Shown here: positions 1-64,000 of the stretch, piece after piece
How positions within the stretch are numbered: the first letter of the stretch is position 1
How the letters are laid out: every line of letters begins with the position of its first letter
IMG/VR virus record: IMGVR_UViG_3300025162_000016
Span: 186,001-250,000 of that record
Direction: 5' to 3' (one strand)
Length of the DNA: 64,000 nt
Translations under genes and position numbers: made by a program
Notes under the pieces: model-generated
Told to the model about the DNA's origin: nothing
Databases searched by the model: none
Seen by the model: only the letters and a program-made list of their open reading frames with translations

Positions 1-2
1 CC

Positions 3-1058
3 TCTAAGCAGGAACTTGGCGATTTACAGAAAAAGATGTTGGATTTGATTGAAAAACACGGTATTGAACTCGTATATGTACCAGTAACAATGTCGGGGAA
101 CGATGCTACACTTCGGATCGGCTGCGTAGTTGTAAAAAAACTTACTATGGAGTTGATTGAAGCCGGGAAGGAAGTTTTCCCCATGGTTAATGCTTGGAAA
201 GATGGAGATGGCAATATTAGACCTGATAACGCAATGGCGGAGGCGGTGCAAAAAGGAATTTTGTTGGGAAATAAATTGGGTCGGAAACTGATTATTCGTA
301 GAGAATCCAATCGAAATAAAGAAATTCGAAAACGTTATGGGAAAATTAATAAACGATTAATTTATTCGGCTGGATTTGATTCGGAAGATATTTTTGAGAA
401 AATAAATATCTCTAAATATTCCAAAGGAAGTTTACATATTACCGTTGATGCCAGTACATCAATGGTCGGTAAAAAATGGAATGATACAATAACGATGTGT
501 GTGGCTGTTTGTAAAGCAACCTCCATGGTGGATAACATTCATGTCACCGTTTCTTTTCGTGCCACTAAAACGGTTAGTGGAGTAGAGATGCCTTATGTAG
601 TTCAGGCATATGATTCTCAAGTAGATAAATTTTCCAAAGTAAAAAATTTGTTTCAATATCTTTGTCCCTGTGGATGCACTCCGGAGGGGCTGGCTTTTCA
701 TGCAATAATGAATTTGTTTACAAAGGCGGCACCCGATGAGGAAGATAGATATTTTCTTAATATCTCTGATGGCGAACCTTATTTTGCTATGAAATCTCCG
801 TTAACAGGTCAAATTTTCAATTATGGGGATGAAAACGGAGTAGAACATACCAAAAATCAAGTAAATAAAATCCGTAGGCAAGGAATACATATACTTAGTT
901 ATTATATTCAAGATGAAACATGTAATAGTTGGATCGGGGATGGTCATAACACCAAAAAGAACTTTCAACTCATGTATGGACGGGATGCTAGATTTTTAGA
1001 TATAAACAGTGTCACTGCATTAGCAACATCAATCAACGAACTTTTTTTGAAAGAGTAA
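3..1058 (+). CDS. VWA (MIDAS) domain protein, CobT-like, 5'-truncated by window edge
   Basis: Frame open from nt 3; MIDAS motifs DASTS, TPEG, ISDGEP. Confidence 0.8.
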   Translation, partial: SKQELGDLQKKMLDLIEKHGIELVYVPVTMSGNDATLRIGCVVVKKLTMELIEAGKEVFPMVNAWKDGDGNIRPDNAMAEAVQKGILLGNKLGRKLIIRRESNRNKEIRKRYGKINKRLIYSAGFDSEDIFEKINISKYSKGSLHITVDASTSMVGKKWNDTITMCVAVCKATSMVDNIHVTVSFRATKTVSGVEMPYVVQAYDSQVDKFSKVKNLFQYLCPCGCTPEGLAFHAIMNLFTKAAPDEEDRYFLNISDGEPYFAMKSPLTGQIFNYGDENGVEHTKNQVNKIRRQGIHILSYYIQDETCNSWIGDGHNTKKNFQLMYGRDARFLDINSVTALATSINELFLKE

Positions 1059-1067
1059 AAAAAAGTG

Positions 1068-1096
1068 TTGACATTTTATAGGGTCTGTGATATTGT
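1068..1096 (+). promoter_or_regulatory. sigma70-type promoter
   Basis: TTGACA-17nt-TATTGT with TG extended -10, upstream of ORF 1126. Confidence 0.75.
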
Positions 1097-1125
1097 TAGT
1101 TTGATAATTATAAACCGTAAAAATT

Positions 1126-1491
1126 ATGAATAAAAATAAAGAAAGAAAAAACACGACAAGTCTTAATGTAAACTGGCCAAAGACGCCGTATTTTACAATT
1201 GAAGACGTATTTGCAGCAAATAAGAATGCAAAACCTATTACTTTACGAGTTCGCCTTACTAAGGAAATTGAAAATGGTAGAGCTGGGGAAATCGGTTATA
1301 TAACTGGCCTTCAAGGAAGACCTCGGAAGGTATTTGCGTTTACGCCTATTTCTCAGGTAATGTTAGATTCCACTAAATCACGGCAAATTATTTTGGTTGA
1401 AGAGAACCGTCTCGCTAAATTGAAAATTGCGCCGATGGTTGCTGCTTTTGTACCAAAACCGACGGTTAAATCGGAACTGTTGCCAGTATAA
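1126..1491 (+). CDS. putative winged-helix DNA-binding protein
   Basis: Basic 121 aa; FTIEDV...TLRVRL...GRPRKVF resembles a wHTH with GRP wing. Confidence 0.5.
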   Translation: MNKNKERKNTTSLNVNWPKTPYFTIEDVFAANKNAKPITLRVRLTKEIENGRAGEIGYITGLQGRPRKVFAFTPISQVMLDSTKSRQIILVEENRLAKLKIAPMVAAFVPKPTVKSELLPV

Positions 1492-1521
1492 GAATTATTA
1501 TATCACCCCGCCATATACCAT

Positions 1522-1728
1522 ATGCCCGTTAAAAAAAGAAAAAATCCTAAAAAAGGAATGTCTATTCGGGTGTATGGTATATGGTCGAAGAAAAAAAATA
1601 AAATGATTTATACCAATCTATCAAAAGAAGATACTGAATTGGAATATGATATGGAAGGTTATAACGAATCTGCCCACATCATTGTTTGTTTGGATGCCCT
1701 ATATGATATTAGTAGTTTGGGACTTTAA
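1522..1728 (+). CDS. hypothetical protein
   Basis: 68 aa ORF co-oriented with neighbours. Confidence 0.6.
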   Translation: MPVKKRKNPKKGMSIRVYGIWSKKKNKMIYTNLSKEDTELEYDMEGYNESAHIIVCLDALYDISSLGL

Positions 1729-2032
1729 TATCAACCGCCTTGCCCGTAAGTGGAGTTCCAATTTTTTTTATCTCACCGTTCCCTTGCATGCGATAAACAT
1801 ATAAAGTAATTATTTTTTCTAAGTATGAGGAGCCATCGTTTTGATCTATGAGTGCGGAAAATAATTTTGGATTTTTAAAATTCCCTCGAACTGTTCCTTT
1901 TGATGCATAAATAATGGGATCTCCCCAATCGGAATCATATAATACTGCGTCCTTTCCAAGGAATACTAAATTAAACATAGTTCCATGAATGAAATCTTTT
2001 TTGGATGGATTTAATACTCGTTCTTTAAGCAT
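1709..2032 (-). CDS. hypothetical protein
   Basis: Start re-placed at MLKERV (2032), 3 nt after TATTTATA box. Confidence 0.6.
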   Translation of the reverse strand: MLKERVLNPSKKDFIHGTMFNLVFLGKDAVLYDSDWGDPIIYASKGTVRGNFKNPKLFSALIDQNDGSSYLEKIITLYVYRMQGNGEIKKIGTPLTGKAVDIKVPNY

Positions 2033-2072
2033 GTCTATAAATAGAATAAAATGAACAAAAAACATATAAAAG

Positions 2073-2101
2073 TTGACGTTTTAATGTAAATGTGATATAG
2101 T
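2073..2101 (+). promoter_or_regulatory. sigma70-type promoter
   Basis: TTGACG-17nt-TATAGT with TG extended -10. Confidence 0.75.
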
Positions 2102-2134
2102 TAGTAAATATGAACCAAATACAAAATATACAAT

Positions 2135-2305
2135 ATGGGGAGAACATTTAGAAAAAATGATTTTAGGCGTCCTAAAAAGGACAGGTCCGGTAATAAGAGT
2201 CGTAAACTTCGAGAGTACGAGGGAGAAAAGTTTAAATTTAGACCTCCGTCTAATCAAGATTCATTAGAAGTTCCAGAACCACCGGAATTTTCGGATGAAC
2301 CGTAA
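2135..2305 (+). CDS. small hypothetical protein (56 aa, not in ORF track)
   Basis: MGRTFRKNDFRRPKK...FSDEP*; fills gap between promoter and ORF 2308. Confidence 0.6.
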   Translation: MGRTFRKNDFRRPKKDRSGNKSRKLREYEGEKFKFRPPSNQDSLEVPEPPEFSDEP

Positions 2306-2307
2306 AT

Positions 2308-2595
2308 ATGGTTGTTGAATTATTTCTTACTATTAGTTTTATATCTATCATGGTTGTAGGTTATCTTCTGTGGGCATATCAACAGCGGTTTGAAAATTTA
2401 GTGGGGGATCATACTGCTTTGAAAGCAAAGGTTCGAGAGGGTGAACGTGCCATTGTAGAGAATTTTGGAATTATTGGAAAAAAGTTTACAAAGTTAGAAC
2501 ATGAAATCAAAGACGCAAAGAGAATCACTACCGGTAAAACCAAAGAAGCCGTTAAAGCCGCTACGCAACTCGAACGACGTAGAGAACTCAGCTAA
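2308..2595 (+). CDS. membrane-anchored coiled-coil protein
   Basis: N-terminal hydrophobic helix followed by charged helical region. Confidence 0.6.
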   Translation: MVVELFLTISFISIMVVGYLLWAYQQRFENLVGDHTALKAKVREGERAIVENFGIIGKKFTKLEHEIKDAKRITTGKTKEAVKAATQLERRRELS

Positions 2596-3046
2596 ACTCT
2601 CGTTGTTTGATCATGTGAAACATATTCGGGGTGTTCAAGCCCCGGATTATTTCAATAACCTTTCCGAAGAAAACCAGAAATCCTTTAATCATTTCATGCT
2701 TCTTCGGGCATTATCAATGGATGATGATTGTGTGGGTGAAATGGCCTTCTTATATCGTTATTTTGATAGAATACCTTCGCCACAATTTTATACTCTTTTA
2801 ATTTCATTGACCCCGAAAAACAATAGATGGGTTCCTTGGATTAAAACCAAAATTATTAAACATAGTCCAGATTTATTAAATCTGGTGTCTAAAAAGTTTG
2901 AAATCTCAAAAAGACAGGCCAATGAATATGTAAATGTGCTAGTTGCTACTAATGAAGGGTTAGAACAATTGGTTGGTTTATGTCAAGCAATGGGTCTGAA
3001 TGATAACGAAGTAGAACAGTTATTTAACAAAAAGGATTATAAGTGA
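2501..3046 (+). CDS. clamp loader small subunit, T4 gp62-like
   Basis: LFDH...SFNHFM..RALSM...FY..L...PK..RW..WIK pattern of gp62-like proteins. Confidence 0.65.
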   Translation: MKSKTQRESLPVKPKKPLKPLRNSNDVENSAKLSLFDHVKHIRGVQAPDYFNNLSEENQKSFNHFMLLRALSMDDDCVGEMAFLYRYFDRIPSPQFYTLLISLTPKNNRWVPWIKTKIIKHSPDLLNLVSKKFEISKRQANEYVNVLVATNEGLEQLVGLCQAMGLNDNEVEQLFNKKDYK

Positions 3047-3711
3047 AAGTATTGGCAGTTTCCGGTTTGGCTCGTGTGGGAAAAGATACCTTTTGTTCTA
3101 TTGCCATAAATATTTTAGCTAAGAATGGCATTAATGCAAAACGATATAGTTTCGCTGAACAACTAAAAAAAGAAGTGGCTCCATTTCTACATGATATGTG
3201 TAGAGTTAGTCCGTGGACCACTGACGAAGAAACAAAAAAAGATATTCGTGATTTCCTCGTATGGTATGGAACTACATTTTGGCGAAAACGTGATCCTAAA
3301 CGATGGATCAGAGGGGTAGATACCCAGATTAAAGTGGATGCGAATGATGTTGACATTGCTCATGATGTTGATGTTGCTATTATAACCGACGTGAGATATC
3401 CGAATGAAGCGGAATGGGTTCATTCGTTGGGAGGGTATCTTATTCATATATCAGCTTGGAGAATGGCTTCCTATGGCGAATGTCATGATATGGGTGGGGG
3501 TGACTTCAATGAGACAAAAAAGTTTTTTGAGGCTCCAAATGAACAGGAACGTATTAATGATCCTTTAGTAAAAGAAATGTCTGATTATAAATCAGAATGG
3601 AAATCTAAGGGATTAACACCGGGACAGGCAATTGAGGATATCGACTTTAAAATGGAAGTTCGGAAAGCATTGGATTCTTGTGCGTGGTTCACCGGCGCAT
3701 TGTTCCTATAG
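3043..3711 (+). CDS. deoxynucleoside monophosphate kinase, T4 gp1-like
   Basis: P-loop SGLARVGKDT, FAEQLK, IITDVRYPNE. Confidence 0.8.
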   Translation: MKVLAVSGLARVGKDTFCSIAINILAKNGINAKRYSFAEQLKKEVAPFLHDMCRVSPWTTDEETKKDIRDFLVWYGTTFWRKRDPKRWIRGVDTQIKVDANDVDIAHDVDVAIITDVRYPNEAEWVHSLGGYLIHISAWRMASYGECHDMGGGDFNETKKFFEAPNEQERINDPLVKEMSDYKSEWKSKGLTPGQAIEDIDFKMEVRKALDSCAWFTGALFL

Positions 3712-3979
3712 GTCTTCCACTGAGATAGAATGTAAGGTTTTGATCTGAAACATGACTTAAAAAATGTGGTTTGAATGAGTTAATTACAGTTCCTACTGCT
3801 TTCGTGTAAAGAGATTTACAATTTTCATAAATTTTTTGTCGATCGTTGTTTTTCCAGCAGTTACATTCTCGTTCGTATTCCATTACACAAATGGAAACTG
3901 CCTCGATATCTTTATGTAATCCTCTTAATTGATTTGAATTAACAAAGTTTCGAAATTCAGTGACATTTCGTATATCCAT
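3689..3979 (-). CDS. hypothetical protein
   Basis: 96 aa ORF closing the minus-strand run. Confidence 0.6.
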   Translation of the reverse strand: MDIRNVTEFRNFVNSNQLRGLHKDIEAVSICVMEYERECNCWKNNDRQKIYENCKSLYTKAVGTVINSFKPHFLSHVSDQNLTFYLSGRPIGTMRR

Positions 3980-3980
3980 A

Positions 3981-4409
3981 TTAATTTAGAAGCTTATGGA
4001 CAATACCAAAAAGGATAAGTCCTCCGAAAAAGGCTATAGGAAATATAATCAGATGCCCCGTCCATAATGTTAGACCAATACATAACCATACGGTTACACA
4101 TATTGGACAAGTGATGAGTCGGGTGAAAAAATTGTTATGATATTGACGAAGATATCCGTGATAAGTTAAAGTGACATCATCTTTCTTTTTTTCGTAATAA
4201 TCTTTATAATTAGATAAGAAATTAAGATGAAAAACTTGGCAATATTCTACGAATGCTTCTGTCCGGAAAAATATTAGTAATACAAATGCCAAAAGACAAG
4301 AACTATTTATAATAGTAAATATCATAGAGTTTTTAAGAAATTTGTCCCAATCATTTTCACAGATATATTTCACAATAATTAATGATATGCTGAATAGAAA
4401 AATATTCAT
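3981..4409 (-). CDS. membrane protein, DUF1360-like
   Basis: Hydrophobic helices and LITCPICVTVW motif; start may be at 4325. Confidence 0.55.
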   Translation of the reverse strand: MNIFLFSISLIIVKYICENDWDKFLKNSMIFTIINSSCLLAFVLLIFFRTEAFVEYCQVFHLNFLSNYKDYYEKKKDDVTLTYHGYLRQYHNNFFTRLITCPICVTVWLCIGLTLWTGHLIIFPIAFFGGLILFGIVHKLLN

Positions 4410-4415
4410 TAATCA

Positions 4416-4600
4416 TAAATAGTTTCAGTTATATCATGAACTACCCACCCGCTAAAGCAAGTGGGTTTCCCCGCTTGATTAGTTTCTGAGTTTCGTGGTT
4501 CACAGACTTGATTACTCTCTCTGTTTTACCAGATACCATCCTCGACGCCTCCCCACGTTTTTGTTTATCGTGCGATTTGATTCCCAAACCACACAAACCT
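4416..4600 (-). ncRNA. predicted TnpB omegaRNA (scaffold to 4436, then guide GATATAACTGAAACTATTTA)
   Basis: Known TnpB architecture: RNA overlaps the gene 3' end and right end; 5' boundary approximate. Confidence 0.6.
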
Positions 4601-5799
4601 TGTTTTAATATATTCAGGGACGCATTATAGTCCCTATCGTGATGAATGTTACAAATAGGACAATCCCATTCTCTATCACCCTTCTTTAATGATTGGTTTA
4701 TGTATCCACAATCATTACAGGTTTTAGAAGATGGAAACCATCTATCCACTTGGATGAACTTCCTATCGTTCCATTCACTCTTATATTTGAGTTGTCTAAC
4801 AATCTCATACCAAGATACTTCTTGTATTGACCTTGCTCTCCTATGGTCTTTCATCATATTGATTATACTTAAATCTTCCATACAGATTATTGCGTTGTTT
4901 TTGACAATATCATTAGTAAGTTTATGAGTATAATCCATTTTTACATTAGTTATCTTTTCGTATGTTTTTGCTAACTTAACTCTTGCTCGTTCTCTATTCT
5001 CACCTTTCTTTGTTTTCTTGGAATGCTGTCTTTGTTGGTATTCCAGTTTCTTTCGATATTTCTTTGCTATTCTTGGATTGGAAATCTTTTTACCATCGGA
5101 GAAAGTCATCAGGTCAATCAATCCTAAATCAATACCTACACTTTTATTTGTCTCCTTGACTTTAAGTGTGAAATCTTCCTCAACAATGAATGATACAAAA
5201 TACTTGTTAGTTTTGGTTTTGGAAATGGTGAGGAAACAAATCTCATAGTTTTCTCCAAATGGTCTATGTTGGTTTACCTTAATTGCTTTCAATTTAGGAA
5301 TAGTCAATAGTCCATTCTCAAAAGTAAAATGTTGAGGAATACAGAATGATTGTTTATCGTATTTGGATTTGAAAGATGGGAAGGACGCAATCTTTTTGAA
5401 GAACCTTTGGTATGCTACATCAAGTTGTCGTAATGATTGTTGGAGAGATTGACTATTGACTTCGTTCAACCATTCAGTATCTTTATCCTCTTTCAATGCC
5501 ACAAGAAGTTTAGCCGTATCGTTGTATCCTATTCCTTTTCCATTTTTGAGGTAATGGTCTTTTCGGGCATTAAGAAAGTAATTAAAGACGAAACGGGAAC
5601 AGCCAAAGGATTTAGCAAAGAAGGTCTTTTGTTCTTCGGTTGGAAGAACTGGAAACTTATATCCTCTGGTTATTCTTTTTGTTGTCATCAAGTATAAGTA
5701 TATCGAAGATTTACAAAAAGTTATTTTATTTGTAAATATCTTCATTTTCAATGGGTCGCATTCATCCCATCCCCTAAAGGAGATGGGTTTTATGCTCCC
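4436..5799 (-). mobile_element. non-autonomous IS200/IS605 (IS1341-like) element, TnpB only
   Basis: Subterminal hairpins CCCATCTCCTTTAGGGGATGGG (left end) and CCCACTTGCTTTAGCGGGTGGG-TAGTTCAT (right end); left boundary uncertain by 1-2 nt. Confidence 0.85.
4441..5688 (-). CDS. tnpB: TnpB RNA-guided endonuclease
   Basis: RuvC D/E/D (GIDLG, MEDL, DRDYNA), CNDC/CPIC zinc ribbon; start re-placed at MTTKR. Confidence 0.95.
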   Translation of the reverse strand: MTTKRITRGYKFPVLPTEEQKTFFAKSFGCSRFVFNYFLNARKDHYLKNGKGIGYNDTAKLLVALKEDKDTEWLNEVNSQSLQQSLRQLDVAYQRFFKKIASFPSFKSKYDKQSFCIPQHFTFENGLLTIPKLKAIKVNQHRPFGENYEICFLTISKTKTNKYFVSFIVEEDFTLKVKETNKSVGIDLGLIDLMTFSDGKKISNPRIAKKYRKKLEYQQRQHSKKTKKGENRERARVKLAKTYEKITNVKMDYTHKLTNDIVKNNAIICMEDLSIINMMKDHRRARSIQEVSWYEIVRQLKYKSEWNDRKFIQVDRWFPSSKTCNDCGYINQSLKKGDREWDCPICNIHHDRDYNASLNILKQGLCGLGIKSHDKQKRGEASRMVSGKTERVIKSVNHETQKLIKRGNPLALAGG

Positions 5800-6595
5800 T
5801 CAAAGATAAAATGCCATGGCTAAGGAGTTGTTTTCTACTATCATTCGAAACCTTCTAAATATCCGGAAATCATTTTCGGGCATGAAGAAGTTATGTTTTA
5901 ACATTATATCGATAAACCATACATTTCCTTTAGCATTTACATGTTGAGGTTGGGCTTCATTCACACTGAAAGTGCTATCGTGAATGAGTAGATTTGTACG
6001 TCCTGTCAGATTTTTTACCGTAGCATTTAAATCCGGAATATGTTCAAAACAATCCATCGCAAGAATGGCGTCGTAATGAGTTGCCGGTCCTTTTAAAAAA
6101 TCATCTACATCGATCATTTGGATTCCGGCAATTCCAAATTTTTTCATTAAAAATTCACAGAACTTATATTGATGACTAGTTTTAAAATCACAATATAGAA
6201 TATGTAGGTCTGGAAATTTCTCTTTAAGAAGAAAGCTCGTAATACCCAGTCCTCCCCCCATAATCCACCAGCGAAGTTATTTTGTAATTTTCTATTGCAT
6301 TATAAATGAAACCTAGTTTATCTGTAAACATTGAACAAGCATTCCATGGTAATAAATCAAAGATGTAAAAATCGGTTTCTTTATACCAATTTTCAATAGT
6401 TATATTATCGTGATTTTTTAATTTATTCCATTCTTCCGATAGTTTCTCAACCCCTTTCCGGACGTTGAGATTTCCCATCTTGTTGAATTGATAAAGCAAT
6501 GTTTTTACATCATCTTTAGAGTATTTCTCTTTGAAATATTCATGAACAAGATCGACGCAGGTATTTTCATTTGAAATAGTGTCAAGGATAGTCAT
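5800..6595 (-). pseudogene. class I SAM methyltransferase frameshifted in a G6 tract
   Basis: ORFs 6224-6595 and 5800-6261 join as VDYGGGLGITS if one G is removed at 6254-6259; later AMDCFEHIPD motif. Confidence 0.8.
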
Positions 6596-7845
6596 TCTAT
6601 GATTTGGTTGACATACCATGGCGAGTCGGCATGTATTAGTTTTTTTTCAATTTGATTGATATTACGAATATCAAAAGTAAAGATGTCGTATTCCATTATT
6701 CCGATTTCACCGGAATCTTTAATCAAAGGCGGGAATTGTTTAATGATATTCATTTGCGATTGATTAAAATGTGTAGCATCGAATCTCACGATGATATCAT
6801 TTGAATAATTCGACGTAGATGGAAGTATTCGTTTTGAAAGATCGAATTTTGTATGCGGTTGTTCCTGTTCAATATAGCGTTTAATATTGTCTGGCGATTC
6901 TAGAAATAAGGTATCACACCATGGTTCAATGAATTCAATCAGTTTGTATGGACAGTTTTTTACGACAAATCCGGTATCATATCGGGGGTTGACAATAGGT
7001 AGCATATTTGCATCATGTAAAACATCAGAATGCCATTTTCTCCACCATTCCCGAAATTTGTTTTGACGAAGTTTAGTATATTCATCCGAATCTTGGGCTC
7101 GTTTCCATATATTATTTGAACTCACCGGTATTTCTTGGATTATTTTAATACCGTCTTTAAATCGACTACCTCGACAAGTCATGTGATATACAAAAGACGA
7201 ATGTATTTGTATTAAATTATATCCTTTTAATAAAAATCTATTTCCAATGTCGCTATCCTCTAATTCCATGGGTGCGAAGACTCTTTTATCGTGTCCTCCT
7301 ATAGATAAAAAATCTTTTTTGTGAATTATCCAAGGAGCAAAAAATCCTTGTGTTTTTTTATTTGTTAATTCATTTTTTTTAATAAAATTTAAAAAAGCAT
7401 CCTCTTGGAACTGTTCCGGTTCCATTCCAAAATCGGCAATGTGTTTAGATGGATCTGGGGGATGAAGTGGCGGTTCTACTCTTGTTAGAGTGACTACCAT
7501 ATTTTCTTCCAAAATATTAAGGGCATTTTCCAATGCATTACTTCCCATATACATGTCGGCATGAAATATACCTACAATGGGTTTAGTTGATAAATCTATT
7601 CCTCGATCATATAAAACCGTGTGGCCAATTCGTTCTGGGCCATTATTTCTTGAGATTTTTAAGTTCGAATCGAGTTGTTGTTTTTCGTTCATCCATTTCC
7701 ACGTTCCATCGGTGGAAGCGTCGTCTAACATTATAATTTCAACATTATATTTAATATTTTTTCTAATGGAATTATATGCCCATTGTAAATATTTTAAATT
7801 ATTTCTACTGGGTAGTATTAAAGATATTTGGTCCAATTTATTCAT
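6592..7845 (-). CDS. GT2 glycosyltransferase
   Basis: ISLILPSRN, DDASTDGT, FHADM, LEDSD. Confidence 0.9.
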   Translation of the reverse strand: MNKLDQISLILPSRNNLKYLQWAYNSIRKNIKYNVEIIMLDDASTDGTWKWMNEKQQLDSNLKISRNNGPERIGHTVLYDRGIDLSTKPIVGIFHADMYMGSNALENALNILEENMVVTLTRVEPPLHPPDPSKHIADFGMEPEQFQEDAFLNFIKKNELTNKKTQGFFAPWIIHKKDFLSIGGHDKRVFAPMELEDSDIGNRFLLKGYNLIQIHSSFVYHMTCRGSRFKDGIKIIQEIPVSSNNIWKRAQDSDEYTKLRQNKFREWWRKWHSDVLHDANMLPIVNPRYDTGFVVKNCPYKLIEFIEPWCDTLFLESPDNIKRYIEQEQPHTKFDLSKRILPSTSNYSNDIIVRFDATHFNQSQMNIIKQFPPLIKDSGEIGIMEYDIFTFDIRNINQIEKKLIHADSPWYVNQIIE

Positions 7846-7859
7846 AAATTTTCTTTATA

Positions 7860-8759
7860 TCATTTGGGAAGGTTAAACAATCTACCAACCCATTTGAGTA
7901 AAAGCTCTCTTTCTAGATTTAATCTATCGTTAAACATATTGCATCTGTATCCGGTATAATCTCTTACAATATTATAATCTTTAAGAGGACTAGTGTTGTG
8001 ATGTCCTTTGAGTATGTTTGTTACATGGTATTGTGGAATTTTATGATATAATCTAGACCATTGGAGGCAATAATCATCGTGTCCTATTAACAAATCTGGA
8101 CAGTATAAATTATCCGGCATTTGGTCCGATAAGACGGATGCGGGGGATTCGATTGTATTTAATGGTTGTCCGGGTACTACAAAAGGTATAGTTATAATGG
8201 TTGGGTCTCCCCATTTTTCATTAAATGCGTAAAGTGTTTCCAATGAAATTGGATCTGCGAATCGCATAAATCCATCTTTTATATCTTCGTTTTTTATGTT
8301 TTGAATAGAACAATGTTCTATTGGTTCCCATCCTCCCCACATTTTTCTGGCGGCAAATGTTAAAATATATGGGCGAGTTTTACATTGTTTGTCAAATGTT
8401 TCCGATATATAAAAATATTCCAATGGAAGTAAACAATCTGCGTCTCCCCAATAATTGAGTCCATTTTTTATTGAAAACTCTCGTTTAACGCAAGGGGGTC
8501 CAAAAATCGGATCTTTGTCTGTTATATGAACAATCTCACAGTGTTTAACAAAGGGATGACTCATGAAATGAATCCATTGTTCTTCCGGATCATTGATCGG
8601 AGTGTCCATGTAATTTTTTGTTTGTCCGTTTAGAATTAGAATAAATTCGGTAGGGGCGGTTGAATATTTATATGCATTTTCTATAGACGTTAAAGTTTCA
8701 TTAACTACTTTTACGTCTTTCCAAGAAATTTGCATTGTAAATCTATTTTTATTTATCAT
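7860..8759 (-). CDS. putative GT-A glycosyltransferase
   Basis: WGDAD DxD-like motif, GHDD; cluster context. Confidence 0.55.
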   Translation of the reverse strand: MINKNRFTMQISWKDVKVVNETLTSIENAYKYSTAPTEFILILNGQTKNYMDTPINDPEEQWIHFMSHPFVKHCEIVHITDKDPIFGPPCVKREFSIKNGLNYWGDADCLLPLEYFYISETFDKQCKTRPYILTFAARKMWGGWEPIEHCSIQNIKNEDIKDGFMRFADPISLETLYAFNEKWGDPTIITIPFVVPGQPLNTIESPASVLSDQMPDNLYCPDLLIGHDDYCLQWSRLYHKIPQYHVTNILKGHHNTSPLKDYNIVRDYTGYRCNMFNDRLNLERELLLKWVGRLFNLPK

Positions 8760-11208
8760 GAAGTTGTCTTTGTAGTTTGATTTTAGTCATTTGTAAAATG
8801 TTATCCACTGCCGCTTGTCCGAATTTTTCTTTTATTCTAATTAAAAATTTAGGATTTGTATGATACGTTAAAAAGGCGTCATCTCGGAATTTCAATACTT
8901 CTTTATTACTCAAATGGTTGGTATGCATTGGAAACGTTTCATATGCATGAAAGGAAAATCCCAAATAGTCGGTTGGCATCGCATCTCCTTTATCCAGTGC
9001 TTCTTTATAGATTTGGCTTCCCGGTAATGGCATCACTGCATACGCATTCCATCCACGGGTGGCAAGCTCAAGGCTCAAATCCAATGTAGCTTTCATGCTT
9101 TCATAATCATCCCCTATATGTCCGAAAAGATAGTTTCCCAAGACTTCAATATCTGCTTCCTCTATCTTTTTTACTACATCCCGAATATCGACATCTAAGA
9201 ATTTTCCTTTAGAAATTTCCAGACGAATTTTTTGGCTTCCGCTTTCAATTCCGAGACATAACCATCGGAATCCCGCTTTACGAAGAAGTTTCAAAACGCC
9301 GGGGTCTTTGGATACAGTATCGATACGTGAATATGCCCATAAAAGGAGGTCTTTACTGTATTCTTTTTTGGCAAGTCCTTCACAGATAGGCACATAGTAT
9401 TTAGAATTGAGTAAAAACATTTCGTCGCATAAGCGAATAGTGCTAACTCCCATCTCATGGAGTTTATCAAACTGTTTCAATATAAATTCCGGAGACCAAT
9501 ACCGCATACCTTTGTAGTTTGATGCTACACCGATAGGGTCATTATCGTTTCGGTTGATGATATTAATCATGCAATTATGGGTCAAAACGTTGTTTGCATA
9601 AAAATTATTATGAGGTTCGCATTGTAAATTAAACGTTTCAGTATTTTCGTCTATAACTTTTATATCTTCAATTCTAACATAATGGGGGCAGTTTATAGCC
9701 TTTTCTAACATTATTTTTGTATATCTTTTACCCCCAAAACCTCTATCAAAATTAGTTTTTGAGTGACAACTGGCACAAAGAGTTATAAGATTTGAAGTTT
9801 GATTATTATACTTATTATAATCAATGTGGTGAACATCCAATTTTCCGGTCGTTTTTTTACATTCCTGACATGTATTATTATCACGTATTTTAACGGATTT
9901 TCTCACTCGTCTGTTTTTGCTTAGATAATATGGTTTAAATTTTACACATTTTCCACCGTCCCATTTGGGATTTTTTTCTTTTAAAAATCGTTCACTTGCT
10001 TTATCTTGATTTTTTCGTGAATACATCGGATTAGCATCAGATAACATTTTTTCTCGGGCCATTTTAGATGCCATTTCTCGTCCTTTTTCTGTACAAAGAT
10101 GTGGAATTGTTTTACCCGTAATGAATCGTTCTTTGCTTGTTTTGGAAGTTTTAGACCGGGTTTCATTGACAAACATGGGATTATAATGCTTCATTCTGAA
10201 TATATTTTTGTCGTTTGCATCAACTACAAGTATTTTATCTCCTATTTTAAGATTTTCTGCGTTTACCCACGTTCCATCGTTATAAAATGGATGCTCTCCG
10301 GTACATTTCACGATTTTATTATCGGTTAGTTTAATATGATATATTTTTTCGGAACGTAGATTGTTAGACACTATTACAACGGTTTCAGAAATTTCCAATT
10401 TATTTTCATCCCATGCTAAGAGTTTATCTCCGATTTTTACATCTTCGATTTTTTTATTCTTATCATGTGAAAGAGTTATTTTCGTGCCCGCAGATAAACA
10501 GAAATTACACCCAAATTTGCATCCAAATGATGAAAATAATGTAGCATAGGGTGTTCGGAGGTTAGCATCGTAGTTAGCGTGCCACATGGGAGCCCTATAA
10601 AGATCAAAGGGTTTTTCTTTCTTTGGTAACAAGTCCCACGCATAGCCGGGAAGATCAATGTCCATTCGTTCTTGAGGCACAATCTTTCCAGGTGCCGTTA
10701 AAAAAGGCTTTCCGTCTTTTCGAAATCCAATTCCGTTAATTTGTCCCAAGGTTGACGGGTCCGTTGTCGCTTGAATACCGGCGAGTGCCCACAATGCATA
10801 GACGCCTTCGTTAGTTAGAACAATATCAATGCTCGGCTCGTCTTGCAGAGCTTTGATGGGAAGAGCCTGCATATAGGAACCTACGAATATGTTCGGGATT
10901 TTGCAATCACTAGATTTGAGATATTTAGACAATTGTGTCGCCCCATACATACTCACTGTTCCGGCATTTACGTTTTGTCCATAGACAACGAAGCATAACC
11001 ATTTGGGATTTAGTTCTTTGATCCTTTGAAGTCCCTGTTCGTGAGATTGGTTCTCCGCATTCATGTCAAGAATGCCAACCTCATGTCCTACGGAACGACA
11101 CGACTCGGCAAGTAGTAAACCCCAAGTGGGTGGTTCAATAGAAGAATAGGTTGTTTTCAGTTCTTGATAAACCCGGTCATTTGATGGTATTACAAATAAG
11201 ATGTCCAT
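8749..11208 (-). CDS. cobalamin-binding radical SAM enzyme (class B methylase-like) with intein
   Basis: N-terminal B12-binding domain; CKFGCNF|C after splicing gives CxxxCxxC; DEMF, GIESG; start re-placed at MDILFV. Confidence 0.9.
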   Translation of the reverse strand: MDILFVIPSNDRVYQELKTTYSSIEPPTWGLLLAESCRSVGHEVGILDMNAENQSHEQGLQRIKELNPKWLCFVVYGQNVNAGTVSMYGATQLSKYLKSSDCKIPNIFVGSYMQALPIKALQDEPSIDIVLTNEGVYALWALAGIQATTDPSTLGQINGIGFRKDGKPFLTAPGKIVPQERMDIDLPGYAWDLLPKKEKPFDLYRAPMWHANYDANLRTPYATLFSSFGCKFGCNFCLSAGTKITLSHDKNKKIEDVKIGDKLLAWDENKLEISETVVIVSNNLRSEKIYHIKLTDNKIVKCTGEHPFYNDGTWVNAENLKIGDKILVVDANDKNIFRMKHYNPMFVNETRSKTSKTSKERFITGKTIPHLCTEKGREMASKMAREKMLSDANPMYSRKNQDKASERFLKEKNPKWDGGKCVKFKPYYLSKNRRVRKSVKIRDNNTCQECKKTTGKLDVHHIDYNKYNNQTSNLITLCASCHSKTNFDRGFGGKRYTKIMLEKAINCPHYVRIEDIKVIDENTETFNLQCEPHNNFYANNVLTHNCMINIINRNDNDPIGVASNYKGMRYWSPEFILKQFDKLHEMGVSTIRLCDEMFLLNSKYYVPICEGLAKKEYSKDLLLWAYSRIDTVSKDPGVLKLLRKAGFRWLCLGIESGSQKIRLEISKGKFLDVDIRDVVKKIEEADIEVLGNYLFGHIGDDYESMKATLDLSLELATRGWNAYAVMPLPGSQIYKEALDKGDAMPTDYLGFSFHAYETFPMHTNHLSNKEVLKFRDDAFLTYHTNPKFLIRIKEKFGQAAVDNILQMTKIKLQRQLHDK
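9574..10500 (-). mobile_element. intein with HNH homing endonuclease (309 aa)
   Basis: Starts CLSAGT, block B CTGEHPF, ends VLTHN|C; HNH core TCQEC..VHHID..N...NLITLC..CH. Confidence 0.92.
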
Positions 11209-11209
11209 G

Positions 11210-12184
11210 TTAATATGTTTGATTTTGATAAAGAGTAAGGAATTCCGTAATTTTTTCAATTGATAATCCATGTGCATCTAACATTTCATCTCTCGTGCCA
11301 TTTCCTAAAATATAGCCTTCTTCTAGACCAAAGCGTTTGAGTTTACATTGAAGATTTTTATCGGCAATGGTGTCTGCAATAACGGAGGAAAATCCTCCCC
11401 CGTTTAATGTTTGCTCTTCTAATGTTACAACCAACTCAGCGTGTTTTAAATAGTTATCTAGTACAACCGGAATGGGTTTGATTTGAAATACATCAAATAC
11501 GTTACAATCGATTGTTTTAGTAATTTTAAGTGCTCGACTTAATAGATATCCTGAAGTAACCAAACAAATTTTTGTGCGGCATCCTTCGTCTTTCAATGGA
11601 AACACTCCTTGATTGTTTTCCATATCAAATCCATTATACTGTGTTTCGGTGGTGGCATCATATGTTTTTTCATAAAACACATCCAAAGCGGTATCGTATG
11701 CTCGTTCAAGTCTTATATAAATCAATTTTCGGTTTTTATACGTATATTTTACCAATTGTTTGACTGCGGGATTGGTTGCGGGAGAATAAATTTCTATTCC
11801 GCATATGCTTCGCATATACGCCATATCATCTGTCGGATTGTGGGCGGCACCCGCTGGTGCATATCCTAGTCCGACTCCCACTCCTAGAATGGTAATAGGG
11901 TTTTGAGCAATTGCACATGAATATCTAATCTGCTCGAAGCATCGAGCCGACCAGCATGCCATATAATAAACATATACCTTTTTCCCACGGCTAGAGAACC
12001 CTGCCGCTACATTGATGGAGTTCTGTTCTGAAATGCCGGTTGCGAAAAATTGATTTGGAACTTCTTCTCTCCATTTGTCTAACGCCGGTGCTCCCATATC
12101 CGGAGAAATTAGAATTACATCTTTATCCTTTTTAGCTAGAGTTAGAAGCTCCATTAAAAATAAATCTCGTTGGGTAACACTCAT
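11210..12184 (-). CDS. transketolase C-terminal (pyrimidine-binding) subunit
   Basis: GISEQN, EQIR, YIRLER, TLEEQ; ATGA overlap with upstream gene. Confidence 0.9.
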   Translation of the reverse strand: MSVTQRDLFLMELLTLAKKDKDVILISPDMGAPALDKWREEVPNQFFATGISEQNSINVAAGFSSRGKKVYVYYMACWSARCFEQIRYSCAIAQNPITILGVGVGLGYAPAGAAHNPTDDMAYMRSICGIEIYSPATNPAVKQLVKYTYKNRKLIYIRLERAYDTALDVFYEKTYDATTETQYNGFDMENNQGVFPLKDEGCRTKICLVTSGYLLSRALKITKTIDCNVFDVFQIKPIPVVLDNYLKHAELVVTLEEQTLNGGGFSSVIADTIADKNLQCKLKRFGLEEGYILGNGTRDEMLDAHGLSIEKITEFLTLYQNQTY

Positions 12185-12966
12185 GACAGTTCGTCCTTTC
12201 CTTGTTGAATAAGCTCTGATTCTTTGGGAATAATAGTATGATATTGCCATACTCCCTCCATATAACTAACGCCTTTGCCTTTGATGGTGTTGGCTATAAC
12301 TATCTGTGGTTTTTTTGGTTTGTGTGCAAAAATATGTCGTATTTGTCTAAAATTATGACCATCAATTTCTTCTACTTCGTAGCCAAATGCTTTGAACTTT
12401 TCGGGTAGGGGGTTAAGTTTTACCATATCTTCGGTTGCGCCAAGGATACAAAGTTGATTTCGATCCACGATTAGCCGAATGTTATTCAAGTTGTGATGGG
12501 AAATAAACAGTAATGTCTCCCACACTGAGCCTTCATAGAGTTCCCCATCTCCGAGAATCACATAAATGTCTCGGTCTTTATCATATCCTCGTCCAGCAGC
12601 GAACCCAATACCATTTCCGAGTGATCCGCCCACGAATTGACAACCGGGAATTTTGTAATTACAATGCATGGGTAAAATGCCATTTTTTGTTCCATACTTT
12701 GCTAGTTCTTCCATTGGAAAGTATTTCAAATCCGCAAGAATAGGATACATTGTGGGTGCTCCATGTCCTTTACTGAAAACTATCTCATCATTGTCTGGAT
12801 CAAATAATGAGTATGAATCATAAAATAAGGACACTAATATGTCAACGGTTGACAGACAAGTAGCTAAGTGTCCTATTTTTGAACGGGTCTTGAAATCAAA
12901 AATTTCTCGTCGTACCCATTTCGCTTTTTCTCGTAATTCTTTTGAGGATTTTAGGATAGTTTTCAT
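12181..12966 (-). CDS. transketolase N-terminal (TPP-binding) subunit
   Basis: SKGHG, GSLGNG, GDGELYEG...DRN, TIKGKG. Confidence 0.92.
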   Translation of the reverse strand: MKTILKSSKELREKAKWVRREIFDFKTRSKIGHLATCLSTVDILVSLFYDSYSLFDPDNDEIVFSKGHGAPTMYPILADLKYFPMEELAKYGTKNGILPMHCNYKIPGCQFVGGSLGNGIGFAAGRGYDKDRDIYVILGDGELYEGSVWETLLFISHHNLNNIRLIVDRNQLCILGATEDMVKLNPLPEKFKAFGYEVEEIDGHNFRQIRHIFAHKPKKPQIVIANTIKGKGVSYMEGVWQYHTIIPKESELIQQGKDELS

Positions 12967-13496
12967 GTTTTTATTCCCGCATCACGGGCAGACAGAATTG
13001 GATTGTTATTAACTGGCCAAAATACATTGTATTCTGGATCATTCCACATGATATGATATTGGTCTTCTTGTTTAACATAACTGTTTGATAGTTTATAACT
13101 AAATATGCAAGTGTCAGATATACATAGGTGAGCGTTTACACAGCCAGCCGGAACAATTACTTGTTTTCTATTTTTATCGTTCAATTGGAAACTTTCAACC
13201 TTTTTATATGTTTTTGAATCCTTTCTAAGGTCGATGACCACTAACTGAATAATTCCATGGAGACATTGAAGGATTTTCCATGTTTTTGCGTCTCCGTGAA
13301 ACCCTCGTAATACGGTTTGCTGTGAGAATGAAAAAGAATCTACTATAAATGTGGTTTTCGGAAGCCCAAATTCATTGAAAATTCTATCATATTCATCCTG
13401 ATAGAACGTTTCAACGTTTTCGCCCCGAAAATCGTAGAAAACATCTGGCTCTATTGTCAGGAGTTTGTCTATTTTTTGGCTTTGGGTGATGTTCAT
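12963..13496 (-). CDS. rmlC: dTDP-4-dehydrorhamnose 3,5-epimerase family
   Basis: DFRG, VLRGFH, DLRKDSKTY, WNDP...WP, LSARD. Confidence 0.9.
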   Translation of the reverse strand: MNITQSQKIDKLLTIEPDVFYDFRGENVETFYQDEYDRIFNEFGLPKTTFIVDSFSFSQQTVLRGFHGDAKTWKILQCLHGIIQLVVIDLRKDSKTYKKVESFQLNDKNRKQVIVPAGCVNAHLCISDTCIFSYKLSNSYVKQEDQYHIMWNDPEYNVFWPVNNNPILSARDAGIKT

Positions 13497-14443
13497 ATTC
13501 CTACAAATGGACCATTAGAATATTTAAGAATAGGACACGCCATTAATACTTCATGAATAGCATCGTCCAGAGAAAAAGCTGGTTTCCATCCTAATGATTC
13601 TAGTTTCTCATTGGAAACGATGTAATTTCTCTGATCTGGATCTTTGTTAATCTGCGATTCGGTTATAAAAAAGTCCGGCACTTGTTTTTTTATTGCTAAA
13701 CACAGTTCCATTTTATTTATATTGCAACGGGAATCTCCTACATTATAAATCTGTCCTCGCATCTTTTTGATTGTTATTGCAAAATGAATGGCGGTTGCAA
13801 CTTCCCGAATGTGAATGAAGTTGCGTAAAAAATTAGATTCAAACAGCACTATAAATTTATCGTTATAGGCTCTCCATATAAAATCATTGACTAAAAGATC
13901 CAATCTCATTTTACGAGAAACTCCCATAACGGTAGCCAATCGCAATGAAATGTTGTTTCCCTTTTCCATAATAGCTTTTTCTGCCGCACATTTAGTTATA
14001 CCATATGATGATATAGGATTGAGTGGGGTTTTTTCCGTACAATGAACGGGGGCTCCTTCTATTTGCTCTCCTGTCCCATATCCGGAATTTGTGGTGACAC
14101 ACACAATTAATTGGTCTTTGCTGGATATATTCGCAAGAAATTCGGCACTTTCTTGATTTACTTGTTTTGTTTCGAACGGAAATCGATTGCACATTGGCAT
14201 ACCAACAATTGCGGCTAAGTTTATAATAATATCTGCATTAATAATAGCCTTTTTATATTGCTCTTTGTCTCGAACATCTCCGTAAATGAAATTGAAGTTT
14301 GGGCGACTACATTGTTCGATAATACCATGTTGGCGGTGTATTAGATTATCATATACGGTAACTCTATATCCTAGATTTAAAAGATAATCTGTAAGGACGC
14401 ATCCGATATATCCTGCTCCTCCAGTTAATAGAATTCTATTCAT
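13493..14443 (-). CDS. NAD-dependent nucleotide-sugar epimerase/dehydratase
   Basis: TGGAGYIG, YGITK, LRLATV. Confidence 0.92.
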   Translation of the reverse strand: MNRILLTGGAGYIGCVLTDYLLNLGYRVTVYDNLIHRQHGIIEQCSRPNFNFIYGDVRDKEQYKKAIINADIIINLAAIVGMPMCNRFPFETKQVNQESAEFLANISSKDQLIVCVTTNSGYGTGEQIEGAPVHCTEKTPLNPISSYGITKCAAEKAIMEKGNNISLRLATVMGVSRKMRLDLLVNDFIWRAYNDKFIVLFESNFLRNFIHIREVATAIHFAITIKKMRGQIYNVGDSRCNINKMELCLAIKKQVPDFFITESQINKDPDQRNYIVSNEKLESLGWKPAFSLDDAIHEVLMACPILKYSNGPFVGI

Positions 14444-14864
14444 ATGTGTTTGCTAATAATTTCGATGAACTATACACTTTTGGTAAAGGAATTGCAACAT
14501 ATTTTATTTTATTATCTCGACACGTTTTAATCTCCGCCGATTCTATATTTTTTCCTATTCTATCTCCACTATTGAAGAAAAGCAAGTCGTCATCTAGATA
14601 GATTTTACGAAGAAATAACAGTGTCTGGCACACGGTTCTATCCGTGTCTATAGAAATTTTTACCGTATTTACGTCTCGCAGATGACTCATTATGAATGCT
14701 CGATGGTCTTGATCCATGAATGGTTTAGACCCTTTGAGTTTTACTTGTAAATCATTATTGACGATAACGGTTAAATGATCGCAGAGAAGTCGTGATGCGA
14801 CAATATATTCGATGTGTCCTCGGTGAAGAGGTGAAAAATAACCCGAAACAATTCCTCTTCTCAT
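14436..14864 (-). CDS. cytidylyl/adenylyltransferase (HxGH family, RfaE/TagD-like)
   Basis: SGYFSPLHRGH, GDR, SSSKL. Confidence 0.88.
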   Translation of the reverse strand: MRRGIVSGYFSPLHRGHIEYIVASRLLCDHLTVIVNNDLQVKLKGSKPFMDQDHRAFIMSHLRDVNTVKISIDTDRTVCQTLLFLRKIYLDDDLLFFNSGDRIGKNIESAEIKTCRDNKIKYVAIPLPKVYSSSKLLANTYE

Positions 14865-14866
14865 AT

Positions 14867-15835
14867 TTATATATTTGTTTCCGCATGAATGACCGATGTT
14901 CCCTCATTTTCAAATTTAAAATCTAGTATGGAATCATTGAATTTGTCATAAAGTATTTTTTTAGTAATTGAGTTGCAAATTACAAGAATAAACCCACATC
15001 CTCCAGCGCCGAGCAGTTTCCAACCATACGCCCCGGTTCCTTTAATCTCTTCGATGATTTGATTTATTTTGTGGGTGCTGATGAGTGGAGATATTTGCTG
15101 TTTTTCTTCCCATGCCATTTTAAGCAATTTTCCGATTTGTTCAATATTTTCACTTAGGAAAAATTGATACGCCTCCCTTGCTATTTCCAATATAGCTTTT
15201 TTGTCTCGATTTTCATGAGATTTAGCAATAGTGTTTTGTTCTCTCTGATCATTTGTATAAATGAGAAGCATCGATTCTTGCAGTTCATTTTTGAATTCTT
15301 TAGTAATCGGTAAGGGCTTTACAAAAAATTTTCCATCTTTATGAATTTCAATAGTATTAAATCCTCCATACATTGGCCAAATTTGATCTTGAATACCACC
15401 GGGTTCGTTTAATAGATACCTTTCAATAAAGATGGCTTCATCCACCAATGCTTTTTTCGAGATTTCTGGGGTTTTAAATATTTTATCTAGTAAATGAAGC
15501 ATGCCGATACAAAATGAGGATGAACCACCTAATCCGGTTCGTGCGGGTATATCTGAGAAAGAAAAAAATTCAATGGCGGTATTGATTTTACGGTGTTTTA
15601 AAACTTCTCGAATTAAAGGATTTTGAATTTCATCCCAAATTTTAACACGTTGTAATTGTGAATAAGTAATAACACTCTCTCTGGACATGATAGAAGGTCG
15701 TTTCCTCATTGAAAGATACACATGTTTATCTATGGTTGTTCCGATAAGAAAGGAACCGTGATTTTCGTAGAAATCTTTATAATCCGTAGATCCCCCAAAA
15801 AGAGATATTCTAAATGGTGATTTTACTATGATCAT
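14867..15835 (-). CDS. hddA: GHMP sugar kinase, HddA-like (heptose 7-phosphate 1-kinase)
   Basis: SPFRISLFGGSTD, GLGGSSS, GGIQDQ, KLLGAGGCG. Confidence 0.85.
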   Translation of the reverse strand: MIIVKSPFRISLFGGSTDYKDFYENHGSFLIGTTIDKHVYLSMRKRPSIMSRESVITYSQLQRVKIWDEIQNPLIREVLKHRKINTAIEFFSFSDIPARTGLGGSSSFCIGMLHLLDKIFKTPEISKKALVDEAIFIERYLLNEPGGIQDQIWPMYGGFNTIEIHKDGKFFVKPLPITKEFKNELQESMLLIYTNDQREQNTIAKSHENRDKKAILEIAREAYQFFLSENIEQIGKLLKMAWEEKQQISPLISTHKINQIIEEIKGTGAYGWKLLGAGGCGFILVICNSITKKILYDKFNDSILDFKFENEGTSVIHAETNI

Positions 15836-17004
15836 ATTGCATTGAGTAATTGTGTCAGCCAAATGATATTTTTAATTTCCAATTCGGGATAGTTTCCGAT
15901 ATACCATCCGAAGAAATGACAATGATCGCAATTAGGGAATTTTTCGGCATAATGTGTTCCATATCGGCGGGTCAAATATGGTTGTCGAAGTTGATTCCCT
16001 CCCCCAGACATCCCCCTGCGAAATTCTACTTCATTCTCACGAAGAACCTTTTCTACTTGATTTCTGAGTAGTATGTCTTTATCTTTTAACATAAGCGTAA
16101 ACGCATAGTTACTATTTCCTTCCAAATTAAAATCCGTGACATATCGGGTTGGATTAAGATTGTTTAGGAAGGTGGCAATATTTTCACGTCTTTTTGCATT
16201 GTTTTCATCTAATCGAGGAAGTTGGTTTAATGCTAGAACCGCATTAATTTCGGTGGAACGAAAGTTATAGGCATCTTGCATAAAAATGAAATCCGGATTC
16301 AAATCCGGAAGACTTTTAATAGTATCACTTTTTAGTATCGCACTATCTGATTCTCGGAGCATACCATGAGAACGAAGTATTCTCGCTCTTTCATACGTCC
16401 ATTCATTATTAGTGCAAACCATACCTCCTTCAATGGAAGTCATATGATGGGCATAATAAAATGAAAAATTAGACACAGCTCCGAATGTTCCTACCTTTTT
16501 GCCATTGAAAGTTGCACCGGGCGATTCGCATACATCTTCGATGAGGTAAATGTTTTTAGTAGCATCTAATATTTTTTGAGTGAGTCCATTATATCCTAGA
16601 ATATGAGTAAGTAAAACAGCTAAAGTATTTGGGCCAATACATTTTAGAAGTTGATCTTCGTCGAGGGCAAGGGTTTTGGGGTTTATGTCGCAAAAAATAG
16701 GAGTAAGCCCAGCATGAAGAATGGCTGATATATCGGAAACCCAATTAAGGGGAGATACGATAACCTCTCGTCGGTTTTTTCTATCTGCTACTACCTGAAG
16801 TAATGCCAACGTGAGAATGTTTGCTGAACTGCCCGAATTGACAAAAACACTGTATTTTATACCAAGCCATTTGCTCCACGCTTCTTCAAATTCTCTTACT
16901 TTTTTGCTATTAGTAAGAATAGGGAGCGGTCTTTGCGAAAGAAACTTGACGAGAGCGTCGGCATCTCCGTCGGTAATATTATTGGACATTAATGGCCACT
17001 TCAT
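15832..17004 (-). CDS. DegT-family PLP enzyme, ColD/E1-like 3-dehydratase
   Basis: NSGSSAN, EDVCES, FSFYYAHHMTSIEGG (His in place of Schiff-base Lys). Confidence 0.85.
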   Translation of the reverse strand: MKWPLMSNNITDGDADALVKFLSQRPLPILTNSKKVREFEEAWSKWLGIKYSVFVNSGSSANILTLALLQVVADRKNRREVIVSPLNWVSDISAILHAGLTPIFCDINPKTLALDEDQLLKCIGPNTLAVLLTHILGYNGLTQKILDATKNIYLIEDVCESPGATFNGKKVGTFGAVSNFSFYYAHHMTSIEGGMVCTNNEWTYERARILRSHGMLRESDSAILKSDTIKSLPDLNPDFIFMQDAYNFRSTEINAVLALNQLPRLDENNAKRRENIATFLNNLNPTRYVTDFNLEGNSNYAFTLMLKDKDILLRNQVEKVLRENEVEFRRGMSGGGNQLRQPYLTRRYGTHYAEKFPNCDHCHFFGWYIGNYPELEIKNIIWLTQLLNAI

Positions 17005-18094
17005 AGGTAAATCTGTCTCCGTAAATTGTTTTTAGTTTTTCGATCACATTGGAATTATCTCTAATTATTACATTATACCCTCGTCTCGCTAATTCCTCTG
17101 CGAACTGAAGTTTTTGCGATTCTTCAATGATATCGGTGTTTGGTTTATAAGTTACTGATTCTATCAATACCGGTGTGATATTGTTTGTGCATTTGCTTAC
17201 AAACTCATTCACTTGATTAATTAGATGTGTTTGATTGCTTTTATCAGTTGCATAGCTGATATGCGGATAGACGCCATTCTCTTCACAAAACAAACCAAAC
17301 ATTTTATTATCTCGGGGGAAGCATGGTCCTCCAAACCCATACCCATATTTCAAATATTTAGGTCCAACACGAGAATCCGCCCCAATTGCTGAAAGTATTT
17401 TCTCAAAATCTAATCCCATTTTGCTAGCTACATCTCCCACCATATTCGCAAAAGCTATCTTGGTAGTAATATAACAGTTTAGGGCTATTTTAGTGATTTC
17501 TGCTTCTGTTAATCCCATTCTTTTCAAGTGGAAATCGGAATGACACATGTCGTAATAAATCTCCGAAACCAATTTCCCGCTTTCTTGCGAGGTTTCTCCT
17601 ATCAAAATCATATCTGGATTTAATTGATCTTGAATAATAGATCCTTGGGCGATAAACTCAGGATTATAAACCACTTCGTAATTCAGATTTTTTAATCTTT
17701 CATATACTGTTTGACTATACCCCGGTTCGACTGTACTGGATATGACGAGATGTTTTGTATTTGGTTGAACTCCTAAACTCACGAGTCCCGCAACGATTCT
17801 ATCGATGTATTGATGGTCGAATCTCCCTGATTTAAGTGACGGGGTATGAACCACTACAAATAGGATATCATTTTTTAAGGCAGTTTTAATATCCGTCGAT
17901 GCGGTAAATTTTTTACTATGGCGCAGTAGTTCATCAACATCTGGTTCCGGTGATTGGAATGTTTTATCATTGAGTTGACGAACATAGGATTCGATGACAT
18001 CAACACCGATTACTTCATAACCACATTGTTCTAAATTGAGGGCTAAACATAGTCCCAATCGCCCTGCTCCTATAATTGATACACTTTTATTCAT
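16979..18094 (-). CDS. ugd: UDP-glucose/GDP-mannose 6-dehydrogenase
   Basis: IIGAGRLG, SSTV.PG, NPEF, GFGGPCFPRD, YKPNTD. Confidence 0.9.
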   Translation of the reverse strand: MNKSVSIIGAGRLGLCLALNLEQCGYEVIGVDVIESYVRQLNDKTFQSPEPDVDELLRHSKKFTASTDIKTALKNDILFVVVHTPSLKSGRFDHQYIDRIVAGLVSLGVQPNTKHLVISSTVEPGYSQTVYERLKNLNYEVVYNPEFIAQGSIIQDQLNPDMILIGETSQESGKLVSEIYYDMCHSDFHLKRMGLTEAEITKIALNCYITTKIAFANMVGDVASKMGLDFEKILSAIGADSRVGPKYLKYGYGFGGPCFPRDNKMFGLFCEENGVYPHISYATDKSNQTHLINQVNEFVSKCTNNITPVLIESVTYKPNTDIIEESQKLQFAEELARRGYNVIIRDNSNVIEKLKTIYGDRFTYEVAINVQ

Positions 18095-18981
18095 GATTTT
18101 TTCGGAATATTTTCTAAGAATTCCCGTTTATTATCGTACAGCCAATCTACAGTTGTTTTATACCCCTTTGCTCGTTCTAAGTTATCTAATACGGCATCTA
18201 TTTTGGATTCATATAGTTCTTTGGTAAGCGTCGGTAGGATTTTTCCTAGTTCATCTAGGGTTTCAAACCGAACAATTCCAGCCGGATTGAAAAATTTTTC
18301 TAGACATTTACTACCACAAAATACGGGTATAGTTCCTACAACCATCGCATCGGTTACTTGTTCCGAAAACCAATCATCTATATTAGTATTTGGAATAATA
18401 ATAGAAAACCTATAAGGAGCTAACGCTATAATTTTACCCATTCCCGAGGGAAGATATGTGTCTAATATGTTGTTAAAACCACGTCCGAATACTTCAATTT
18501 TATCTCCAAATCTTTCCACCACGTCGTATCGCATTTTATGTCCGGTAATCCATCGTTTTTGAGACACTATAATTGATACGTTACGTTCTTTTTCATAATT
18601 TCCATAATCTTCTGGCGCAATACCTTGTACGCAGAAATAAATCCAATGAAATTTGTCTTTTCCTACCCAGTTTTCTATAAAACGATATGATGTAAAAACG
18701 TAATCAAAATGCTGGTGATTTTTTTCTAGCCATTTATAGGGATGAAACATGTTTGGATCGAACTGTCCAGCATTATCGTAAATAGTAGGGACTTCTTCCA
18801 TCAAAGCTATTTTGATTTTACCGTTATAATTGACATGTTCTGGAAGTCGCTTGTCTTCGAAAATATGAACATCGCCATTCTTATTTCCAGTATACCAATC
18901 CCATGCTTTTTTGGAGGGAGGAACCCAATGCTGAATTCCTTCCCATGTATCCATTCCTGTATGTGCGGTGATTATGTTCAT
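18091..18981 (-). CDS. GT10-like (alpha-1,3-fucosyltransferase-like) protein
   Basis: YRFSI.I.N...DWFSEQ..DA...GTIPVF.G, a degenerate GT10 motif. Confidence 0.7.
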   Translation of the reverse strand: MNIITAHTGMDTWEGIQHWVPPSKKAWDWYTGNKNGDVHIFEDKRLPEHVNYNGKIKIALMEEVPTIYDNAGQFDPNMFHPYKWLEKNHQHFDYVFTSYRFIENWVGKDKFHWIYFCVQGIAPEDYGNYEKERNVSIIVSQKRWITGHKMRYDVVERFGDKIEVFGRGFNNILDTYLPSGMGKIIALAPYRFSIIIPNTNIDDWFSEQVTDAMVVGTIPVFCGSKCLEKFFNPAGIVRFETLDELGKILPTLTKELYESKIDAVLDNLERAKGYKTTVDWLYDNKREFLENIPKKS

Positions 18982-19757
18982 TGTAACTTGGCTGTAATCA
19001 GTAAATGCCATCCCAAATGTTGCTCTAATGCTTTAAACATATCTGTTCCCATTGCTTGAAACCAAGGTTCCATTACATAGTTGTTTTTCTTATATTCCTC
19101 GACAATGTAAGGGAAAATATGTGTTTGTTTAAATCCAGTTATATGAAACCCTTTTAATAAATTTGTAACGGATTCGTAGTCATATGTAAATGCGAATGGG
19201 CATCCGGATTGTGCTTCAAATTGATCGAATCCTGAATCAATCATTATTTTCTTCCAAGAGTTTTGGGCATAAAGCATGATTTTTAATATGGACTCGGAAC
19301 TCATATATTTTCGAAGTTTAGAGACAATTTTCTCGGGTTCGGGAGAATGATGAATAACCCCAAATGAATAGATCAGGTCATAGGTTTTAAGAGGAAGAAA
19401 ATCACTAAGATGTTCTGCGTTTCCGGTGTAAAAATTTCCTTTTAATCCATATATTTCAAATCGTTTTTTAGTTGCTTCCAATGATACTTCTGAAAGTTCA
19501 ACCGCAGTATAATTAGCTCCTGCTCTTGCAAAGTTTACAGCGGTGGTTCCAAGACCACACCCTATTTCTAATACTTCTTTTCCTTTCCATTCCGGAAAAT
19601 TGCTAAAAGATACGATATGAGGTTCAACGAATAACTTTTTTTGTTCCACTTCGTCAAAATATTCTTTTGTATAAAGCGGCTTTTTAGAATGACCTATATT
19701 ACAAGGTCGTCGGTTCCAAAAAGTCTTAACATCATCTATAGTCATAACTGTTTCCAC
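18978..19757 (-). CDS. class I SAM methyltransferase
   Basis: VLEIGCGLG, YDLIYSFGVIHH. Confidence 0.9.
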   Translation of the reverse strand: METVMTIDDVKTFWNRRPCNIGHSKKPLYTKEYFDEVEQKKLFVEPHIVSFSNFPEWKGKEVLEIGCGLGTTAVNFARAGANYTAVELSEVSLEATKKRFEIYGLKGNFYTGNAEHLSDFLPLKTYDLIYSFGVIHHSPEPEKIVSKLRKYMSSESILKIMLYAQNSWKKIMIDSGFDQFEAQSGCPFAFTYDYESVTNLLKGFHITGFKQTHIFPYIVEEYKKNNYVMEPWFQAMGTDMFKALEQHLGWHLLITAKLQ

Positions 19758-21301
19758 TCGGGCAAAAGTAACTCGTTTATATTAAATCCGTGTTCTGTCA
19801 ATTTGGGTCCGAACCATAAGGATGGCGCATAAACTTGTTTGTCTGTTCTGTTATTTAAGTATGCTCCCCACCATCCAAAAGTGCTGTTGGAAATTATTAT
19901 ATTTTGACATAATGCCATCATATATAGTTCTAAATAATCCCGTTCCACTCCTTGACAAGAATCGAAATCACATGGCACGTCAAACTTGAGGTTTTGACGG
20001 CACCAAGGCATATCGTCAGAGAAAACGACAATTCGAGTAGGTTTAGCCTGATCAACGGCGGAATAAATATATTCCAGAGTCGGAACGGGGTGATATCCTA
20101 TACAACGAGCTTCTAACGCATCCCCACGCCTTACTTGAACCGCAGTGGCGTCTTTTAGCCACCCGAAACGTTCATGTAATTCTTTTTGTATTTCTTTTGT
20201 TGGTCCAAATAAGGATTGAAGGTATTCCCGGTGATGGTCGAAATATTTCCACGATTGAAAATGCCCTCGTAGTTTAATATTGGGTTCAAATGGGATTGGT
20301 TTATAATACATACTCTCCCAGATATATGTTGTGTTTACCGGAGGGTTATTATCTGTAGCGACTCGGATAAATACGTTATTTAAATAGTTGTGAATGTTTC
20401 TTCCTTGATTTGGTAAAATATGCTCACTTGGATTTACTAATAATTGGGCGTTGTTGTCTTTTGCTAATGCAGCAGCGGCAGCAACCTCAAACATTTGATT
20501 TCCGAGACCCCCGGCCAATACAGGATTTACAGTAACCAGTTCGGGATATTTAGGACGGCTACGAACTTCAATTTCTTGGATTTGACCCACATTATTGATT
20601 TTATTTTCAGTATATCCCCTGCTTCCTCCGTTTCCAGCAGAATAGTTCAAAATATATACCGGCTGATCTATTCTGAAAATCTTTTCGGGTGGGCACATTT
20701 CCAAACAGGGATACATTGTCATTAAATCTTCAATCATTATGTATTGATTGGTTTCTTTAGATGTCCAATCTTCTTTCTTTATCTTATTCCATAAAAATCC
20801 CCGATAAGTTCGGAAATGGGAATATCTCCACATATCCCGACGGTAAAGTTTATTTTGTTTTACGTCAGGGGGGGCTTCGGTGTTTTGTGGAAATGGTTCC
20901 GAGAAGGAAGTGTCTGTATCCCATACTGCCATTCCGCCATATGTAATCCAGCAATTGGTTTTATTGTAAACTTCGTTTAGATAATTTATTACCTCATCGT
21001 TTCCTAAGAAGTCATCCCCATCTAATATGCAAACAATGTCATTATCTCGTATAGTTTCATATTCGGATAGACGTTCGAGAAACCATGTTTTCATGTGCCG
21101 CTCGGGAGTTCCAAACAGATGAATACGGCTATCTTTGTCTGCATGTGTTTTAGCTAATTCATATGTTTTATCGGCGGAACCTGCATTGTAATAAACGACG
21201 ATCCAATTGTCGTGAGTTTGGCATATGACAGATTCTAGGTTTTGTTGAACCCATTTTTCATTGTTATAGCTACAAATTAAGATGACAAATCGATTTTCCA
21301 T
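19742..21301 (-). CDS. GT2-GT11 (alpha-1,2-fucosyl/colitosyltransferase-like) fusion
   Basis: GT2 LDGDD; GT11 GGLGNQMF, VRRGD, SNSTFGWWGAYL. Confidence 0.88.
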   Translation of the reverse strand: MENRFVILICSYNNEKWVQQNLESVICQTHDNWIVVYYNAGSADKTYELAKTHADKDSRIHLFGTPERHMKTWFLERLSEYETIRDNDIVCILDGDDFLGNDEVINYLNEVYNKTNCWITYGGMAVWDTDTSFSEPFPQNTEAPPDVKQNKLYRRDMWRYSHFRTYRGFLWNKIKKEDWTSKETNQYIMIEDLMTMYPCLEMCPPEKIFRIDQPVYILNYSAGNGGSRGYTENKINNVGQIQEIEVRSRPKYPELVTVNPVLAGGLGNQMFEVAAAAALAKDNNAQLLVNPSEHILPNQGRNIHNYLNNVFIRVATDNNPPVNTTYIWESMYYKPIPFEPNIKLRGHFQSWKYFDHHREYLQSLFGPTKEIQKELHERFGWLKDATAVQVRRGDALEARCIGYHPVPTLEYIYSAVDQAKPTRIVVFSDDMPWCRQNLKFDVPCDFDSCQGVERDYLELYMMALCQNIIISNSTFGWWGAYLNNRTDKQVYAPSLWFGPKLTEHGFNINELLLPEWKQL

Positions 21302-21308
21302 ACTATGC

Positions 21309-21614
21309 TTATTGCCCCATTGACTTATCGTAAGATGCTTCAGCTTTTGTATAATACGGCAAATTAAATTTGGCTCTGACTGTGGTTTCTATACTATCTC
21401 TCCATTTTATCAAATCCGATGATGAAAGTGTATCGGTTGATACGAATGAATTATATTTTCCCGGCACCCCATTATAATAGTCTGATATTTTAGTATAATC
21501 CAAATCTGCGGTGTGTAATTTTAACATGGCTCCTATTTTTAGGATACCAAGATTCACGACCACCCTTTCGTCTAATAAAAACGGGGATGGCGGTATAATT
21601 AATGCTATTTTCAT
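21309..21614 (-). pseudogene. internally deleted B12-radical SAM remnant
   Basis: B12-domain start MKIALIIPPSPFLLDER..LGIL.I joined directly to a radical-SAM-like C-terminal tail; no CxxxCxxC. Confidence 0.6.
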
Positions 21615-22201
21615 GAATTGTTTATTGGAGTAATTGCGGTATATCGGGTAAACCATGTAATAGAACCAGAAACAAACTGAACATCTTTCACTAAATCCGA
21701 TACTGCTTTGATTACTCCGCTGTGCCTTCCCTTAAAATAATCTTTTTCTATGTATTCGGGGTAATAGTCTGAACCATCGTAATCATGTCCTGCGAGAATA
21801 CCTCCCGGTTTAATTTTAGGAGCCCATGCAATAATATCTTTATAGACGGAAGAATATCGATGATCGGCATCGAGATATACAATATCAAGAGTTTTATCAG
21901 AAACTAAGTCTGCCATTTCCCAGCTTGTTCCATTTAGGAATATAGTTCTCGGATATTGTTTAAGTATATCAATAATGATGTTTTTTACTTTCGATTCAAC
22001 TCCTTCAAATCCCGGTCCACCGGACAAATCGTCTACTAGAATACCCACTCCATTATTGTCATGTACAATAGGTAACCAACTTTTTGCAGTATCTCCAAAT
22101 CCAATACCGATTTCAGCTACAATCATTCCTTCTGATTGGTTATCCTGAACCAGATTAAAAAGTTCCGTTGAGAGTATTGGCTTTTCGGTTTTTTCTTTCA
22201 T
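21611..22201 (-). CDS. SAM methyltransferase (Methyltransf_24-like)
   Basis: AEIGIGFG, VYLDADH.Y, PGGILAGHDY. Confidence 0.88.
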   Translation of the reverse strand: MKEKTEKPILSTELFNLVQDNQSEGMIVAEIGIGFGDTAKSWLPIVHDNNGVGILVDDLSGGPGFEGVESKVKNIIIDILKQYPRTIFLNGTSWEMADLVSDKTLDIVYLDADHRYSSVYKDIIAWAPKIKPGGILAGHDYDGSDYYPEYIEKDYFKGRHSGVIKAVSDLVKDVQFVSGSITWFTRYTAITPINNS

Positions 22202-22275
22202 AATTTATATAAGCTGAAATCCAAGGGGTTTATTTAAGTTATCTTTCCTTTCGTTGTAAATTGTGTTTTCATAAA

Positions 22276-23898
22276 TCATGCGGCGTATATCATTCCCCGC
22301 TCCTCTTGGCGTTCTGGTATTATATTTTTATGGATATCTAAAGTCTCCCCCGAACAAAACGTTCCCTCGACAAAATCGCCGGTTTCATTTTTTCTGTCCG
22401 TATAATAGAATTTAGTATATCCAATATTTTTCAGAACTAAGATGGGTTGATATGACCCTCCTCCGCTCATGTTAATGTTTAAAGTATCCGGTTCATATCC
22501 TACCGCTCCTACTACTTCCCATCCTTCTATTAAAAATTTCAATCGTTGATGTCCGTAAATTCTATGAACGTTCCATACTAATTGATCTTGTCCCATCGGA
22601 ACGGCGAGAAAAAGAAGTCCGTTTGGTTCTAGAATTTTTTTCATTTCTTGCATTGCTCTAATATCTCCATTTGGATTTAGTGGATCACCATACCTCCCTA
22701 ATCCATCGTGTTCAAACGAAGAAATGGAAAACGCTATATCAAATCGGTATCCTGATTTTACTAAATCGGTTAGTAGAATTTCTTTTATTAATGGATGTCC
22801 GTAATTGGGTAAGTTATATTCCACTGTCGTAGGCATTCCCCCATATGCTATTGCCATCGCTTCATACCACGGGCTGGTTGAACCCATGATTGCTACTCGT
22901 TTACCGACAATGGGAATGATATCAAGAGCCTCGTGGAGCCAAACATCGGTTGGTCCATATGTTCCGAAATCGGTCTTTTTCTGTTTGGCACATTCAATGT
23001 AGGCATCGATTTCTTTTAGAGAAAAATCTTTCAATTTAGCGCCTTTAGATTCATCCACATAATTATGAACCAATCTTATAGTTTTCCCCATTAAAAAAGA
23101 AGCTTGCCAGTCGGGCGATAAATCTTCCCATTTCGGTGGAACTAAGTTTTTATGAATCATATTCCAGTCGGAAAGTTGCTCATATAGAATAAACAAATCT
23201 CCATATTCTTTATAGAACAACATTTTAATATGTTTGTTGGCATTTGATTTTCCTATAAATCTATCGGTATTTTCTCCTATTTCGGATTCCGCCAATTTAC
23301 ATAATGTCTGAGCGGTATCTGGGGTTATAACATATGCAGCCGTTCCTCCAATATCTTCGAAGATTTGATCGGAATTCGTGTTTGGTAACGGACGTATTGA
23401 AAAGAAATGCTTATCAAATGGAACTATCTCTGACATCGTGAAATCTTTCATTTTCGTGTTTTGGGGATGTTGAGATAGCAGATAAAGAAAATGATTTCCA
23501 TTCGGAAGATTCAGAAATTCCTCAATAGCTTTTTTGACGGTTTCTACTTTGTTTTCCGGTAAAAGAGCGTCGTCTTCTAATATAAGCATAGGCTCATTCA
23601 ATTCCACGCATTGTTTCCAAAGCATGTAATTGGATAAGAAGTTTGCGGGGAAAGTACCGGCAAATTTGAACTGAACTCCTTTGAATTTAATGATATTATT
23701 GACCAACGTGTAATCATCCGGAGTTATAGCATCGAATAATTGAGTATCGTCAAAACTCTTAGATATAAGAGGAAACAGAACAGTATCTACGTATTCTTTC
23801 CTGCGAATATGTTTGGAATGTTTTGATGAAATACGTTCAACATAAGCCGCATTCGCTGGTGCGGGATTTCTTATTGAGATAATACGGGTATGCATCAT
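22276..23898 (-). CDS. GT25-like plus DUF268-like methyltransferase fusion
   Basis: LILEDDA and GTAAYVITP (GT25); SISSFEHDGLGRYGDPLNP.GD (DUF268-like). Confidence 0.8.
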   Translation of the reverse strand: MMHTRIISIRNPAPANAAYVERISSKHSKHIRRKEYVDTVLFPLISKSFDDTQLFDAITPDDYTLVNNIIKFKGVQFKFAGTFPANFLSNYMLWKQCVELNEPMLILEDDALLPENKVETVKKAIEEFLNLPNGNHFLYLLSQHPQNTKMKDFTMSEIVPFDKHFFSIRPLPNTNSDQIFEDIGGTAAYVITPDTAQTLCKLAESEIGENTDRFIGKSNANKHIKMLFYKEYGDLFILYEQLSDWNMIHKNLVPPKWEDLSPDWQASFLMGKTIRLVHNYVDESKGAKLKDFSLKEIDAYIECAKQKKTDFGTYGPTDVWLHEALDIIPIVGKRVAIMGSTSPWYEAMAIAYGGMPTTVEYNLPNYGHPLIKEILLTDLVKSGYRFDIAFSISSFEHDGLGRYGDPLNPNGDIRAMQEMKKILEPNGLLFLAVPMGQDQLVWNVHRIYGHQRLKFLIEGWEVVGAVGYEPDTLNINMSGGGSYQPILVLKNIGYTKFYYTDRKNETGDFVEGTFCSGETLDIHKNIIPERQEERGMIYAA

Positions 23899-24884
23899 AC
23901 TAATTGAATATCACTATACATCTTATTTTGCCAAATGTCAAGATTATAATATGTTTTATAAAAATGTTTGGCATTGGTTGAGCACCTTTCATAAAAACCA
24001 GTAGGTTCTTTTAAACGTCGTGCTAATTGACGAGCACCGTTGACATCCTCTGCTTCTACCGATAATTCGGGGAAACATTTCCGTTGGGTATCCACTCTAA
24101 TATTACCTATACACGGAATTCCAAAATAAGCGCAATTGAGACTAAAAGTACCTGCGGCTACAGTAGGCATTAGATGAACTGCATATTTGAATGTGGATAA
24201 CATTTTAATCCATTCGACCCATGTCAACCTTGGTATTACATATAAATTAGGAACCTGCTCTTCCCCCGGTTGAGTACAATGTGATGTATGAACATGAATG
24301 GGGCAATCAAATTCATTGGCTACTAAATAACTCTGAAATCCTCCATACCAACGACACATTCCACCGCCTATTATTGCTCTATTTTCAGGAGAGGGTATAA
24401 TTGATTGTATTGAATCTTCTATCATTAACGTTGGTATGGTGGAGACACATTTACCTGGAAACAATCCTTTGTACCAATTAGTGTCATATTCATTATGCGC
24501 AAAAATAATATCGACCTCTGCAATAGTATTATAAAAGTTAAATTGATCCGATATTGACATGTCGTTTACATACGAAGTTGGACCTTCTTGAATAAATGCT
24601 ACTTTTTTATTTTGTTTTTTAATATCTTCTACAAATGACATCGCATAAAGTTGAGAAAATCTATTTGGAATGTTATTCAATTTAATTCCCTCGACATTTA
24701 ATGATACTCCGCCTTTGGGCAGAATAAGCATAACCCAATCATATCCTGAAACTTGAGAATAGTTCATGATATTAAAGTGATCGGCATTAAGGGCAAACAT
24801 CCATGCCATCTCTGCTCGCATATTAGGATGGTTTATTGGGACTTTCCCAGTCCATCCCATTTCAGTTAAAAAACAAATTCGCAT
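23895..24884 (-). CDS. putative GT-B glycosyltransferase
   Basis: AAGTFSLNCAYFGIPCIG resembles GT-B nucleotide-binding helix; cluster context. Confidence 0.6.
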   Translation of the reverse strand: MRICFLTEMGWTGKVPINHPNMRAEMAWMFALNADHFNIMNYSQVSGYDWVMLILPKGGVSLNVEGIKLNNIPNRFSQLYAMSFVEDIKKQNKKVAFIQEGPTSYVNDMSISDQFNFYNTIAEVDIIFAHNEYDTNWYKGLFPGKCVSTIPTLMIEDSIQSIIPSPENRAIIGGGMCRWYGGFQSYLVANEFDCPIHVHTSHCTQPGEEQVPNLYVIPRLTWVEWIKMLSTFKYAVHLMPTVAAGTFSLNCAYFGIPCIGNIRVDTQRKCFPELSVEAEDVNGARQLARRLKEPTGFYERCSTNAKHFYKTYYNLDIWQNKMYSDIQLV

Positions 24885-24886
24885 GT

Positions 24887-25573
24887 TTATTTTGTTTTTT
24901 GCCCGAACACGGTATGTCCACGATTTTCATCAATCGTAAACCATTCATTATATCGAATATTTGTTTTTAATTGAGTTGCCATGGTTTTTTCGTGATATAA
25001 TGCCAAATTAAAATCAAATGGCAATGTGGTAAAGGAAGCGTGCCCTTCTATTTTCTCATGCAGTCGTCGTTCCCAATGAATTCGAGATGGATCGTTTTTA
25101 TAAATGCGTCCTTGAAAATCAGGAGCATTTACTATGGGTCTGTTATCACATTCTGGACATGGAGTAAGTCTCCACCCCCATGTTTTAGCATCTTGAATTG
25201 TTACTCCAATATAATCATTAATTCGGCTAACAAAAATCAATTCAATTGTTGGATTTAACTCAATAATGGATTTGATATTAATAATTAGATTTGGATTTGG
25301 TATCTCATCCCCGTCAATTTGAAATATCCATGGATTTTTACATTGCTCGTTTCCAAAATTTTTATGTTGGGAATAATTACGATCAAGTTTGTGCGGAATT
25401 AATTGTATAGAATCTTTCCATTTATTGAAAATTTCTATTGTATTCGGATTATCAGAGAAATCATCTAATATAATAACTTCATCTTCTATATCTTTATGAG
25501 CAATAACATTGGTTAAACACTTATCTAAAGTATCACTTTCATTGTGTGATGTTATTAAATAACTTATTTTCAT
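24887..25573 (-). CDS. GT2 glycosyltransferase (KdtX/LgtF-like)
   Basis: ISYLITSHNE, DDFSD, QIDGDE, PDFQGR, LHE. Confidence 0.88.
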   Translation of the reverse strand: MKISYLITSHNESDTLDKCLTNVIAHKDIEDEVIILDDFSDNPNTIEIFNKWKDSIQLIPHKLDRNYSQHKNFGNEQCKNPWIFQIDGDEIPNPNLIINIKSIIELNPTIELIFVSRINDYIGVTIQDAKTWGWRLTPCPECDNRPIVNAPDFQGRIYKNDPSRIHWERRLHEKIEGHASFTTLPFDFNLALYHEKTMATQLKTNIRYNEWFTIDENRGHTVFGQKTK

Positions 25574-28148
25574 AATTTTTATTTTCACTTATCGGCATTT
25601 TCGCAATTTCCGCTTGAGTTGGAGGATTTATTGGTGTAGACGCAGTTGGTAATTTTGGGAGATTTAGTTTTTTTAATTTTGGAAGTATAATTTGTTGCGG
25701 TAATACGAATTTAGGAACATATTTTTCCAAAAGCGAGTGAAATGCTTTATCCATTGCCTCAATTGAGAATTTCTCGGCATTTTCAGCACGAAGTAATTCC
25801 GCATTAGGTAATAGCGTATCGTAATTATTAAAAGCTTGTCGCATTTGTTCGGCGGCTTTACCATAATCGACTGTAAACCATTGCGATTCAGCTACAAACC
25901 ATTCATTTACTGCTTCGCCGGAAATCTGTTCTAGTTTACCTTCAAAGAAATTTGCATATTTCGGATTCATGAAATCCAGATGACCACTCCATTTTGGTGC
26001 AATCAATGGTTTTCCGCTTAATGTTGATAATAACATGGGATGACAATTGTGTACTACAAAATTTTCCGTACAGTAACTTTCATCTTCTTCGACTGATAAA
26101 TTATATACCATTCCTTCATATGGTAAGGACTCGATGGTTTTTAGTTTAAATACATGATATGCTACATTATCATATGAAACGGAAAATGATTTGGGAAGTC
26201 CTCCACGGGACAAATATTTATCATTTTGGTATTGAATATTACAAAAACTGTGATTTTTATTTAAAATATCAATAAGTGCGGTATTAGACTTATAATTTGA
26301 AGTTCGAATACGACTAACCGGTGCATTAAATTTATTGTTATCTTTTACATCATGACAAGAGTGTATATTTAATTTTAATAAACACTCTCGTACATCTCTA
26401 ATTAAACTGTCATTTACTAATTGAAGAGATATGTTTTTATTATTTTTTAAACTACCATCTCCCATGAAAATTGATGATATTAAATTTTCAACAAATATTT
26501 TTGATGAATTTTTTAATATCATGGGAATTCTTTTATAAATTGCCCCTGATCCAAATAAAGCCGTTAAGAATTCTCCGATAATTGCGGAATAAAAAATCAG
26601 CTTTAATGAATTTTTAGTTTTGTGAGGTTCGAGGGAGTAAGAATCAATTTCAAAGACAGTTTTGAAACATTCTATTAATTCTTTTGCTATTGTAAGTTCC
26701 TCGTTTTTATTTAAAGAAAATATGATTGCTCCGTTGGAAACGCATCCCTCGGATAGAAAATAACCACATATTTTTGCAAATTCTGGAGATAAAACAATAT
26801 TATTTTTTATTTTCTTTATAGTAGTTTCATTTGAATGAATATAGGTTAAGTTTTCGTCTCGCAATTCAATGTTTGGACACTGTATAAATTCAGATATGTT
26901 TATGGCCGGAGGTGTGGTCCAAGTGTGTTCTTCGGGCAATGCAAGATAATCCGATAGTTTTAATTCCTCTGTTGAAATCCATTGTAAAACATTATTTCTA
27001 TATACATAACATCTATGGTTGGGGGTAAATTGATATGAAATAGAATTGATTCCATTGTAAACCGATATTTTTTTCATTTCTCCACTATAATGTCTAGATA
27101 ATGATGCGGTTACTTTTTTCCATTGTCCCGTATGTGTAAGCACCATATCTTTATTAGTGACATTTTTTATATTTTTTAATCCGGTTTTGGTAACAATTGG
27201 AGTATCTTCTAAAGTACAATAACCCTCTCCATGAGTAAATGAAACGTGAACCTTCACTTTTTTATGATTATAAAGTGAATTCATTTCGATATCACTTAAT
27301 TCGCCATGTAGAAGATAGATGTTTGGCCAGTTGGTAATAGTAGAATTTTCTTTTTTTACCATATCTGTCACTTCTTTTATTTTAGTCAAACACTCATATC
27401 TATCTATGTTAGATAAAGTCGCTCCACTGGTTTTAAGAATAAGTGCAGGGGGATTTTTTACTCCTTTGAATGTCTCAAGGAAAGTTTTCATTAACCATCC
27501 GATAGATTTTCTATCTGAATTCATTGAACCACCCGTCCATTGACCCACGAACAGAAATGCGAAGTTTTCAGTAATCCCAGACATGGCAGTTTCCAATGAA
27601 TCAATCACCGCATTCGTTTTATGATATAAATTGGTGTTCGCTCCCCAAAATAAAACTTCAATGGGGGTCTTTACGATCAATGGTTCAGTTACACCGGTAG
27701 GAAGTTTTTTAGAATATTGTGCTCCTGCGAATACATCTTTACCATGTTGTGACATGACAATATTTAAATCCATTCGGTTAAGACCTTCTAACCATTCTGG
27801 TTTAGGAATGGTAGTTTCAATGGCGGCGGTAATTCCAATATTGTATTTACCAATTTTCATGATTCCTTGCGGAGTCTGTAAAAATTCATTGGGAATAGAT
27901 ACTTGAATAAATAATTCCGGCTGTCGAGTTAATGGTCCTTGAAGTAGTCTACTAAGAAGTTCTTTAGTTAACGGATCCTTGCCTTCCATTTCTAAGTTTC
28001 TCTGTGGGCATTGTCCCCAACGTGTAGGAACAACTCGAACGTCGTATTTATCGTATTTTAATAGACTTTTAGCTAATGCTAACGCCCAATCTCCATACCC
28101 ACTTCTCGTCATTAATGGCGAGGTAATTACACAAACAGGTTTATTCAT
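25539..28148 (-). CDS. GT4-like glycosyltransferase with intein
   Basis: SGYG, FLFVGQW..RKS, HGEGY|CHP. Confidence 0.88.
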   Translation of the reverse strand: MNKPVCVITSPLMTRSGYGDWALALAKSLLKYDKYDVRVVPTRWGQCPQRNLEMEGKDPLTKELLSRLLQGPLTRQPELFIQVSIPNEFLQTPQGIMKIGKYNIGITAAIETTIPKPEWLEGLNRMDLNIVMSQHGKDVFAGAQYSKKLPTGVTEPLIVKTPIEVLFWGANTNLYHKTNAVIDSLETAMSGITENFAFLFVGQWTGGSMNSDRKSIGWLMKTFLETFKGVKNPPALILKTSGATLSNIDRYECLTKIKEVTDMVKKENSTITNWPNIYLLHGELSDIEMNSLYNHKKVKVHVSFTHGEGYCTLEDTPIVTKTGLKNIKNVTNKDMVLTHTGQWKKVTASLSRHYSGEMKKISVYNGINSISYQFTPNHRCYVYRNNVLQWISTEELKLSDYLALPEEHTWTTPPAINISEFIQCPNIELRDENLTYIHSNETTIKKIKNNIVLSPEFAKICGYFLSEGCVSNGAIIFSLNKNEELTIAKELIECFKTVFEIDSYSLEPHKTKNSLKLIFYSAIIGEFLTALFGSGAIYKRIPMILKNSSKIFVENLISSIFMGDGSLKNNKNISLQLVNDSLIRDVRECLLKLNIHSCHDVKDNNKFNAPVSRIRTSNYKSNTALIDILNKNHSFCNIQYQNDKYLSRGGLPKSFSVSYDNVAYHVFKLKTIESLPYEGMVYNLSVEEDESYCTENFVVHNCHPMLLSTLSGKPLIAPKWSGHLDFMNPKYANFFEGKLEQISGEAVNEWFVAESQWFTVDYGKAAEQMRQAFNNYDTLLPNAELLRAENAEKFSIEAMDKAFHSLLEKYVPKFVLPQQIILPKLKKLNLPKLPTASTPINPPTQAEIAKMPISENKNYENKLFNNITQ
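26046..27218 (-). mobile_element. intein with LAGLIDADG homing endonuclease (391 aa)
   Basis: CTLEDT start, FTPNH, GYFLSEG and IFMGDGS motifs, VVHN|C end. Confidence 0.92.
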
Positions 28149-28279
28149 ATTTTTTAATCTAACTTTTATAGTTCCGGTGCCTAATATTTTATAGTTTATT
28201 CAAAACAAATCTAAATATATGTTTTATAATCAAAATTATATGCATCAAACTCTTTCATGTTATTGGTTTTTCTCTTTTT

Positions 28280-28534
28280 TTAATCTTCGTGACACTGACA
28301 ATAACACCGAGTCATTAACATAGATTCAGATGGTTCTATTCCAAAGTTTTCTTTAACATATTTATAAAAAGATTCCATGCATTCATCGCATAGGTTCATT
28401 TTAAGGTTAAGTGTATCAAAATGACTTCCATACCAACATAAGGTGTTTACTCGGGTAAAACATTCCCGATCGGGATGTTTATCACAGAAGAATTTGACTT
28501 CTTCATAAACTCTTTCTGTTATAACTTTTTTCAT
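28280..28534 (-). CDS. Cys-rich hypothetical protein
   Basis: FCDKH...LCDEC. Confidence 0.6.
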   Translation of the reverse strand: MKKVITERVYEEVKFFCDKHPDRECFTRVNTLCWYGSHFDTLNLKMNLCDECMESFYKYVKENFGIEPSESMLMTRCYCQCHED

Positions 28535-29139
28535 ATTTTTTGTAGAACAAAACGAAACTTTCCCGACCTTGTATCCGTATAATAATCGTCCATTTGGGTC
28601 TCGGCATTAATTGTAATAATTTCCTTTCCAGTATTAATATCGAGAATATACATGTAATGAGTTTTTCTGTCTTTAACCTGTTCTCTGAAAAGATATTTCC
28701 AAAAATTGAACCCCTTTTCGGTTTGATTTTCATCTGAGATTATTACAGATTCTCGTTTTAATATATAATCTTCAAAAAAATTTCGTGCTAAACCGTTATC
28801 TCCCTTAAAATTCCATATATGCTTGTTTTCTATTCCTTTAATAGGAGAGGTGATGCGGGTAAAAGAATACTCCATTACAATAAATGGTTTATCTCTCTCC
28901 ATTAAATAATACGTTATATCGTTTCCTTCTATTTTAGAAAATAACCGATATGTAAAACTACCGATTTTATAATTTTCGAGTTCTGTCCCGTTTTTTTCTA
29001 CCCATACCGCATCTCGGGCATTTAAAATTACATCATCACACTGATAATTCCCCCGATAATATTTGTTGGGCAATTCCATTAGGTTATACGTCTCCAATAT
29101 ATATTCTTTATAATCAAAATTATAGGGGTCGAATGTCAT
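28531..29139 (-). CDS. hypothetical protein
   Basis: 202 aa; ISD.NQT.KG..FW motif; ATGA overlaps on both sides. Confidence 0.65.
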   Translation of the reverse strand: MTFDPYNFDYKEYILETYNLMELPNKYYRGNYQCDDVILNARDAVWVEKNGTELENYKIGSFTYRLFSKIEGNDITYYLMERDKPFIVMEYSFTRITSPIKGIENKHIWNFKGDNGLARNFFEDYILKRESVIISDENQTEKGFNFWKYLFREQVKDRKTHYMYILDINTGKEIITINAETQMDDYYTDTRSGKFRFVLQKI

Positions 29140-29717
29140 TGTTGAGATCGTGCTTTAATTTGTTCACTATATGGAATAGAAACATGAACTCCTCCCGTCT
29201 TTAAATAAGTTTGTAAAATACTAGGAGTTGGTTCGGTTTTTTGCGAATCAAACTTAATCTGTTCTTCTGTAAAAATTTCGGTTAAAGGTTTTCCTTTTTT
29301 ATCGGAACTTCCAAATCCACCGGCTCCCCGTTGAGTTTGTGGAAGATCATCCACTAATTCCCATTCCGCTTTATTATAAAACTCAAATATAATTTGGGCT
29401 ATCTTATCTCCAATTTTGATTTCTTTTTCGGTTTTTCCAAAATTGATTAATATAACTCCTATTTCTCCTCTATAATCCTCATCAATAACCCCCCCTAGCA
29501 CATCAATGCCATCTTTATATGCTAGTCCACTTCTGGGTGCAATTCTTCCGTATTGTCCTGCCGGAATGCTAATAGATATTCCCGTCTTAAATAGTTTTCT
29601 ATCCATTGGCATTAAAATATAATCTTCTATAGAATATAAATCATACCCCGCCGAGTGGATACTTCCGCTTATAGGTATAATTGCCGAGTCAATTAGTTTT
29701 TTAATGTATATTTTCAT
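29136..29717 (-). CDS. dut: trimeric dUTPase
   Basis: AGYDL, PRSG, GVIDEDYRG, AQ, RGAGGFGSS. Confidence 0.97.
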   Translation of the reverse strand: MKIYIKKLIDSAIIPISGSIHSAGYDLYSIEDYILMPMDRKLFKTGISISIPAGQYGRIAPRSGLAYKDGIDVLGGVIDEDYRGEIGVILINFGKTEKEIKIGDKIAQIIFEFYNKAEWELVDDLPQTQRGAGGFGSSDKKGKPLTEIFTEEQIKFDSQKTEPTPSILQTYLKTGGVHVSIPYSEQIKARSQQ

Positions 29718-29838
29718 GAAACATATGGTAACTCTATTTTAGCATATTTACAAGATATTATAACGCAAACTCGTCATTTTGTTACGGTAATTACTGTCAT
29801 AGGAACAAGTTGTCCATCGCTATAAATAAACCAGTATG

Positions 29839-32481
29839 TCATAGTTTTTCTAATTTCTTTTTTGTTTCTTCGAGTTTAGTTTCAATCGCAACCTGATCGA
29901 TTGTAGGAACCTCAAATCCCATGTTTTTATCTAACATAAAATTGCCTACATGATCTTTTACCGAATACAATCCAAACGATTTAGATGGTTTCCAATTATG
30001 GAATACATATTCCATTGCATCCACATATTGCTTACACATATTAGTGGCATTTATCCCGCCTTCATTGCACGCCCAACGTCTACCTTCGGCCCCACATTTT
30101 TCTCGCATTGATTTAGACATTTTATACCAATACATATATGCATCCGCAATATCTTCCCATTTCGTTAGATCATCGAAAATATACGGAGTAGGAATACTAC
30201 CTTGAATCATTCTAGTAACTGGCCACAAAGGATATGCCCAAACCCCATGATTTTTATATTTTCCCTCGCTATTAGAACCAAATCCCTGACTAAATTTAAT
30301 CGGATTTCCTTCATCGTCGGTTTGACCAATTTGATCTTGAAGACCACCCGTAACTGATACTATTACCGGAGTCTCACACATGATACTTTCAGCACATGAT
30401 AGTCCATAGCCTTCATTCGAATTATGCAAAATAAATGATTTCATGGTATAAGAATTGTCTTCTTCTACCTCAATATTATATACTTTTCCGGTATAAAGAT
30501 ACTTCTCGATTTTATTTATCGACATCAAATAATATCCGTCTTTAAACCAACTTCTGGATGAATCATTATCATCACTGGTATGAGTAAAATATATTTGATG
30601 ATGAGTATTTCCGGGTTTATATCCAGATGTTCCTTCCGCTAAGCGGATTTTTTTATTCAATCTTACCAGTGCGGTTATTAACTGTTGTTGAAGAACATTG
30701 GAAACAGTAACGATTTTAGTATAGTTACTATCGTTCGTATGACCATCGTATCCATCGGAATCTATAAGGCCATTTATGAATGAATTTAGGATAGTTTCAT
30801 CTTTATTAAACAATATTTCCGATGGAATTTTTTTGGTGTTAGAACTGTTTCCACATATTGTTTTGAAAAAGTTTTCCATTATACCTATAAATGGATGGGA
30901 GAAAAATAAATTAGTGCATTTTTTGTTTTTTTGACCATGGGGTTTAATGGAATAACTTCCACCGAATATATTCACAAAGATATTTCCTATCTTATTGATT
31001 TCATCGTTACCATAATCAGAATTAAAACATATATTATTGTTTGATCCATCTCCGCACCATCTTCCTAAGAGATATGCTAAATCGTTGGTCAGTGGAATTT
31101 TTCTATTTAATACATTTTTACTGTGGGGAAGAAATATTTCAGAATCATTGGACAAATACTTTCTGCTTTTGTATTCGGGAATGAATTTTTCCAAATCAAA
31201 AACCACATTTTCGGTCATATTTTCTGTGAGTTTTGGATACATTACTAAATCTCCCGGTGATAATTCTCCGGATGGAATCCATTCCATATATTGTTGAATT
31301 GACTCGTTTTCGTTCAACAATTTATTTTTCATTTTACTTTTCTTTACCGCCCACACTTTATGTTCGGAGGTAAGTTCCAATGGTTCATTTAAGTTAAATG
31401 GAGTAATTTTAACCATTTCACAGTCAACATTATCATATTCAAATGTTTTTAGTACTGGACGAAATCTTCCTTTATGCGTCAAAACGGTTTCTCCAATTTT
31501 TATTTCTTCAATATTTTTGGGTCCGATTTTAGTTGTTACTTTATAACCCGGTGGAATACAAGATGCATTCACAGTGACATCTGCCATGCTATAAAGATAT
31601 GCCATTTCTTCTGGCGGCATTTTTGCGGGAGAAAAAATTATATCATAATCCGGACATAACGCTTCTTTTACTGCAATTAAATTCGTCCCCGCCTCTTGCA
31701 TTATTTCGGTGTGAAGTAACAAACAACATTTTGCCGCTTCTTCTTTGGGAAGATTATCACAGAAAGTGCGGTAACCTAATATAATGTTGCTAGTGCGTTT
31801 TCGTTGAACATTTCTACTATTGTAAAAAATAACGAAATCGTATTTTTTTCCATTAAAAACCGCTTTTCTGCGATCTCTATATTCTTGTGTAGTAGAATCT
31901 TTTTTATGAAACATATCTTCATTGATTCCATGCGGAACATAATGAAGAAGTGTTTTTCCATTCATTGGTTCATTGATGGTACAACAATTCTTAGGATCAA
32001 GAACCCATTTATTAATATTTTCTGTTTGTCTACTAATGGATAGTAATGCATCGCAGCTTTCATAGAACGCTCGATTATACATTGGATACGGAATGTCATC
32101 CCAGATGTTATAATATGTAATCGGGAGTTTTTTACGTAAACTATGTTCCAATGAGAAAAGCCATCCAAAAAATCTTGGATCGGTAATCATGCAAATGGCA
32201 TCGGGGCGTTCTTGATTAATAATAGAATGTAAAATATTTTCATTGCCATATCCATCGACCGGATAAAGTTTTATATATGCATCATTTATTTTTCTAAGTT
32301 GATTTGTTGCTTGTGATAAATCTAAAACCTTTCCGGTGTCTGGATTTTTAATTGCCCCGGCAATACAACAAAAATCATATTTATGCGCACACCCCAGAAT
32401 CATTTCTCGCCCCATAGTTGCAACCCCCGAATGCATTCTTATATCATCTCCAATCCAAAGTATTTTTTTCTTATTGCTCAT
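29839..32481 (-). CDS. GT4-like glycosyltransferase with intein
   Basis: HSGVAT, VPHGI, SRN..RK, AS|SNEGYGLSCAES (ExxxxxxxE). Confidence 0.9.
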   Translation of the reverse strand: MSNKKKILWIGDDIRMHSGVATMGREMILGCAHKYDFCCIAGAIKNPDTGKVLDLSQATNQLRKINDAYIKLYPVDGYGNENILHSIINQERPDAICMITDPRFFGWLFSLEHSLRKKLPITYYNIWDDIPYPMYNRAFYESCDALLSISRQTENINKWVLDPKNCCTINEPMNGKTLLHYVPHGINEDMFHKKDSTTQEYRDRRKAVFNGKKYDFVIFYNSRNVQRKRTSNIILGYRTFCDNLPKEEAAKCCLLLHTEIMQEAGTNLIAVKEALCPDYDIIFSPAKMPPEEMAYLYSMADVTVNASCIPPGYKVTTKIGPKNIEEIKIGETVLTHKGRFRPVLKTFEYDNVDCEMVKITPFNLNEPLELTSEHKVWAVKKSKMKNKLLNENESIQQYMEWIPSGELSPGDLVMYPKLTENMTENVVFDLEKFIPEYKSRKYLSNDSEIFLPHSKNVLNRKIPLTNDLAYLLGRWCGDGSNNNICFNSDYGNDEINKIGNIFVNIFGGSYSIKPHGQKNKKCTNLFFSHPFIGIMENFFKTICGNSSNTKKIPSEILFNKDETILNSFINGLIDSDGYDGHTNDSNYTKIVTVSNVLQQQLITALVRLNKKIRLAEGTSGYKPGNTHHQIYFTHTSDDNDSSRSWFKDGYYLMSINKIEKYLYTGKVYNIEVEEDNSYTMKSFILHNSNEGYGLSCAESIMCETPVIVSVTGGLQDQIGQTDDEGNPIKFSQGFGSNSEGKYKNHGVWAYPLWPVTRMIQGSIPTPYIFDDLTKWEDIADAYMYWYKMSKSMREKCGAEGRRWACNEGGINATNMCKQYVDAMEYVFHNWKPSKSFGLYSVKDHVGNFMLDKNMGFEVPTIDQVAIETKLEETKKKLEKL
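30421..31560 (-). mobile_element. intein with LAGLIDADG homing endonuclease (380 aa)
   Basis: CIPPG start, LTSEH, LLGRWCGDG and INGLIDSDG motifs, ILHN|S end. Confidence 0.92.
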
Positions 32482-33376
32482 TTATCAGTTCTCCTTTTCT
32501 ATTAAAAACCATTTTTTGAAATTTAAATCCTGCATCTAGAATTGATTGTTTTTTAAGATAAAGATTTTTATCAATTCTATTGGTCCATGTGGATTTTACT
32601 TCTACTATTAAATTATCCAATTTTATAAAAATATCCGGAAAATATCTATGTTTTATATTATCTGGCGTATGATACCAGAAAGCTGGCATCTTTGATCTTG
32701 ATACTTCAATATCCGTTTCCTTGTATATTTTTAAAAGTGCATTTATAGCCATTGGCTCGTATCCCTGGATTTTAACTTCCTTCCCAGACGGTAAAATGAA
32801 TTTTTTCATTTTAAACTTTTGCTGCCGTGTATGTATTTCGGAAACCTGTGAAACACTTTCTACTCCATATTTTTTTAAATTAGTATTTTTACATTTCTCT
32901 CGATTTGTATAATTTTTAGTTCCGTGGTTTTTGATACAAGTGGCGTTTTTCTTTTCTAAGACGGATGGTATTTGTAATACATGAGATACTCCGTATTTTT
33001 TAATATTATTAATTTTTCGTGTTTCTTTGGCGGATTTTATTTGGCCATTCCATTTTACTCCATGTTTTTTATAATTAGATTCATTTATTTTTTGTAATCT
33101 GTACGGATGTTTAGATGCGCATTTATCGGAACAAAAAACTGAGTACCCTTTTAATAAACCTTTAAACCCCCTTCCTTCTAATAGTTTATTGCAATTTAAA
33201 CAAAATTGTTCCCCATAAATGTGTTTATATATTTTTTCAGAAATATTACGTCCCAAATAAGCATCGTTAATAAATTTATATGTTGCCGGATGATATGCTT
33301 TAAGTGTACGATAATATAAACGAGTATTTTGTTTGGCTATTGATAATATTTTCTCGTTGGATAATATATCATTCAT
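32471..33376 (-). CDS. free-standing putative homing endonuclease (PD-(D/E)XK/TnsA-like) with KKYGV repeats
   Basis: CxxC/CxxxC, four N.KK(Y/H)G repeats, HRYFPDIF...IVEVKS. Confidence 0.75.
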   Translation of the reverse strand: MNDILSNEKILSIAKQNTRLYYRTLKAYHPATYKFINDAYLGRNISEKIYKHIYGEQFCLNCNKLLEGRGFKGLLKGYSVFCSDKCASKHPYRLQKINESNYKKHGVKWNGQIKSAKETRKINNIKKYGVSHVLQIPSVLEKKNATCIKNHGTKNYTNREKCKNTNLKKYGVESVSQVSEIHTRQQKFKMKKFILPSGKEVKIQGYEPMAINALLKIYKETDIEVSRSKMPAFWYHTPDNIKHRYFPDIFIKLDNLIVEVKSTWTNRIDKNLYLKKQSILDAGFKFQKMVFNRKGELINEQ

Positions 33377-33545
33377 AGGATTTGGCGTTTAATGATCCGC
33401 TGATTGTGGTTCTAATGAAAGATAAACAAGTGTTTGTTATCCATTTTCCAATTATTAGATTTCGTGGGAAACAATAATCATGAATTATTTTGTATTCTTT
33501 TTCAGAAACGTTGACCATGTGCCGTTTGATATGTGATTTTTTCAT
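33369..33545 (-). CDS. small putative RHH-like regulator (58 aa, not in ORF track)
   Basis: MKKSHIKRHMVNVSEKEYKIIHDYC...; starts 3 nt after TATTTATT box, overlaps endonuclease start. Confidence 0.6.
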   Translation of the reverse strand: MKKSHIKRHMVNVSEKEYKIIHDYCFPRNLIIGKWITNTCLSFIRTTISGSLNAKSYE

Positions 33546-33606
33546 GACAATAAATAGTGTTTACATTTGTAAAATCATTTTTATTTTTGTAAAATCTTAT
33601 TTATAT

Positions 33607-34056
33607 TTAATAACTGATTTCTACATTTAGAACAGTGAACGTAATTGTAACAATATTTGGATTTCCTGTGCTGCTCCAATCTAATGTTCCAAATTCAACT
33701 CTACCCGCACCTACTTCAATAGTCCATGTGGTATCGATAGTTCCTACGGGATTTAACTCATTTACGATGATGGTGTTGGTTGGATTGGCTAATACTTTCA
33801 GAATTTTTTGTTCCAACTGAGATGCGAGTGGATTATACAGCGTTAGATCTAATTTGGAATTTTTCCATCCATCTGGACCAGATGAATTAGAATAAACAGG
33901 TAAAGTTACGGATTTTATTACATGAGAAGGAATTCCGGTAAGTGTTGCGATAAATCGCTTTCCTATTTTTGGTTCAAATTCGGTTTGTTCAAATCCGATG
34001 GATTTCAGTTTTTGCTGTAAGTCGGATGCATTTGTATTTTCTGTTGGTTTATTCAT
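33607..34056 (-). CDS. tail tube (T4 gp19)-like protein
   Basis: FEPK..RF, LTLYNP, W.I, FG.LDWS pattern. Confidence 0.6.
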   Translation of the reverse strand: MNKPTENTNASDLQQKLKSIGFEQTEFEPKIGKRFIATLTGIPSHVIKSVTLPVYSNSSGPDGWKNSKLDLTLYNPLASQLEQKILKVLANPTNTIIVNELNPVGTIDTTWTIEVGAGRVEFGTLDWSSTGNPNIVTITFTVLNVEISY

Positions 34057-34061
34057 AAAAA

Positions 34062-34283
34062 TTAAAATTCGCAGGAGCCTGTAACTACAACCGGGATGTT
34101 GACAGTCGTAACGGTGGGGGTATAATTAATGACTTGATCTCGAAATTCAGAATTGGACACGAAGAGATTGACACATTTCTCTACAAGGGATTGTAGAGAG
34201 ATTTTATGACGAATACCGAGAACCTTGAAGTCGTTATATAAGGTTTCGGGAATCTTAACCGTGGTAGCTACTTTATCTTTCAT
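34062..34283 (-). CDS. ribbon-helix-helix DNA-binding protein
   Basis: TTVKIPETLYNDFK...ISLQSLVE. Confidence 0.7.
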   Translation of the reverse strand: MKDKVATTVKIPETLYNDFKVLGIRHKISLQSLVEKCVNLFVSNSEFRDQVINYTPTVTTVNIPVVVTGSCEF

Positions 34284-34286
34284 ATT

Positions 34287-34339
34287 TTATATCCATTACG
34301 TATGTCCTTATATACGGACATAATCATTAATGGATATAA
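34287..34339. repeat. nested inverted repeat upstream of RHH gene
   Basis: TTATATCCATTA/TAATGGATATAA enclosing TATGTCC/GGACATA. Confidence 0.85.
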
Positions 34340-34386
34340 GTATGAAGAAAAAACCGAAAGATAATTATTTTATCGAAAAAAATATT

Positions 34387-35265
34387 TTAGTCAATAATAT
34401 CTGTAATAGCATCACACGTTTTTCCTCGATGTAAGCAATATCGACAATTACTTTTGTTCTTACCGGGAATTTTGGGATATTTTATATCCTCATTATATCT
34501 GCCATCTGGATGAAAACAATCGGAAAGGAATTTATTAAAATGATCTATCACTCGATTTACTTCATTTTGGTCTGCGGGTGGTTTAAAAATTTGAATGCGG
34601 GACTGTTTATATTTGGAGTTTTCGTAGAGTTTACGTTTTAGGATAAAAAATTCTACATCTATTTTTGTCACCGGAACCTCGTGTTTTCGACTATAAAGAG
34701 CTTTATATAATACTAATTGTGAAGTTTTAGCTAAATCCGCTTGTTGAGAGGCATTCCAACCCATTCGAGCGGTTTTAAAATCAAAAATTTTAATTCGACC
34801 GGTTTTTTTCTCTTTTAATACCAAATCGATATACCCATAATAGTTTGTATTATTGAGTAATGGCATATTGAGTTCATCTTCCACTCCTAAAAATTCATAT
34901 TTATCGGCGGGAAAGTGTTGTAGTCGAACCGATGCTTGCATGAATTCATTGATGAAATTGACTCCATCTTCAACGAATTCTTGAATTTCGGTCTGAGTTG
35001 CAATTATTTTGTTATCAGCGACTTCCTGAATGAATGTATCTATGAAAAAATTTCGGAGATTGAGTGTCGTCGCTTTCACCAGTCCTTCCGTATATAGAGT
35101 TTTAACATAAAGTTGAAGAGCTTCATGGATAGCATTCCCATAGGTTAGGTTTAAATTAACTTCCCGAGTTCGTAATCCTTTAATATAATCCAGGTTCCAG
35201 TGGTTGGGGCATGAAAACCATTTACTATATTGACTATAGGATACTACTTTTTTCTTTTCGCTCAT
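34387..35265 (-). CDS. PD-(D/E)XK exonuclease, Cas4/RecB-like
   Basis: SYSQ...CP, GNAIH, GYIDL, DFKT, QL.LY, CRYC...C. Confidence 0.9.
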   Translation of the reverse strand: MSEKKKVVSYSQYSKWFSCPNHWNLDYIKGLRTREVNLNLTYGNAIHEALQLYVKTLYTEGLVKATTLNLRNFFIDTFIQEVADNKIIATQTEIQEFVEDGVNFINEFMQASVRLQHFPADKYEFLGVEDELNMPLLNNTNYYGYIDLVLKEKKTGRIKIFDFKTARMGWNASQQADLAKTSQLVLYKALYSRKHEVPVTKIDVEFFILKRKLYENSKYKQSRIQIFKPPADQNEVNRVIDHFNKFLSDCFHPDGRYNEDIKYPKIPGKNKSNCRYCLHRGKTCDAITDIID

Positions 35266-35330
35266 ATTGTGATATGATATCACCATTCGTTTAAAAAACA
35301 ACTTATTTTATTTTATTACTATTTATTGAA

Positions 35331-36080
35331 GTGAAACAAATTATCTTTTTTCTAATGTTCCTTGTGCTTGGGATAACTATTCTCAATGCAGAAGAGTTTA
35401 CTACCGGTGGGGTATATGTTCAAGTTGCAACTACAAATTCAATTTGTAATTTAATTGGTAGAACCACTAATCATGTAGAACCTCTTATAATCGGCAAAAC
35501 ATATCGACTTGAAACCGACCTCATGGAGATTAAAACAAAAATCGGAGAAACCATTATATTGGCATTATCCACCGGATTGCAAGTAAAAGTATCCCCAAAT
35601 TCATTTTTCTCGGTAGATACCTTTAATCAATTAGTTGTAAATAATGAAAGTCAGCCTGCTTTACTTAAATCGGAATATGCTATTACGGCATTATCTCTTT
35701 TAGACGGTGATATAGAGGTAATTTGCCCAAAAATCGACACTAATTCTCAATGTATTCTACAAACTCCATTGGTTAACTTGACATTAACAAAATGTAAACT
35801 TTCAATTAGATCTAATTTAAAATATGTTATTTTAAATGCTATTGAAGGTGGGGTAACTGTAGTAGATTCGAAGAATAAACAGACCTTTATCGATAAAGGT
35901 AATTTGGGATTGATTATTCAGTATCCTGGTAGAGAAGGTGAAATAATGGTGACTCAGAAAGCTATTTCTCCGGATGAACTGCAAAAAACAACTAAATCTA
36001 TTGATGAACTTGAGAATTATGCGAAAGAAGTGTTGTTTGTGGTAATGGATAAAAAGGTTATTGGGATTCGGTTAAAATAA
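35331..36080 (+). CDS. exported FecR-like domain protein
   Basis: Signal peptide; beta-rich, with L.L.DG, TPL and IEGGVTV motifs. Confidence 0.55.
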   Translation: MKQIIFFLMFLVLGITILNAEEFTTGGVYVQVATTNSICNLIGRTTNHVEPLIIGKTYRLETDLMEIKTKIGETIILALSTGLQVKVSPNSFFSVDTFNQLVVNNESQPALLKSEYAITALSLLDGDIEVICPKIDTNSQCILQTPLVNLTLTKCKLSIRSNLKYVILNAIEGGVTVVDSKNKQTFIDKGNLGLIIQYPGREGEIMVTQKAISPDELQKTTKSIDELENYAKEVLFVVMDKKVIGIRLK

Positions 36081-36728
36081 GTTGCTATGCGGGGATATTC
36101 TGATATTGTGGGAAGATATGGAAATATTAGAATCGACGGATTGTGGAAAACATGATGTTAAAAACATTAAATTTTCACGAGTTTGGGCAATGCCGAACTC
36201 TGATACGTTTAAAGTCAAGCCCATTGGCGAGTTTGTTAAAAAATATCTTGACAAATCGAAAGTAAGTGTAGATTCTTTTGCTCGGAATAATTCATGGTGT
36301 TCCTATACGAATGATATTAATCCTACCACAATTGCCCAATATCATTTAGATGCGGAAGCATTTCATTTGGAATTAGTTAAAAAGGAGATTAAATGTGATT
36401 TATGGGTGTTTGATCCGCCATACTCTCCACGGCAATTAAAAGAATGTTACAATAGTTTTGGCAGAAAAATGCAATTGGAGGATGGACAAACGGCAAGACT
36501 TCGTAAAATATGGAAAGCCACTATGGTTCCGGTGTTAGCATTGGATGCGGTGGTTTTATCTTTTGGATGGAACACGGTTGGAATGGGTAAGAAATTGGGG
36601 TTATCAACTGATGGATTAAATGTTACAATTCTTACAAAATTCTAAAATAATTTATAACTTCAACACAATAAATAATAAAATATTTACTTTTTTATGATTT
36701 TCTACTTTTTACTTTATACTTATATCAT

Positions 36729-36887
36729 ATGGGAAGAAAACGAAAAAATATAACTTATGCACAATTACTTGCGGGTGGACGCTTGCGATCCCGCAAATAT
36801 TATAGTGAAAATAAAGAAGAATGTAAACGAAAAGCATTGGAGAGATATTATTCTATAAAAAATGCTTCTATTACTCCCAAATCATAA
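36729..36887 (+). CDS. small basic protein inside IS (52 aa, not in ORF track)
   Basis: MGRKRKN...RKYYSENKEECKRKALERYY; stop abuts tnpB ATG; TACTTATA box 4 nt upstream. Confidence 0.7.
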   Translation: MGRKRKNITYAQLLAGGRLRSRKYYSENKEECKRKALERYYSIKNASITPKS

Positions 36888-38120
36888 ATGCCTAAATTTC
36901 TAAAAGGATATAAAATTGAATTGGCCCCAAATAAGTGTCAGATGACATTGTTTAGAAAGCATTTTGGAGCCAGCAGATTCGCATTTAATTGGGCGTTACA
37001 AAAGAAAAAAGAAGCATTTGATAGGAAAGAAAAGATTCCGAACAATATTGAATTGCATAGAGAGTTGAATAAACTTAAGGGAACGGATGCCTTACCTTGG
37101 GCTTACGATGTTAGTAAAGTCGCATTTCAGTCGGGTTTAATTAACTGTGATAGAGCATTTCAGAATTTCTTTAATCGTTGTAAGAAAAAAGTCAAAGGGA
37201 AGAAGGGATTCCCAAAATTTAAGTCAAAGAAGAATGAGACACAATCATTCAAATTAGATGGTTCGATATACTTGACAGATAAATCTCACATTAAATTACC
37301 TCGTATTGGTAAAGTCAAGTTAAAAGAATTGGATTACATTCCAATCGATACTGAAATCAAATCAGTAACAATTAGTCGTAAAAGCAGTAAATGGTTCGTA
37401 TCTTGTTTGGTAGAATCTGATATTAAGATGCTCCCACAGACAGATAAGAAAGTTGGAATTGATTTAGGAATTAAGACCTTAGCAACCTGTTCTAATGGGA
37501 CTAAATATGAGAATCCCAACGCATTAAAATTCAATTTACGAAAATTAAAGAGAAAACAACGTCAGTTAAGTAGAAAAAAGAAAGGAAGTCAAAATTATAA
37601 AAAATCAAAGTTAAAACTTTCTAAGTTACATAATAGAATTTCTAACATAAGGAAAGATTCGTCGCACAAAGCGACTTCAAAAATAATTAACGAAAACCAA
37701 GTAATTGTTATTGAAGGATTGAAGATTTCCAATATGTTAAAAAATCACTGTCTTGCTCAGGCAATTAGTGATATGTCTGCCCATGAATTTCGCAGACAGT
37801 TAGAATATAAGGCAAAATGGTATGGTCGTGAAATCATTATTGCCGATACTTACTTTCCATCTAGCAAGACTTGTTCGTGTTGTGGATGGAAGAATGATAA
37901 TCTCACATTGAAAGATAGAATTTTCAAATGTGAGATTTGTAAGAATGAGATGGATAGAGACTTGAATGCCTCTAAAAATCTTGAGAAACTTTCTACCGTC
38001 AGTTCGACGGGAATTTACGCCTTGGGAGATGGGAGTTCGGTTTGTCCAGCAATGGATAAATCTAGCCCGTCGTTGAAAAAGGAATCTAACGGAAAATTTA
38101 CATACACCCTAAAAAGATGA
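36888..38120 (+). CDS. tnpB: TnpB RNA-guided endonuclease (IS607-type)
   Basis: GIDLG, IEGL, DRDLNA; CSCC/CEIC zinc ribbon. Confidence 0.95.
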   Translation: MPKFLKGYKIELAPNKCQMTLFRKHFGASRFAFNWALQKKKEAFDRKEKIPNNIELHRELNKLKGTDALPWAYDVSKVAFQSGLINCDRAFQNFFNRCKKKVKGKKGFPKFKSKKNETQSFKLDGSIYLTDKSHIKLPRIGKVKLKELDYIPIDTEIKSVTISRKSSKWFVSCLVESDIKMLPQTDKKVGIDLGIKTLATCSNGTKYENPNALKFNLRKLKRKQRQLSRKKKGSQNYKKSKLKLSKLHNRISNIRKDSSHKATSKIINENQVIVIEGLKISNMLKNHCLAQAISDMSAHEFRRQLEYKAKWYGREIIIADTYFPSSKTCSCCGWKNDNLTLKDRIFKCEICKNEMDRDLNASKNLEKLSTVSSTGIYALGDGSSVCPAMDKSSPSLKKESNGKFTYTLKR

Positions 38121-38170
38121 ATGTAAATTTTTGTAAGTTTAGAAGAACGGTTTGCAATCGTTGAAATAAT
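37990..38170 (+). ncRNA. predicted TnpB omegaRNA (scaffold to 38150, guide TTTGCAATCGTTGAAATAAT)
   Basis: GC-rich hairpins CCGTCAGTTCGACGG and GATGGG...CCCGTC overlapping tnpB 3' end. Confidence 0.65.
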
Positions 38171-38227
38171 GATGGTTTGTCACGGAGCGGATCATAATGA
38201 CACTATTTGTATGGCAGAAAAAAGAAT

Positions 38228-38692
38228 ATGACATTTGAGGAAGTAAAAGAACTTGGTATCATTTATCATCACAAATTCGTGGTGTTGCAACAGATGAATA
38301 TTATCATTCAGGAATTGATTAAACGGGCGCAAGATCATGATAATAGTAAATTTTCGGAAGAAGAGTTTCCCTTCCTTGTTAAGGCAATGGATGATTTACA
38401 CAAGGTTCAATTTGGAACTCCGGAATATGCGGAAGTGAGAGAAAAGTGGTCTGGTTTATTTAATTCCCATTATAAAAAGAATAGCCATCACCCAGAATTC
38501 TATCCAAATGGGATTGAGGATATGAATCTTTTAGATTTAGTGGAGCTATTATGTGATTGGAAAGCGGCATCTATGCGGAAAGAGAATGGTGGAACAATTT
38601 CAAATTCTATTCGAGTAGGCACAGAAAGATATGGATTAAGTTCTCAGTTAGTAAAAATACTTGAAAATACCGCACGGGCATGTAAGATGTAG
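38228..38692 (+). CDS. HD-like protein (DUF5662-like)
   Basis: HDNSK, HY..N.HHPE, ELLCDW; ATGA overlap with the restored methyltransferase stop. Confidence 0.75.
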   Translation: MTFEEVKELGIIYHHKFVVLQQMNIIIQELIKRAQDHDNSKFSEEEFPFLVKAMDDLHKVQFGTPEYAEVREKWSGLFNSHYKKNSHHPEFYPNGIEDMNLLDLVELLCDWKAASMRKENGGTISNSIRVGTERYGLSSQLVKILENTARACKM

Positions 38693-38744
38693 TCGTAACA
38701 ATTTGAAGTTTAAAATTTAAAATTTAAATCATAATAGGATATTT

Positions 38745-41396
38745 GTGTACGTTAATATTTGGGTAGACAGAAGAAACGAAATTGTCCATGTATGGGACGA
38801 CGAGAAGGGATGCGTTAATTTTCCGCTTGAAGCGATCCGATTTGCTTATAAAAAGAATCCAGCCGGTGAATATGTTTCTTTATACGGAGATCGTCTCGAA
38901 GAGGTTATGTATTATGATGATAATGATCATTCTCTCCTCGAATCAGATGTTCCAATAGAATTAAAAACTTTAAGTAAATTGTATGAGGATAGTGATGAAG
39001 TTTCAGAGACTACTGCTATTGGGGTAATTGATATTGAAGTTGATTCTACCGGAGGATTTCCGAATATTGAAACGGGAGACAAGGCCATTACTGCGATTGC
39101 GTTGTACGACACGTCTACTGAGACATTTTGGTCATTTGTGCTTGATCCCGATAAAAAAATTGTTTCTCGCACTGAGCGCACCAAACTAAATTCATCTGAT
39201 ACTAAAGATTATGAATGGAATATTAACTCTTATAAATACGAAGACGTTTTATTAAGAGCATTTTTGAGTAAATGGGAAGAATGTAATTTTAGCATTGTCT
39301 CTGGATGGAACTGTAATGGGTTTGATTTGCCCTATATTTATAATCGAATTCGTGCTGTGTTAGGTAAGAAGGCGGGGTATCGACTATCGACAATTGGAAT
39401 GTGTTATTTACACAAATTTTCCAAAACAATGCGAATTGCGGGAATGTCTTGTCTTGATTACCTTGATCTTTATAAAAAGTTTATTGGTAAAGATCAGCCA
39501 ACATTTGCATTAAATTATATTGGACAGGAAGAAGTAGGAATTGGAAAAATACCATATCGTGGCAGTTTAGTTACTTTGTATAAAGAGGATTTGGATCGAT
39601 ATGTTGAATATAATTTAAATGACGTTAAAATTGTAGTAGCATTGGAGAAAAAATTAGATTTCATTTATCTTGCACGGTCGGTATGTCACAAAGGACATGT
39701 TCCTTATGAATGGTATATATATTCTTCTCGTTGGATTGACGGGGCGTTATTAACTTATTTACATCGTAAAAAATTAATAGCTCCTAATAAACCAGTTGGA
39801 GGGAAAGAAGAATATGAAGCGATGAAAGAGGAAGGTGCAGAAGGGTTTGAAGGCGCATATGTAAAAGATCCGGTGCCGGGGCTCTATGATTGGGTGTATT
39901 CCGCAGATGTCACTTCTTTGTATCCCAGCACTATTATGTCCCTAAATATTTCTAGTGAGACTAAATTTGGGAAGATAGAAAATTGGGATACGGAAAAATT
40001 CGTTAATGGAAAAATAGGGGCGGTATCTATAGGAGAAACGCATTATACTGAAGAAGAATTTAAAGAATTAATTAAAGATGGAAAATATAGTATAAGTTCT
40101 AACGGCATTCTTTATTCTCAGGATATTATGGGAATTGTTCCTTCCATTCTTAATATATGGTTTTCGGAGCGTGTGGAATTTAAAGCACTGGCGGAAAAAT
40201 ACAAAAACGAAGGTGATAAAGTCAAAGAACTATTTTATGATAGACGACAAAAGCGGCAAAAAATCTTCATGAATAGCGTCTACGGCACACTAGGACTTCC
40301 GATCTTCCGATTCTATGATAAGGATAATGCCGAGGCAACCACGGTCTCCGGGCAGCATGTTATCAAGATGACCGAACGGTTTGTTAATATGAAATATGCC
40401 GATAAATTTGCTGATAAAGGCGAGATAACTAACGATGATTTTGTCATATATATTGATACCGATAGCGTTTACATGTCAGCTAAACCCTTGCTTAATTTAG
40501 ATAAAAAATCTACGGAAGTAACTGATGATACTATTCAGTATGTTATTGATTTGTCCGTGGAAATGTCTAAAGGAATTAACGAATTTTATGAGTTTGCAAT
40601 TCCTGCCATGTTCAACTTGAATAAACATCGAATAAAAATCACGCCGGATGTTATTACTACAACTACATTGTGGATCAAGAAAAAACGATATGCCATGATG
40701 AAAGTGTATGATATGGAAAAACAACGTAAAGTATTAGATAAAGACGGGACTTTAGGGAAATTGGAAGTTAAAGGTATTGATGTAGTGAGAACTTCATTTC
40801 CGGCTCGATTTCGTAAATTTTCAGGAGAACTTTTGAACATGATCCTGCGTAAGGTTTCAAAAAACACGATTGATGATAGAATTCTTGTAATGGAACGAGA
40901 AATTAAAACATTGCCGGTGGATGAAATTGCAAAAAACACTTCTGTAAATTTTATTAGTCGTAAAGGAGATGCAAATTACAATCCTCCGGATAGAAAGATG
41001 TTTACTGTTCCTACCTCTAAAACTCCTCCTCAAGTAGGAGCCGCTATGATGTATAATGACATGTTAAAGAAATTCGGTTTACAAAAACAATATGAGCCAA
41101 TTCATAACGGTCAAAAAATTAAATGGGTGTATTTGAAGGAGAATCCACATGCTTTAGATTATTTGGCTATTAAAGCAGATGGGACTGATCCTGATGAAAT
41201 CCTAGAAATTATTAATACTTATGTAGATCGTAAACAGATGTATGAACGAGAATTGAAAACAAAAATTGCCAAGTTCTATGCGGTGTTGAAATGGATATAT
41301 CCCTCATTTACTGCTAGACTTGCAGATTCTTTTTTCAAATCAAAAACGGTTTCCGTTCCAGTCGTTCCTAAATTGGATGACGAGGAAGAAGAATAA
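38745..41396 (+). CDS. polB: family B DNA polymerase (T4 gp43-like)
   Basis: DIE, GWN...FD, YN..D exonuclease motifs; DVTSLYPS, K...NSVYG, YIDTDS. Confidence 0.97.
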   Translation: MYVNIWVDRRNEIVHVWDDEKGCVNFPLEAIRFAYKKNPAGEYVSLYGDRLEEVMYYDDNDHSLLESDVPIELKTLSKLYEDSDEVSETTAIGVIDIEVDSTGGFPNIETGDKAITAIALYDTSTETFWSFVLDPDKKIVSRTERTKLNSSDTKDYEWNINSYKYEDVLLRAFLSKWEECNFSIVSGWNCNGFDLPYIYNRIRAVLGKKAGYRLSTIGMCYLHKFSKTMRIAGMSCLDYLDLYKKFIGKDQPTFALNYIGQEEVGIGKIPYRGSLVTLYKEDLDRYVEYNLNDVKIVVALEKKLDFIYLARSVCHKGHVPYEWYIYSSRWIDGALLTYLHRKKLIAPNKPVGGKEEYEAMKEEGAEGFEGAYVKDPVPGLYDWVYSADVTSLYPSTIMSLNISSETKFGKIENWDTEKFVNGKIGAVSIGETHYTEEEFKELIKDGKYSISSNGILYSQDIMGIVPSILNIWFSERVEFKALAEKYKNEGDKVKELFYDRRQKRQKIFMNSVYGTLGLPIFRFYDKDNAEATTVSGQHVIKMTERFVNMKYADKFADKGEITNDDFVIYIDTDSVYMSAKPLLNLDKKSTEVTDDTIQYVIDLSVEMSKGINEFYEFAIPAMFNLNKHRIKITPDVITTTTLWIKKKRYAMMKVYDMEKQRKVLDKDGTLGKLEVKGIDVVRTSFPARFRKFSGELLNMILRKVSKNTIDDRILVMEREIKTLPVDEIAKNTSVNFISRKGDANYNPPDRKMFTVPTSKTPPQVGAAMMYNDMLKKFGLQKQYEPIHNGQKIKWVYLKENPHALDYLAIKADGTDPDEILEIINTYVDRKQMYERELKTKIAKFYAVLKWIYPSFTARLADSFFKSKTVSVPVVPKLDDEEEE

Positions 41397-41400
41397 CAAT

Positions 41401-41754
41401 ATGCAATATCCTCAAATAGAAAAAAGAAAAACCAATAGAGGAGATCGTTTCTTTGTAAAAGGAGAACCCGCATTTAGTGGTTCTCAATTGCATGGATTTA
41501 AAACTGAAGATTCTTTAATGCGGTGCTATACATGGTGGTTTCATAATATTTATTTAAAAAAACAAAAAGGAAAAGAGGCTAAAGCGGAATGGGAAAATGG
41601 TGGGCGGGATGAATTTTATAAAAAAGACACTACGGTTAAAGGAAAAAAAGATTTTGGTTGTAAACCCAAACAAATGTCATCCCTTCCCGTTCCTAAAATC
41701 GAATCCATTATTGCAGAATATGATGCAAAAGATATTCCTAGTTGGCTAGACTAA
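41401..41754 (+). CDS. hypothetical protein
   Basis: Start at MQYPQ, just after polB stop. Confidence 0.6.
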   Translation: MQYPQIEKRKTNRGDRFFVKGEPAFSGSQLHGFKTEDSLMRCYTWWFHNIYLKKQKGKEAKAEWENGGRDEFYKKDTTVKGKKDFGCKPKQMSSLPVPKIESIIAEYDAKDIPSWLD

Positions 41755-41814
41755 AAAATATAAAAACTTGCAATTAAACCAGACTTGATATAGCGTTATA
41801 ACCTACGAGAAGTT

Positions 41815-42561
41815 ATGCAGAAAAATTTATTGGAAAATTTCATAAAACGATATAGCCTTGGAGGTATATGTGAATGTGCTCATTGGTATAGTGATGCCGA
41901 AAAGAAAACTCTTACTGCCCGAGCCCACACCGACGAGAAAACCGTTATTTTAAAAATCATTTTAAAAAAATGGGAGGGAATGGAAACTTGTCAAATGGCA
42001 TTGCCAAGTTCCACTAAAATTAAAGCAATGCTTAATCCGATTGGAGATGAGGTAGTGGTTACTCTAAATAAAATTAGAGATAGAATTGCCAATTTTACCG
42101 TGGCAGATGTTGATTGTGAAGCGACTTGCACGGTGGCTGAATATGATGCGTTTCCCGAAACCCTGGATACTGATACCGCCGAAATTCCCTTGGAATTTGA
42201 TGTTGAAGTGAAGTTTACTGAGGAGTTTGTCAATAGATTAATGAAATCAATTGCGGCTTTGACTGAAGCTAAAGATTTTGTTCTGATGAACAATAAAAAG
42301 GGAAAGTTGGATATGGTCATCAATTATGAGGATACTAATACGAATCGTATACGTATTCCGGTAGAGACCATTAACGGTAAAGATAAAATTGATACTCCGA
42401 CCGCATTATCAACAGCGGTATTAAAAGCGATTATCAATTCAAATGATAAAGCGGACGGCGCTGTTTTAAAAGTTTCCAGCCGTGGTATTGGAGTTATAAA
42501 TTTTGAAGATGAGACTTTTAAATCGACCTATTTTCTATTTTCACCACGAGTAATTGAATAA
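41815..42561 (+). CDS. DNA sliding clamp (gp45/PCNA-like)
   Basis: About 250 aa, two-domain alpha/beta pattern, between polB and clamp loader. Confidence 0.75.
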   Translation: MQKNLLENFIKRYSLGGICECAHWYSDAEKKTLTARAHTDEKTVILKIILKKWEGMETCQMALPSSTKIKAMLNPIGDEVVVTLNKIRDRIANFTVADVDCEATCTVAEYDAFPETLDTDTAEIPLEFDVEVKFTEEFVNRLMKSIAALTEAKDFVLMNNKKGKLDMVINYEDTNTNRIRIPVETINGKDKIDTPTALSTAVLKAIINSNDKADGAVLKVSSRGIGVINFEDETFKSTYFLFSPRVIE

Positions 42562-42568
42562 TTAAAAC

Positions 42569-43516
42569 ATGAACGAACCTCTAATTAAAGAACGTCGGAC
42601 AATCCAATATATTTGGACAGAAAAATACAGGCCAAAATCATTGGATACATTTATTGGTAATGATTCCGTGAAGAAAAAGATTCGAGGATTCATTGATCAA
42701 AAAGATCTACCGCACCTGCTTTTCCACGGAACCGCAGGAACTGGTAAAACCTCGTTGGCAAAGATGATTGTTAAATGTATTCCCTGTGATCATATTTATA
42801 TTAATGCATCGGACGAACGAACCATTGACACTATTCGTGATAAAATTGTTGGATTTGCGTCTACGGTATCGTTTGAGCCACTAAGAATTATCATTCTGGA
42901 TGAGGCGGATTTTTTACCCGCATTGTCGCAGGGGGCACTCCGTAATGTAATGGAAACTTATTCTATTCATTCCAGATTTATTCTAACTTGTAATTATATT
43001 GAACGTATTACTCAGCCAATTGTTTCTCGTTGCGGTGGAGGAATTAAAGTTGAACCATTATCAATGGAAGCAGTTGCCGAACATTTGTCTCTTATTCTTG
43101 AGACTGAGAAGATTAAATATACTATAGAGGATATTGGGTTTATTGTAAAAAGTTATTATCCGGATGTTCGTAAAATTATCAATTTTGCCCAACAAAATAC
43201 GGAAAAGGGTAAATTAGCGATAGCGGTTGAGAATTGTATTGAAACAGACTATCTGGAACAATTATTAACATTACTTAAAACGCCAAAGAAAGCGGGAGTG
43301 TTTGGACAAATTCGCCAGTTGGTTGCAGATGCTCAATTTTCTAATTATGACGAGGTTTATCGATATCTTTTTGATAAAGTAAATGAATTCGCCAAAGACA
43401 AAGAGCCGCAGGTTATTCTCGAATTGGCGGATGCTGTTTATCAGTCCGCCTTAGTGTTCGAAAAAGAAATAACGTTCGTTGCAATGATTCAGAAGATACT
43501 TAAATGTCTGGTTTAA
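42569..43516 (+). CDS. clamp loader AAA+ subunit (gp44/RFC small)
   Basis: WTEKYRP, GTAGTGKT, NASD, LDEAD, SRC. Confidence 0.95.
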   Translation: MNEPLIKERRTIQYIWTEKYRPKSLDTFIGNDSVKKKIRGFIDQKDLPHLLFHGTAGTGKTSLAKMIVKCIPCDHIYINASDERTIDTIRDKIVGFASTVSFEPLRIIILDEADFLPALSQGALRNVMETYSIHSRFILTCNYIERITQPIVSRCGGGIKVEPLSMEAVAEHLSLILETEKIKYTIEDIGFIVKSYYPDVRKIINFAQQNTEKGKLAIAVENCIETDYLEQLLTLLKTPKKAGVFGQIRQLVADAQFSNYDEVYRYLFDKVNEFAKDKEPQVILELADAVYQSALVFEKEITFVAMIQKILKCLV

Positions 43517-43525
43517 CAAAAAAAT

Positions 43526-43747
43526 ATGAAATGCGAAAAATGTGGAAAAACCGTAATCGGAACAGAAAAATGGTATGATTTTTCCCCTAAGCGGGATTTG
43601 TGTTGGGGTGGACATCCGTTAAAAGCGTCCGAGCTTCCTGAAATGGAAGAAACCTCGGTGGATGATAACGATTATATAATCATATGCGACATATCTGAAA
43701 AGGTCAGTAAAAAAATAAAAGTTGGAAGTTTGCGAAAAGTATTATGA
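43526..43747 (+). CDS. hypothetical protein
   Basis: 73 aa, N-terminal CEKC. Confidence 0.55.
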   Translation: MKCEKCGKTVIGTEKWYDFSPKRDLCWGGHPLKASELPEMEETSVDDNDYIIICDISEKVSKKIKVGSLRKVL

Positions 43748-43833
43748 ATTTTGCCATTTGTAACTATAGAGTTTTTGGATTTCGATTTGTAACTCGTTGA
43801 TAATGCGGAATTTACGAAATATGATATTTGATG

Positions 43834-43926
43834 TTGACAAACCGAGGATAATAGAATATACTGCCGCTCGCAAATTAATATACAGGTGAAGTGCTGGAAC
43901 AGGCCAGTTACTATATCTCCCTGTAT
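43834..43926 (+). promoter_or_regulatory. sigma70 promoter followed by structured 5' leader
   Basis: TTGACA-17nt-TATACT; stem ATACAGG/CCTGTAT with inner CTGG/CCAG. Confidence 0.65.
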
Positions 43927-43960
43927 CAACAAAGAACAAAGAACAAAGAATAAAAAAATT

Positions 43961-44257
43961 ATGGCAAATAATAACGGTCCAATGTGGAAAAATGAACAAG
44001 ACCGTCAAATCCTTGCAGAGGTTTACAGATCGTTTGCAACCGCATTTGATGGTAATAATAATCCTACCGCTTATCAATCGTGGTTTCGTGGTGCGGGTAT
44101 AGTTGAAAATCATCCAATGAAGATGGCAAGAACTCTGGTTATTAATTGTAACTATAGGCCGCTTTTGTTGATGAAAGAGATTCTATCGGTTGCATCGAAA
44201 CTTAACATTGAAGTTTTCCTTCAAGAGGTAGATGAAATGGGTAACCCGAAATCTTAA
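43961..44257 (+). CDS. hypothetical protein
   Basis: Start MANNNG after A-rich leader. Confidence 0.65.
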   Translation: MANNNGPMWKNEQDRQILAEVYRSFATAFDGNNNPTAYQSWFRGAGIVENHPMKMARTLVINCNYRPLLLMKEILSVASKLNIEVFLQEVDEMGNPKS

Positions 44258-44315
44258 TTCGGCAATCGTTTTCCCTAAAGGGATAAGGAGTTAACCTGCT
44301 ACTCTGATATAAGTT

Positions 44316-44618
44316 ATGGAACATTCTGAAATACAGTTATGGTTATTGATTCTTACACTTATTTTCCCCAGGTTGGGATTGATTATTGCTTGGTTTGGGG
44401 GGCAAATCCCATATAATACGATACCATTTGTGGGAGATATGTTAATGGCGGTTTTTTTACCTAGATTGTTAATGATAATTTACATTGTTACCAATCTAGG
44501 TACCGGTAGCGGGTGGTTTTGGATACATCTATTTGTGTTCATAATATCTTTCGGTTTCACTTGGGTAAGAATTTCTTATGCCATGCTGCAAGATAAGAAT
44601 ATTTGGAGTACCGGCTAG
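44316..44618 (+). CDS. small multi-TM membrane protein
   Basis: Three hydrophobic helices with repeated (F/L)PRL. Confidence 0.7.
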   Translation: MEHSEIQLWLLILTLIFPRLGLIIAWFGGQIPYNTIPFVGDMLMAVFLPRLLMIIYIVTNLGTGSGWFWIHLFVFIISFGFTWVRISYAMLQDKNIWSTG

Positions 44619-44654
44619 TAACTATTATAGATGACGTTGATATTATAACAGGGA

Positions 44655-45803
44655 ATGGACGATAATTTTAAATTGGCGGATATAAAAATACGAGATCCTC
44701 TTAGAGAACGAGGGGTATTATATGTTGGTCAATATGGAACTAGTGGATATGCTACTGCGGCAAAAGGGTATATATGTGACTTTTTGATGCGGGGTATTCC
44801 AATTAGTTGGAATCCATTGAAACTTGATGATTCGGAATTATCCGATGATAATTTTTATAACATATTGGCTAAGACTGTTATAGGCAAGGCAATTTCAGAT
44901 GTACGTACTATTATTTTGCATTGCACTGCGGATTTGTGGCCAACTTACAAATCTGAAAATGCCGATAAATTTCTCAATAGAAATATTATAGGATATACCG
45001 TATGGGAGACAAATGTCTTGCCGAGATATTGGCCAAAATTTATTAACGAATCGGTGAATGAAGTGTGGTGTCCTTCTCATTATAATTACGAAACTTTTGT
45101 TAATTCTGGGGTAACCATTCCGATTAGAGTAGTTCCTCATATATTTTTAAAAATTGATCTTCCAAAACGGGAGCAGGTTTTATTAACGGATTGTGTGGGA
45201 AATTCGATTGTAGATGATCCCCATGTAGTTACTTTTTATAACAATTCGATTGTAGATGATCCTCATGCATTTACTTTTTATAATATAAGTGAATTAAATG
45301 AAAGAAAAAACGTTATAAGTTTGGTAGAGACGTTTTGTAAAGCATTTACTAAATCGGATTCAGTTAGATTGCTTCTTAAAGTTCATTATAAAAATTACAC
45401 GACGGAAAATTTAACTTATTGTATTAATAAGATTTTTGCGGTTCTTAAGGATTTCCCGAATCATGCCTCGGTGATATTGATAACTGGAAATTTAACCGAA
45501 CTTGAACTTCTTTCATTACATTCAATTGGAGATTGCTATGTATCTCTTACCAGATCAGAGGCATTTGGGTTAACTATTTTTGATGCTATGAATTATGGTA
45601 AGAAAGTTATAGTTACTGGATATGGCGGACAGGTTGATTATTTGGGAAATAACTATTCTGGTCTGGTGAGTTACAAATTGGTAGATGTTCAGAATATGGA
45701 TAGTTTTACTCATGGATATTATATGCAGGGTAAACAACAATGGGCAGCACCAAATATTGATCATGCAGTAGAGTTAATGCGAAAAGTTGTAAATATCATT
45801 TAA
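44655..45803 (+). CDS. GT4 glycosyltransferase
   Basis: SGYA, TVWET, RKN, RSEAFGL..FDAM. Confidence 0.9.
   Translation: MDDNFKLADIKIRDPLRERGVLYVGQYGTSGYATAAKGYICDFLMRGIPISWNPLKLDDSELSDDNFYNILAKTVIGKAISDVRTIILHCTADLWPTYKSENADKFLNRNIIGYTVWETNVLPRYWPKFINESVNEVWCPSHYNYETFVNSGVTIPIRVVPHIFLKIDLPKREQVLLTDCVGNSIVDDPHVVTFYNNSIVDDPHAFTFYNISELNERKNVISLVETFCKAFTKSDSVRLLLKVHYKNYTTENLTYCINKIFAVLKDFPNHASVILITGNLTELELLSLHSIGDCYVSLTRSEAFGLTIFDAMNYGKKVIVTGYGGQVDYLGNNYSGLVSYKLVDVQNMDSFTHGYYMQGKQQWAAPNIDHAVELMRKVVNII
45201..45284 (+). repeat. in-frame 42-bp tandem duplication
   Basis: NSIVDDPHVVTFYN / NSIVDDPHAFTFYN. Confidence 0.95.
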
Positions 45804-45814
45804 AAAAAATATAT

Positions 45815-46834
45815 ATGGATACTATTGTTGCTGTTACCGCACAAATTCCCTATCTGAATAAAGATGGAAAAATTGTGGCGTTCGGGGGAGGAGTTCCTAG
45901 AGCCATGATTAATCTGTTTAATTGCATATCAGATGTTTATAAGATTTACATTATGTATGTTCCTCAATATACTCCTAACAATGGAACAATGTTTCAATAC
46001 GAAAATATGACTTATATACCCGAAATTTCATTTTTTAAGTTTGAGGAAGTGTATGATAAATATTTTATTGGGATTGATTTCATTTTTATGATAGATATAT
46101 TTATACATGGGGAAAGTTCTTTTCAATGGAGATCATTGCCTCATAAAAAAATAGGAATGATTCAAACATGGAATACTGATCCTTTAGATATTGGAATGAA
46201 TGGAATAATTTGCAATGGGATCGAAGAGAGAATTAATATGTCTCCGCTATTATTTCCTGTTGGTTGTTTATATGATTCAAATGTGTTTTATCCCACAAAT
46301 CAGCCCAGAAAAAACTTTGCGTTGTATACTGGCCGATTGGATGTGGATAAAAACGTTCAATATTTGATTGATAATTGGAAAAAAATTTATGAGAAATTTG
46401 GAACTATATTGAAACTAATAGGTCCGTGTAATGTACAGAAAGTTAAAGTTCCTGAGTGTGATTATATAATCAATTTACCTCCGGTTGAAGATGCTATCCT
46501 CAGAGCGTATTATAATACATGTAAATGTTTTATAATGCCGTCAAAATGTGAAAGTTTTTGCTGTTCACTAGTTGAGGCGCTCGCCTGTAATGCTCCTTGT
46601 GTTGTTGATGGTGCAGTTGGATCAATAAAAAATTTCAATGGAATGGCAAAATATGTTTATGGCAATGGATATATTTGTCAAAATCTTTTATTACAAAATA
46701 TTGAAAACGTTTTATCGTCGTCTGTCGTTTCAGTAGAATCATCCGAGTTTGTAAAAAAACAATTTTCAATATCAGAAAATAAAATAGCTATCAAAAATTT
46801 TATAAAATTATGCCAGGATCCTCCGATATATTAA
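45815..46834 (+). CDS. GT4 glycosyltransferase
   Basis: GGGV, YTGRL..KN, PSKCESFCCSLVEALAC. Confidence 0.88.
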   Translation: MDTIVAVTAQIPYLNKDGKIVAFGGGVPRAMINLFNCISDVYKIYIMYVPQYTPNNGTMFQYENMTYIPEISFFKFEEVYDKYFIGIDFIFMIDIFIHGESSFQWRSLPHKKIGMIQTWNTDPLDIGMNGIICNGIEERINMSPLLFPVGCLYDSNVFYPTNQPRKNFALYTGRLDVDKNVQYLIDNWKKIYEKFGTILKLIGPCNVQKVKVPECDYIINLPPVEDAILRAYYNTCKCFIMPSKCESFCCSLVEALACNAPCVVDGAVGSIKNFNGMAKYVYGNGYICQNLLLQNIENVLSSSVVSVESSEFVKKQFSISENKIAIKNFIKLCQDPPIY

Positions 46835-47337
46835 ACGAAGATATTATCTCTATCGTAACAAGAATAAATCCATCCACTGTATTTGATGTAGGGGTGGGGG
46901 CGGGAAAATATGGGGAAATGTTAAAGAAAATATGTCCGTCAGTTTCTCTTACTGGGTGTGAAATAGATGCTTCATATTTAACAGAATTTAAAACACGACA
47001 TTCTTTTTATAAAAAGATTGTGGTTAAATCCATTATAGAAATAATAGATACAGAAGAGTTTGACGTTGATTTAGTTATTATGGGAGACGTACTTGAACAT
47101 TTAAAATACAGTCAAATTTTCGATGTGTTGGATTATTTTCAGTATCGAAGCAAATATATACTTTGTCTGTACCCAACTTGTCTTCGACAAGGAATATGGA
47201 ATGGACATTCATCTGAGCGTCATTTATCTGAAGTGAGGCTTAGAGATATCGTAGAAAGATATAATATATTGGAATATAAAAAGTTACAGGAGGTTGGATT
47301 CTCGATGAATTTATTATTAATACGGGCTTACTTATAA
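46810..47337 (+). CDS. class I SAM methyltransferase
   Basis: VFDVGVGAG, GDVLEHL. Confidence 0.88.
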   Translation: MPGSSDILNEDIISIVTRINPSTVFDVGVGAGKYGEMLKKICPSVSLTGCEIDASYLTEFKTRHSFYKKIVVKSIIEIIDTEEFDVDLVIMGDVLEHLKYSQIFDVLDYFQYRSKYILCLYPTCLRQGIWNGHSSERHLSEVRLRDIVERYNILEYKKLQEVGFSMNLLLIRAYL

Positions 47338-47338
47338 T

Positions 47339-48060
47339 ATGATTACTCGATTTACCATATATATGGAGAAAGATGTTCCGGAACAAACTTTCTTCGAAAA
47401 TTGATGTTTGATAATTTTGATTTAGTTCCGACGTATCTTCCGGACGGACATTTTGGATGGAAACATTTTTTTGGCTCTTTTGAAAATAGAAATGCTATTA
47501 GGAAATCAGAAGATTGTGCTATTTTATCTATAGTAAGAAATCCAATTGATTATTTAGTATCGTTTTATTATAATCCACATCATCAACCAAAAGAACGTTT
47601 GACAAATTTTATAACATTTTTATCCTCGCCGTTTTATTCTGTAGATGGTAATAATATAGACAGGAAAATTGATATAAATATAGAAAACGAAAGTCGTTAT
47701 CAAGACATTTTTGAAATGAGAAGTGTAAAAAGTAGATTTTTATATTCAACTATTCCCACGCTAACGAAAAATTGGTATTTTATGAAATATGAAGATTTAA
47801 AATCTGCTCCTGAAAATTTACTTGAAAATATAACTCGGAAATTTGAGTTAATTCCTAAAACACGCCGGTTTATGGTTGAGCAAAGAAGAGTGGGCCCTCC
47901 ATCTGAACGAAATGAGTTTGAATTTTCTAATGCTCCTTTAATGGAAAATTATTCCATTGATTCTTCTGACGCTAAAGAAATTATAAAAAATCGGTTAGAT
48001 TTTGAAATTGAAAAGTTAATAGGATATGATAAAAATACCATTATTATGCGACTTACATGA
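47339..48060 (+). pseudogene. sulfotransferase-like protein frameshifted at (AT)4
   Basis: Removing one AT at 47357-47364 gives MITRFTIYGERCSGTNFL (5'-PSB-like loop) in frame with VRNP.D.L.S and KYEDL. Confidence 0.72.
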
Positions 48061-48071
48061 TATTTATACGT

Positions 48072-48692
48072 ATGAAAGAAAAAAAGTCAACTAAAGAGAA
48101 TACGTATGACATGGGTATTGCAGGTAATACCGGGGCCATTGCAACTACCGCTGGATGGGGAACCTTTGCCTCTCCCAATGTAAGTCAGAATTCGGCTAAT
48201 TTTGTGAGTGGTAAAAATCAAGCAGACATTACCGCCACTAATACGGATGCATTAAACAATAAAATGATCGGGGCAAAAAGTAATACTCTAGCAGGAGCCC
48301 CTGCCTCTCCGAGTGCATTAGATGCGACTGTAAACCAAATTTATAGTAAAGAAATTACGCCTTCTGTTGATGAAGTCATGACCGGTCTCAAATATGAGAT
48401 GCAGAATATGATTAAAAAGGATAAGGCGAGAGCCAAAGATGTTGTGCTCGCAAATTTAAAACAAGATCCGCATTATTATGGAAAATTAGGAATGTGGAAT
48501 ATATCGGATAAAAATATGATGAATGTTCAACCCGCAAATCAAAGTAAAACCCCCGCTGAACTTCAAATGGAAGAGCGCATTAATGTGCTTAATCAGATGA
48601 TTAAAGCAAAGGGTAAAAGAACCGAAACCCCACAGTCTATTAAAGATGCCATTGCAGAGACAAAAGCAAAGAGAGATGCTCGATATTCCTAA
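48072..48692 (+). CDS. hypothetical protein with DUF5661-like segment
   Basis: GLKYEM...A...VL.NL..DPHYY; start 3 nt after TATTTATA. Confidence 0.6.
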   Translation: MKEKKSTKENTYDMGIAGNTGAIATTAGWGTFASPNVSQNSANFVSGKNQADITATNTDALNNKMIGAKSNTLAGAPASPSALDATVNQIYSKEITPSVDEVMTGLKYEMQNMIKKDKARAKDVVLANLKQDPHYYGKLGMWNISDKNMMNVQPANQSKTPAELQMEERINVLNQMIKAKGKRTETPQSIKDAIAETKAKRDARYS

Positions 48693-48701
48693 GAAAAATA
48701 G

Positions 48702-48730
48702 TTGACCATCGGTGCATAATACGATATATT
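48702..48730 (+). promoter_or_regulatory. sigma70 promoter, probably leaderless
   Basis: TTGACC-17nt-TATATT, ATG 6 nt downstream. Confidence 0.6.
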
Positions 48731-48736
48731 GCGGTA

Positions 48737-49825
48737 ATGTTACCACGCACATTTTATATCACCCTTAAAGAAACTCCTTTAAGATATCGTAGTTTTATTG
48801 AATCCGCTAACCTTGCAGGAATATCCGCAGAACCTTTTTTCGGAATTTTCGGTAAAAAATACGGATTATCCGCCAAATATCCCAATATTTTAGAATCTTC
48901 TAATGATAAGATGTTTTTAACCGATGGTGCCATCGGATGCACATTATCACATTTGACTCTTTGGAAAACCCTTTCAATTCTACCCGAGAACGAATTTTTT
49001 ATTTTAGAAGATGACGCCCTTTTTGTGGACAGATTTAAAGAAAAATTCCAATCTATATATGAAAAACTCCCACCCAATTGGGAGTTTGTTTATGTGGGAT
49101 GGATTCCATTTGGACATGATGTTTCGCCAATTATAGTTGATGAAGGAATTAGTATTCGTTTACCTAGTGCGACTCATGCTTATATGGTAAAAAAATCGGC
49201 GTTAGAAAAATTGATAGATGCAGTAGTTCCGATACAATCTCCGCTTGATTTAACTCTCATTCATAAGTTGCTGCCGTCTATTAACTATTTCGTATGTGAT
49301 CCATCATTGGTATCACAAAAGAGTTATCTAAATACTAATGATGCCATATGGACTTCTCTTGTATATGATTGGAAAAACGATCTGTATGGATGTAAAAAGA
49401 AATTATTAAAAGAAATTTCTCTTACGGATGGGTGGCATAATGCAGAGCGTAATGATACGGAAATATGGAGATGGAGTAAAGATATGTTCCTTATTAATAT
49501 CCCTAAGAATATTGATTCTATAACATTATCTTTTAGTACGCCTATAAATAATAATCTTAATCTTTCTATTGGTGACAATCAAACGGAAATCCCTCTTGTT
49601 ATTGGTCATAATGAATTAGAGATATTGACAAATGGAGGAACTCAAATAATTGGTAGGGTAGAAATACCGTTTATACCATCTCAAAAATCTGAGAAAAATA
49701 CCGATACTAGAACATTAGGAATATGTTTAAAACAGATTATTATAAAAATGGGGGCAACTATTATTCCAATTGAACTTTCGGAATTAGGTTCAATTCCGAC
49801 TTTACCTATATCGTTTAAATTGTGA
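48737..49825 (+). CDS. GT25 glycosyltransferase with C-terminal beta domain
   Basis: GCTLSH..LW, ILEDDA, THAYMV. Confidence 0.88.
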   Translation: MLPRTFYITLKETPLRYRSFIESANLAGISAEPFFGIFGKKYGLSAKYPNILESSNDKMFLTDGAIGCTLSHLTLWKTLSILPENEFFILEDDALFVDRFKEKFQSIYEKLPPNWEFVYVGWIPFGHDVSPIIVDEGISIRLPSATHAYMVKKSALEKLIDAVVPIQSPLDLTLIHKLLPSINYFVCDPSLVSQKSYLNTNDAIWTSLVYDWKNDLYGCKKKLLKEISLTDGWHNAERNDTEIWRWSKDMFLINIPKNIDSITLSFSTPINNNLNLSIGDNQTEIPLVIGHNELEILTNGGTQIIGRVEIPFIPSQKSEKNTDTRTLGICLKQIIIKMGATIIPIELSELGSIPTLPISFKL

Positions 49826-50466
49826 TACCGAAAACTATTCATCAAATTTGGATCGGGAATGATCCAATTCCAGATACATGCAACGCATTTATTGAACAGT
49901 GGAAAGCAATGTATTCGGATTACAATCATATTCTTTGGGACGATAGTAGGGTTAAAATTACAAATATTATTCCGGATGATAAACAAAAATATTTCACGTC
50001 GGCATATCCAATAGCATTGCGAGCTGATATTTTGAGATATGAGATTGTTCGTCGGTTTGGCGGGATTTATATTGATGTAGATACCGAACCGCTTAAACGG
50101 ATGGAAGATTATATGTTGAATTGTAGGTTTTTTGGTGGGAAACAATCAGAGCATCAAATCGCCATCGGTATTTTTGGTGCGGAACCACGAAATGAATTAA
50201 TAAATGACGTATGTGCTACCGTGGTCTCAAATATAGAAGATAAACTTGCATCTGGATGCGGGTTGGAATGGGTAGATCAATTGACGGGTCCGATGTATTT
50301 CACTCGTAGGTCTATTCCATATCGATCCGACCCTAGTTATTATTTTTATAATATGATTTATTTCTATCCTTATTCGTGGCTTGAACCGCATCGTCGTCAT
50401 GAGAATTTCAAAATAACGTCTCCGGATGCATATTCCGTTCATCATTGGCAAAAAAAATGGCTGTGA
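49822..50466 (+). CDS. GT32 (DxD) glycosyltransferase
   Basis: IPKTIHQIW, ADILRY, GGIYIDVD, TGP. Confidence 0.92.
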   Translation: MIPKTIHQIWIGNDPIPDTCNAFIEQWKAMYSDYNHILWDDSRVKITNIIPDDKQKYFTSAYPIALRADILRYEIVRRFGGIYIDVDTEPLKRMEDYMLNCRFFGGKQSEHQIAIGIFGAEPRNELINDVCATVVSNIEDKLASGCGLEWVDQLTGPMYFTRRSIPYRSDPSYYFYNMIYFYPYSWLEPHRRHENFKITSPDAYSVHHWQKKWL

Positions 50467-51062
50467 ATTATAATTTTATAGAAATCGGAACATCTGATTT
50501 TGATAGTTTAATTGAAACCGTGGATGATATCGCAACGGGTATAGTAGTAGAGCCGGTTAATTTTTATTTATATAAACTTCCGCATAAACCGAGAATACAC
50601 AAGTTGTGTGCGGCTATTGGAGAAAAGAACTCTCATGCGTTTATTCATTATTTAAATCCAAATATAATTGAGAAATATCAATTACCGGCATGGAGTAAAG
50701 GTTGTAATATGATTGGAAAAAATCATCCTACTGTTATAGATCTTCTTCTAAAAATGAATATTTCACCGGAAGAATATTTTTTAAAAGAGTCGGTTGCCAC
50801 CTATACTCTCAATACGGTTTTTGATATGTTTCAAGTCAATTCTGTAGAAGTTGTTAAAATAGATGCCGAAGGGGACGATTGTATGATTATGCGACAACTT
50901 CATAGTATAATTTGTCAAAATCGTATTTACAAACCTCGTAAAATTTATTTTGAAACAAATGAATTGGGGATAAAAAAGGATATTGAAGATATTAGAACGA
51001 TGTTCATGAATATTGGTTATAAAGTGACAGTTGGAAGTGAGGATAGTTACCTGTTCTATTGA
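50457..51062 (+). CDS. FkbM-family methyltransferase
   Basis: FIEIG, VEPV, KIDAEGDD. Confidence 0.85.
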   Translation: MAVNYNFIEIGTSDFDSLIETVDDIATGIVVEPVNFYLYKLPHKPRIHKLCAAIGEKNSHAFIHYLNPNIIEKYQLPAWSKGCNMIGKNHPTVIDLLLKMNISPEEYFLKESVATYTLNTVFDMFQVNSVEVVKIDAEGDDCMIMRQLHSIICQNRIYKPRKIYFETNELGIKKDIEDIRTMFMNIGYKVTVGSEDSYLFY

Positions 51063-51307
51063 AATTTATTCTCGCTAAATTTAGGTTTTTAAAACACTCG
51101 GGACTATAAACTCCGTGCTGGAATATTTCTATTCTCATCTTTTTGTTAGTCAATTAACCTATGTTTATTAACATTCTTCACCGGAAAAATATATTAAAAC
51201 AAGCGATTTATTGACAGAATTTCACTTCGGTTGCAGTTTTAATGTTGACGCAGTGGACACCACCTACTCGTCAACCCACAACTGTTTATTTTATTAGAAC
51301 TGAAGTT

Positions 51308-51335
51308 ACTATAGCAGAATTTCTATAAATGTCAA
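51308..51335 (-). promoter_or_regulatory. sigma70 promoter facing an ORF-poor structured region
   Basis: TTGACA-16nt-TATAGT with TG extension on minus strand. Confidence 0.6.
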
Positions 51336-51469
51336 CATTTTTCTATAAAATGTTTGCTCTTTTCTGATACTATGTTAGAATTGTTACACGGATAAGTTCA
51401 TATGGATTTAATAGTTGGGTTATATCATTTCTAATCGCTTTTTGTCATGTGAATAGATATTTATATGAC

Positions 51470-52666
51470 ATGAGCGATTATCGATCTTATTTTTTAAAAT
51501 CATTGGGTCTTAGAGAAGACCAGTTACCAGGAGGAATTGGGGATGATACCTCTTCTATTCAAGTAAGTCCCGAACAGTTGGCTATGGGTATTAAGTTGGA
51601 AATGGAGCATACCTATGATCCGACGCTGGCAAGAGAGATTGCCTTGGATCATCTTACAGAAGATCCCGAGTATTATTCTCATTTAAAATCTGCCGGTATG
51701 GCGGATGAATTATCGAATGAAAAATCATCGCAGCCGGGACCAACGATGAGAAACCGACTTCTGGGTCCATCTCAAATTTCACATCCTTCTGTAATTGCGG
51801 TGGCTGTTCGTGGAACTAAAACCGGTCTCCTTCCTGCCGGTGGATATGTTGAAGATTCAGAGAAATCTAAATTTGGTGGGTGGGAAAAGATGAAAGTATT
51901 ACCACAAGGTGGTGTAGTAGGAGATCTAGAAAAAGCCCGTTTAGGTGGGCTTGAACGAGTTAAAAATATTAAGCCCAATTCTCAAGGTGCAATTTCGGAT
52001 ACTCCCGCCTCGGATGAGATTAAATCAAAAGGTGGGCATTTTACTCCTAATAATCAAAGAATAACCGGTGATGATTGTCCCGTGACTAGTGAAAAAGGTA
52101 ATGATGCTATTCACCCAATGCAGGTTCAGCAATTAGGTAATCCGCCGATTGAGGATGATGGAACAACTCGCAATGGTAAAGACTCTCCGGCGGCTGCTAT
52201 CGCAGGTGTGGAAGGCGGTTCTGCGCCAGATTCTATAGATGGTTCGCATCCAATGGACAAATTTATTGCCGGGGATGCGGAAGAAGAAAATTTATCAATG
52301 GGTGGGGAACCCGATGAGGTTAATATACCCGACGAATCCGGTGAAGAAAAGGAAACGGGTCCGTGGGGTATAGAACTGGATCGCCCGAAAGAAGAAGAAG
52401 AGGAAAAAGGAGAAGGAGAAGATGTTGCTATTGATATTAAAGAGAACGAAGAATGTGAGTGTGGAAATTCGGATATGAAACGCCGGTTTCAACAGTTAGC
52501 TAACATTAAAACGCCGGAAACCAAAGTAAAAGTAAAAGTTAGTGTTCAGCCAGAAAAACTTAAACAACTTAGAGAACTTGTAGGGAGATTAAATGCTCAA
52601 GGTAAAGTTACTCCAATCTTGTCTAAAGCTCAGAAATATCTTAAAGAATTTGATGGTTCAAAATGA
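51470..52666 (+). CDS. DUF5661-domain acidic, low-complexity protein
   Basis: MGIKLEMEHT...AREIALDHLTEDPEYY; start 4 nt after TATTTATA. Confidence 0.75.
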   Translation: MSDYRSYFLKSLGLREDQLPGGIGDDTSSIQVSPEQLAMGIKLEMEHTYDPTLAREIALDHLTEDPEYYSHLKSAGMADELSNEKSSQPGPTMRNRLLGPSQISHPSVIAVAVRGTKTGLLPAGGYVEDSEKSKFGGWEKMKVLPQGGVVGDLEKARLGGLERVKNIKPNSQGAISDTPASDEIKSKGGHFTPNNQRITGDDCPVTSEKGNDAIHPMQVQQLGNPPIEDDGTTRNGKDSPAAAIAGVEGGSAPDSIDGSHPMDKFIAGDAEEENLSMGGEPDEVNIPDESGEEKETGPWGIELDRPKEEEEEKGEGEDVAIDIKENEECECGNSDMKRRFQQLANIKTPETKVKVKVSVQPEKLKQLRELVGRLNAQGKVTPILSKAQKYLKEFDGSK

Positions 52667-53631
52667 ATATTGGAGTAACAATAGATATGGAGTTAAAACC
52701 GAGGTTTACGAGTTTGTATGGTTCAATGTCTAAACGGCTTGGAATTAAAAAGGCTCCTCAAATTATTTTAACTCAAAGTATTTCTAATGCGAATAAACCA
52801 TTTGGTAAAACGGCGTATTATGATCCTCAGAAAAAACTTGTAAAGGTTTATATTACTAAACGGCACCCGACTGATATTTTACGTAGTTTCGCTCATGAAC
52901 TGATTCATCATTGGCAAAATGAACATGATGCTCTTCCGCCACAGCAAACTGGACAAGAACACTATGCTCAGAAAGACCCAGTTTTACGGCAACGAGAAAT
53001 GGAGGCGTATTTATTGGGCAACATATTATTCCGTGATTGGCAAGATGAAAATAGATATGGGGCTATTAATGAAAACATTGAAATGAATAACAAAGAAACT
53101 ATTCGGGCAATTATTCGAAAAATTCTTTTTGAATTTGTTAAACCACGAGTAATTAGTAATAAAACGATTACTAAATCCGAACTTCGAAAACTCATTAAGG
53201 AGCGAATTGAAGAAATGGGTAAAAAGAAAAACTCTGTTGCTAAAAAAGGGAATCCTTCACCAAACCAAAATTACGCTCAATGGTTGCAGCAAATGTTTAC
53301 TCATAGTGATACGCAGAATAAAAAAGCTCAGAAGTACTATGCTATTGGATTTGGGGGTGATTATTATTGTTGGTATTGGGATACTACCACGCAACAGGTA
53401 GTTACCGCTCACGGTGGAAGTCACGCCAAGACTTTTGGAAATAAAATTCCTTACATGACATTTAGAGGTCGCTATGATGTCAATACTAAAGAGTTAAGTA
53501 TGACTATTCCGGAATATGGCAAGATGAAGATTACTAAAGATCCACGGCGAGATGCTCCTCCTGAGTTACTGGCGGCATTAAAAAAGACTTTTCCTGGTCA
53601 TAAATTATTTTATTTTCCATTTACTGTATGA
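52663..53631 (+). CDS. zincin-like (HExxH) protein with extra C-terminal domain
   Basis: SFAHELIHH...REMEAY. Confidence 0.7.
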   Translation: MNIGVTIDMELKPRFTSLYGSMSKRLGIKKAPQIILTQSISNANKPFGKTAYYDPQKKLVKVYITKRHPTDILRSFAHELIHHWQNEHDALPPQQTGQEHYAQKDPVLRQREMEAYLLGNILFRDWQDENRYGAINENIEMNNKETIRAIIRKILFEFVKPRVISNKTITKSELRKLIKERIEEMGKKKNSVAKKGNPSPNQNYAQWLQQMFTHSDTQNKKAQKYYAIGFGGDYYCWYWDTTTQQVVTAHGGSHAKTFGNKIPYMTFRGRYDVNTKELSMTIPEYGKMKITKDPRRDAPPELLAALKKTFPGHKLFYFPFTV

Positions 53632-53885
53632 ATGAAGACCCCTATATTTTATTGTTTAGACGAAAGACTATTAATGCTGGTGAAGTTGCAGAACCGGTGC
53701 AACACTGGTCCGAGATAGACATAAAAAAACTCGAAGAATTCTGTAATAATCATAACATAGTGGGATTTAACTGCGGAAATGTTCCTCCCTTAGTAGCACT
53801 TAGGTTATTGAAAAATAAATTAGGTTTTTGTGATGAAGGAAATGCAACTGGCAATCCGACAAAAAAACAACTTATATACGGATAA
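53628..53885 (+). CDS. hypothetical protein
   Basis: ATGA overlap. Confidence 0.6.
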   Translation: MNEDPYILLFRRKTINAGEVAEPVQHWSEIDIKKLEEFCNNHNIVGFNCGNVPPLVALRLLKNKLGFCDEGNATGNPTKKQLIYG

Positions 53886-53933
53886 TTAGTGAGTAAATTG
53901 AAATTTTAATGAAATGCAAATATATTTATATCT

Positions 53934-54641
53934 ATGACCAAACATGAACTTAGAAATCTCGTTGTTGAAGAAATGCGATCATATCTTCTTGAAAGCAAAA
54001 AAAGAAATACTGTGAAGCGATCGGAACTTAAAGGACTTATTAAAGAAGTTGTACGCCAATGTGTAAAAGAAGCGGGTCCGCAATATAAAGTGAGAGGTAA
54101 AAAATCTCAACTGGAGCAGCCGGGATTGCGCAATAAAGCTCGTGAGATGCAATGTGACCCTACTATCAACGAAGAATTTCCGGTAGGTGAAGATGAATTT
54201 CCGGCTACAGATGCTCCTGAAAGTGAGATTGGTGGAGATGAGCATACTGAATATAACGAGCAAGATGAGATTCGTTTAATTAAAGCCATGGGTCAAGCCA
54301 TTATTAAGCTTTTGCAGATGCATCGTGGTATGGATGAACCCGAAAGCGGCGAAGAAAGTAGTGAAGTTGATTCCGAAATAGAAGGTGTTGACGGAGAATC
54401 GGTGCCAGACGTTCCCGAAGAACCTATTGAGGATGAAGAATCTGCTGCACCGTTCCCTCCAAAAAAGAAAGCGGCACCAAAAAAAGATGAAGCGGAAACA
54501 GAACCGGATGAACCGGAAGAAGATGAATTAGATGAGGCTAAAACTCAAAATCGTTCGTATACTACTGCCAAAGATGGTCCGCAGAATCCTAAAAACGTTC
54601 GTGATTCGAAGGTTCCAATGACTGAACGCAAACGACGATAA
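53934..54641 (+). CDS. acidic low-complexity protein (scaffold/internal-head-like)
   Basis: Repeated EL..L(I/V).E helices, E/D-rich; TATTTATA box upstream. Confidence 0.6.
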   Translation: MTKHELRNLVVEEMRSYLLESKKRNTVKRSELKGLIKEVVRQCVKEAGPQYKVRGKKSQLEQPGLRNKAREMQCDPTINEEFPVGEDEFPATDAPESEIGGDEHTEYNEQDEIRLIKAMGQAIIKLLQMHRGMDEPESGEESSEVDSEIEGVDGESVPDVPEEPIEDEESAAPFPPKKKAAPKKDEAETEPDEPEEDELDEAKTQNRSYTTAKDGPQNPKNVRDSKVPMTERKRR

Positions 54642-54676
54642 AACGTAAATAAAATAAGTTGTTTTTTACAGAAAAT

Positions 54677-54715
54677 GCGCTATAATGACTTCATAATGTT
54701 GTTATGGCGTTTTTT
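54677..54715 (+). terminator. probable intrinsic terminator
   Basis: GCGCTATAATGAC/GTTGTTATGGCGT stem with G-U pairs, then T-run. Confidence 0.55.
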
Positions 54716-54750
54716 CTGCCTAGTTATAAAGAACGGATACACATACAAAT

Positions 54751-55047
54751 ATGCAAATATACATTACAGATACGACATTGAAGCCGGTTCAGGATAAGGT
54801 TTTTACCGATTATAACTTGGCGGTTAAATACTTAGAAGGCATTTCACAGAGAGCATTTGGTCAATCTCGAAAAGATTACATGATATTATTAGAATCATGC
54901 GGGCATGGCGATGATGACAGAGGTTCCGTTACATTTGTTCGAGCCATGGCTGAACGAATTGAAATTGGAATTATTAGAGATGGGAGAAAAATGCGATGTG
55001 ATATAACCGCTGCCTTTGCTTTTAATAAACCAGAGTATGGATCTTGA
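54751..55047 (+). CDS. hypothetical protein
   Basis: 98 aa ORF. Confidence 0.65.
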   Translation: MQIYITDTTLKPVQDKVFTDYNLAVKYLEGISQRAFGQSRKDYMILLESCGHGDDDRGSVTFVRAMAERIEIGIIRDGRKMRCDITAAFAFNKPEYGS

Positions 55048-56686
55048 AATAGAGTGGGAATTACCATATAAAATTAAAGTAGGTGCTATAGATCAATGGC
55101 GTCGAATATGGCTCATTCCCATTTCTACTAGAAATGCTTTTTTTGAATTCTGGAGAGAGGTTAAATTTCAATTGTTATCTGAAGGGTTTCGAGTTTATAA
55201 AGAAGAAGACGAATGGTTTCTGTCTGAAACTAAACTTTCTAAACTCCAATTTAAACCTATTGGTATCACTCGTAAACAAGATGCCCCGGAATTATCAGAT
55301 TATCTATTGCCGGTATATGATATTAAGGATGATACAGGATTGCGTCCATGGCAAGCAATTGCAGCGGGGCGTTTAGTTTCGGCTATTAACCAATGGGGGT
55401 CTGCTATTGATGGTTCAGATACCGGCACTGGGAAAACATTTTCTGCATGTGCCGTCGCTAGAGATATGGATATGCAGATAGTAGTAGTATGTCCTAAAGC
55501 AGTTATTTCACAATGGAATGATGTAATTAAAAATCATTTTCATATGCAGGATCGTCTAATTTCTGTTACCAACTACGAACAGCTTAAAATCGGAAAAACA
55601 AGTTCAGAATTGGCATCTTTTGTCATTCCTCGTGATACTCGTAAAAAAACATTCCAGTGGAAGGTGCCTAAAAACACTCTTATTATATGGGATGAATCGC
55701 AAAAACTCAAGAATTGGAAAACTAAAAATGCCAAGACTTGTATTGCGGCATATAAACAAGGATATAAACAGTTGTTTTGTTCTGCTACTAATGCCACTAA
55801 TCCGCTTGAACTTCGAACGGTAGGTAATAGTTTAAAATTATTTAAAGGTGGACAACAGGGGTGGTATCAATGGTTACATGAACATGGTTGTAAAAAGGGA
55901 ATGTGGGGAATGGAGTTTACTTCCGATAATAAGCTTCGTCAAAAAGTTCTTAAAAAACTTCATAAGGATATATTCATGGATCGGGGAGTGCGATTACGAC
56001 GAGATACCATTCCGGATTTTCCAAAATGTGATTTGTATGCGGTTCTTCTTGATATGGAGAAGGATGATACTAATCAAATCAATGCGATTTATGCAGAGAT
56101 GGAAAAAGAATTGAAGGCACTTGATAAGGTGGCTAATGCCAACAAGATGAATCATCTCGTTATTGAGCTTCGGCATCGACAGCGAATTGAATTGACAAAG
56201 GTTCCCCTGTTTATCAATATGATCGAAGAAGCTAAAGATGAAGGTTTCTCAATAGTGCTTTTTGTTAATTTTACTGCTACAATTACAGCGATATCTGATA
56301 GATTAGGTATTTCATGTATTTTCGATGGTAAAGTAGGGGATGCTGTCCGAGAATTAAATAAACAGCGGTTTCAAAATAACGAGGAACAAGTTATTCTAGT
56401 TAATGTCCAATCTGGAGGTGGCGGGTTAAGTTTGCACGATTTGCAGGGTGGACATCCTCGGTTAGCACTTATCTCTCCATCTTATTCGCCGGTTAATATG
56501 AGACAAGTAATAGGGCGAATATGGCGAGATGATGCAAAGACAAAAGGAATCCAAAAATTAGTGTGCGTCAAAGGAACCGTGGAAGAAAATGTGTATCACA
56601 ATGTAATGAAAAAATTAAACAATTTGGATCTTTTAAACGATGGAGATCTTCGGTTATCTCCACAATATGAAGAAGTTAAACAATAA
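55037..56686 (+). CDS. SF2 (SNF2-like) helicase/ATPase
   Basis: DTGTGKT, DESQ, SAT, G.GLSL, Q.IGRI.R. Confidence 0.92.
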   Translation: MDLEIEWELPYKIKVGAIDQWRRIWLIPISTRNAFFEFWREVKFQLLSEGFRVYKEEDEWFLSETKLSKLQFKPIGITRKQDAPELSDYLLPVYDIKDDTGLRPWQAIAAGRLVSAINQWGSAIDGSDTGTGKTFSACAVARDMDMQIVVVCPKAVISQWNDVIKNHFHMQDRLISVTNYEQLKIGKTSSELASFVIPRDTRKKTFQWKVPKNTLIIWDESQKLKNWKTKNAKTCIAAYKQGYKQLFCSATNATNPLELRTVGNSLKLFKGGQQGWYQWLHEHGCKKGMWGMEFTSDNKLRQKVLKKLHKDIFMDRGVRLRRDTIPDFPKCDLYAVLLDMEKDDTNQINAIYAEMEKELKALDKVANANKMNHLVIELRHRQRIELTKVPLFINMIEEAKDEGFSIVLFVNFTATITAISDRLGISCIFDGKVGDAVRELNKQRFQNNEEQVILVNVQSGGGGLSLHDLQGGHPRLALISPSYSPVNMRQVIGRIWRDDAKTKGIQKLVCVKGTVEENVYHNVMKKLNNLDLLNDGDLRLSPQYEEVKQ

Positions 56687-56697
56687 TTTTACGTTTT

Positions 56698-57072
56698 ATG
56701 AATATGTCGAAAGTCATGAAGTCCTCTACCATTAAAAAAATAATTGTAAAAATAAATGGAAAACGAAGTATCGTAACAGTTGATGCTGCCGTGTTCGATG
56801 ATATTTTTATTGAAGCAGCAACTCGGGTTATTGAAAAACATCGAGAAAATATGTCTTTTTTTCATAAGATATTAATTATCGGCGAATGTTATGAAGTTGA
56901 ACATGAATCCGATCCAGAGAAACATTTTCAAATTAATTTATATCATATCCTACTCAATGCGGGGTTGTATTCAGTAGCAGAACTTCTTAGAGAGAAGACA
57001 AAGAATTTGCATAATGTTGACATACAACTTGAACCTGCTCGTGCCAATGTCAGAAAATCTACTAACTCCTGA
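56698..57072 (+). CDS. hypothetical protein
   Basis: 124 aa ORF. Confidence 0.65.
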   Translation: MNMSKVMKSSTIKKIIVKINGKRSIVTVDAAVFDDIFIEAATRVIEKHRENMSFFHKILIIGECYEVEHESDPEKHFQINLYHILLNAGLYSVAELLREKTKNLHNVDIQLEPARANVRKSTNS

Positions 57073-57838
57073 TATCAGTGGTTCTATAGTTGAGCAATTT
57101 GGATTACGTAGTCCAGTTGATACTTCAATGAAGGGCGATGAACGAGTTATTGCTGTTTTAGCTAAAAAGGTGGATGATTTAGCTAAAGAACTGTATGAAG
57201 TAAAAAAGGAGAAGCTATTAAAAGAAACACATCTACCCCTCGAAGTATTAGAACACTTAGGATTGCCACCTAATCCTCCTACTCCACTTAAACGAGGCAG
57301 GGGATATCGTCCTTTGATGGCGCATGAAATTATTGAAGCTAAAGCTATTATCCGAGGGAAAAAAGGATTTGTTAATGAAGCAATGGTAGCTCGTTATTTA
57401 AGGATATCTTTCATCACGTATAAAAAATATGCGAGACGTTATAATTTATGGGAGCCCAATCCAAATCTAAAAGGAAAAAAAGGACTTTATGATCCAGAAA
57501 GAGGTCGCTATCCTTTAAGTGAAATTTTATTAGGAAAATATCCTGAGTATCCGGTATTCAGAGTAAAAGATAAACTTATTCGAAGTAAAATAAAAGAACC
57601 CAAATGTGAACTTTGCGGTTTTCATGAAAAAAGAATACTCGATGGAAAAATACCCCTACTTTTAAATTTCATGGATGGGAATGAAAAAAATCATGCGTTG
57701 GAGAATATGAAATTATATTGTCTTAATTGCACTTTCACCAGTGGTAGAGGTTACATTCGGAGTGGTCAACATTATTTCGATACAGATTGGTTGCAAGACG
57801 GAAAAAAAAGTTCAGCGGAGGAATCAAATCGATGGTGA
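57047..57838 (+). CDS. HTH plus degenerate HNH zinc-finger protein
   Basis: VARYLRIS..TYKKY; CELC...DGN..N..LEN...CLNC without the catalytic His. Confidence 0.6.
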   Translation: MSENLLTPDISGSIVEQFGLRSPVDTSMKGDERVIAVLAKKVDDLAKELYEVKKEKLLKETHLPLEVLEHLGLPPNPPTPLKRGRGYRPLMAHEIIEAKAIIRGKKGFVNEAMVARYLRISFITYKKYARRYNLWEPNPNLKGKKGLYDPERGRYPLSEILLGKYPEYPVFRVKDKLIRSKIKEPKCELCGFHEKRILDGKIPLLLNFMDGNEKNHALENMKLYCLNCTFTSGRGYIRSGQHYFDTDWLQDGKKSSAEESNRW

Positions 57839-57850
57839 TATTTATAATAT

Positions 57851-58297
57851 ATGAAAGACCAACCAATGCATATTCTTACACAAGAAGGAATTCTTTCTTC
57901 GTTTTCGATCTCTCAAAAGTTGACGGAGAAAGAAGTGAACGTTCTTCTTTCAAAGGCCAAACGTAAATGTAAAAATAAAGAGAATCCATTGGATATTGTT
58001 CAAAACAATGTTTTGGAAGAGATCGTGAATGCTACCAAAAATGGAACCCTTCCCGGTATTATTGTAGACGAAAAAGAAGAAGAACCATTACTTCCCATCA
58101 AATCCATTGATTTCCTCAATCATATGGTAATGGTTATTTCTCAGAAATTTAAAAATAAAAAATTAGATAAATTATCTCTTTGCTATTTTATAAATTTCTT
58201 GGTGGGTAATCTTAACTTATCCGAAGAAGATTTTGAAGACTTTCATCGCCGTGTTCAAGAAGCTAAAGGGGGCGATGATAATGATGATTACGAATAA
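57851..58297 (+). CDS. hypothetical protein
   Basis: TATTTATA box 4 nt upstream. Confidence 0.65.
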   Translation: MKDQPMHILTQEGILSSFSISQKLTEKEVNVLLSKAKRKCKNKENPLDIVQNNVLEEIVNATKNGTLPGIIVDEKEEEPLLPIKSIDFLNHMVMVISQKFKNKKLDKLSLCYFINFLVGNLNLSEEDFEDFHRRVQEAKGGDDNDDYE

Positions 58298-58345
58298 AAT
58301 AACTTGATTGTTTTTAAAAATTGTGTTATTTTTTAGCAAAATTAT

Positions 58346-59404
58346 ATGAGTAACAACATTGCTGTCATAACTGGTGCCGGGGGAATGGACGCAAAGACAT
58401 TAACCCATTTTTTGTTAAATAAAGGATATAAAGTAATTTTAACATATAGAAGGAATTCGTTTTTTGATGTCCAACACATTAAATCATTATTTAAAACAGA
58501 TTTAGAAGAAAATTTTAATTCTCAGTTAGAATGTGAGGTTTGTGATGTTTCTTGTCAAAATAGTGTTATAGAATGTATTAAAGAAATTATTAAAAAACAT
58601 GGTAGAATAGATGAGTTATATCATTTAGCGGCAATGACTCATGTTGGAAATAGTTTTAAACAAAAGGAACTATCAATTATAGTTAATGGACAAAGTCATT
58701 ATTATTTTTTGGAAGCTCTTAAAAATAATAGTCCAACTACAAAATTTTATGGGGCAATGACGAGTGAGTTAGTAGGTGGAGTGAATCAAATAGCATATGA
58801 TGAAGATATGAAATGGAATCCCAAGTCCCCATATGCTATTGGAAAAGCATTAGGGGCAAGATGGATAGAATTCTATAAAGAATCGGAAGATAGTCATCTG
58901 TTTTGTTGCTATGGTATTCTTAGCAATCACTCGAATACATATCGAAGTTTAGATTTTGCTGTTCGCAAAATAACAAATACGGCTGCAAGAATTTTTCTCG
59001 GCAAATCTTCCCAACTACAACTGGCACATTTAAATTGGGCAAGAGATGAACATTGGAGTGATTTTGGGTGTGAAATGATGTGGAAAATGTTGCAGTTAAA
59101 ATCACCGGAAAATTTTGTAATAGGAAACGGCGAATGCCATTGGGGCGAAGAATATGTAGAAGAAGCGTTTTCTTATTTTAATCTTGATTGGAAAACGTAT
59201 GTAAAGTTTGATACTAATTTAAACAGACCGAATGAAGTTGTTAAATTGGTTTCTAATAGTAATAAAGCCAAAGAAATGTTAGGATGGAAATCAAATAGAT
59301 TAACATTTAAAAAACATATTGAATTACTTTGTAAATTTGACTATGATCTGGAATCTGGAAATGTCCCGGTTCGCCCTGATGTTTTTGAATTATATCCAGA
59401 ATGA
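58346..59404 (+). CDS. gmd: GDP-mannose 4,6-dehydratase
   Basis: ITG..G.D, HLAAMTHV..SF, TSEL, PKSPYA.GK, RKIT, RP.EV. Confidence 0.88.
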   Translation: MSNNIAVITGAGGMDAKTLTHFLLNKGYKVILTYRRNSFFDVQHIKSLFKTDLEENFNSQLECEVCDVSCQNSVIECIKEIIKKHGRIDELYHLAAMTHVGNSFKQKELSIIVNGQSHYYFLEALKNNSPTTKFYGAMTSELVGGVNQIAYDEDMKWNPKSPYAIGKALGARWIEFYKESEDSHLFCCYGILSNHSNTYRSLDFAVRKITNTAARIFLGKSSQLQLAHLNWARDEHWSDFGCEMMWKMLQLKSPENFVIGNGECHWGEEYVEEAFSYFNLDWKTYVKFDTNLNRPNEVVKLVSNSNKAKEMLGWKSNRLTFKKHIELLCKFDYDLESGNVPVRPDVFELYPE

Positions 59405-59423
59405 ATTAATTCATATTTCTTAG

Positions 59424-60745
59424 AGGAAGGAAACCCCAACGGCTTTAGCCTTGGGGAGGAATTCCGACCACTTCCAATATCCTACTATAGTTTAATCCTA
59501 ATGTCAATAAATTCTTTCAGTGTATGAAAATATTTGATGTTTTGAGATTTTTGAACCATACTTATATTGGATGAGTAAATTAACTTACAACACAAGAATA
59601 ATCTTTGAGAATCAACTCGACAATAATAAAATTGTTGCAATGATGGATTCTCAACTATTTGCATGGAACGAGTGTTCTAAAATTAAATTCTCATCAGTAA
59701 CTAAAAATTCCATTGTCGAACTGCATTCTAAATTCTATAAATCTTTCCGAGAGAATAACCCCGATATTCCATCTCAAGTTGTAATTTCTGCCGAACAATC
59801 AGTTCTATCTTCTTACCGATCAATTAAATCAAATAAACATAAAATTAAAACTGCCATTGTTAAGAAAAATCCATCTATTCGATTAGATAAAAGAACATAT
59901 TCCTATAAAAATGGAGTTTTTAGTATAATTTCACTAGAAAAAAGAGTTAAATGTAAACCATTCTTATTTCCAAAACTACAAGAATTAATATCTAAATATT
60001 CTTTTTGCGATCCATTATTATTTATACGAAAAGATGAAGTCTGGATTTCTCTTACTTTTAACATTCCCGTTTTATTACCCACCAAGATACTAGCCATTGG
60101 AGTTGATTTAGGTTGCATAAATTTAGCAGCAACTAGCGAAGGTAAATTATATAAAGATAAATCGTTTAACGCTAGAAAACGACAGTTGAGACATTTAAAA
60201 TCATCATTAAAATCCAAAGGTACTAAATCCTCTCGTAAACATTTAATTAAATTACATCACAAAGAACATAATATAAATAAAAATTTATCGCATCATTTAG
60301 CAAATATAATCATTAAAGATACCACTGCGGATGTGATTGTCCTAGAAAACTTAAAGTCATTAAAAGTAAAAAAACATAAGTATCAGAATAAAAATAGAAT
60401 TTCTCAAGTTCCTATGTTTGAATTGAGAAGAATACTTACCTATAAGGCACTCCTGTCTAATAAACAGGTGATAACAGTTAGTCCATCGTTCACTTCGCAA
60501 ATTGACCATAGAACCGGAAAATTGGATGGTCAAAGAATTGGTGGTAGGTATATCGGAAAAGATGGTCAGATATTACATGCGGATATAAATGCTGCATGTA
60601 ATATAGGATTACGTTCCAAACACCCATGCTCAATAAGAAATTATTATGTATGGCAGGCGACAGTCAATTCGCCAATCGTATGTAAATCTTCTGCTAGTAG
60701 AGAAGTATTACAAGCCCCTATCCCTTTAGGGTAGGGGTTGTTGAC
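59424..60745 (+). mobile_element. non-autonomous IS200/IS605 element inserted after TTAG
   Basis: Left-end hairpin CCCCAACGGCTTTAGCCTTGGGG; right-end hairpin CCCCTATCCCTTTAGGGTAGGGG-TTGTTGAC; removal restores a stop for the HNH gene. Confidence 0.9.
59571..60734 (+). CDS. tnpB: TnpB RNA-guided endonuclease lacking zinc-ribbon cysteines
   Basis: GVDLG, VLENL, HADINAA; TSQIDHRTG replaces CxxC. Confidence 0.92.
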   Translation: MSKLTYNTRIIFENQLDNNKIVAMMDSQLFAWNECSKIKFSSVTKNSIVELHSKFYKSFRENNPDIPSQVVISAEQSVLSSYRSIKSNKHKIKTAIVKKNPSIRLDKRTYSYKNGVFSIISLEKRVKCKPFLFPKLQELISKYSFCDPLLFIRKDEVWISLTFNIPVLLPTKILAIGVDLGCINLAATSEGKLYKDKSFNARKRQLRHLKSSLKSKGTKSSRKHLIKLHHKEHNINKNLSHHLANIIIKDTTADVIVLENLKSLKVKKHKYQNKNRISQVPMFELRRILTYKALLSNKQVITVSPSFTSQIDHRTGKLDGQRIGGRYIGKDGQILHADINAACNIGLRSKHPCSIRNYYVWQATVNSPIVCKSSASREVLQAPIPLG

Positions 60746-60765
60746 TCCTCTATTTTGAGAAATAA
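60640..60765 (+). ncRNA. predicted TnpB omegaRNA (scaffold to 60745, guide TCCTCTATTTTGAGAAATAA)
   Basis: Overlaps tnpB 3' end and right-end hairpin; 5' boundary approximate. Confidence 0.6.
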
Positions 60766-61374
60766 ATTCCAATCTATATGTTTTGCTTCGTGAATTAGTT
60801 TATATCGAGGAATTGGGTTTGGTTTTTCCGGTAACCTAATTAATTTCAAACCGGCTTCTTCCGGTGTTTTGTTAGACTTAATTGTATTGAGATTTTTATC
60901 AGAACAAACGAGATTTTCCCACGAATTATCTCCTCCACGAGATTTTGGACGAACATGATCAATAGAAATCTGATCCTTTTTTAACTTGCGGCCCGTATAT
61001 TGACACCGATTGCCATCTCGAATACGAATTTGTTCAGTGGAAGGATTTTTACCAAATTTCACCTCGGGCACCTTGCCATAATTTTTTACAATTAAAATCG
61101 TCGGAATTCTGATTTCCATGCGAATTGTCTTAATTGAAAAATCCCATTCCCGAATCGGTAGCGTAATCCATTCTTCCCATTCCACTGGTCGAATTTGTAA
61201 TGGTTGACTAAAATCAACCAATCCCTCCTCGCTTATAACATAATCAATATCTAATGCATAACTGTTTTTCCCACCCGCAAGATCCACCAGTGCCTTCCCA
61301 ACATTAAATTGATCTATTACCTGCCAATGCCTATTTAATTTTAAACAAAGTAATTTATTTTCTATTCCCTTCAT
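60718..61374 (-). CDS. HNH endonuclease (McrA-like)
   Basis: RD...CQY, IDHVRPKSRGG..SWENLV, N..K..KTPEEA. Confidence 0.9.
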   Translation of the reverse strand: MKGIENKLLCLKLNRHWQVIDQFNVGKALVDLAGGKNSYALDIDYVISEEGLVDFSQPLQIRPVEWEEWITLPIREWDFSIKTIRMEIRIPTILIVKNYGKVPEVKFGKNPSTEQIRIRDGNRCQYTGRKLKKDQISIDHVRPKSRGGDNSWENLVCSDKNLNTIKSNKTPEEAGLKLIRLPEKPNPIPRYKLIHEAKHIDWNLFLKIEESTTPTLKG

Positions 61375-61437
61375 AAATCATAAATATACGGAAAAAACTC
61401 AAGAGATTGTTTGTAGTTTTTTATATTTATATGAAAT

Positions 61438-61710
61438 ATGATTAAACTCAAAGATATTCTAGGTGGAAATGTTGACTCGATTAAATGGATAGTTGGTATC
61501 GTGGATAATTATGGAAAAATTCATCACAAGGTAGTGCAACTGAACGATCCTATTGATAGTCATAACCAAATTTGGCCGCTTGCTCATCATGGAAAATGGA
61601 GATGGATGCCAAGTAAACCAACTCAAATGAACACATACAACGAACAATTAGATGAAGATGCTATCGATGCTATTTGGCAGCTTATTGATCGTTATAGATT
61701 ATTTTTATAA
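61438..61710 (+). CDS. hypothetical protein
   Basis: MIKLKDIL N-terminus; TATTTATA box 6 nt upstream. Confidence 0.65.
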   Translation: MIKLKDILGGNVDSIKWIVGIVDNYGKIHHKVVQLNDPIDSHNQIWPLAHHGKWRWMPSKPTQMNTYNEQLDEDAIDAIWQLIDRYRLFL

Positions 61711-61714
61711 TTTT

Positions 61715-62272
61715 TCACCACAAATTATCGATTAATCCCCATTCTTTAGCTTGATTAGCATCGAAATAGCGATCTCCTACTTTTTCACATTGCGATTTCC
61801 AAAATGTCTTGGATTTTTTTGTATGATTCTCCATTAAGCTGTTCCAACGTTCCTCAACTTCTCCAAAATGAGCGAGATCATTTTTAACCTCATCCATTTT
61901 TCCACCAATATCCCCGTAGCTTTGATGAACCATAAAATATGTGTTTGGAGTAGCATAACGATGTCCTTTTTTTCCACAGGCGACTAATAACGGCGCTGCT
62001 GACATACATTTCCCCATTGCTATGGTATATATTGGAGCTTTGCATTTCTGTATAGTGTCGTAAAGTGCAAACATGTCATATTGACATCCCCCATAAGAGC
62101 CAACAAAAAGTTCAATTGGGCTCTTAGATGATTCTGTTTCCATCAGATATATCGCCTTAACCACTAATCCGATTGGCATATTTTCTACATCGTCAAATAA
62201 AAATACTCTACGGTTATTGCGATCAACGCCGTGAGAAAATAAAATATCGGTCCAATCTATAGTTGTTTTCAT
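61715..62272 (-). CDS. clpP: ClpP-family protease subunit
   Basis: S.GG, GKCMSAA (Ser), MVHQ (His), DRYF.A.QA.EWGLID. Confidence 0.92.
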   Translation of the reverse strand: MKTTIDWTDILFSHGVDRNNRRVFLFDDVENMPIGLVVKAIYLMETESSKSPIELFVGSYGGCQYDMFALYDTIQKCKAPIYTIAMGKCMSAAPLLVACGKKGHRYATPNTYFMVHQSYGDIGGKMDEVKNDLAHFGEVEERWNSLMENHTKKSKTFWKSQCEKVGDRYFDANQAKEWGLIDNLW

Positions 62273-62295
62273 GACTATAAATAGAATAGATATTT

Positions 62296-63102
62296 TTAAA
62301 CAATGTCAGCTAATTTGTTAATAGATAATGTTGAACCGTCCCATATTGCATAATGCATGTTTTTCCAAACGTCCAAACACAAATTATATGTTGTATTGGT
62401 CGTTTTTGTTTGTTTTTTCGTTGGAGTCCAATTAGAAGATAATTCAAAGTATGGCTGTGAATCATTAGAATCCTGAATCAACCAAGATGCTGATCCGTGT
62501 TGTTGGGGACTATGACCATAAATCTGAGAAAGCCCGGTAATAGGGAGCATCTCTTTATTATGATCACACCACGTAATCCCCCCTACTCGTTGAAATCCTC
62601 CACGGGAATGTCCCGCACAAAAAATCCAACTATTTTGCCGGTGACCTTCAATAATTTCATTATCAAGATAATTAGATATTTCTTTTAGAAATGCCGGACG
62701 ATTTGTATGAAGATTGGCTATATTTTCCGGCAGATTAGATTTATGTAATCCACCATGACTCAATAACCATGTGTTATCGAGGATATGATAGAATTTAAAT
62801 TTATTCCAAACGGTATGATCTATTCTATCCCGAACGATAAAATGTTTCCATTGAGTATATCCAGAACATCTCCAATGTTCTGCTGGGAATGCGTAGTGGC
62901 AATCATGATTTCCAAATAAATGGATTCGATTAGGTTGTTTCACCGAATTCTCTAACCAATCACACATTTCGTTAACCGATTCCGGGTCGTCATTGAAGTC
63001 ATCGAAAAAATCCCCGAGGAAAATAATGTCATCTGCCCCAACGAAATCAATGATTTTTTGAGCCGCCTCCCATTGTAAATGTAAATCCGGCAGAATTAGC
63101 AC
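62296..63102 (-). CDS. calcineurin-like metallophosphoesterase
   Basis: DLH, GDFFD, GNHD, SHGG, GHS. Confidence 0.92.
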   Translation of the reverse strand: MLILPDLHLQWEAAQKIIDFVGADDIIFLGDFFDDFNDDPESVNEMCDWLENSVKQPNRIHLFGNHDCHYAFPAEHWRCSGYTQWKHFIVRDRIDHTVWNKFKFYHILDNTWLLSHGGLHKSNLPENIANLHTNRPAFLKEISNYLDNEIIEGHRQNSWIFCAGHSRGGFQRVGGITWCDHNKEMLPITGLSQIYGHSPQQHGSASWLIQDSNDSQPYFELSSNWTPTKKQTKTTNTTYNLCLDVWKNMHYAIWDGSTLSINKLADIV

Positions 63103-63119
63103 ATTATTTTTATCGTTCT

Positions 63120-63467
63120 TTACAATGTTATAATTCTACTTTTTTCTTTCCTCTCCCACCCATATGCATTCATTTGGGTTTCAGGAATTACTTCAAGCGA
63201 TTCATCTATCCCCATAAGAATAAAACAAACGTTTTTCTCTCTGAAATGTTGACTCAAAGGACGCAATGCTTTACTAATTTGTTGTCCCGCTGCCATTCTT
63301 TTAGCCGTTTCAGGCTGATCAATTTTAATGATAATAACGCTATTGGGCAATATATCATCAATATTGATTTTTACTACTTCTGCCTCCTTTGGCAATACTG
63401 CTTCTGTAGGTGACGGAGTTATAAATTCCGGTAAAATCGGTAGGTTTATTATATTATTTTCGCTCAT
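63120..63467 (-). CDS. hypothetical protein
   Basis: ORF in minus-strand run. Confidence 0.6.
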   Translation of the reverse strand: MSENNIINLPILPEFITPSPTEAVLPKEAEVVKINIDDILPNSVIIIKIDQPETAKRMAAGQQISKALRPLSQHFREKNVCFILMGIDESLEVIPETQMNAYGWERKEKSRIITL

Positions 63468-63636
63468 ATTTTTTAGGTTCAATTAATTTCGGACAAGAAT
63501 TGCTTTTATGATTAGTCCAGTGTTCGCACATGGCACACCATTTGTTATGCCAATTTATATCGCTATAATTGGTGTTCCAGTTTTTTGGATTATAACCAAT
63601 AATAGGCTTCATTCCTTTACCCGCAGATGTTTTCAT
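63454..63636 (-). CDS. small zinc-knuckle-like protein
   Basis: CAMC...H....C; ATGA overlap. Confidence 0.5.
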   Translation of the reverse strand: MKTSAGKGMKPIIGYNPKNWNTNYSDINWHNKWCAMCEHWTNHKSNSCPKLIEPKKYERK

Positions 63637-64000
63637 TTAATCGTGGTTATTTCGTCAAATTCCGGTGATTGTGGTTTTTCGTAATTACCAATCATTCTAT
63701 CGATTACGTCAACGGGAACATTACGCCCTCCCTCATCCGCTCGTTTAGAATTTCTTTCCAACAATATCTCACGAGGAAATTCGAATGTGATTGCTCGTAA
63801 GTGGGCAAGTTTCTTTTTTGCAATATTAACAAAATCTTTGCGAGCTTTTTTAGAACAAAAACAGGCATCGACGACCACGTTTTCACCATTATTTAACCTT
63901 GATTCCATTTCCTCTTTTAAAAGTGCAAAGGCTTGAGCGGATACAGATTGATCGTCTTCGTTTCTTCCAAGTCTGGCTCGATTGCGGTCTGAGGATAAAT
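63633..64000 (-). CDS. AAA_33/polynucleotide-kinase-like P-loop kinase, 5'-truncated
   Basis: Frame open to window end (LSSDRNR); VVVDA, RNSKR, RNVP..VI.RM. Confidence 0.8.
   Translation of the reverse strand, partial: LSSDRNRARLGRNEDDQSVSAQAFALLKEEMESRLNNGENVVVDACFCSKKARKDFVNIAKKKLAHLRAITFEFPREILLERNSKRADEGGRNVPVDVIDRMIGNYEKPQSPEFDEITTIK

What the first reader, a model, noticed from the sequence alone, without database searches (positions are those of the whole stretch)
47339..48060. Sulfotransferase-like gene switched off by one extra AT unit, a second slippage-type lesion in a glycan-decorating gene
Seen: ATG 47339 reads MITRFTIY then leaves frame at (AT)4; (AT)3 gives MITRFTIYGERCSGTNFL continuous with ORF 47401, which otherwise lacks its PAPS-binding loop. 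Together with the G6 lesion at 6254, both frameshifts noticed hit tailoring enzymes and none hit core genes. Inference: phase-variable methylation and sulfation of a phage glycan.
Basis: partly seen in the sequence, partly recalled or inferred. Interest (0 to 1): 0.6.

Follow-up and report, generated by a model that had tools for sequence, protein, structure and literature searches.

The report
Frameshifted sulfotransferase gene in jumbo phage
A sulfotransferase gene in a 369-kb T4-like lake phage is broken by a two-base AT duplication that is identical in every available assembly, so it looks like an ordinary dead gene in a strain-specific sugar-tailoring cassette rather than an on/off switch.

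Summary
ATG 47339 reads MITRFTIY, then an (AT)4 run (47357-47364) shifts the frame. The +2 frame continues with GERCSGTNFL and the rest of a 240-aa sulfotransferase. About 115 homologs are single ORFs starting M-x(3-4)-FTIYGERC, so the window carries a 2-bp AT duplication. The fold is that of a PAPS-dependent sulfotransferase (Z 13.3 to SULT1C3).

The phase-variation inference is not supported. All 24 contigs read (27 index blocks) carry (AT)4, and no intact allele exists among about 15 billion proteins. AT runs of 8 nt or more are no commoner in the genome than chance predicts. Reads could not be obtained.

The second lesion (G6, 6254-6259) is also real. Its intact G5 allele belongs to a different strain (99.8% identical), and G6 is always linked to an IS605/TnpB insertion in the same gene. 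That marks a lineage, not a switch.

New here: that other strain replaces window 45800-48057 (glycosyltransferase, methyltransferase and broken sulfotransferase) with a different cassette of methyltransferase, intact unrelated sulfotransferase and methyltransferase. Tailoring therefore varies between strains by cassette exchange and gene decay.

Best reading: a fixed loss-of-function allele, which can at most make a 218-aa protein lacking the PAPS loop. Recoding or rare reversion cannot be excluded.

The parts
47339..47404 (+). Remnant 5' end of the sulfotransferase gene. The native ATG (47339) gives 8 authentic codons (MITRFTIY), then 13 out-of-frame codons, ending at TGA 47402-47404, which overlaps ATG 47404 as TGATG.
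   Evidence: N-terminus matches homologs
47357..47364 (+). (AT)4 run, the site of the 2-bp (one AT unit) duplication that shifts the frame. Homologs imply (AT)3 or its coding equivalent (ATC TAT GGC in L006).
   Evidence: identical in all other assemblies
47365..48060 (+). Body of the sulfotransferase in the +2 frame, stop included. The 5'-phosphosulfate-binding loop GERCSGTN is at 47365-47388. The invariant K-H pair is at 47461-47466. The 3'-phosphate motif R..S (RNPIDYLVS) is at 47536-47562.
47404..48060 (+). Longest ATG-initiated ORF left (218 aa, P0003), and the product that gene callers report. It lacks strand beta1, the PAPS loop and most of helix alpha1.
46810..47337 (+). Upstream class I SAM methyltransferase (175 aa). 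It lies in the same frame as the sulfotransferase body, separated by its TAA stop (47335-47337). It is part of the same strain-specific cassette.
45800..48057 (+). Strain-specific tailoring cassette B: GT4-type glycosyltransferase (339 aa), methyltransferase (175 aa) and the frameshifted sulfotransferase. In the sister strain an unrelated 2,021-bp cassette takes its place (L026:8146-10166).
6254..6259 (-). G6 tract (G5 in the sister strain) that splits a methyltransferase of about 271 aa within SAM motif I (LVDYGG|GLG). The gene spans 5800-6595 on the minus strand.
4438..5805 (-). IS605-family TnpB element (1,368 bp) inserted in the last codons of the same methyltransferase, replacing ..AFYDITETIYD with ..AFYL. 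It is absent from the sister strain.

Best explanation
The locus is a PAPS-dependent sulfotransferase gene in a glycan-tailoring cassette of a 368,758-bp T4-like jumbo phage from lake metagenomes. Duplication of one AT unit at codons 7-9 (ATATAT to ATATATAT) has frameshifted it. Ribosomes starting at the native ATG 47339 stop after 21 codons, at a TGA that overlaps ATG 47404. The most that can be made by ordinary decoding is therefore a 218-aa protein without strand beta1, the 5'-phosphosulfate-binding loop (GERCSGTN) and most of helix alpha1, which should not bind PAPS. The allele is fixed in every assembly that carries this cassette, so it is a stable loss-of-function allele (a young pseudogene) and not a switch. 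It sits in an accessory cassette that a co-circulating sister strain has replaced with a different one. The same strain has also lost a second tailoring methyltransferase, through a G-tract frameshift plus an IS insertion. Together these point to relaxed selection and turnover of decorating steps in this lineage. Shown here: the frameshift, the family and fold, invariance across assemblies, the cassette swap, and the linkage of G6 with the IS. Inferred: loss of activity, absence of recoding, and relaxed selection.
For: The homolog N-termini and 20 invariant residues, all retained in the window, come. The family is supported and the fold. (AT)4 is present in all 24 contigs read (27 index blocks) that carry the 218-aa product, and in all 24 contigs read that carry the neighbouring 175-aa gene. 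All fetched DNA is 99.97-100% identical to the window. No intact allele is recorded: the 90% cluster has a single member, and the next relative is 62% identical. AT runs of 8 nt or more number 34 against about 41 expected. There is only one PF00685 match in the genome, so no paralog can compensate. The RNA downstream of the tract is no more stable than shuffled sequence, z = -0.30. The DNA polymerase gene carries ATA TAT AT in the same codon phase at window 40446-40453. The second lesion is tied to a haplotype and to an IS insertion. The sister strain carries a different cassette with an intact, unrelated sulfotransferase.
Against: Apart from the 2-bp insertion the ORF is undamaged: 232 sense codons remain open in a 33-36% GC genome, and every family-invariant residue is present. 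This is also what a still-used, recoded or reversible gene would look like. It fits a young lesion equally well, because the strains differ by only about 0.2%, so less than one further mutation is expected in the gene. Assemblies show only majority alleles, and minority (AT)3 molecules could not be looked for. An ATT codon at 47350 in the +2 frame would give a product that keeps beta1 and the PAPS loop; the AF2 model folds the +2-frame residues IYHIY as strand beta1 at pLDDT about 92. A +2 slip of tRNAs on AUA UAU AU would re-pair perfectly, as the sequence shows directly.
Confidence: 0.7

Rival explanations
1. Phase variation. Slipped-strand mispairing at (AT)4, and at G6 in the methyltransferase, switches sulfation and methylation of a phage glycan on and off at high frequency within the population.
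For: Both lesions lie in short repeats and both hit tailoring enzymes. The sulfotransferase ORF is otherwise intact. G5 and G6 alleles both exist in nature. Hypermutable polyG tracts are reported for Campylobacter phages; that literature surfaced, and the primary paper was not read here.
Against: Only (AT)4 is seen in 24-27 contigs from several samples, and no ON allele exists in the protein collection. Four dinucleotide units and six Gs are below the tract lengths of known contingency loci (own knowledge). AT runs are at chance frequency. G6 is always linked to an IS insertion and to a SNP haplotype, with no recombinant G6/no-IS or G5/IS form among about 80 contigs.
Confidence: 0.08
2. Translational recoding or a non-canonical start. 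A functional enzyme is still made, either by a +2 (equivalent to -1) ribosomal slip on AUA UAU AU, or by initiation or re-initiation at ATT 47350 in the +2 frame after termination at the upstream TAA.
For: The P- and A-site tRNAs on AUA-UAU can re-pair exactly 2 nt downstream, as the sequence shows. ATT 47350 lies 12 nt after the upstream stop, and a start there would give M-YHIY-GERCSGTN, comparable in length to the short natural N-termini MKFTIYGERQ and MKITIFGERC. The AF2 model keeps beta1 with these residues. This genome does not use Shine-Dalgarno sites, so start choice is not SD-guided.
Against: No homolog is frameshifted, so the arrangement is not conserved. There is no significant downstream structure. 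The same octamer in the same phase sits in the essential DNA polymerase gene. The strong ATG at 47339, in the genome's preferred A/T-rich context with T at -1, competes 11 nt upstream. ATT starts and +2 slips are rare and inefficient (own knowledge).
Confidence: 0.1
3. Sequencing or assembly artefact. The real genome has (AT)3 and an intact gene.
For: The record is a metagenome-assembled genome, and indels at repeats are a known class of error.
Against: Independent assemblies from JGI, ENA and Logan (different samples and assemblers) all give (AT)4. One of them differs by a nearby SNP. Two-base insertions at a 6-nt repeat are not a typical short-read error (own knowledge).
Confidence: 0.02
4. 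Neofunctionalised truncation. The 218-aa product from ATG 47404, made by termination-reinitiation at TGATG, is the functional form, for example a non-catalytic glycan- or partner-binding subunit.
For: The TGA of the 21-codon leader overlaps ATG 47404, a classic coupling arrangement. The allele is fixed.
Against: The TGATG arises from codons K-L-M-F that are conserved in intact homologs too, so it is coincidental. Removing beta1, the P-loop and alpha1 takes out the core of the fold. No natural family member among the 27 aligned homologs starts there.
Confidence: 0.05

Closest known systems
PAPS-dependent sulfotransferases (Pfam PF00685 Sulfotransfer_1; e.g. human SULT1C3 2H8K, SULT1A1, glycopeptide sulfotransferases Teg12/Teg14, TPST)
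   Same: Same alpha/beta fold: Z 13.3, rmsd 2.9 A over 182 residues to 2H8K, and all 50 top matches are sulfotransferases. It has a P-loop-like 5'-PSB motif (..SGT..), a 3'-phosphate motif RNPxDxxxS that aligns to SULT7A1 IVRNPKDTAVS, and an invariant K-H pair where SULTs have their catalytic Lys/His.
   Different: It is only 12-19% identical and much smaller (240 aa). The PSB loop is GERCSGTN, not PKSGTTW. It belongs to an uncharacterised, mostly metagenomic and viral clade with unknown acceptor. In this genome the gene is out of frame.
Simple-sequence-repeat contingency loci (LOS/capsule glycosyltransferase genes of Neisseria, Haemophilus and Campylobacter; polyG tracts in Campylobacter phages)
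   Same: Frameshifts at short repeats near the 5' end of glycan-modifying genes.
   Different: Known loci use long tracts (own knowledge: typically 7-8 or more G/C, or 6 or more di- or tetranucleotide units) and show length heterogeneity within and between isolates. Here the tracts are (AT)4 and G6. (AT)4 is invariant across assemblies, and G5/G6 tracks a strain haplotype.
Programmed ribosomal frameshifting in phages (tail-assembly chaperone G/GT, dnaX-type -1 sites)
   Same: Two overlapping frames joined at a repetitive heptamer- or octamer-like site where tRNAs could re-pair.
   Different: The frameshift is not conserved among homologs. There is no X XXY YYZ site, no stimulatory structure and no 0-frame product of evident use. 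The shift needed is +2/-1 on an AU repeat, for which I know no natural precedent.
Allelic cassette polymorphism at glycan loci (bacterial O-antigen and capsule loci; hypervariable islands of T4-like phages)
   Same: Two unrelated gene sets occupy the same site between conserved flanks that are 99.5-99.7% identical. Both encode tailoring enzymes (methyltransferases, sulfotransferases, a glycosyltransferase).
   Different: The locus lies in a 369-kb phage genome. The target glycan (virion, host envelope or DNA) is unknown. One of the two cassettes carries a dead sulfotransferase.

Membership tests
PAPS-dependent sulfotransferase (PF00685 clan) | Profile match above the curated threshold | tested here: met
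   PF00685 scores 24.2 bits against a cut-off of 22, E 2.6e-5, over residues 57-166 of P0001. It is the only such match in the genome.
PAPS-dependent sulfotransferase (PF00685 clan) | Sulfotransferase alpha/beta fold | tested here: met
   AF2 model with pLDDT 94.4 and pTM 0.90. Foldseek top hits are all sulfotransferases at probability 1.00. VIA-align gives Z 13.3, rmsd 2.9 A, 182 residues aligned to 2H8K.
PAPS-dependent sulfotransferase (PF00685 clan) | 5'-phosphosulfate-binding loop after strand beta1 | tested here: met
   GERCSGTN is encoded at 47365-47388. G10, E11, R12, G15, T16 and N17 are invariant in 28 sequences. The loop is present in the DNA but not joined to any canonical start codon.
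PAPS-dependent sulfotransferase (PF00685 clan) | 3'-phosphate-binding motif (R ... S) | tested here: met
   R67 and S75 are invariant. The profile aligns ivRnPidylvS to IVRNPKDTAVS of SULT7A1, 5X2B.
PAPS-dependent sulfotransferase (PF00685 clan) | Catalytic base His | tested here: inconclusive
   K42-H43 are invariant and lie about 24 residues before the R..S motif, as in SULTs (own knowledge). No residue-level structural superposition was made.
PAPS-dependent sulfotransferase (PF00685 clan) | One open reading frame from start codon through the catalytic core (a functional gene) | tested here: not met
   Frame 0 stops after 21 codons. The +2 frame has no ATG, GTG or TTG before codon 22.
SSR contingency (phase-variable) locus | Repeat tract long enough to be hypermutable and over-represented | tested here: not met
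   The tract has 4 units (8 nt). The genome has 34 runs of 8 nt or more against about 41 expected from dinucleotide content, and 17 lie harmlessly inside ORFs.
SSR contingency (phase-variable) locus | Tract-length polymorphism among sequences of the same population, with both ON and OFF alleles | tested here: not met
   All fetched contigs have (AT)4. All 24 contigs read next to the 175-aa gene have the 218-aa call. The 90% cluster has one member and there is no 240-aa allele.
SSR contingency (phase-variable) locus | Within-sample minority alleles in reads | not testable with these tools
SSR contingency (phase-variable) locus | Switching independent of genetic background (for the G5/G6 tract) | tested here: not met
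   G6 occurs only with the IS insertion and haplotype-B SNPs, and G5 only without them. No mixed forms appear among 11 cluster members on about 80 contigs.
Programmed ribosomal frameshift | Frameshift conserved in homologs | tested here: not met
   All 27 aligned homologs, and those fetched as DNA, are single ORFs.
Programmed ribosomal frameshift | Downstream stimulatory RNA structure | tested here: not met
   MFE is -11.2 kcal/mol against a shuffle mean of -10.4, z -0.30.
Programmed ribosomal frameshift | Slippery site allowing tRNA re-pairing | tested here: inconclusive
   There is no -1 re-pairing. A +2 shift of AUA-UAU re-pairs exactly, as the sequence shows, but the same octamer in the same phase occurs in the DNA polymerase gene.

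The most novel reading that the evidence does not exclude
The frameshift is not a dead end. On AUA UAU AU the two tRNAs slip forward by 2 nt with perfect re-pairing, or ribosomes terminating at the upstream TAA re-initiate at ATT 47350. Either route would make a small, tunable amount of active sulfotransferase, so that only a fraction of the phage's glycan is sulfated. A natural +2 recoding site in a phage would be new.
Probability: 0.05. Interest if true: 0.7.

Novelty: new member of a known kind. Interest (0 to 1): 0.25.

Why it matters
As posed, the finding would have been a first example of repeat-driven phase variation of glycan sulfation in a phage. The evidence points instead to an ordinary fixed frameshift, which matters mainly for annotation: the 218-aa call should be flagged as a pseudogene or truncated product. 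The context is more useful. A complete 369-kb T4-like lake phage carries a very large sugar-biosynthesis and tailoring island. Two co-circulating strains, 99.8% identical, differ there by a clean swap of a three-gene tailoring cassette and by lineage-specific loss of a methyltransferase and a sulfotransferase, on top of different loads of IS605/TnpB elements and inteins. This gives a concrete system for asking what jumbo-phage glycans are for and how fast their decoration turns over.

Tried and rejected
2. Known phages. tblastn of P0001 against 50,697 phage records gave no match, and PHROGs gave no family.
3. Other alleles. IMG/VR and JGI metagenome scans for near relatives or other repeat lengths returned only the window's own record and one 102,940-bp contig, both (AT)4.
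4. Same-contig proof. I could not show what the sister strain carries 41 kb from its intact methyltransferase via the genome search, because that record is not held. Neighbour-gene clusters resolved it instead: scaffold_15 (179,171 bp) carries both the intact G5 methyltransferase and cassette A.
5. Stop-codon readthrough. Reading through the TAA at 47335 would fuse the 175-aa methyltransferase in frame to the sulfotransferase body. I rejected this. TAA is the commonest stop in the genome (154 of 285 long ORFs). Relatives encode the sulfotransferase as a separate gene whose start overlaps the end of the gene upstream, which is a methyltransferase in P0007's contig. Nothing in the genome suggests another genetic code, and none was used.
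6. Transcriptional slippage. Rejected on general knowledge, since it needs long homopolymers.
7. Relaxed-selection test. Not attempted. The nearest relative is 62% identical and the strains are about 0.2% apart, so the test would have no power.
8. The large representative-protein search and complex prediction were not needed.
9. Literature. No paper on jumbo-phage sulfotransferases was found.

Full report
**What is in the sequence**

On the + strand, ATG 47339-47341 follows the TAA stop (47335-47337) of a 175-aa SAM methyltransferase gene by one base. It reads MITRFTIY, then runs through an alternating AT stretch of 8 nt (47357-47364). It continues out of frame to TGA 47402-47404, giving 21 codons in all. 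The +2 frame is open from that same TAA to the stop at 48058-48060. It reads ..IYGERCSGTNFLRKLMF.. and then 215 further residues (P0001). The first canonical start in that frame is TTG 47401 / ATG 47404, which lies downstream of the GERCSGTN loop.

**Is it a frameshift relative to the family?**

A word search found 115 relatives. The 27 I aligned are single ORFs, mostly 240-245 aa. Their N-termini read M-x(3-4)-FTIYGERC[ST]GTNF; P0007 starts MITKFTIYGERC and P0021 MITHFTVYGERC.

- The frame-0 peptide MITRFTIY is therefore the authentic N-terminus.
- The +2 frame is authentic from G10 onward.
- Deleting one AT unit restores exact colinearity.
- A single-base deletion would need an extra residue between Y and GER, which no homolog has.
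- A relative's DNA reads ACT ATC TAT GGC GAA at this point (L006).

The lesion is thus a 2-bp tandem duplication, ATATAT to ATATATAT.

**What the gene is**

- Pfam Sulfotransfer_1 passes its gathering threshold (24.2 against 22 bits).
- A family profile hits mouse SULT7A1 at the 3'-phosphate motif, ivRnPidylvS against IVRNPKDTAVS.
- An AlphaFold2 model built on the family alignment is confident (pLDDT 94.4, pTM 0.90).
- Its best structural matches are all PAPS-dependent sulfotransferases. SULT1C3 gives Z 13.3, rmsd 2.9 A over 182 residues. Teg12/14 and TPST are also among the top 50.
- In the model, beta1 is residues 5-10, the loop GERCSGTN follows, and alpha1 is residues 13-26.

The 218-aa product from ATG 47404 (P0003, the product gene callers report) lacks all three elements. 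It should not bind PAPS; this is inference from the role of the 5'-PSB loop in this family. There is only one PF00685 match in the whole genome.

**The genome**

The window is bases 186,001-250,000 of a 368,758-bp virus record with direct terminal repeats, Ga0209083_1000006.

- It encodes a T4-type Gp23 major capsid protein (E 5e-58) and a T4-like family B DNA polymerase (phrog_262, E 1.6e-167).
- It shows tightly packed, overlapping genes and standard stop codon use.
- It has no Shine-Dalgarno signal. Leaders are A-rich, with T at -1 in 58% of long ORFs.

It is a T4-like jumbo phage. The leader pattern hints at a host with SD-independent initiation, such as Bacteroidota; that is my inference and was not tested.

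The window is dominated by sugar-nucleotide and glycan genes. These include:

- DegT aminotransferase
- NAD-dependent epimerase/dehydratase
- dTDP-sugar isomerase
- split transketolase
- B12-radical SAM enzyme
- glycosyltransferases (GT1, GT2, GT25 and DXD sugar-binding types)
- several methyltransferases

These assignments come, and from the gene tables. The sulfotransferase's closest relatives sit in syntenic glycan clusters of related phage contigs. In each it is an intact gene overlapping the stop of the gene upstream, followed by a homolog (36% identity) of the window's 211-aa downstream gene.

**Artefact?**

No. The exact 218-aa product is indexed in 27 blocks of the contig collection. 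All 24 contigs read have the same gene layout. The fetched DNA comes from JGI, ENA and Logan assemblies of different samples: L002-L005, L008, L015, L016, L018, L020-L023. It is 99.97-100% identical to the window and always has (AT)4. One contig carries a SNP 39 nt upstream.

**Phase variation?**

The evidence is against it at every level I could reach.

1. No other tract length appears in any assembly. This includes a pattern search allowing 0-10 nt between the flanks. It also includes all 24 contigs read that carry the neighbouring 175-aa gene.
2. No intact 240-aa allele exists in the protein collection. The 90% cluster has one member and the next relative is 62% identical.
3. The tract is short and unremarkable. 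The genome has 34 alternating AT runs of 8 nt or more, against about 41 expected from its dinucleotide content. Seventeen of them lie inside ORFs without harm.

This remains the main gap.

**The second lesion**

On the minus strand, a gene starting at ATG 6595 (overlapping the upstream stop as ATGA) reads MTILDT...LVDYGG. It then leaves frame at G6 (6254-6259). The rest, GLGITSF..., continues in the ORF 5800-6261. Homologs are 272-275 aa. The two halves match P0120 at 74% (residues 1-117) and 72% (residues 113-265). The lesion is therefore real and splits SAM motif I.

Here both alleles exist. The 90% cluster holds these members:

| Allele | Product | Contigs |
|---|---|---|
| Intact | 271 aa | 13 |
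| Intact | 279 aa | 33 |
| Broken, C-terminal half | 153 aa | 33 |
| Broken, N-terminal half | 131 aa | 30 |
| Broken, N-terminal half | 123 aa | 3 |

The intact allele has G5 and ends ..AFYDITETIYD. The broken allele has G6 and ends ..AFYL, because a 1,368-bp IS605-family TnpB element (window 4438-5805) is inserted in its last codons.

No G6-without-IS or G5-with-IS form is on record. The G5 contigs also differ from the window by about 2 SNPs per kb, and they lack a 927-bp HNH intein in the radical SAM gene. G5 and G6 therefore mark two strain haplotypes, A (intact) and B (the window). The gene has been hit twice in B. That is the signature of decay in a lineage, not of a reversible switch.

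**The unexpected part**

Neighbour-gene clusters showed haplotype-A variants for the flanking genes but none for the three genes from 45815 to 48060. Fetching haplotype A explained why (L026, from the same 179,171-bp scaffold that carries the intact methyltransferase).

- Between flanks that are 99.5-99.7% identical, window 45800-48057 is replaced by an unrelated 2,021-bp cassette.
- Cassette B (window) holds a GT of 339 aa, a methyltransferase of 175 aa and the frameshifted sulfotransferase.
- Cassette A holds a 202-aa methyltransferase, an intact 229-aa sulfotransferase of another subfamily, and a 226-aa methyltransferase. The cassette-A sulfotransferase has the P-loop HLSKTAGTS. It scores 25.1 bits on PF03567 and is only marginally similar to P0001 (E 0.012).
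- Cassette A is on about 43 or more contigs and cassette B on about 21-26.

Strain-level variation in methylation and sulfation of whatever this island builds is therefore real. It is achieved by cassette exchange plus gene loss.

**Could the gene still work?**

Two routes cannot be excluded.

- ATT 47350 in the +2 frame would give M-YHIY-GERCSGTN. That N-terminus is as short as some natural ones, and AF2 still folds it as beta1.
- tRNAs on AUA-UAU could re-pair exactly 2 nt downstream.

Several points count against both routes:

- The arrangement is not conserved in any homolog.
- The RNA downstream is no more structured than shuffled sequence, z -0.30.
- The same octamer in the same codon phase lies in the DNA polymerase gene at 40446-40453.
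- The native ATG has the genome's preferred context.

The gene's otherwise perfect state does not discriminate between these readings. At about 0.2% strain divergence, less than one further mutation is expected in it. Readthrough of the upstream TAA, which would fuse the methyltransferase in frame, was considered and rejected; see the list of things tried. No alternative genetic code was invoked.

**Verdict**

The family assignment and the slippage-type origin of both lesions are supported. The phase-variation mechanism is not supported.

The most likely reading (about 0.7) is a fixed loss-of-function frameshift in a strain-specific accessory cassette. This is a new, broken member of a known enzyme family, and of low intrinsic interest. 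The cassette polymorphism and the mobile-element differences between two nearly identical jumbo-phage strains are the more informative by-product.

Noticed in passing
window 45800-48057 vs L026:8146-10166: Two co-circulating strains (flanks 99.5-99.7% identical) carry unrelated three-gene tailoring cassettes at the same site. The window has GT + MT + broken sulfotransferase. The other strain has MT + an intact Sulfotransfer_2-like protein (229 aa) + MT.
   Followed up: yes
window 6254-6259 (minus strand), gene 5800-6595: A G6 tract splits a ~271-aa SAM methyltransferase at motif I. The sister strain has G5 and an intact gene on 13+33 contigs. G6 is always linked to the IS insertion described in the next item.
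   Followed up: yes
window 4438-5805: A 1,368-bp IS605-family TnpB element (436-aa ORF 4441-5751, minus strand) is inserted in the last codons of the methyltransferase and is absent from the sister strain. A second TnpB ORF lies at 36888-38120. The sister strain has its own TnpB element between the GT25 and GT32 genes (L026:11937-13415, at window ~49826).
   Followed up: partly
window 9571-10497 (within ORF 8749-11277, minus strand): A 927-bp HNH-type intein (Intein_splicing, PT-HINT and HNH hits) interrupts a B12-binding radical SAM gene in the window. The sister strain's gene is 510 aa without it. Another intein, with a LAGLIDADG domain, lies in ORF 25539-28148.
   Followed up: partly
window ~40462-40469 (DNA polymerase gene 38745-41396) vs L026:1183-2793: The sister strain has a 1.6-kb insertion in its polB (weak Intein_splicing hit, gene calls split in three). 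The window's polB is uninterrupted. Each strain carries a different set of selfish elements.
   Followed up: no
L003:6279-6367 (joins at window 50681, inside the FkbM methyltransferase gene 50445-51062): One ENA scaffold with (AT)4 diverges from the window inside the FkbM-family methyltransferase gene. Its last 89 nt match nothing in the genome, and may be another insertion, a variant or a chimeric scaffold end. Two other assemblies break at 48228/48248.
   Followed up: no
whole genome (G000), upstream of 285 long ORFs: There is no Shine-Dalgarno signal (AGGAG in 0.7% of leaders). Leaders are A-rich from -2 to -10, with T at -1 in 58%. This suggests a host with SD-independent initiation, Bacteroidota-like.
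   Followed up: partly
G000:C1:91495-93003 (L024), outside the window: The T4-type Gp23 capsid match comes in two pieces (profile 2-74 and 126-367) in a 583-aa frame, with one TAA reported inside the second match. This may simply be the gene's end, or an insertion in the capsid gene.
   Followed up: no
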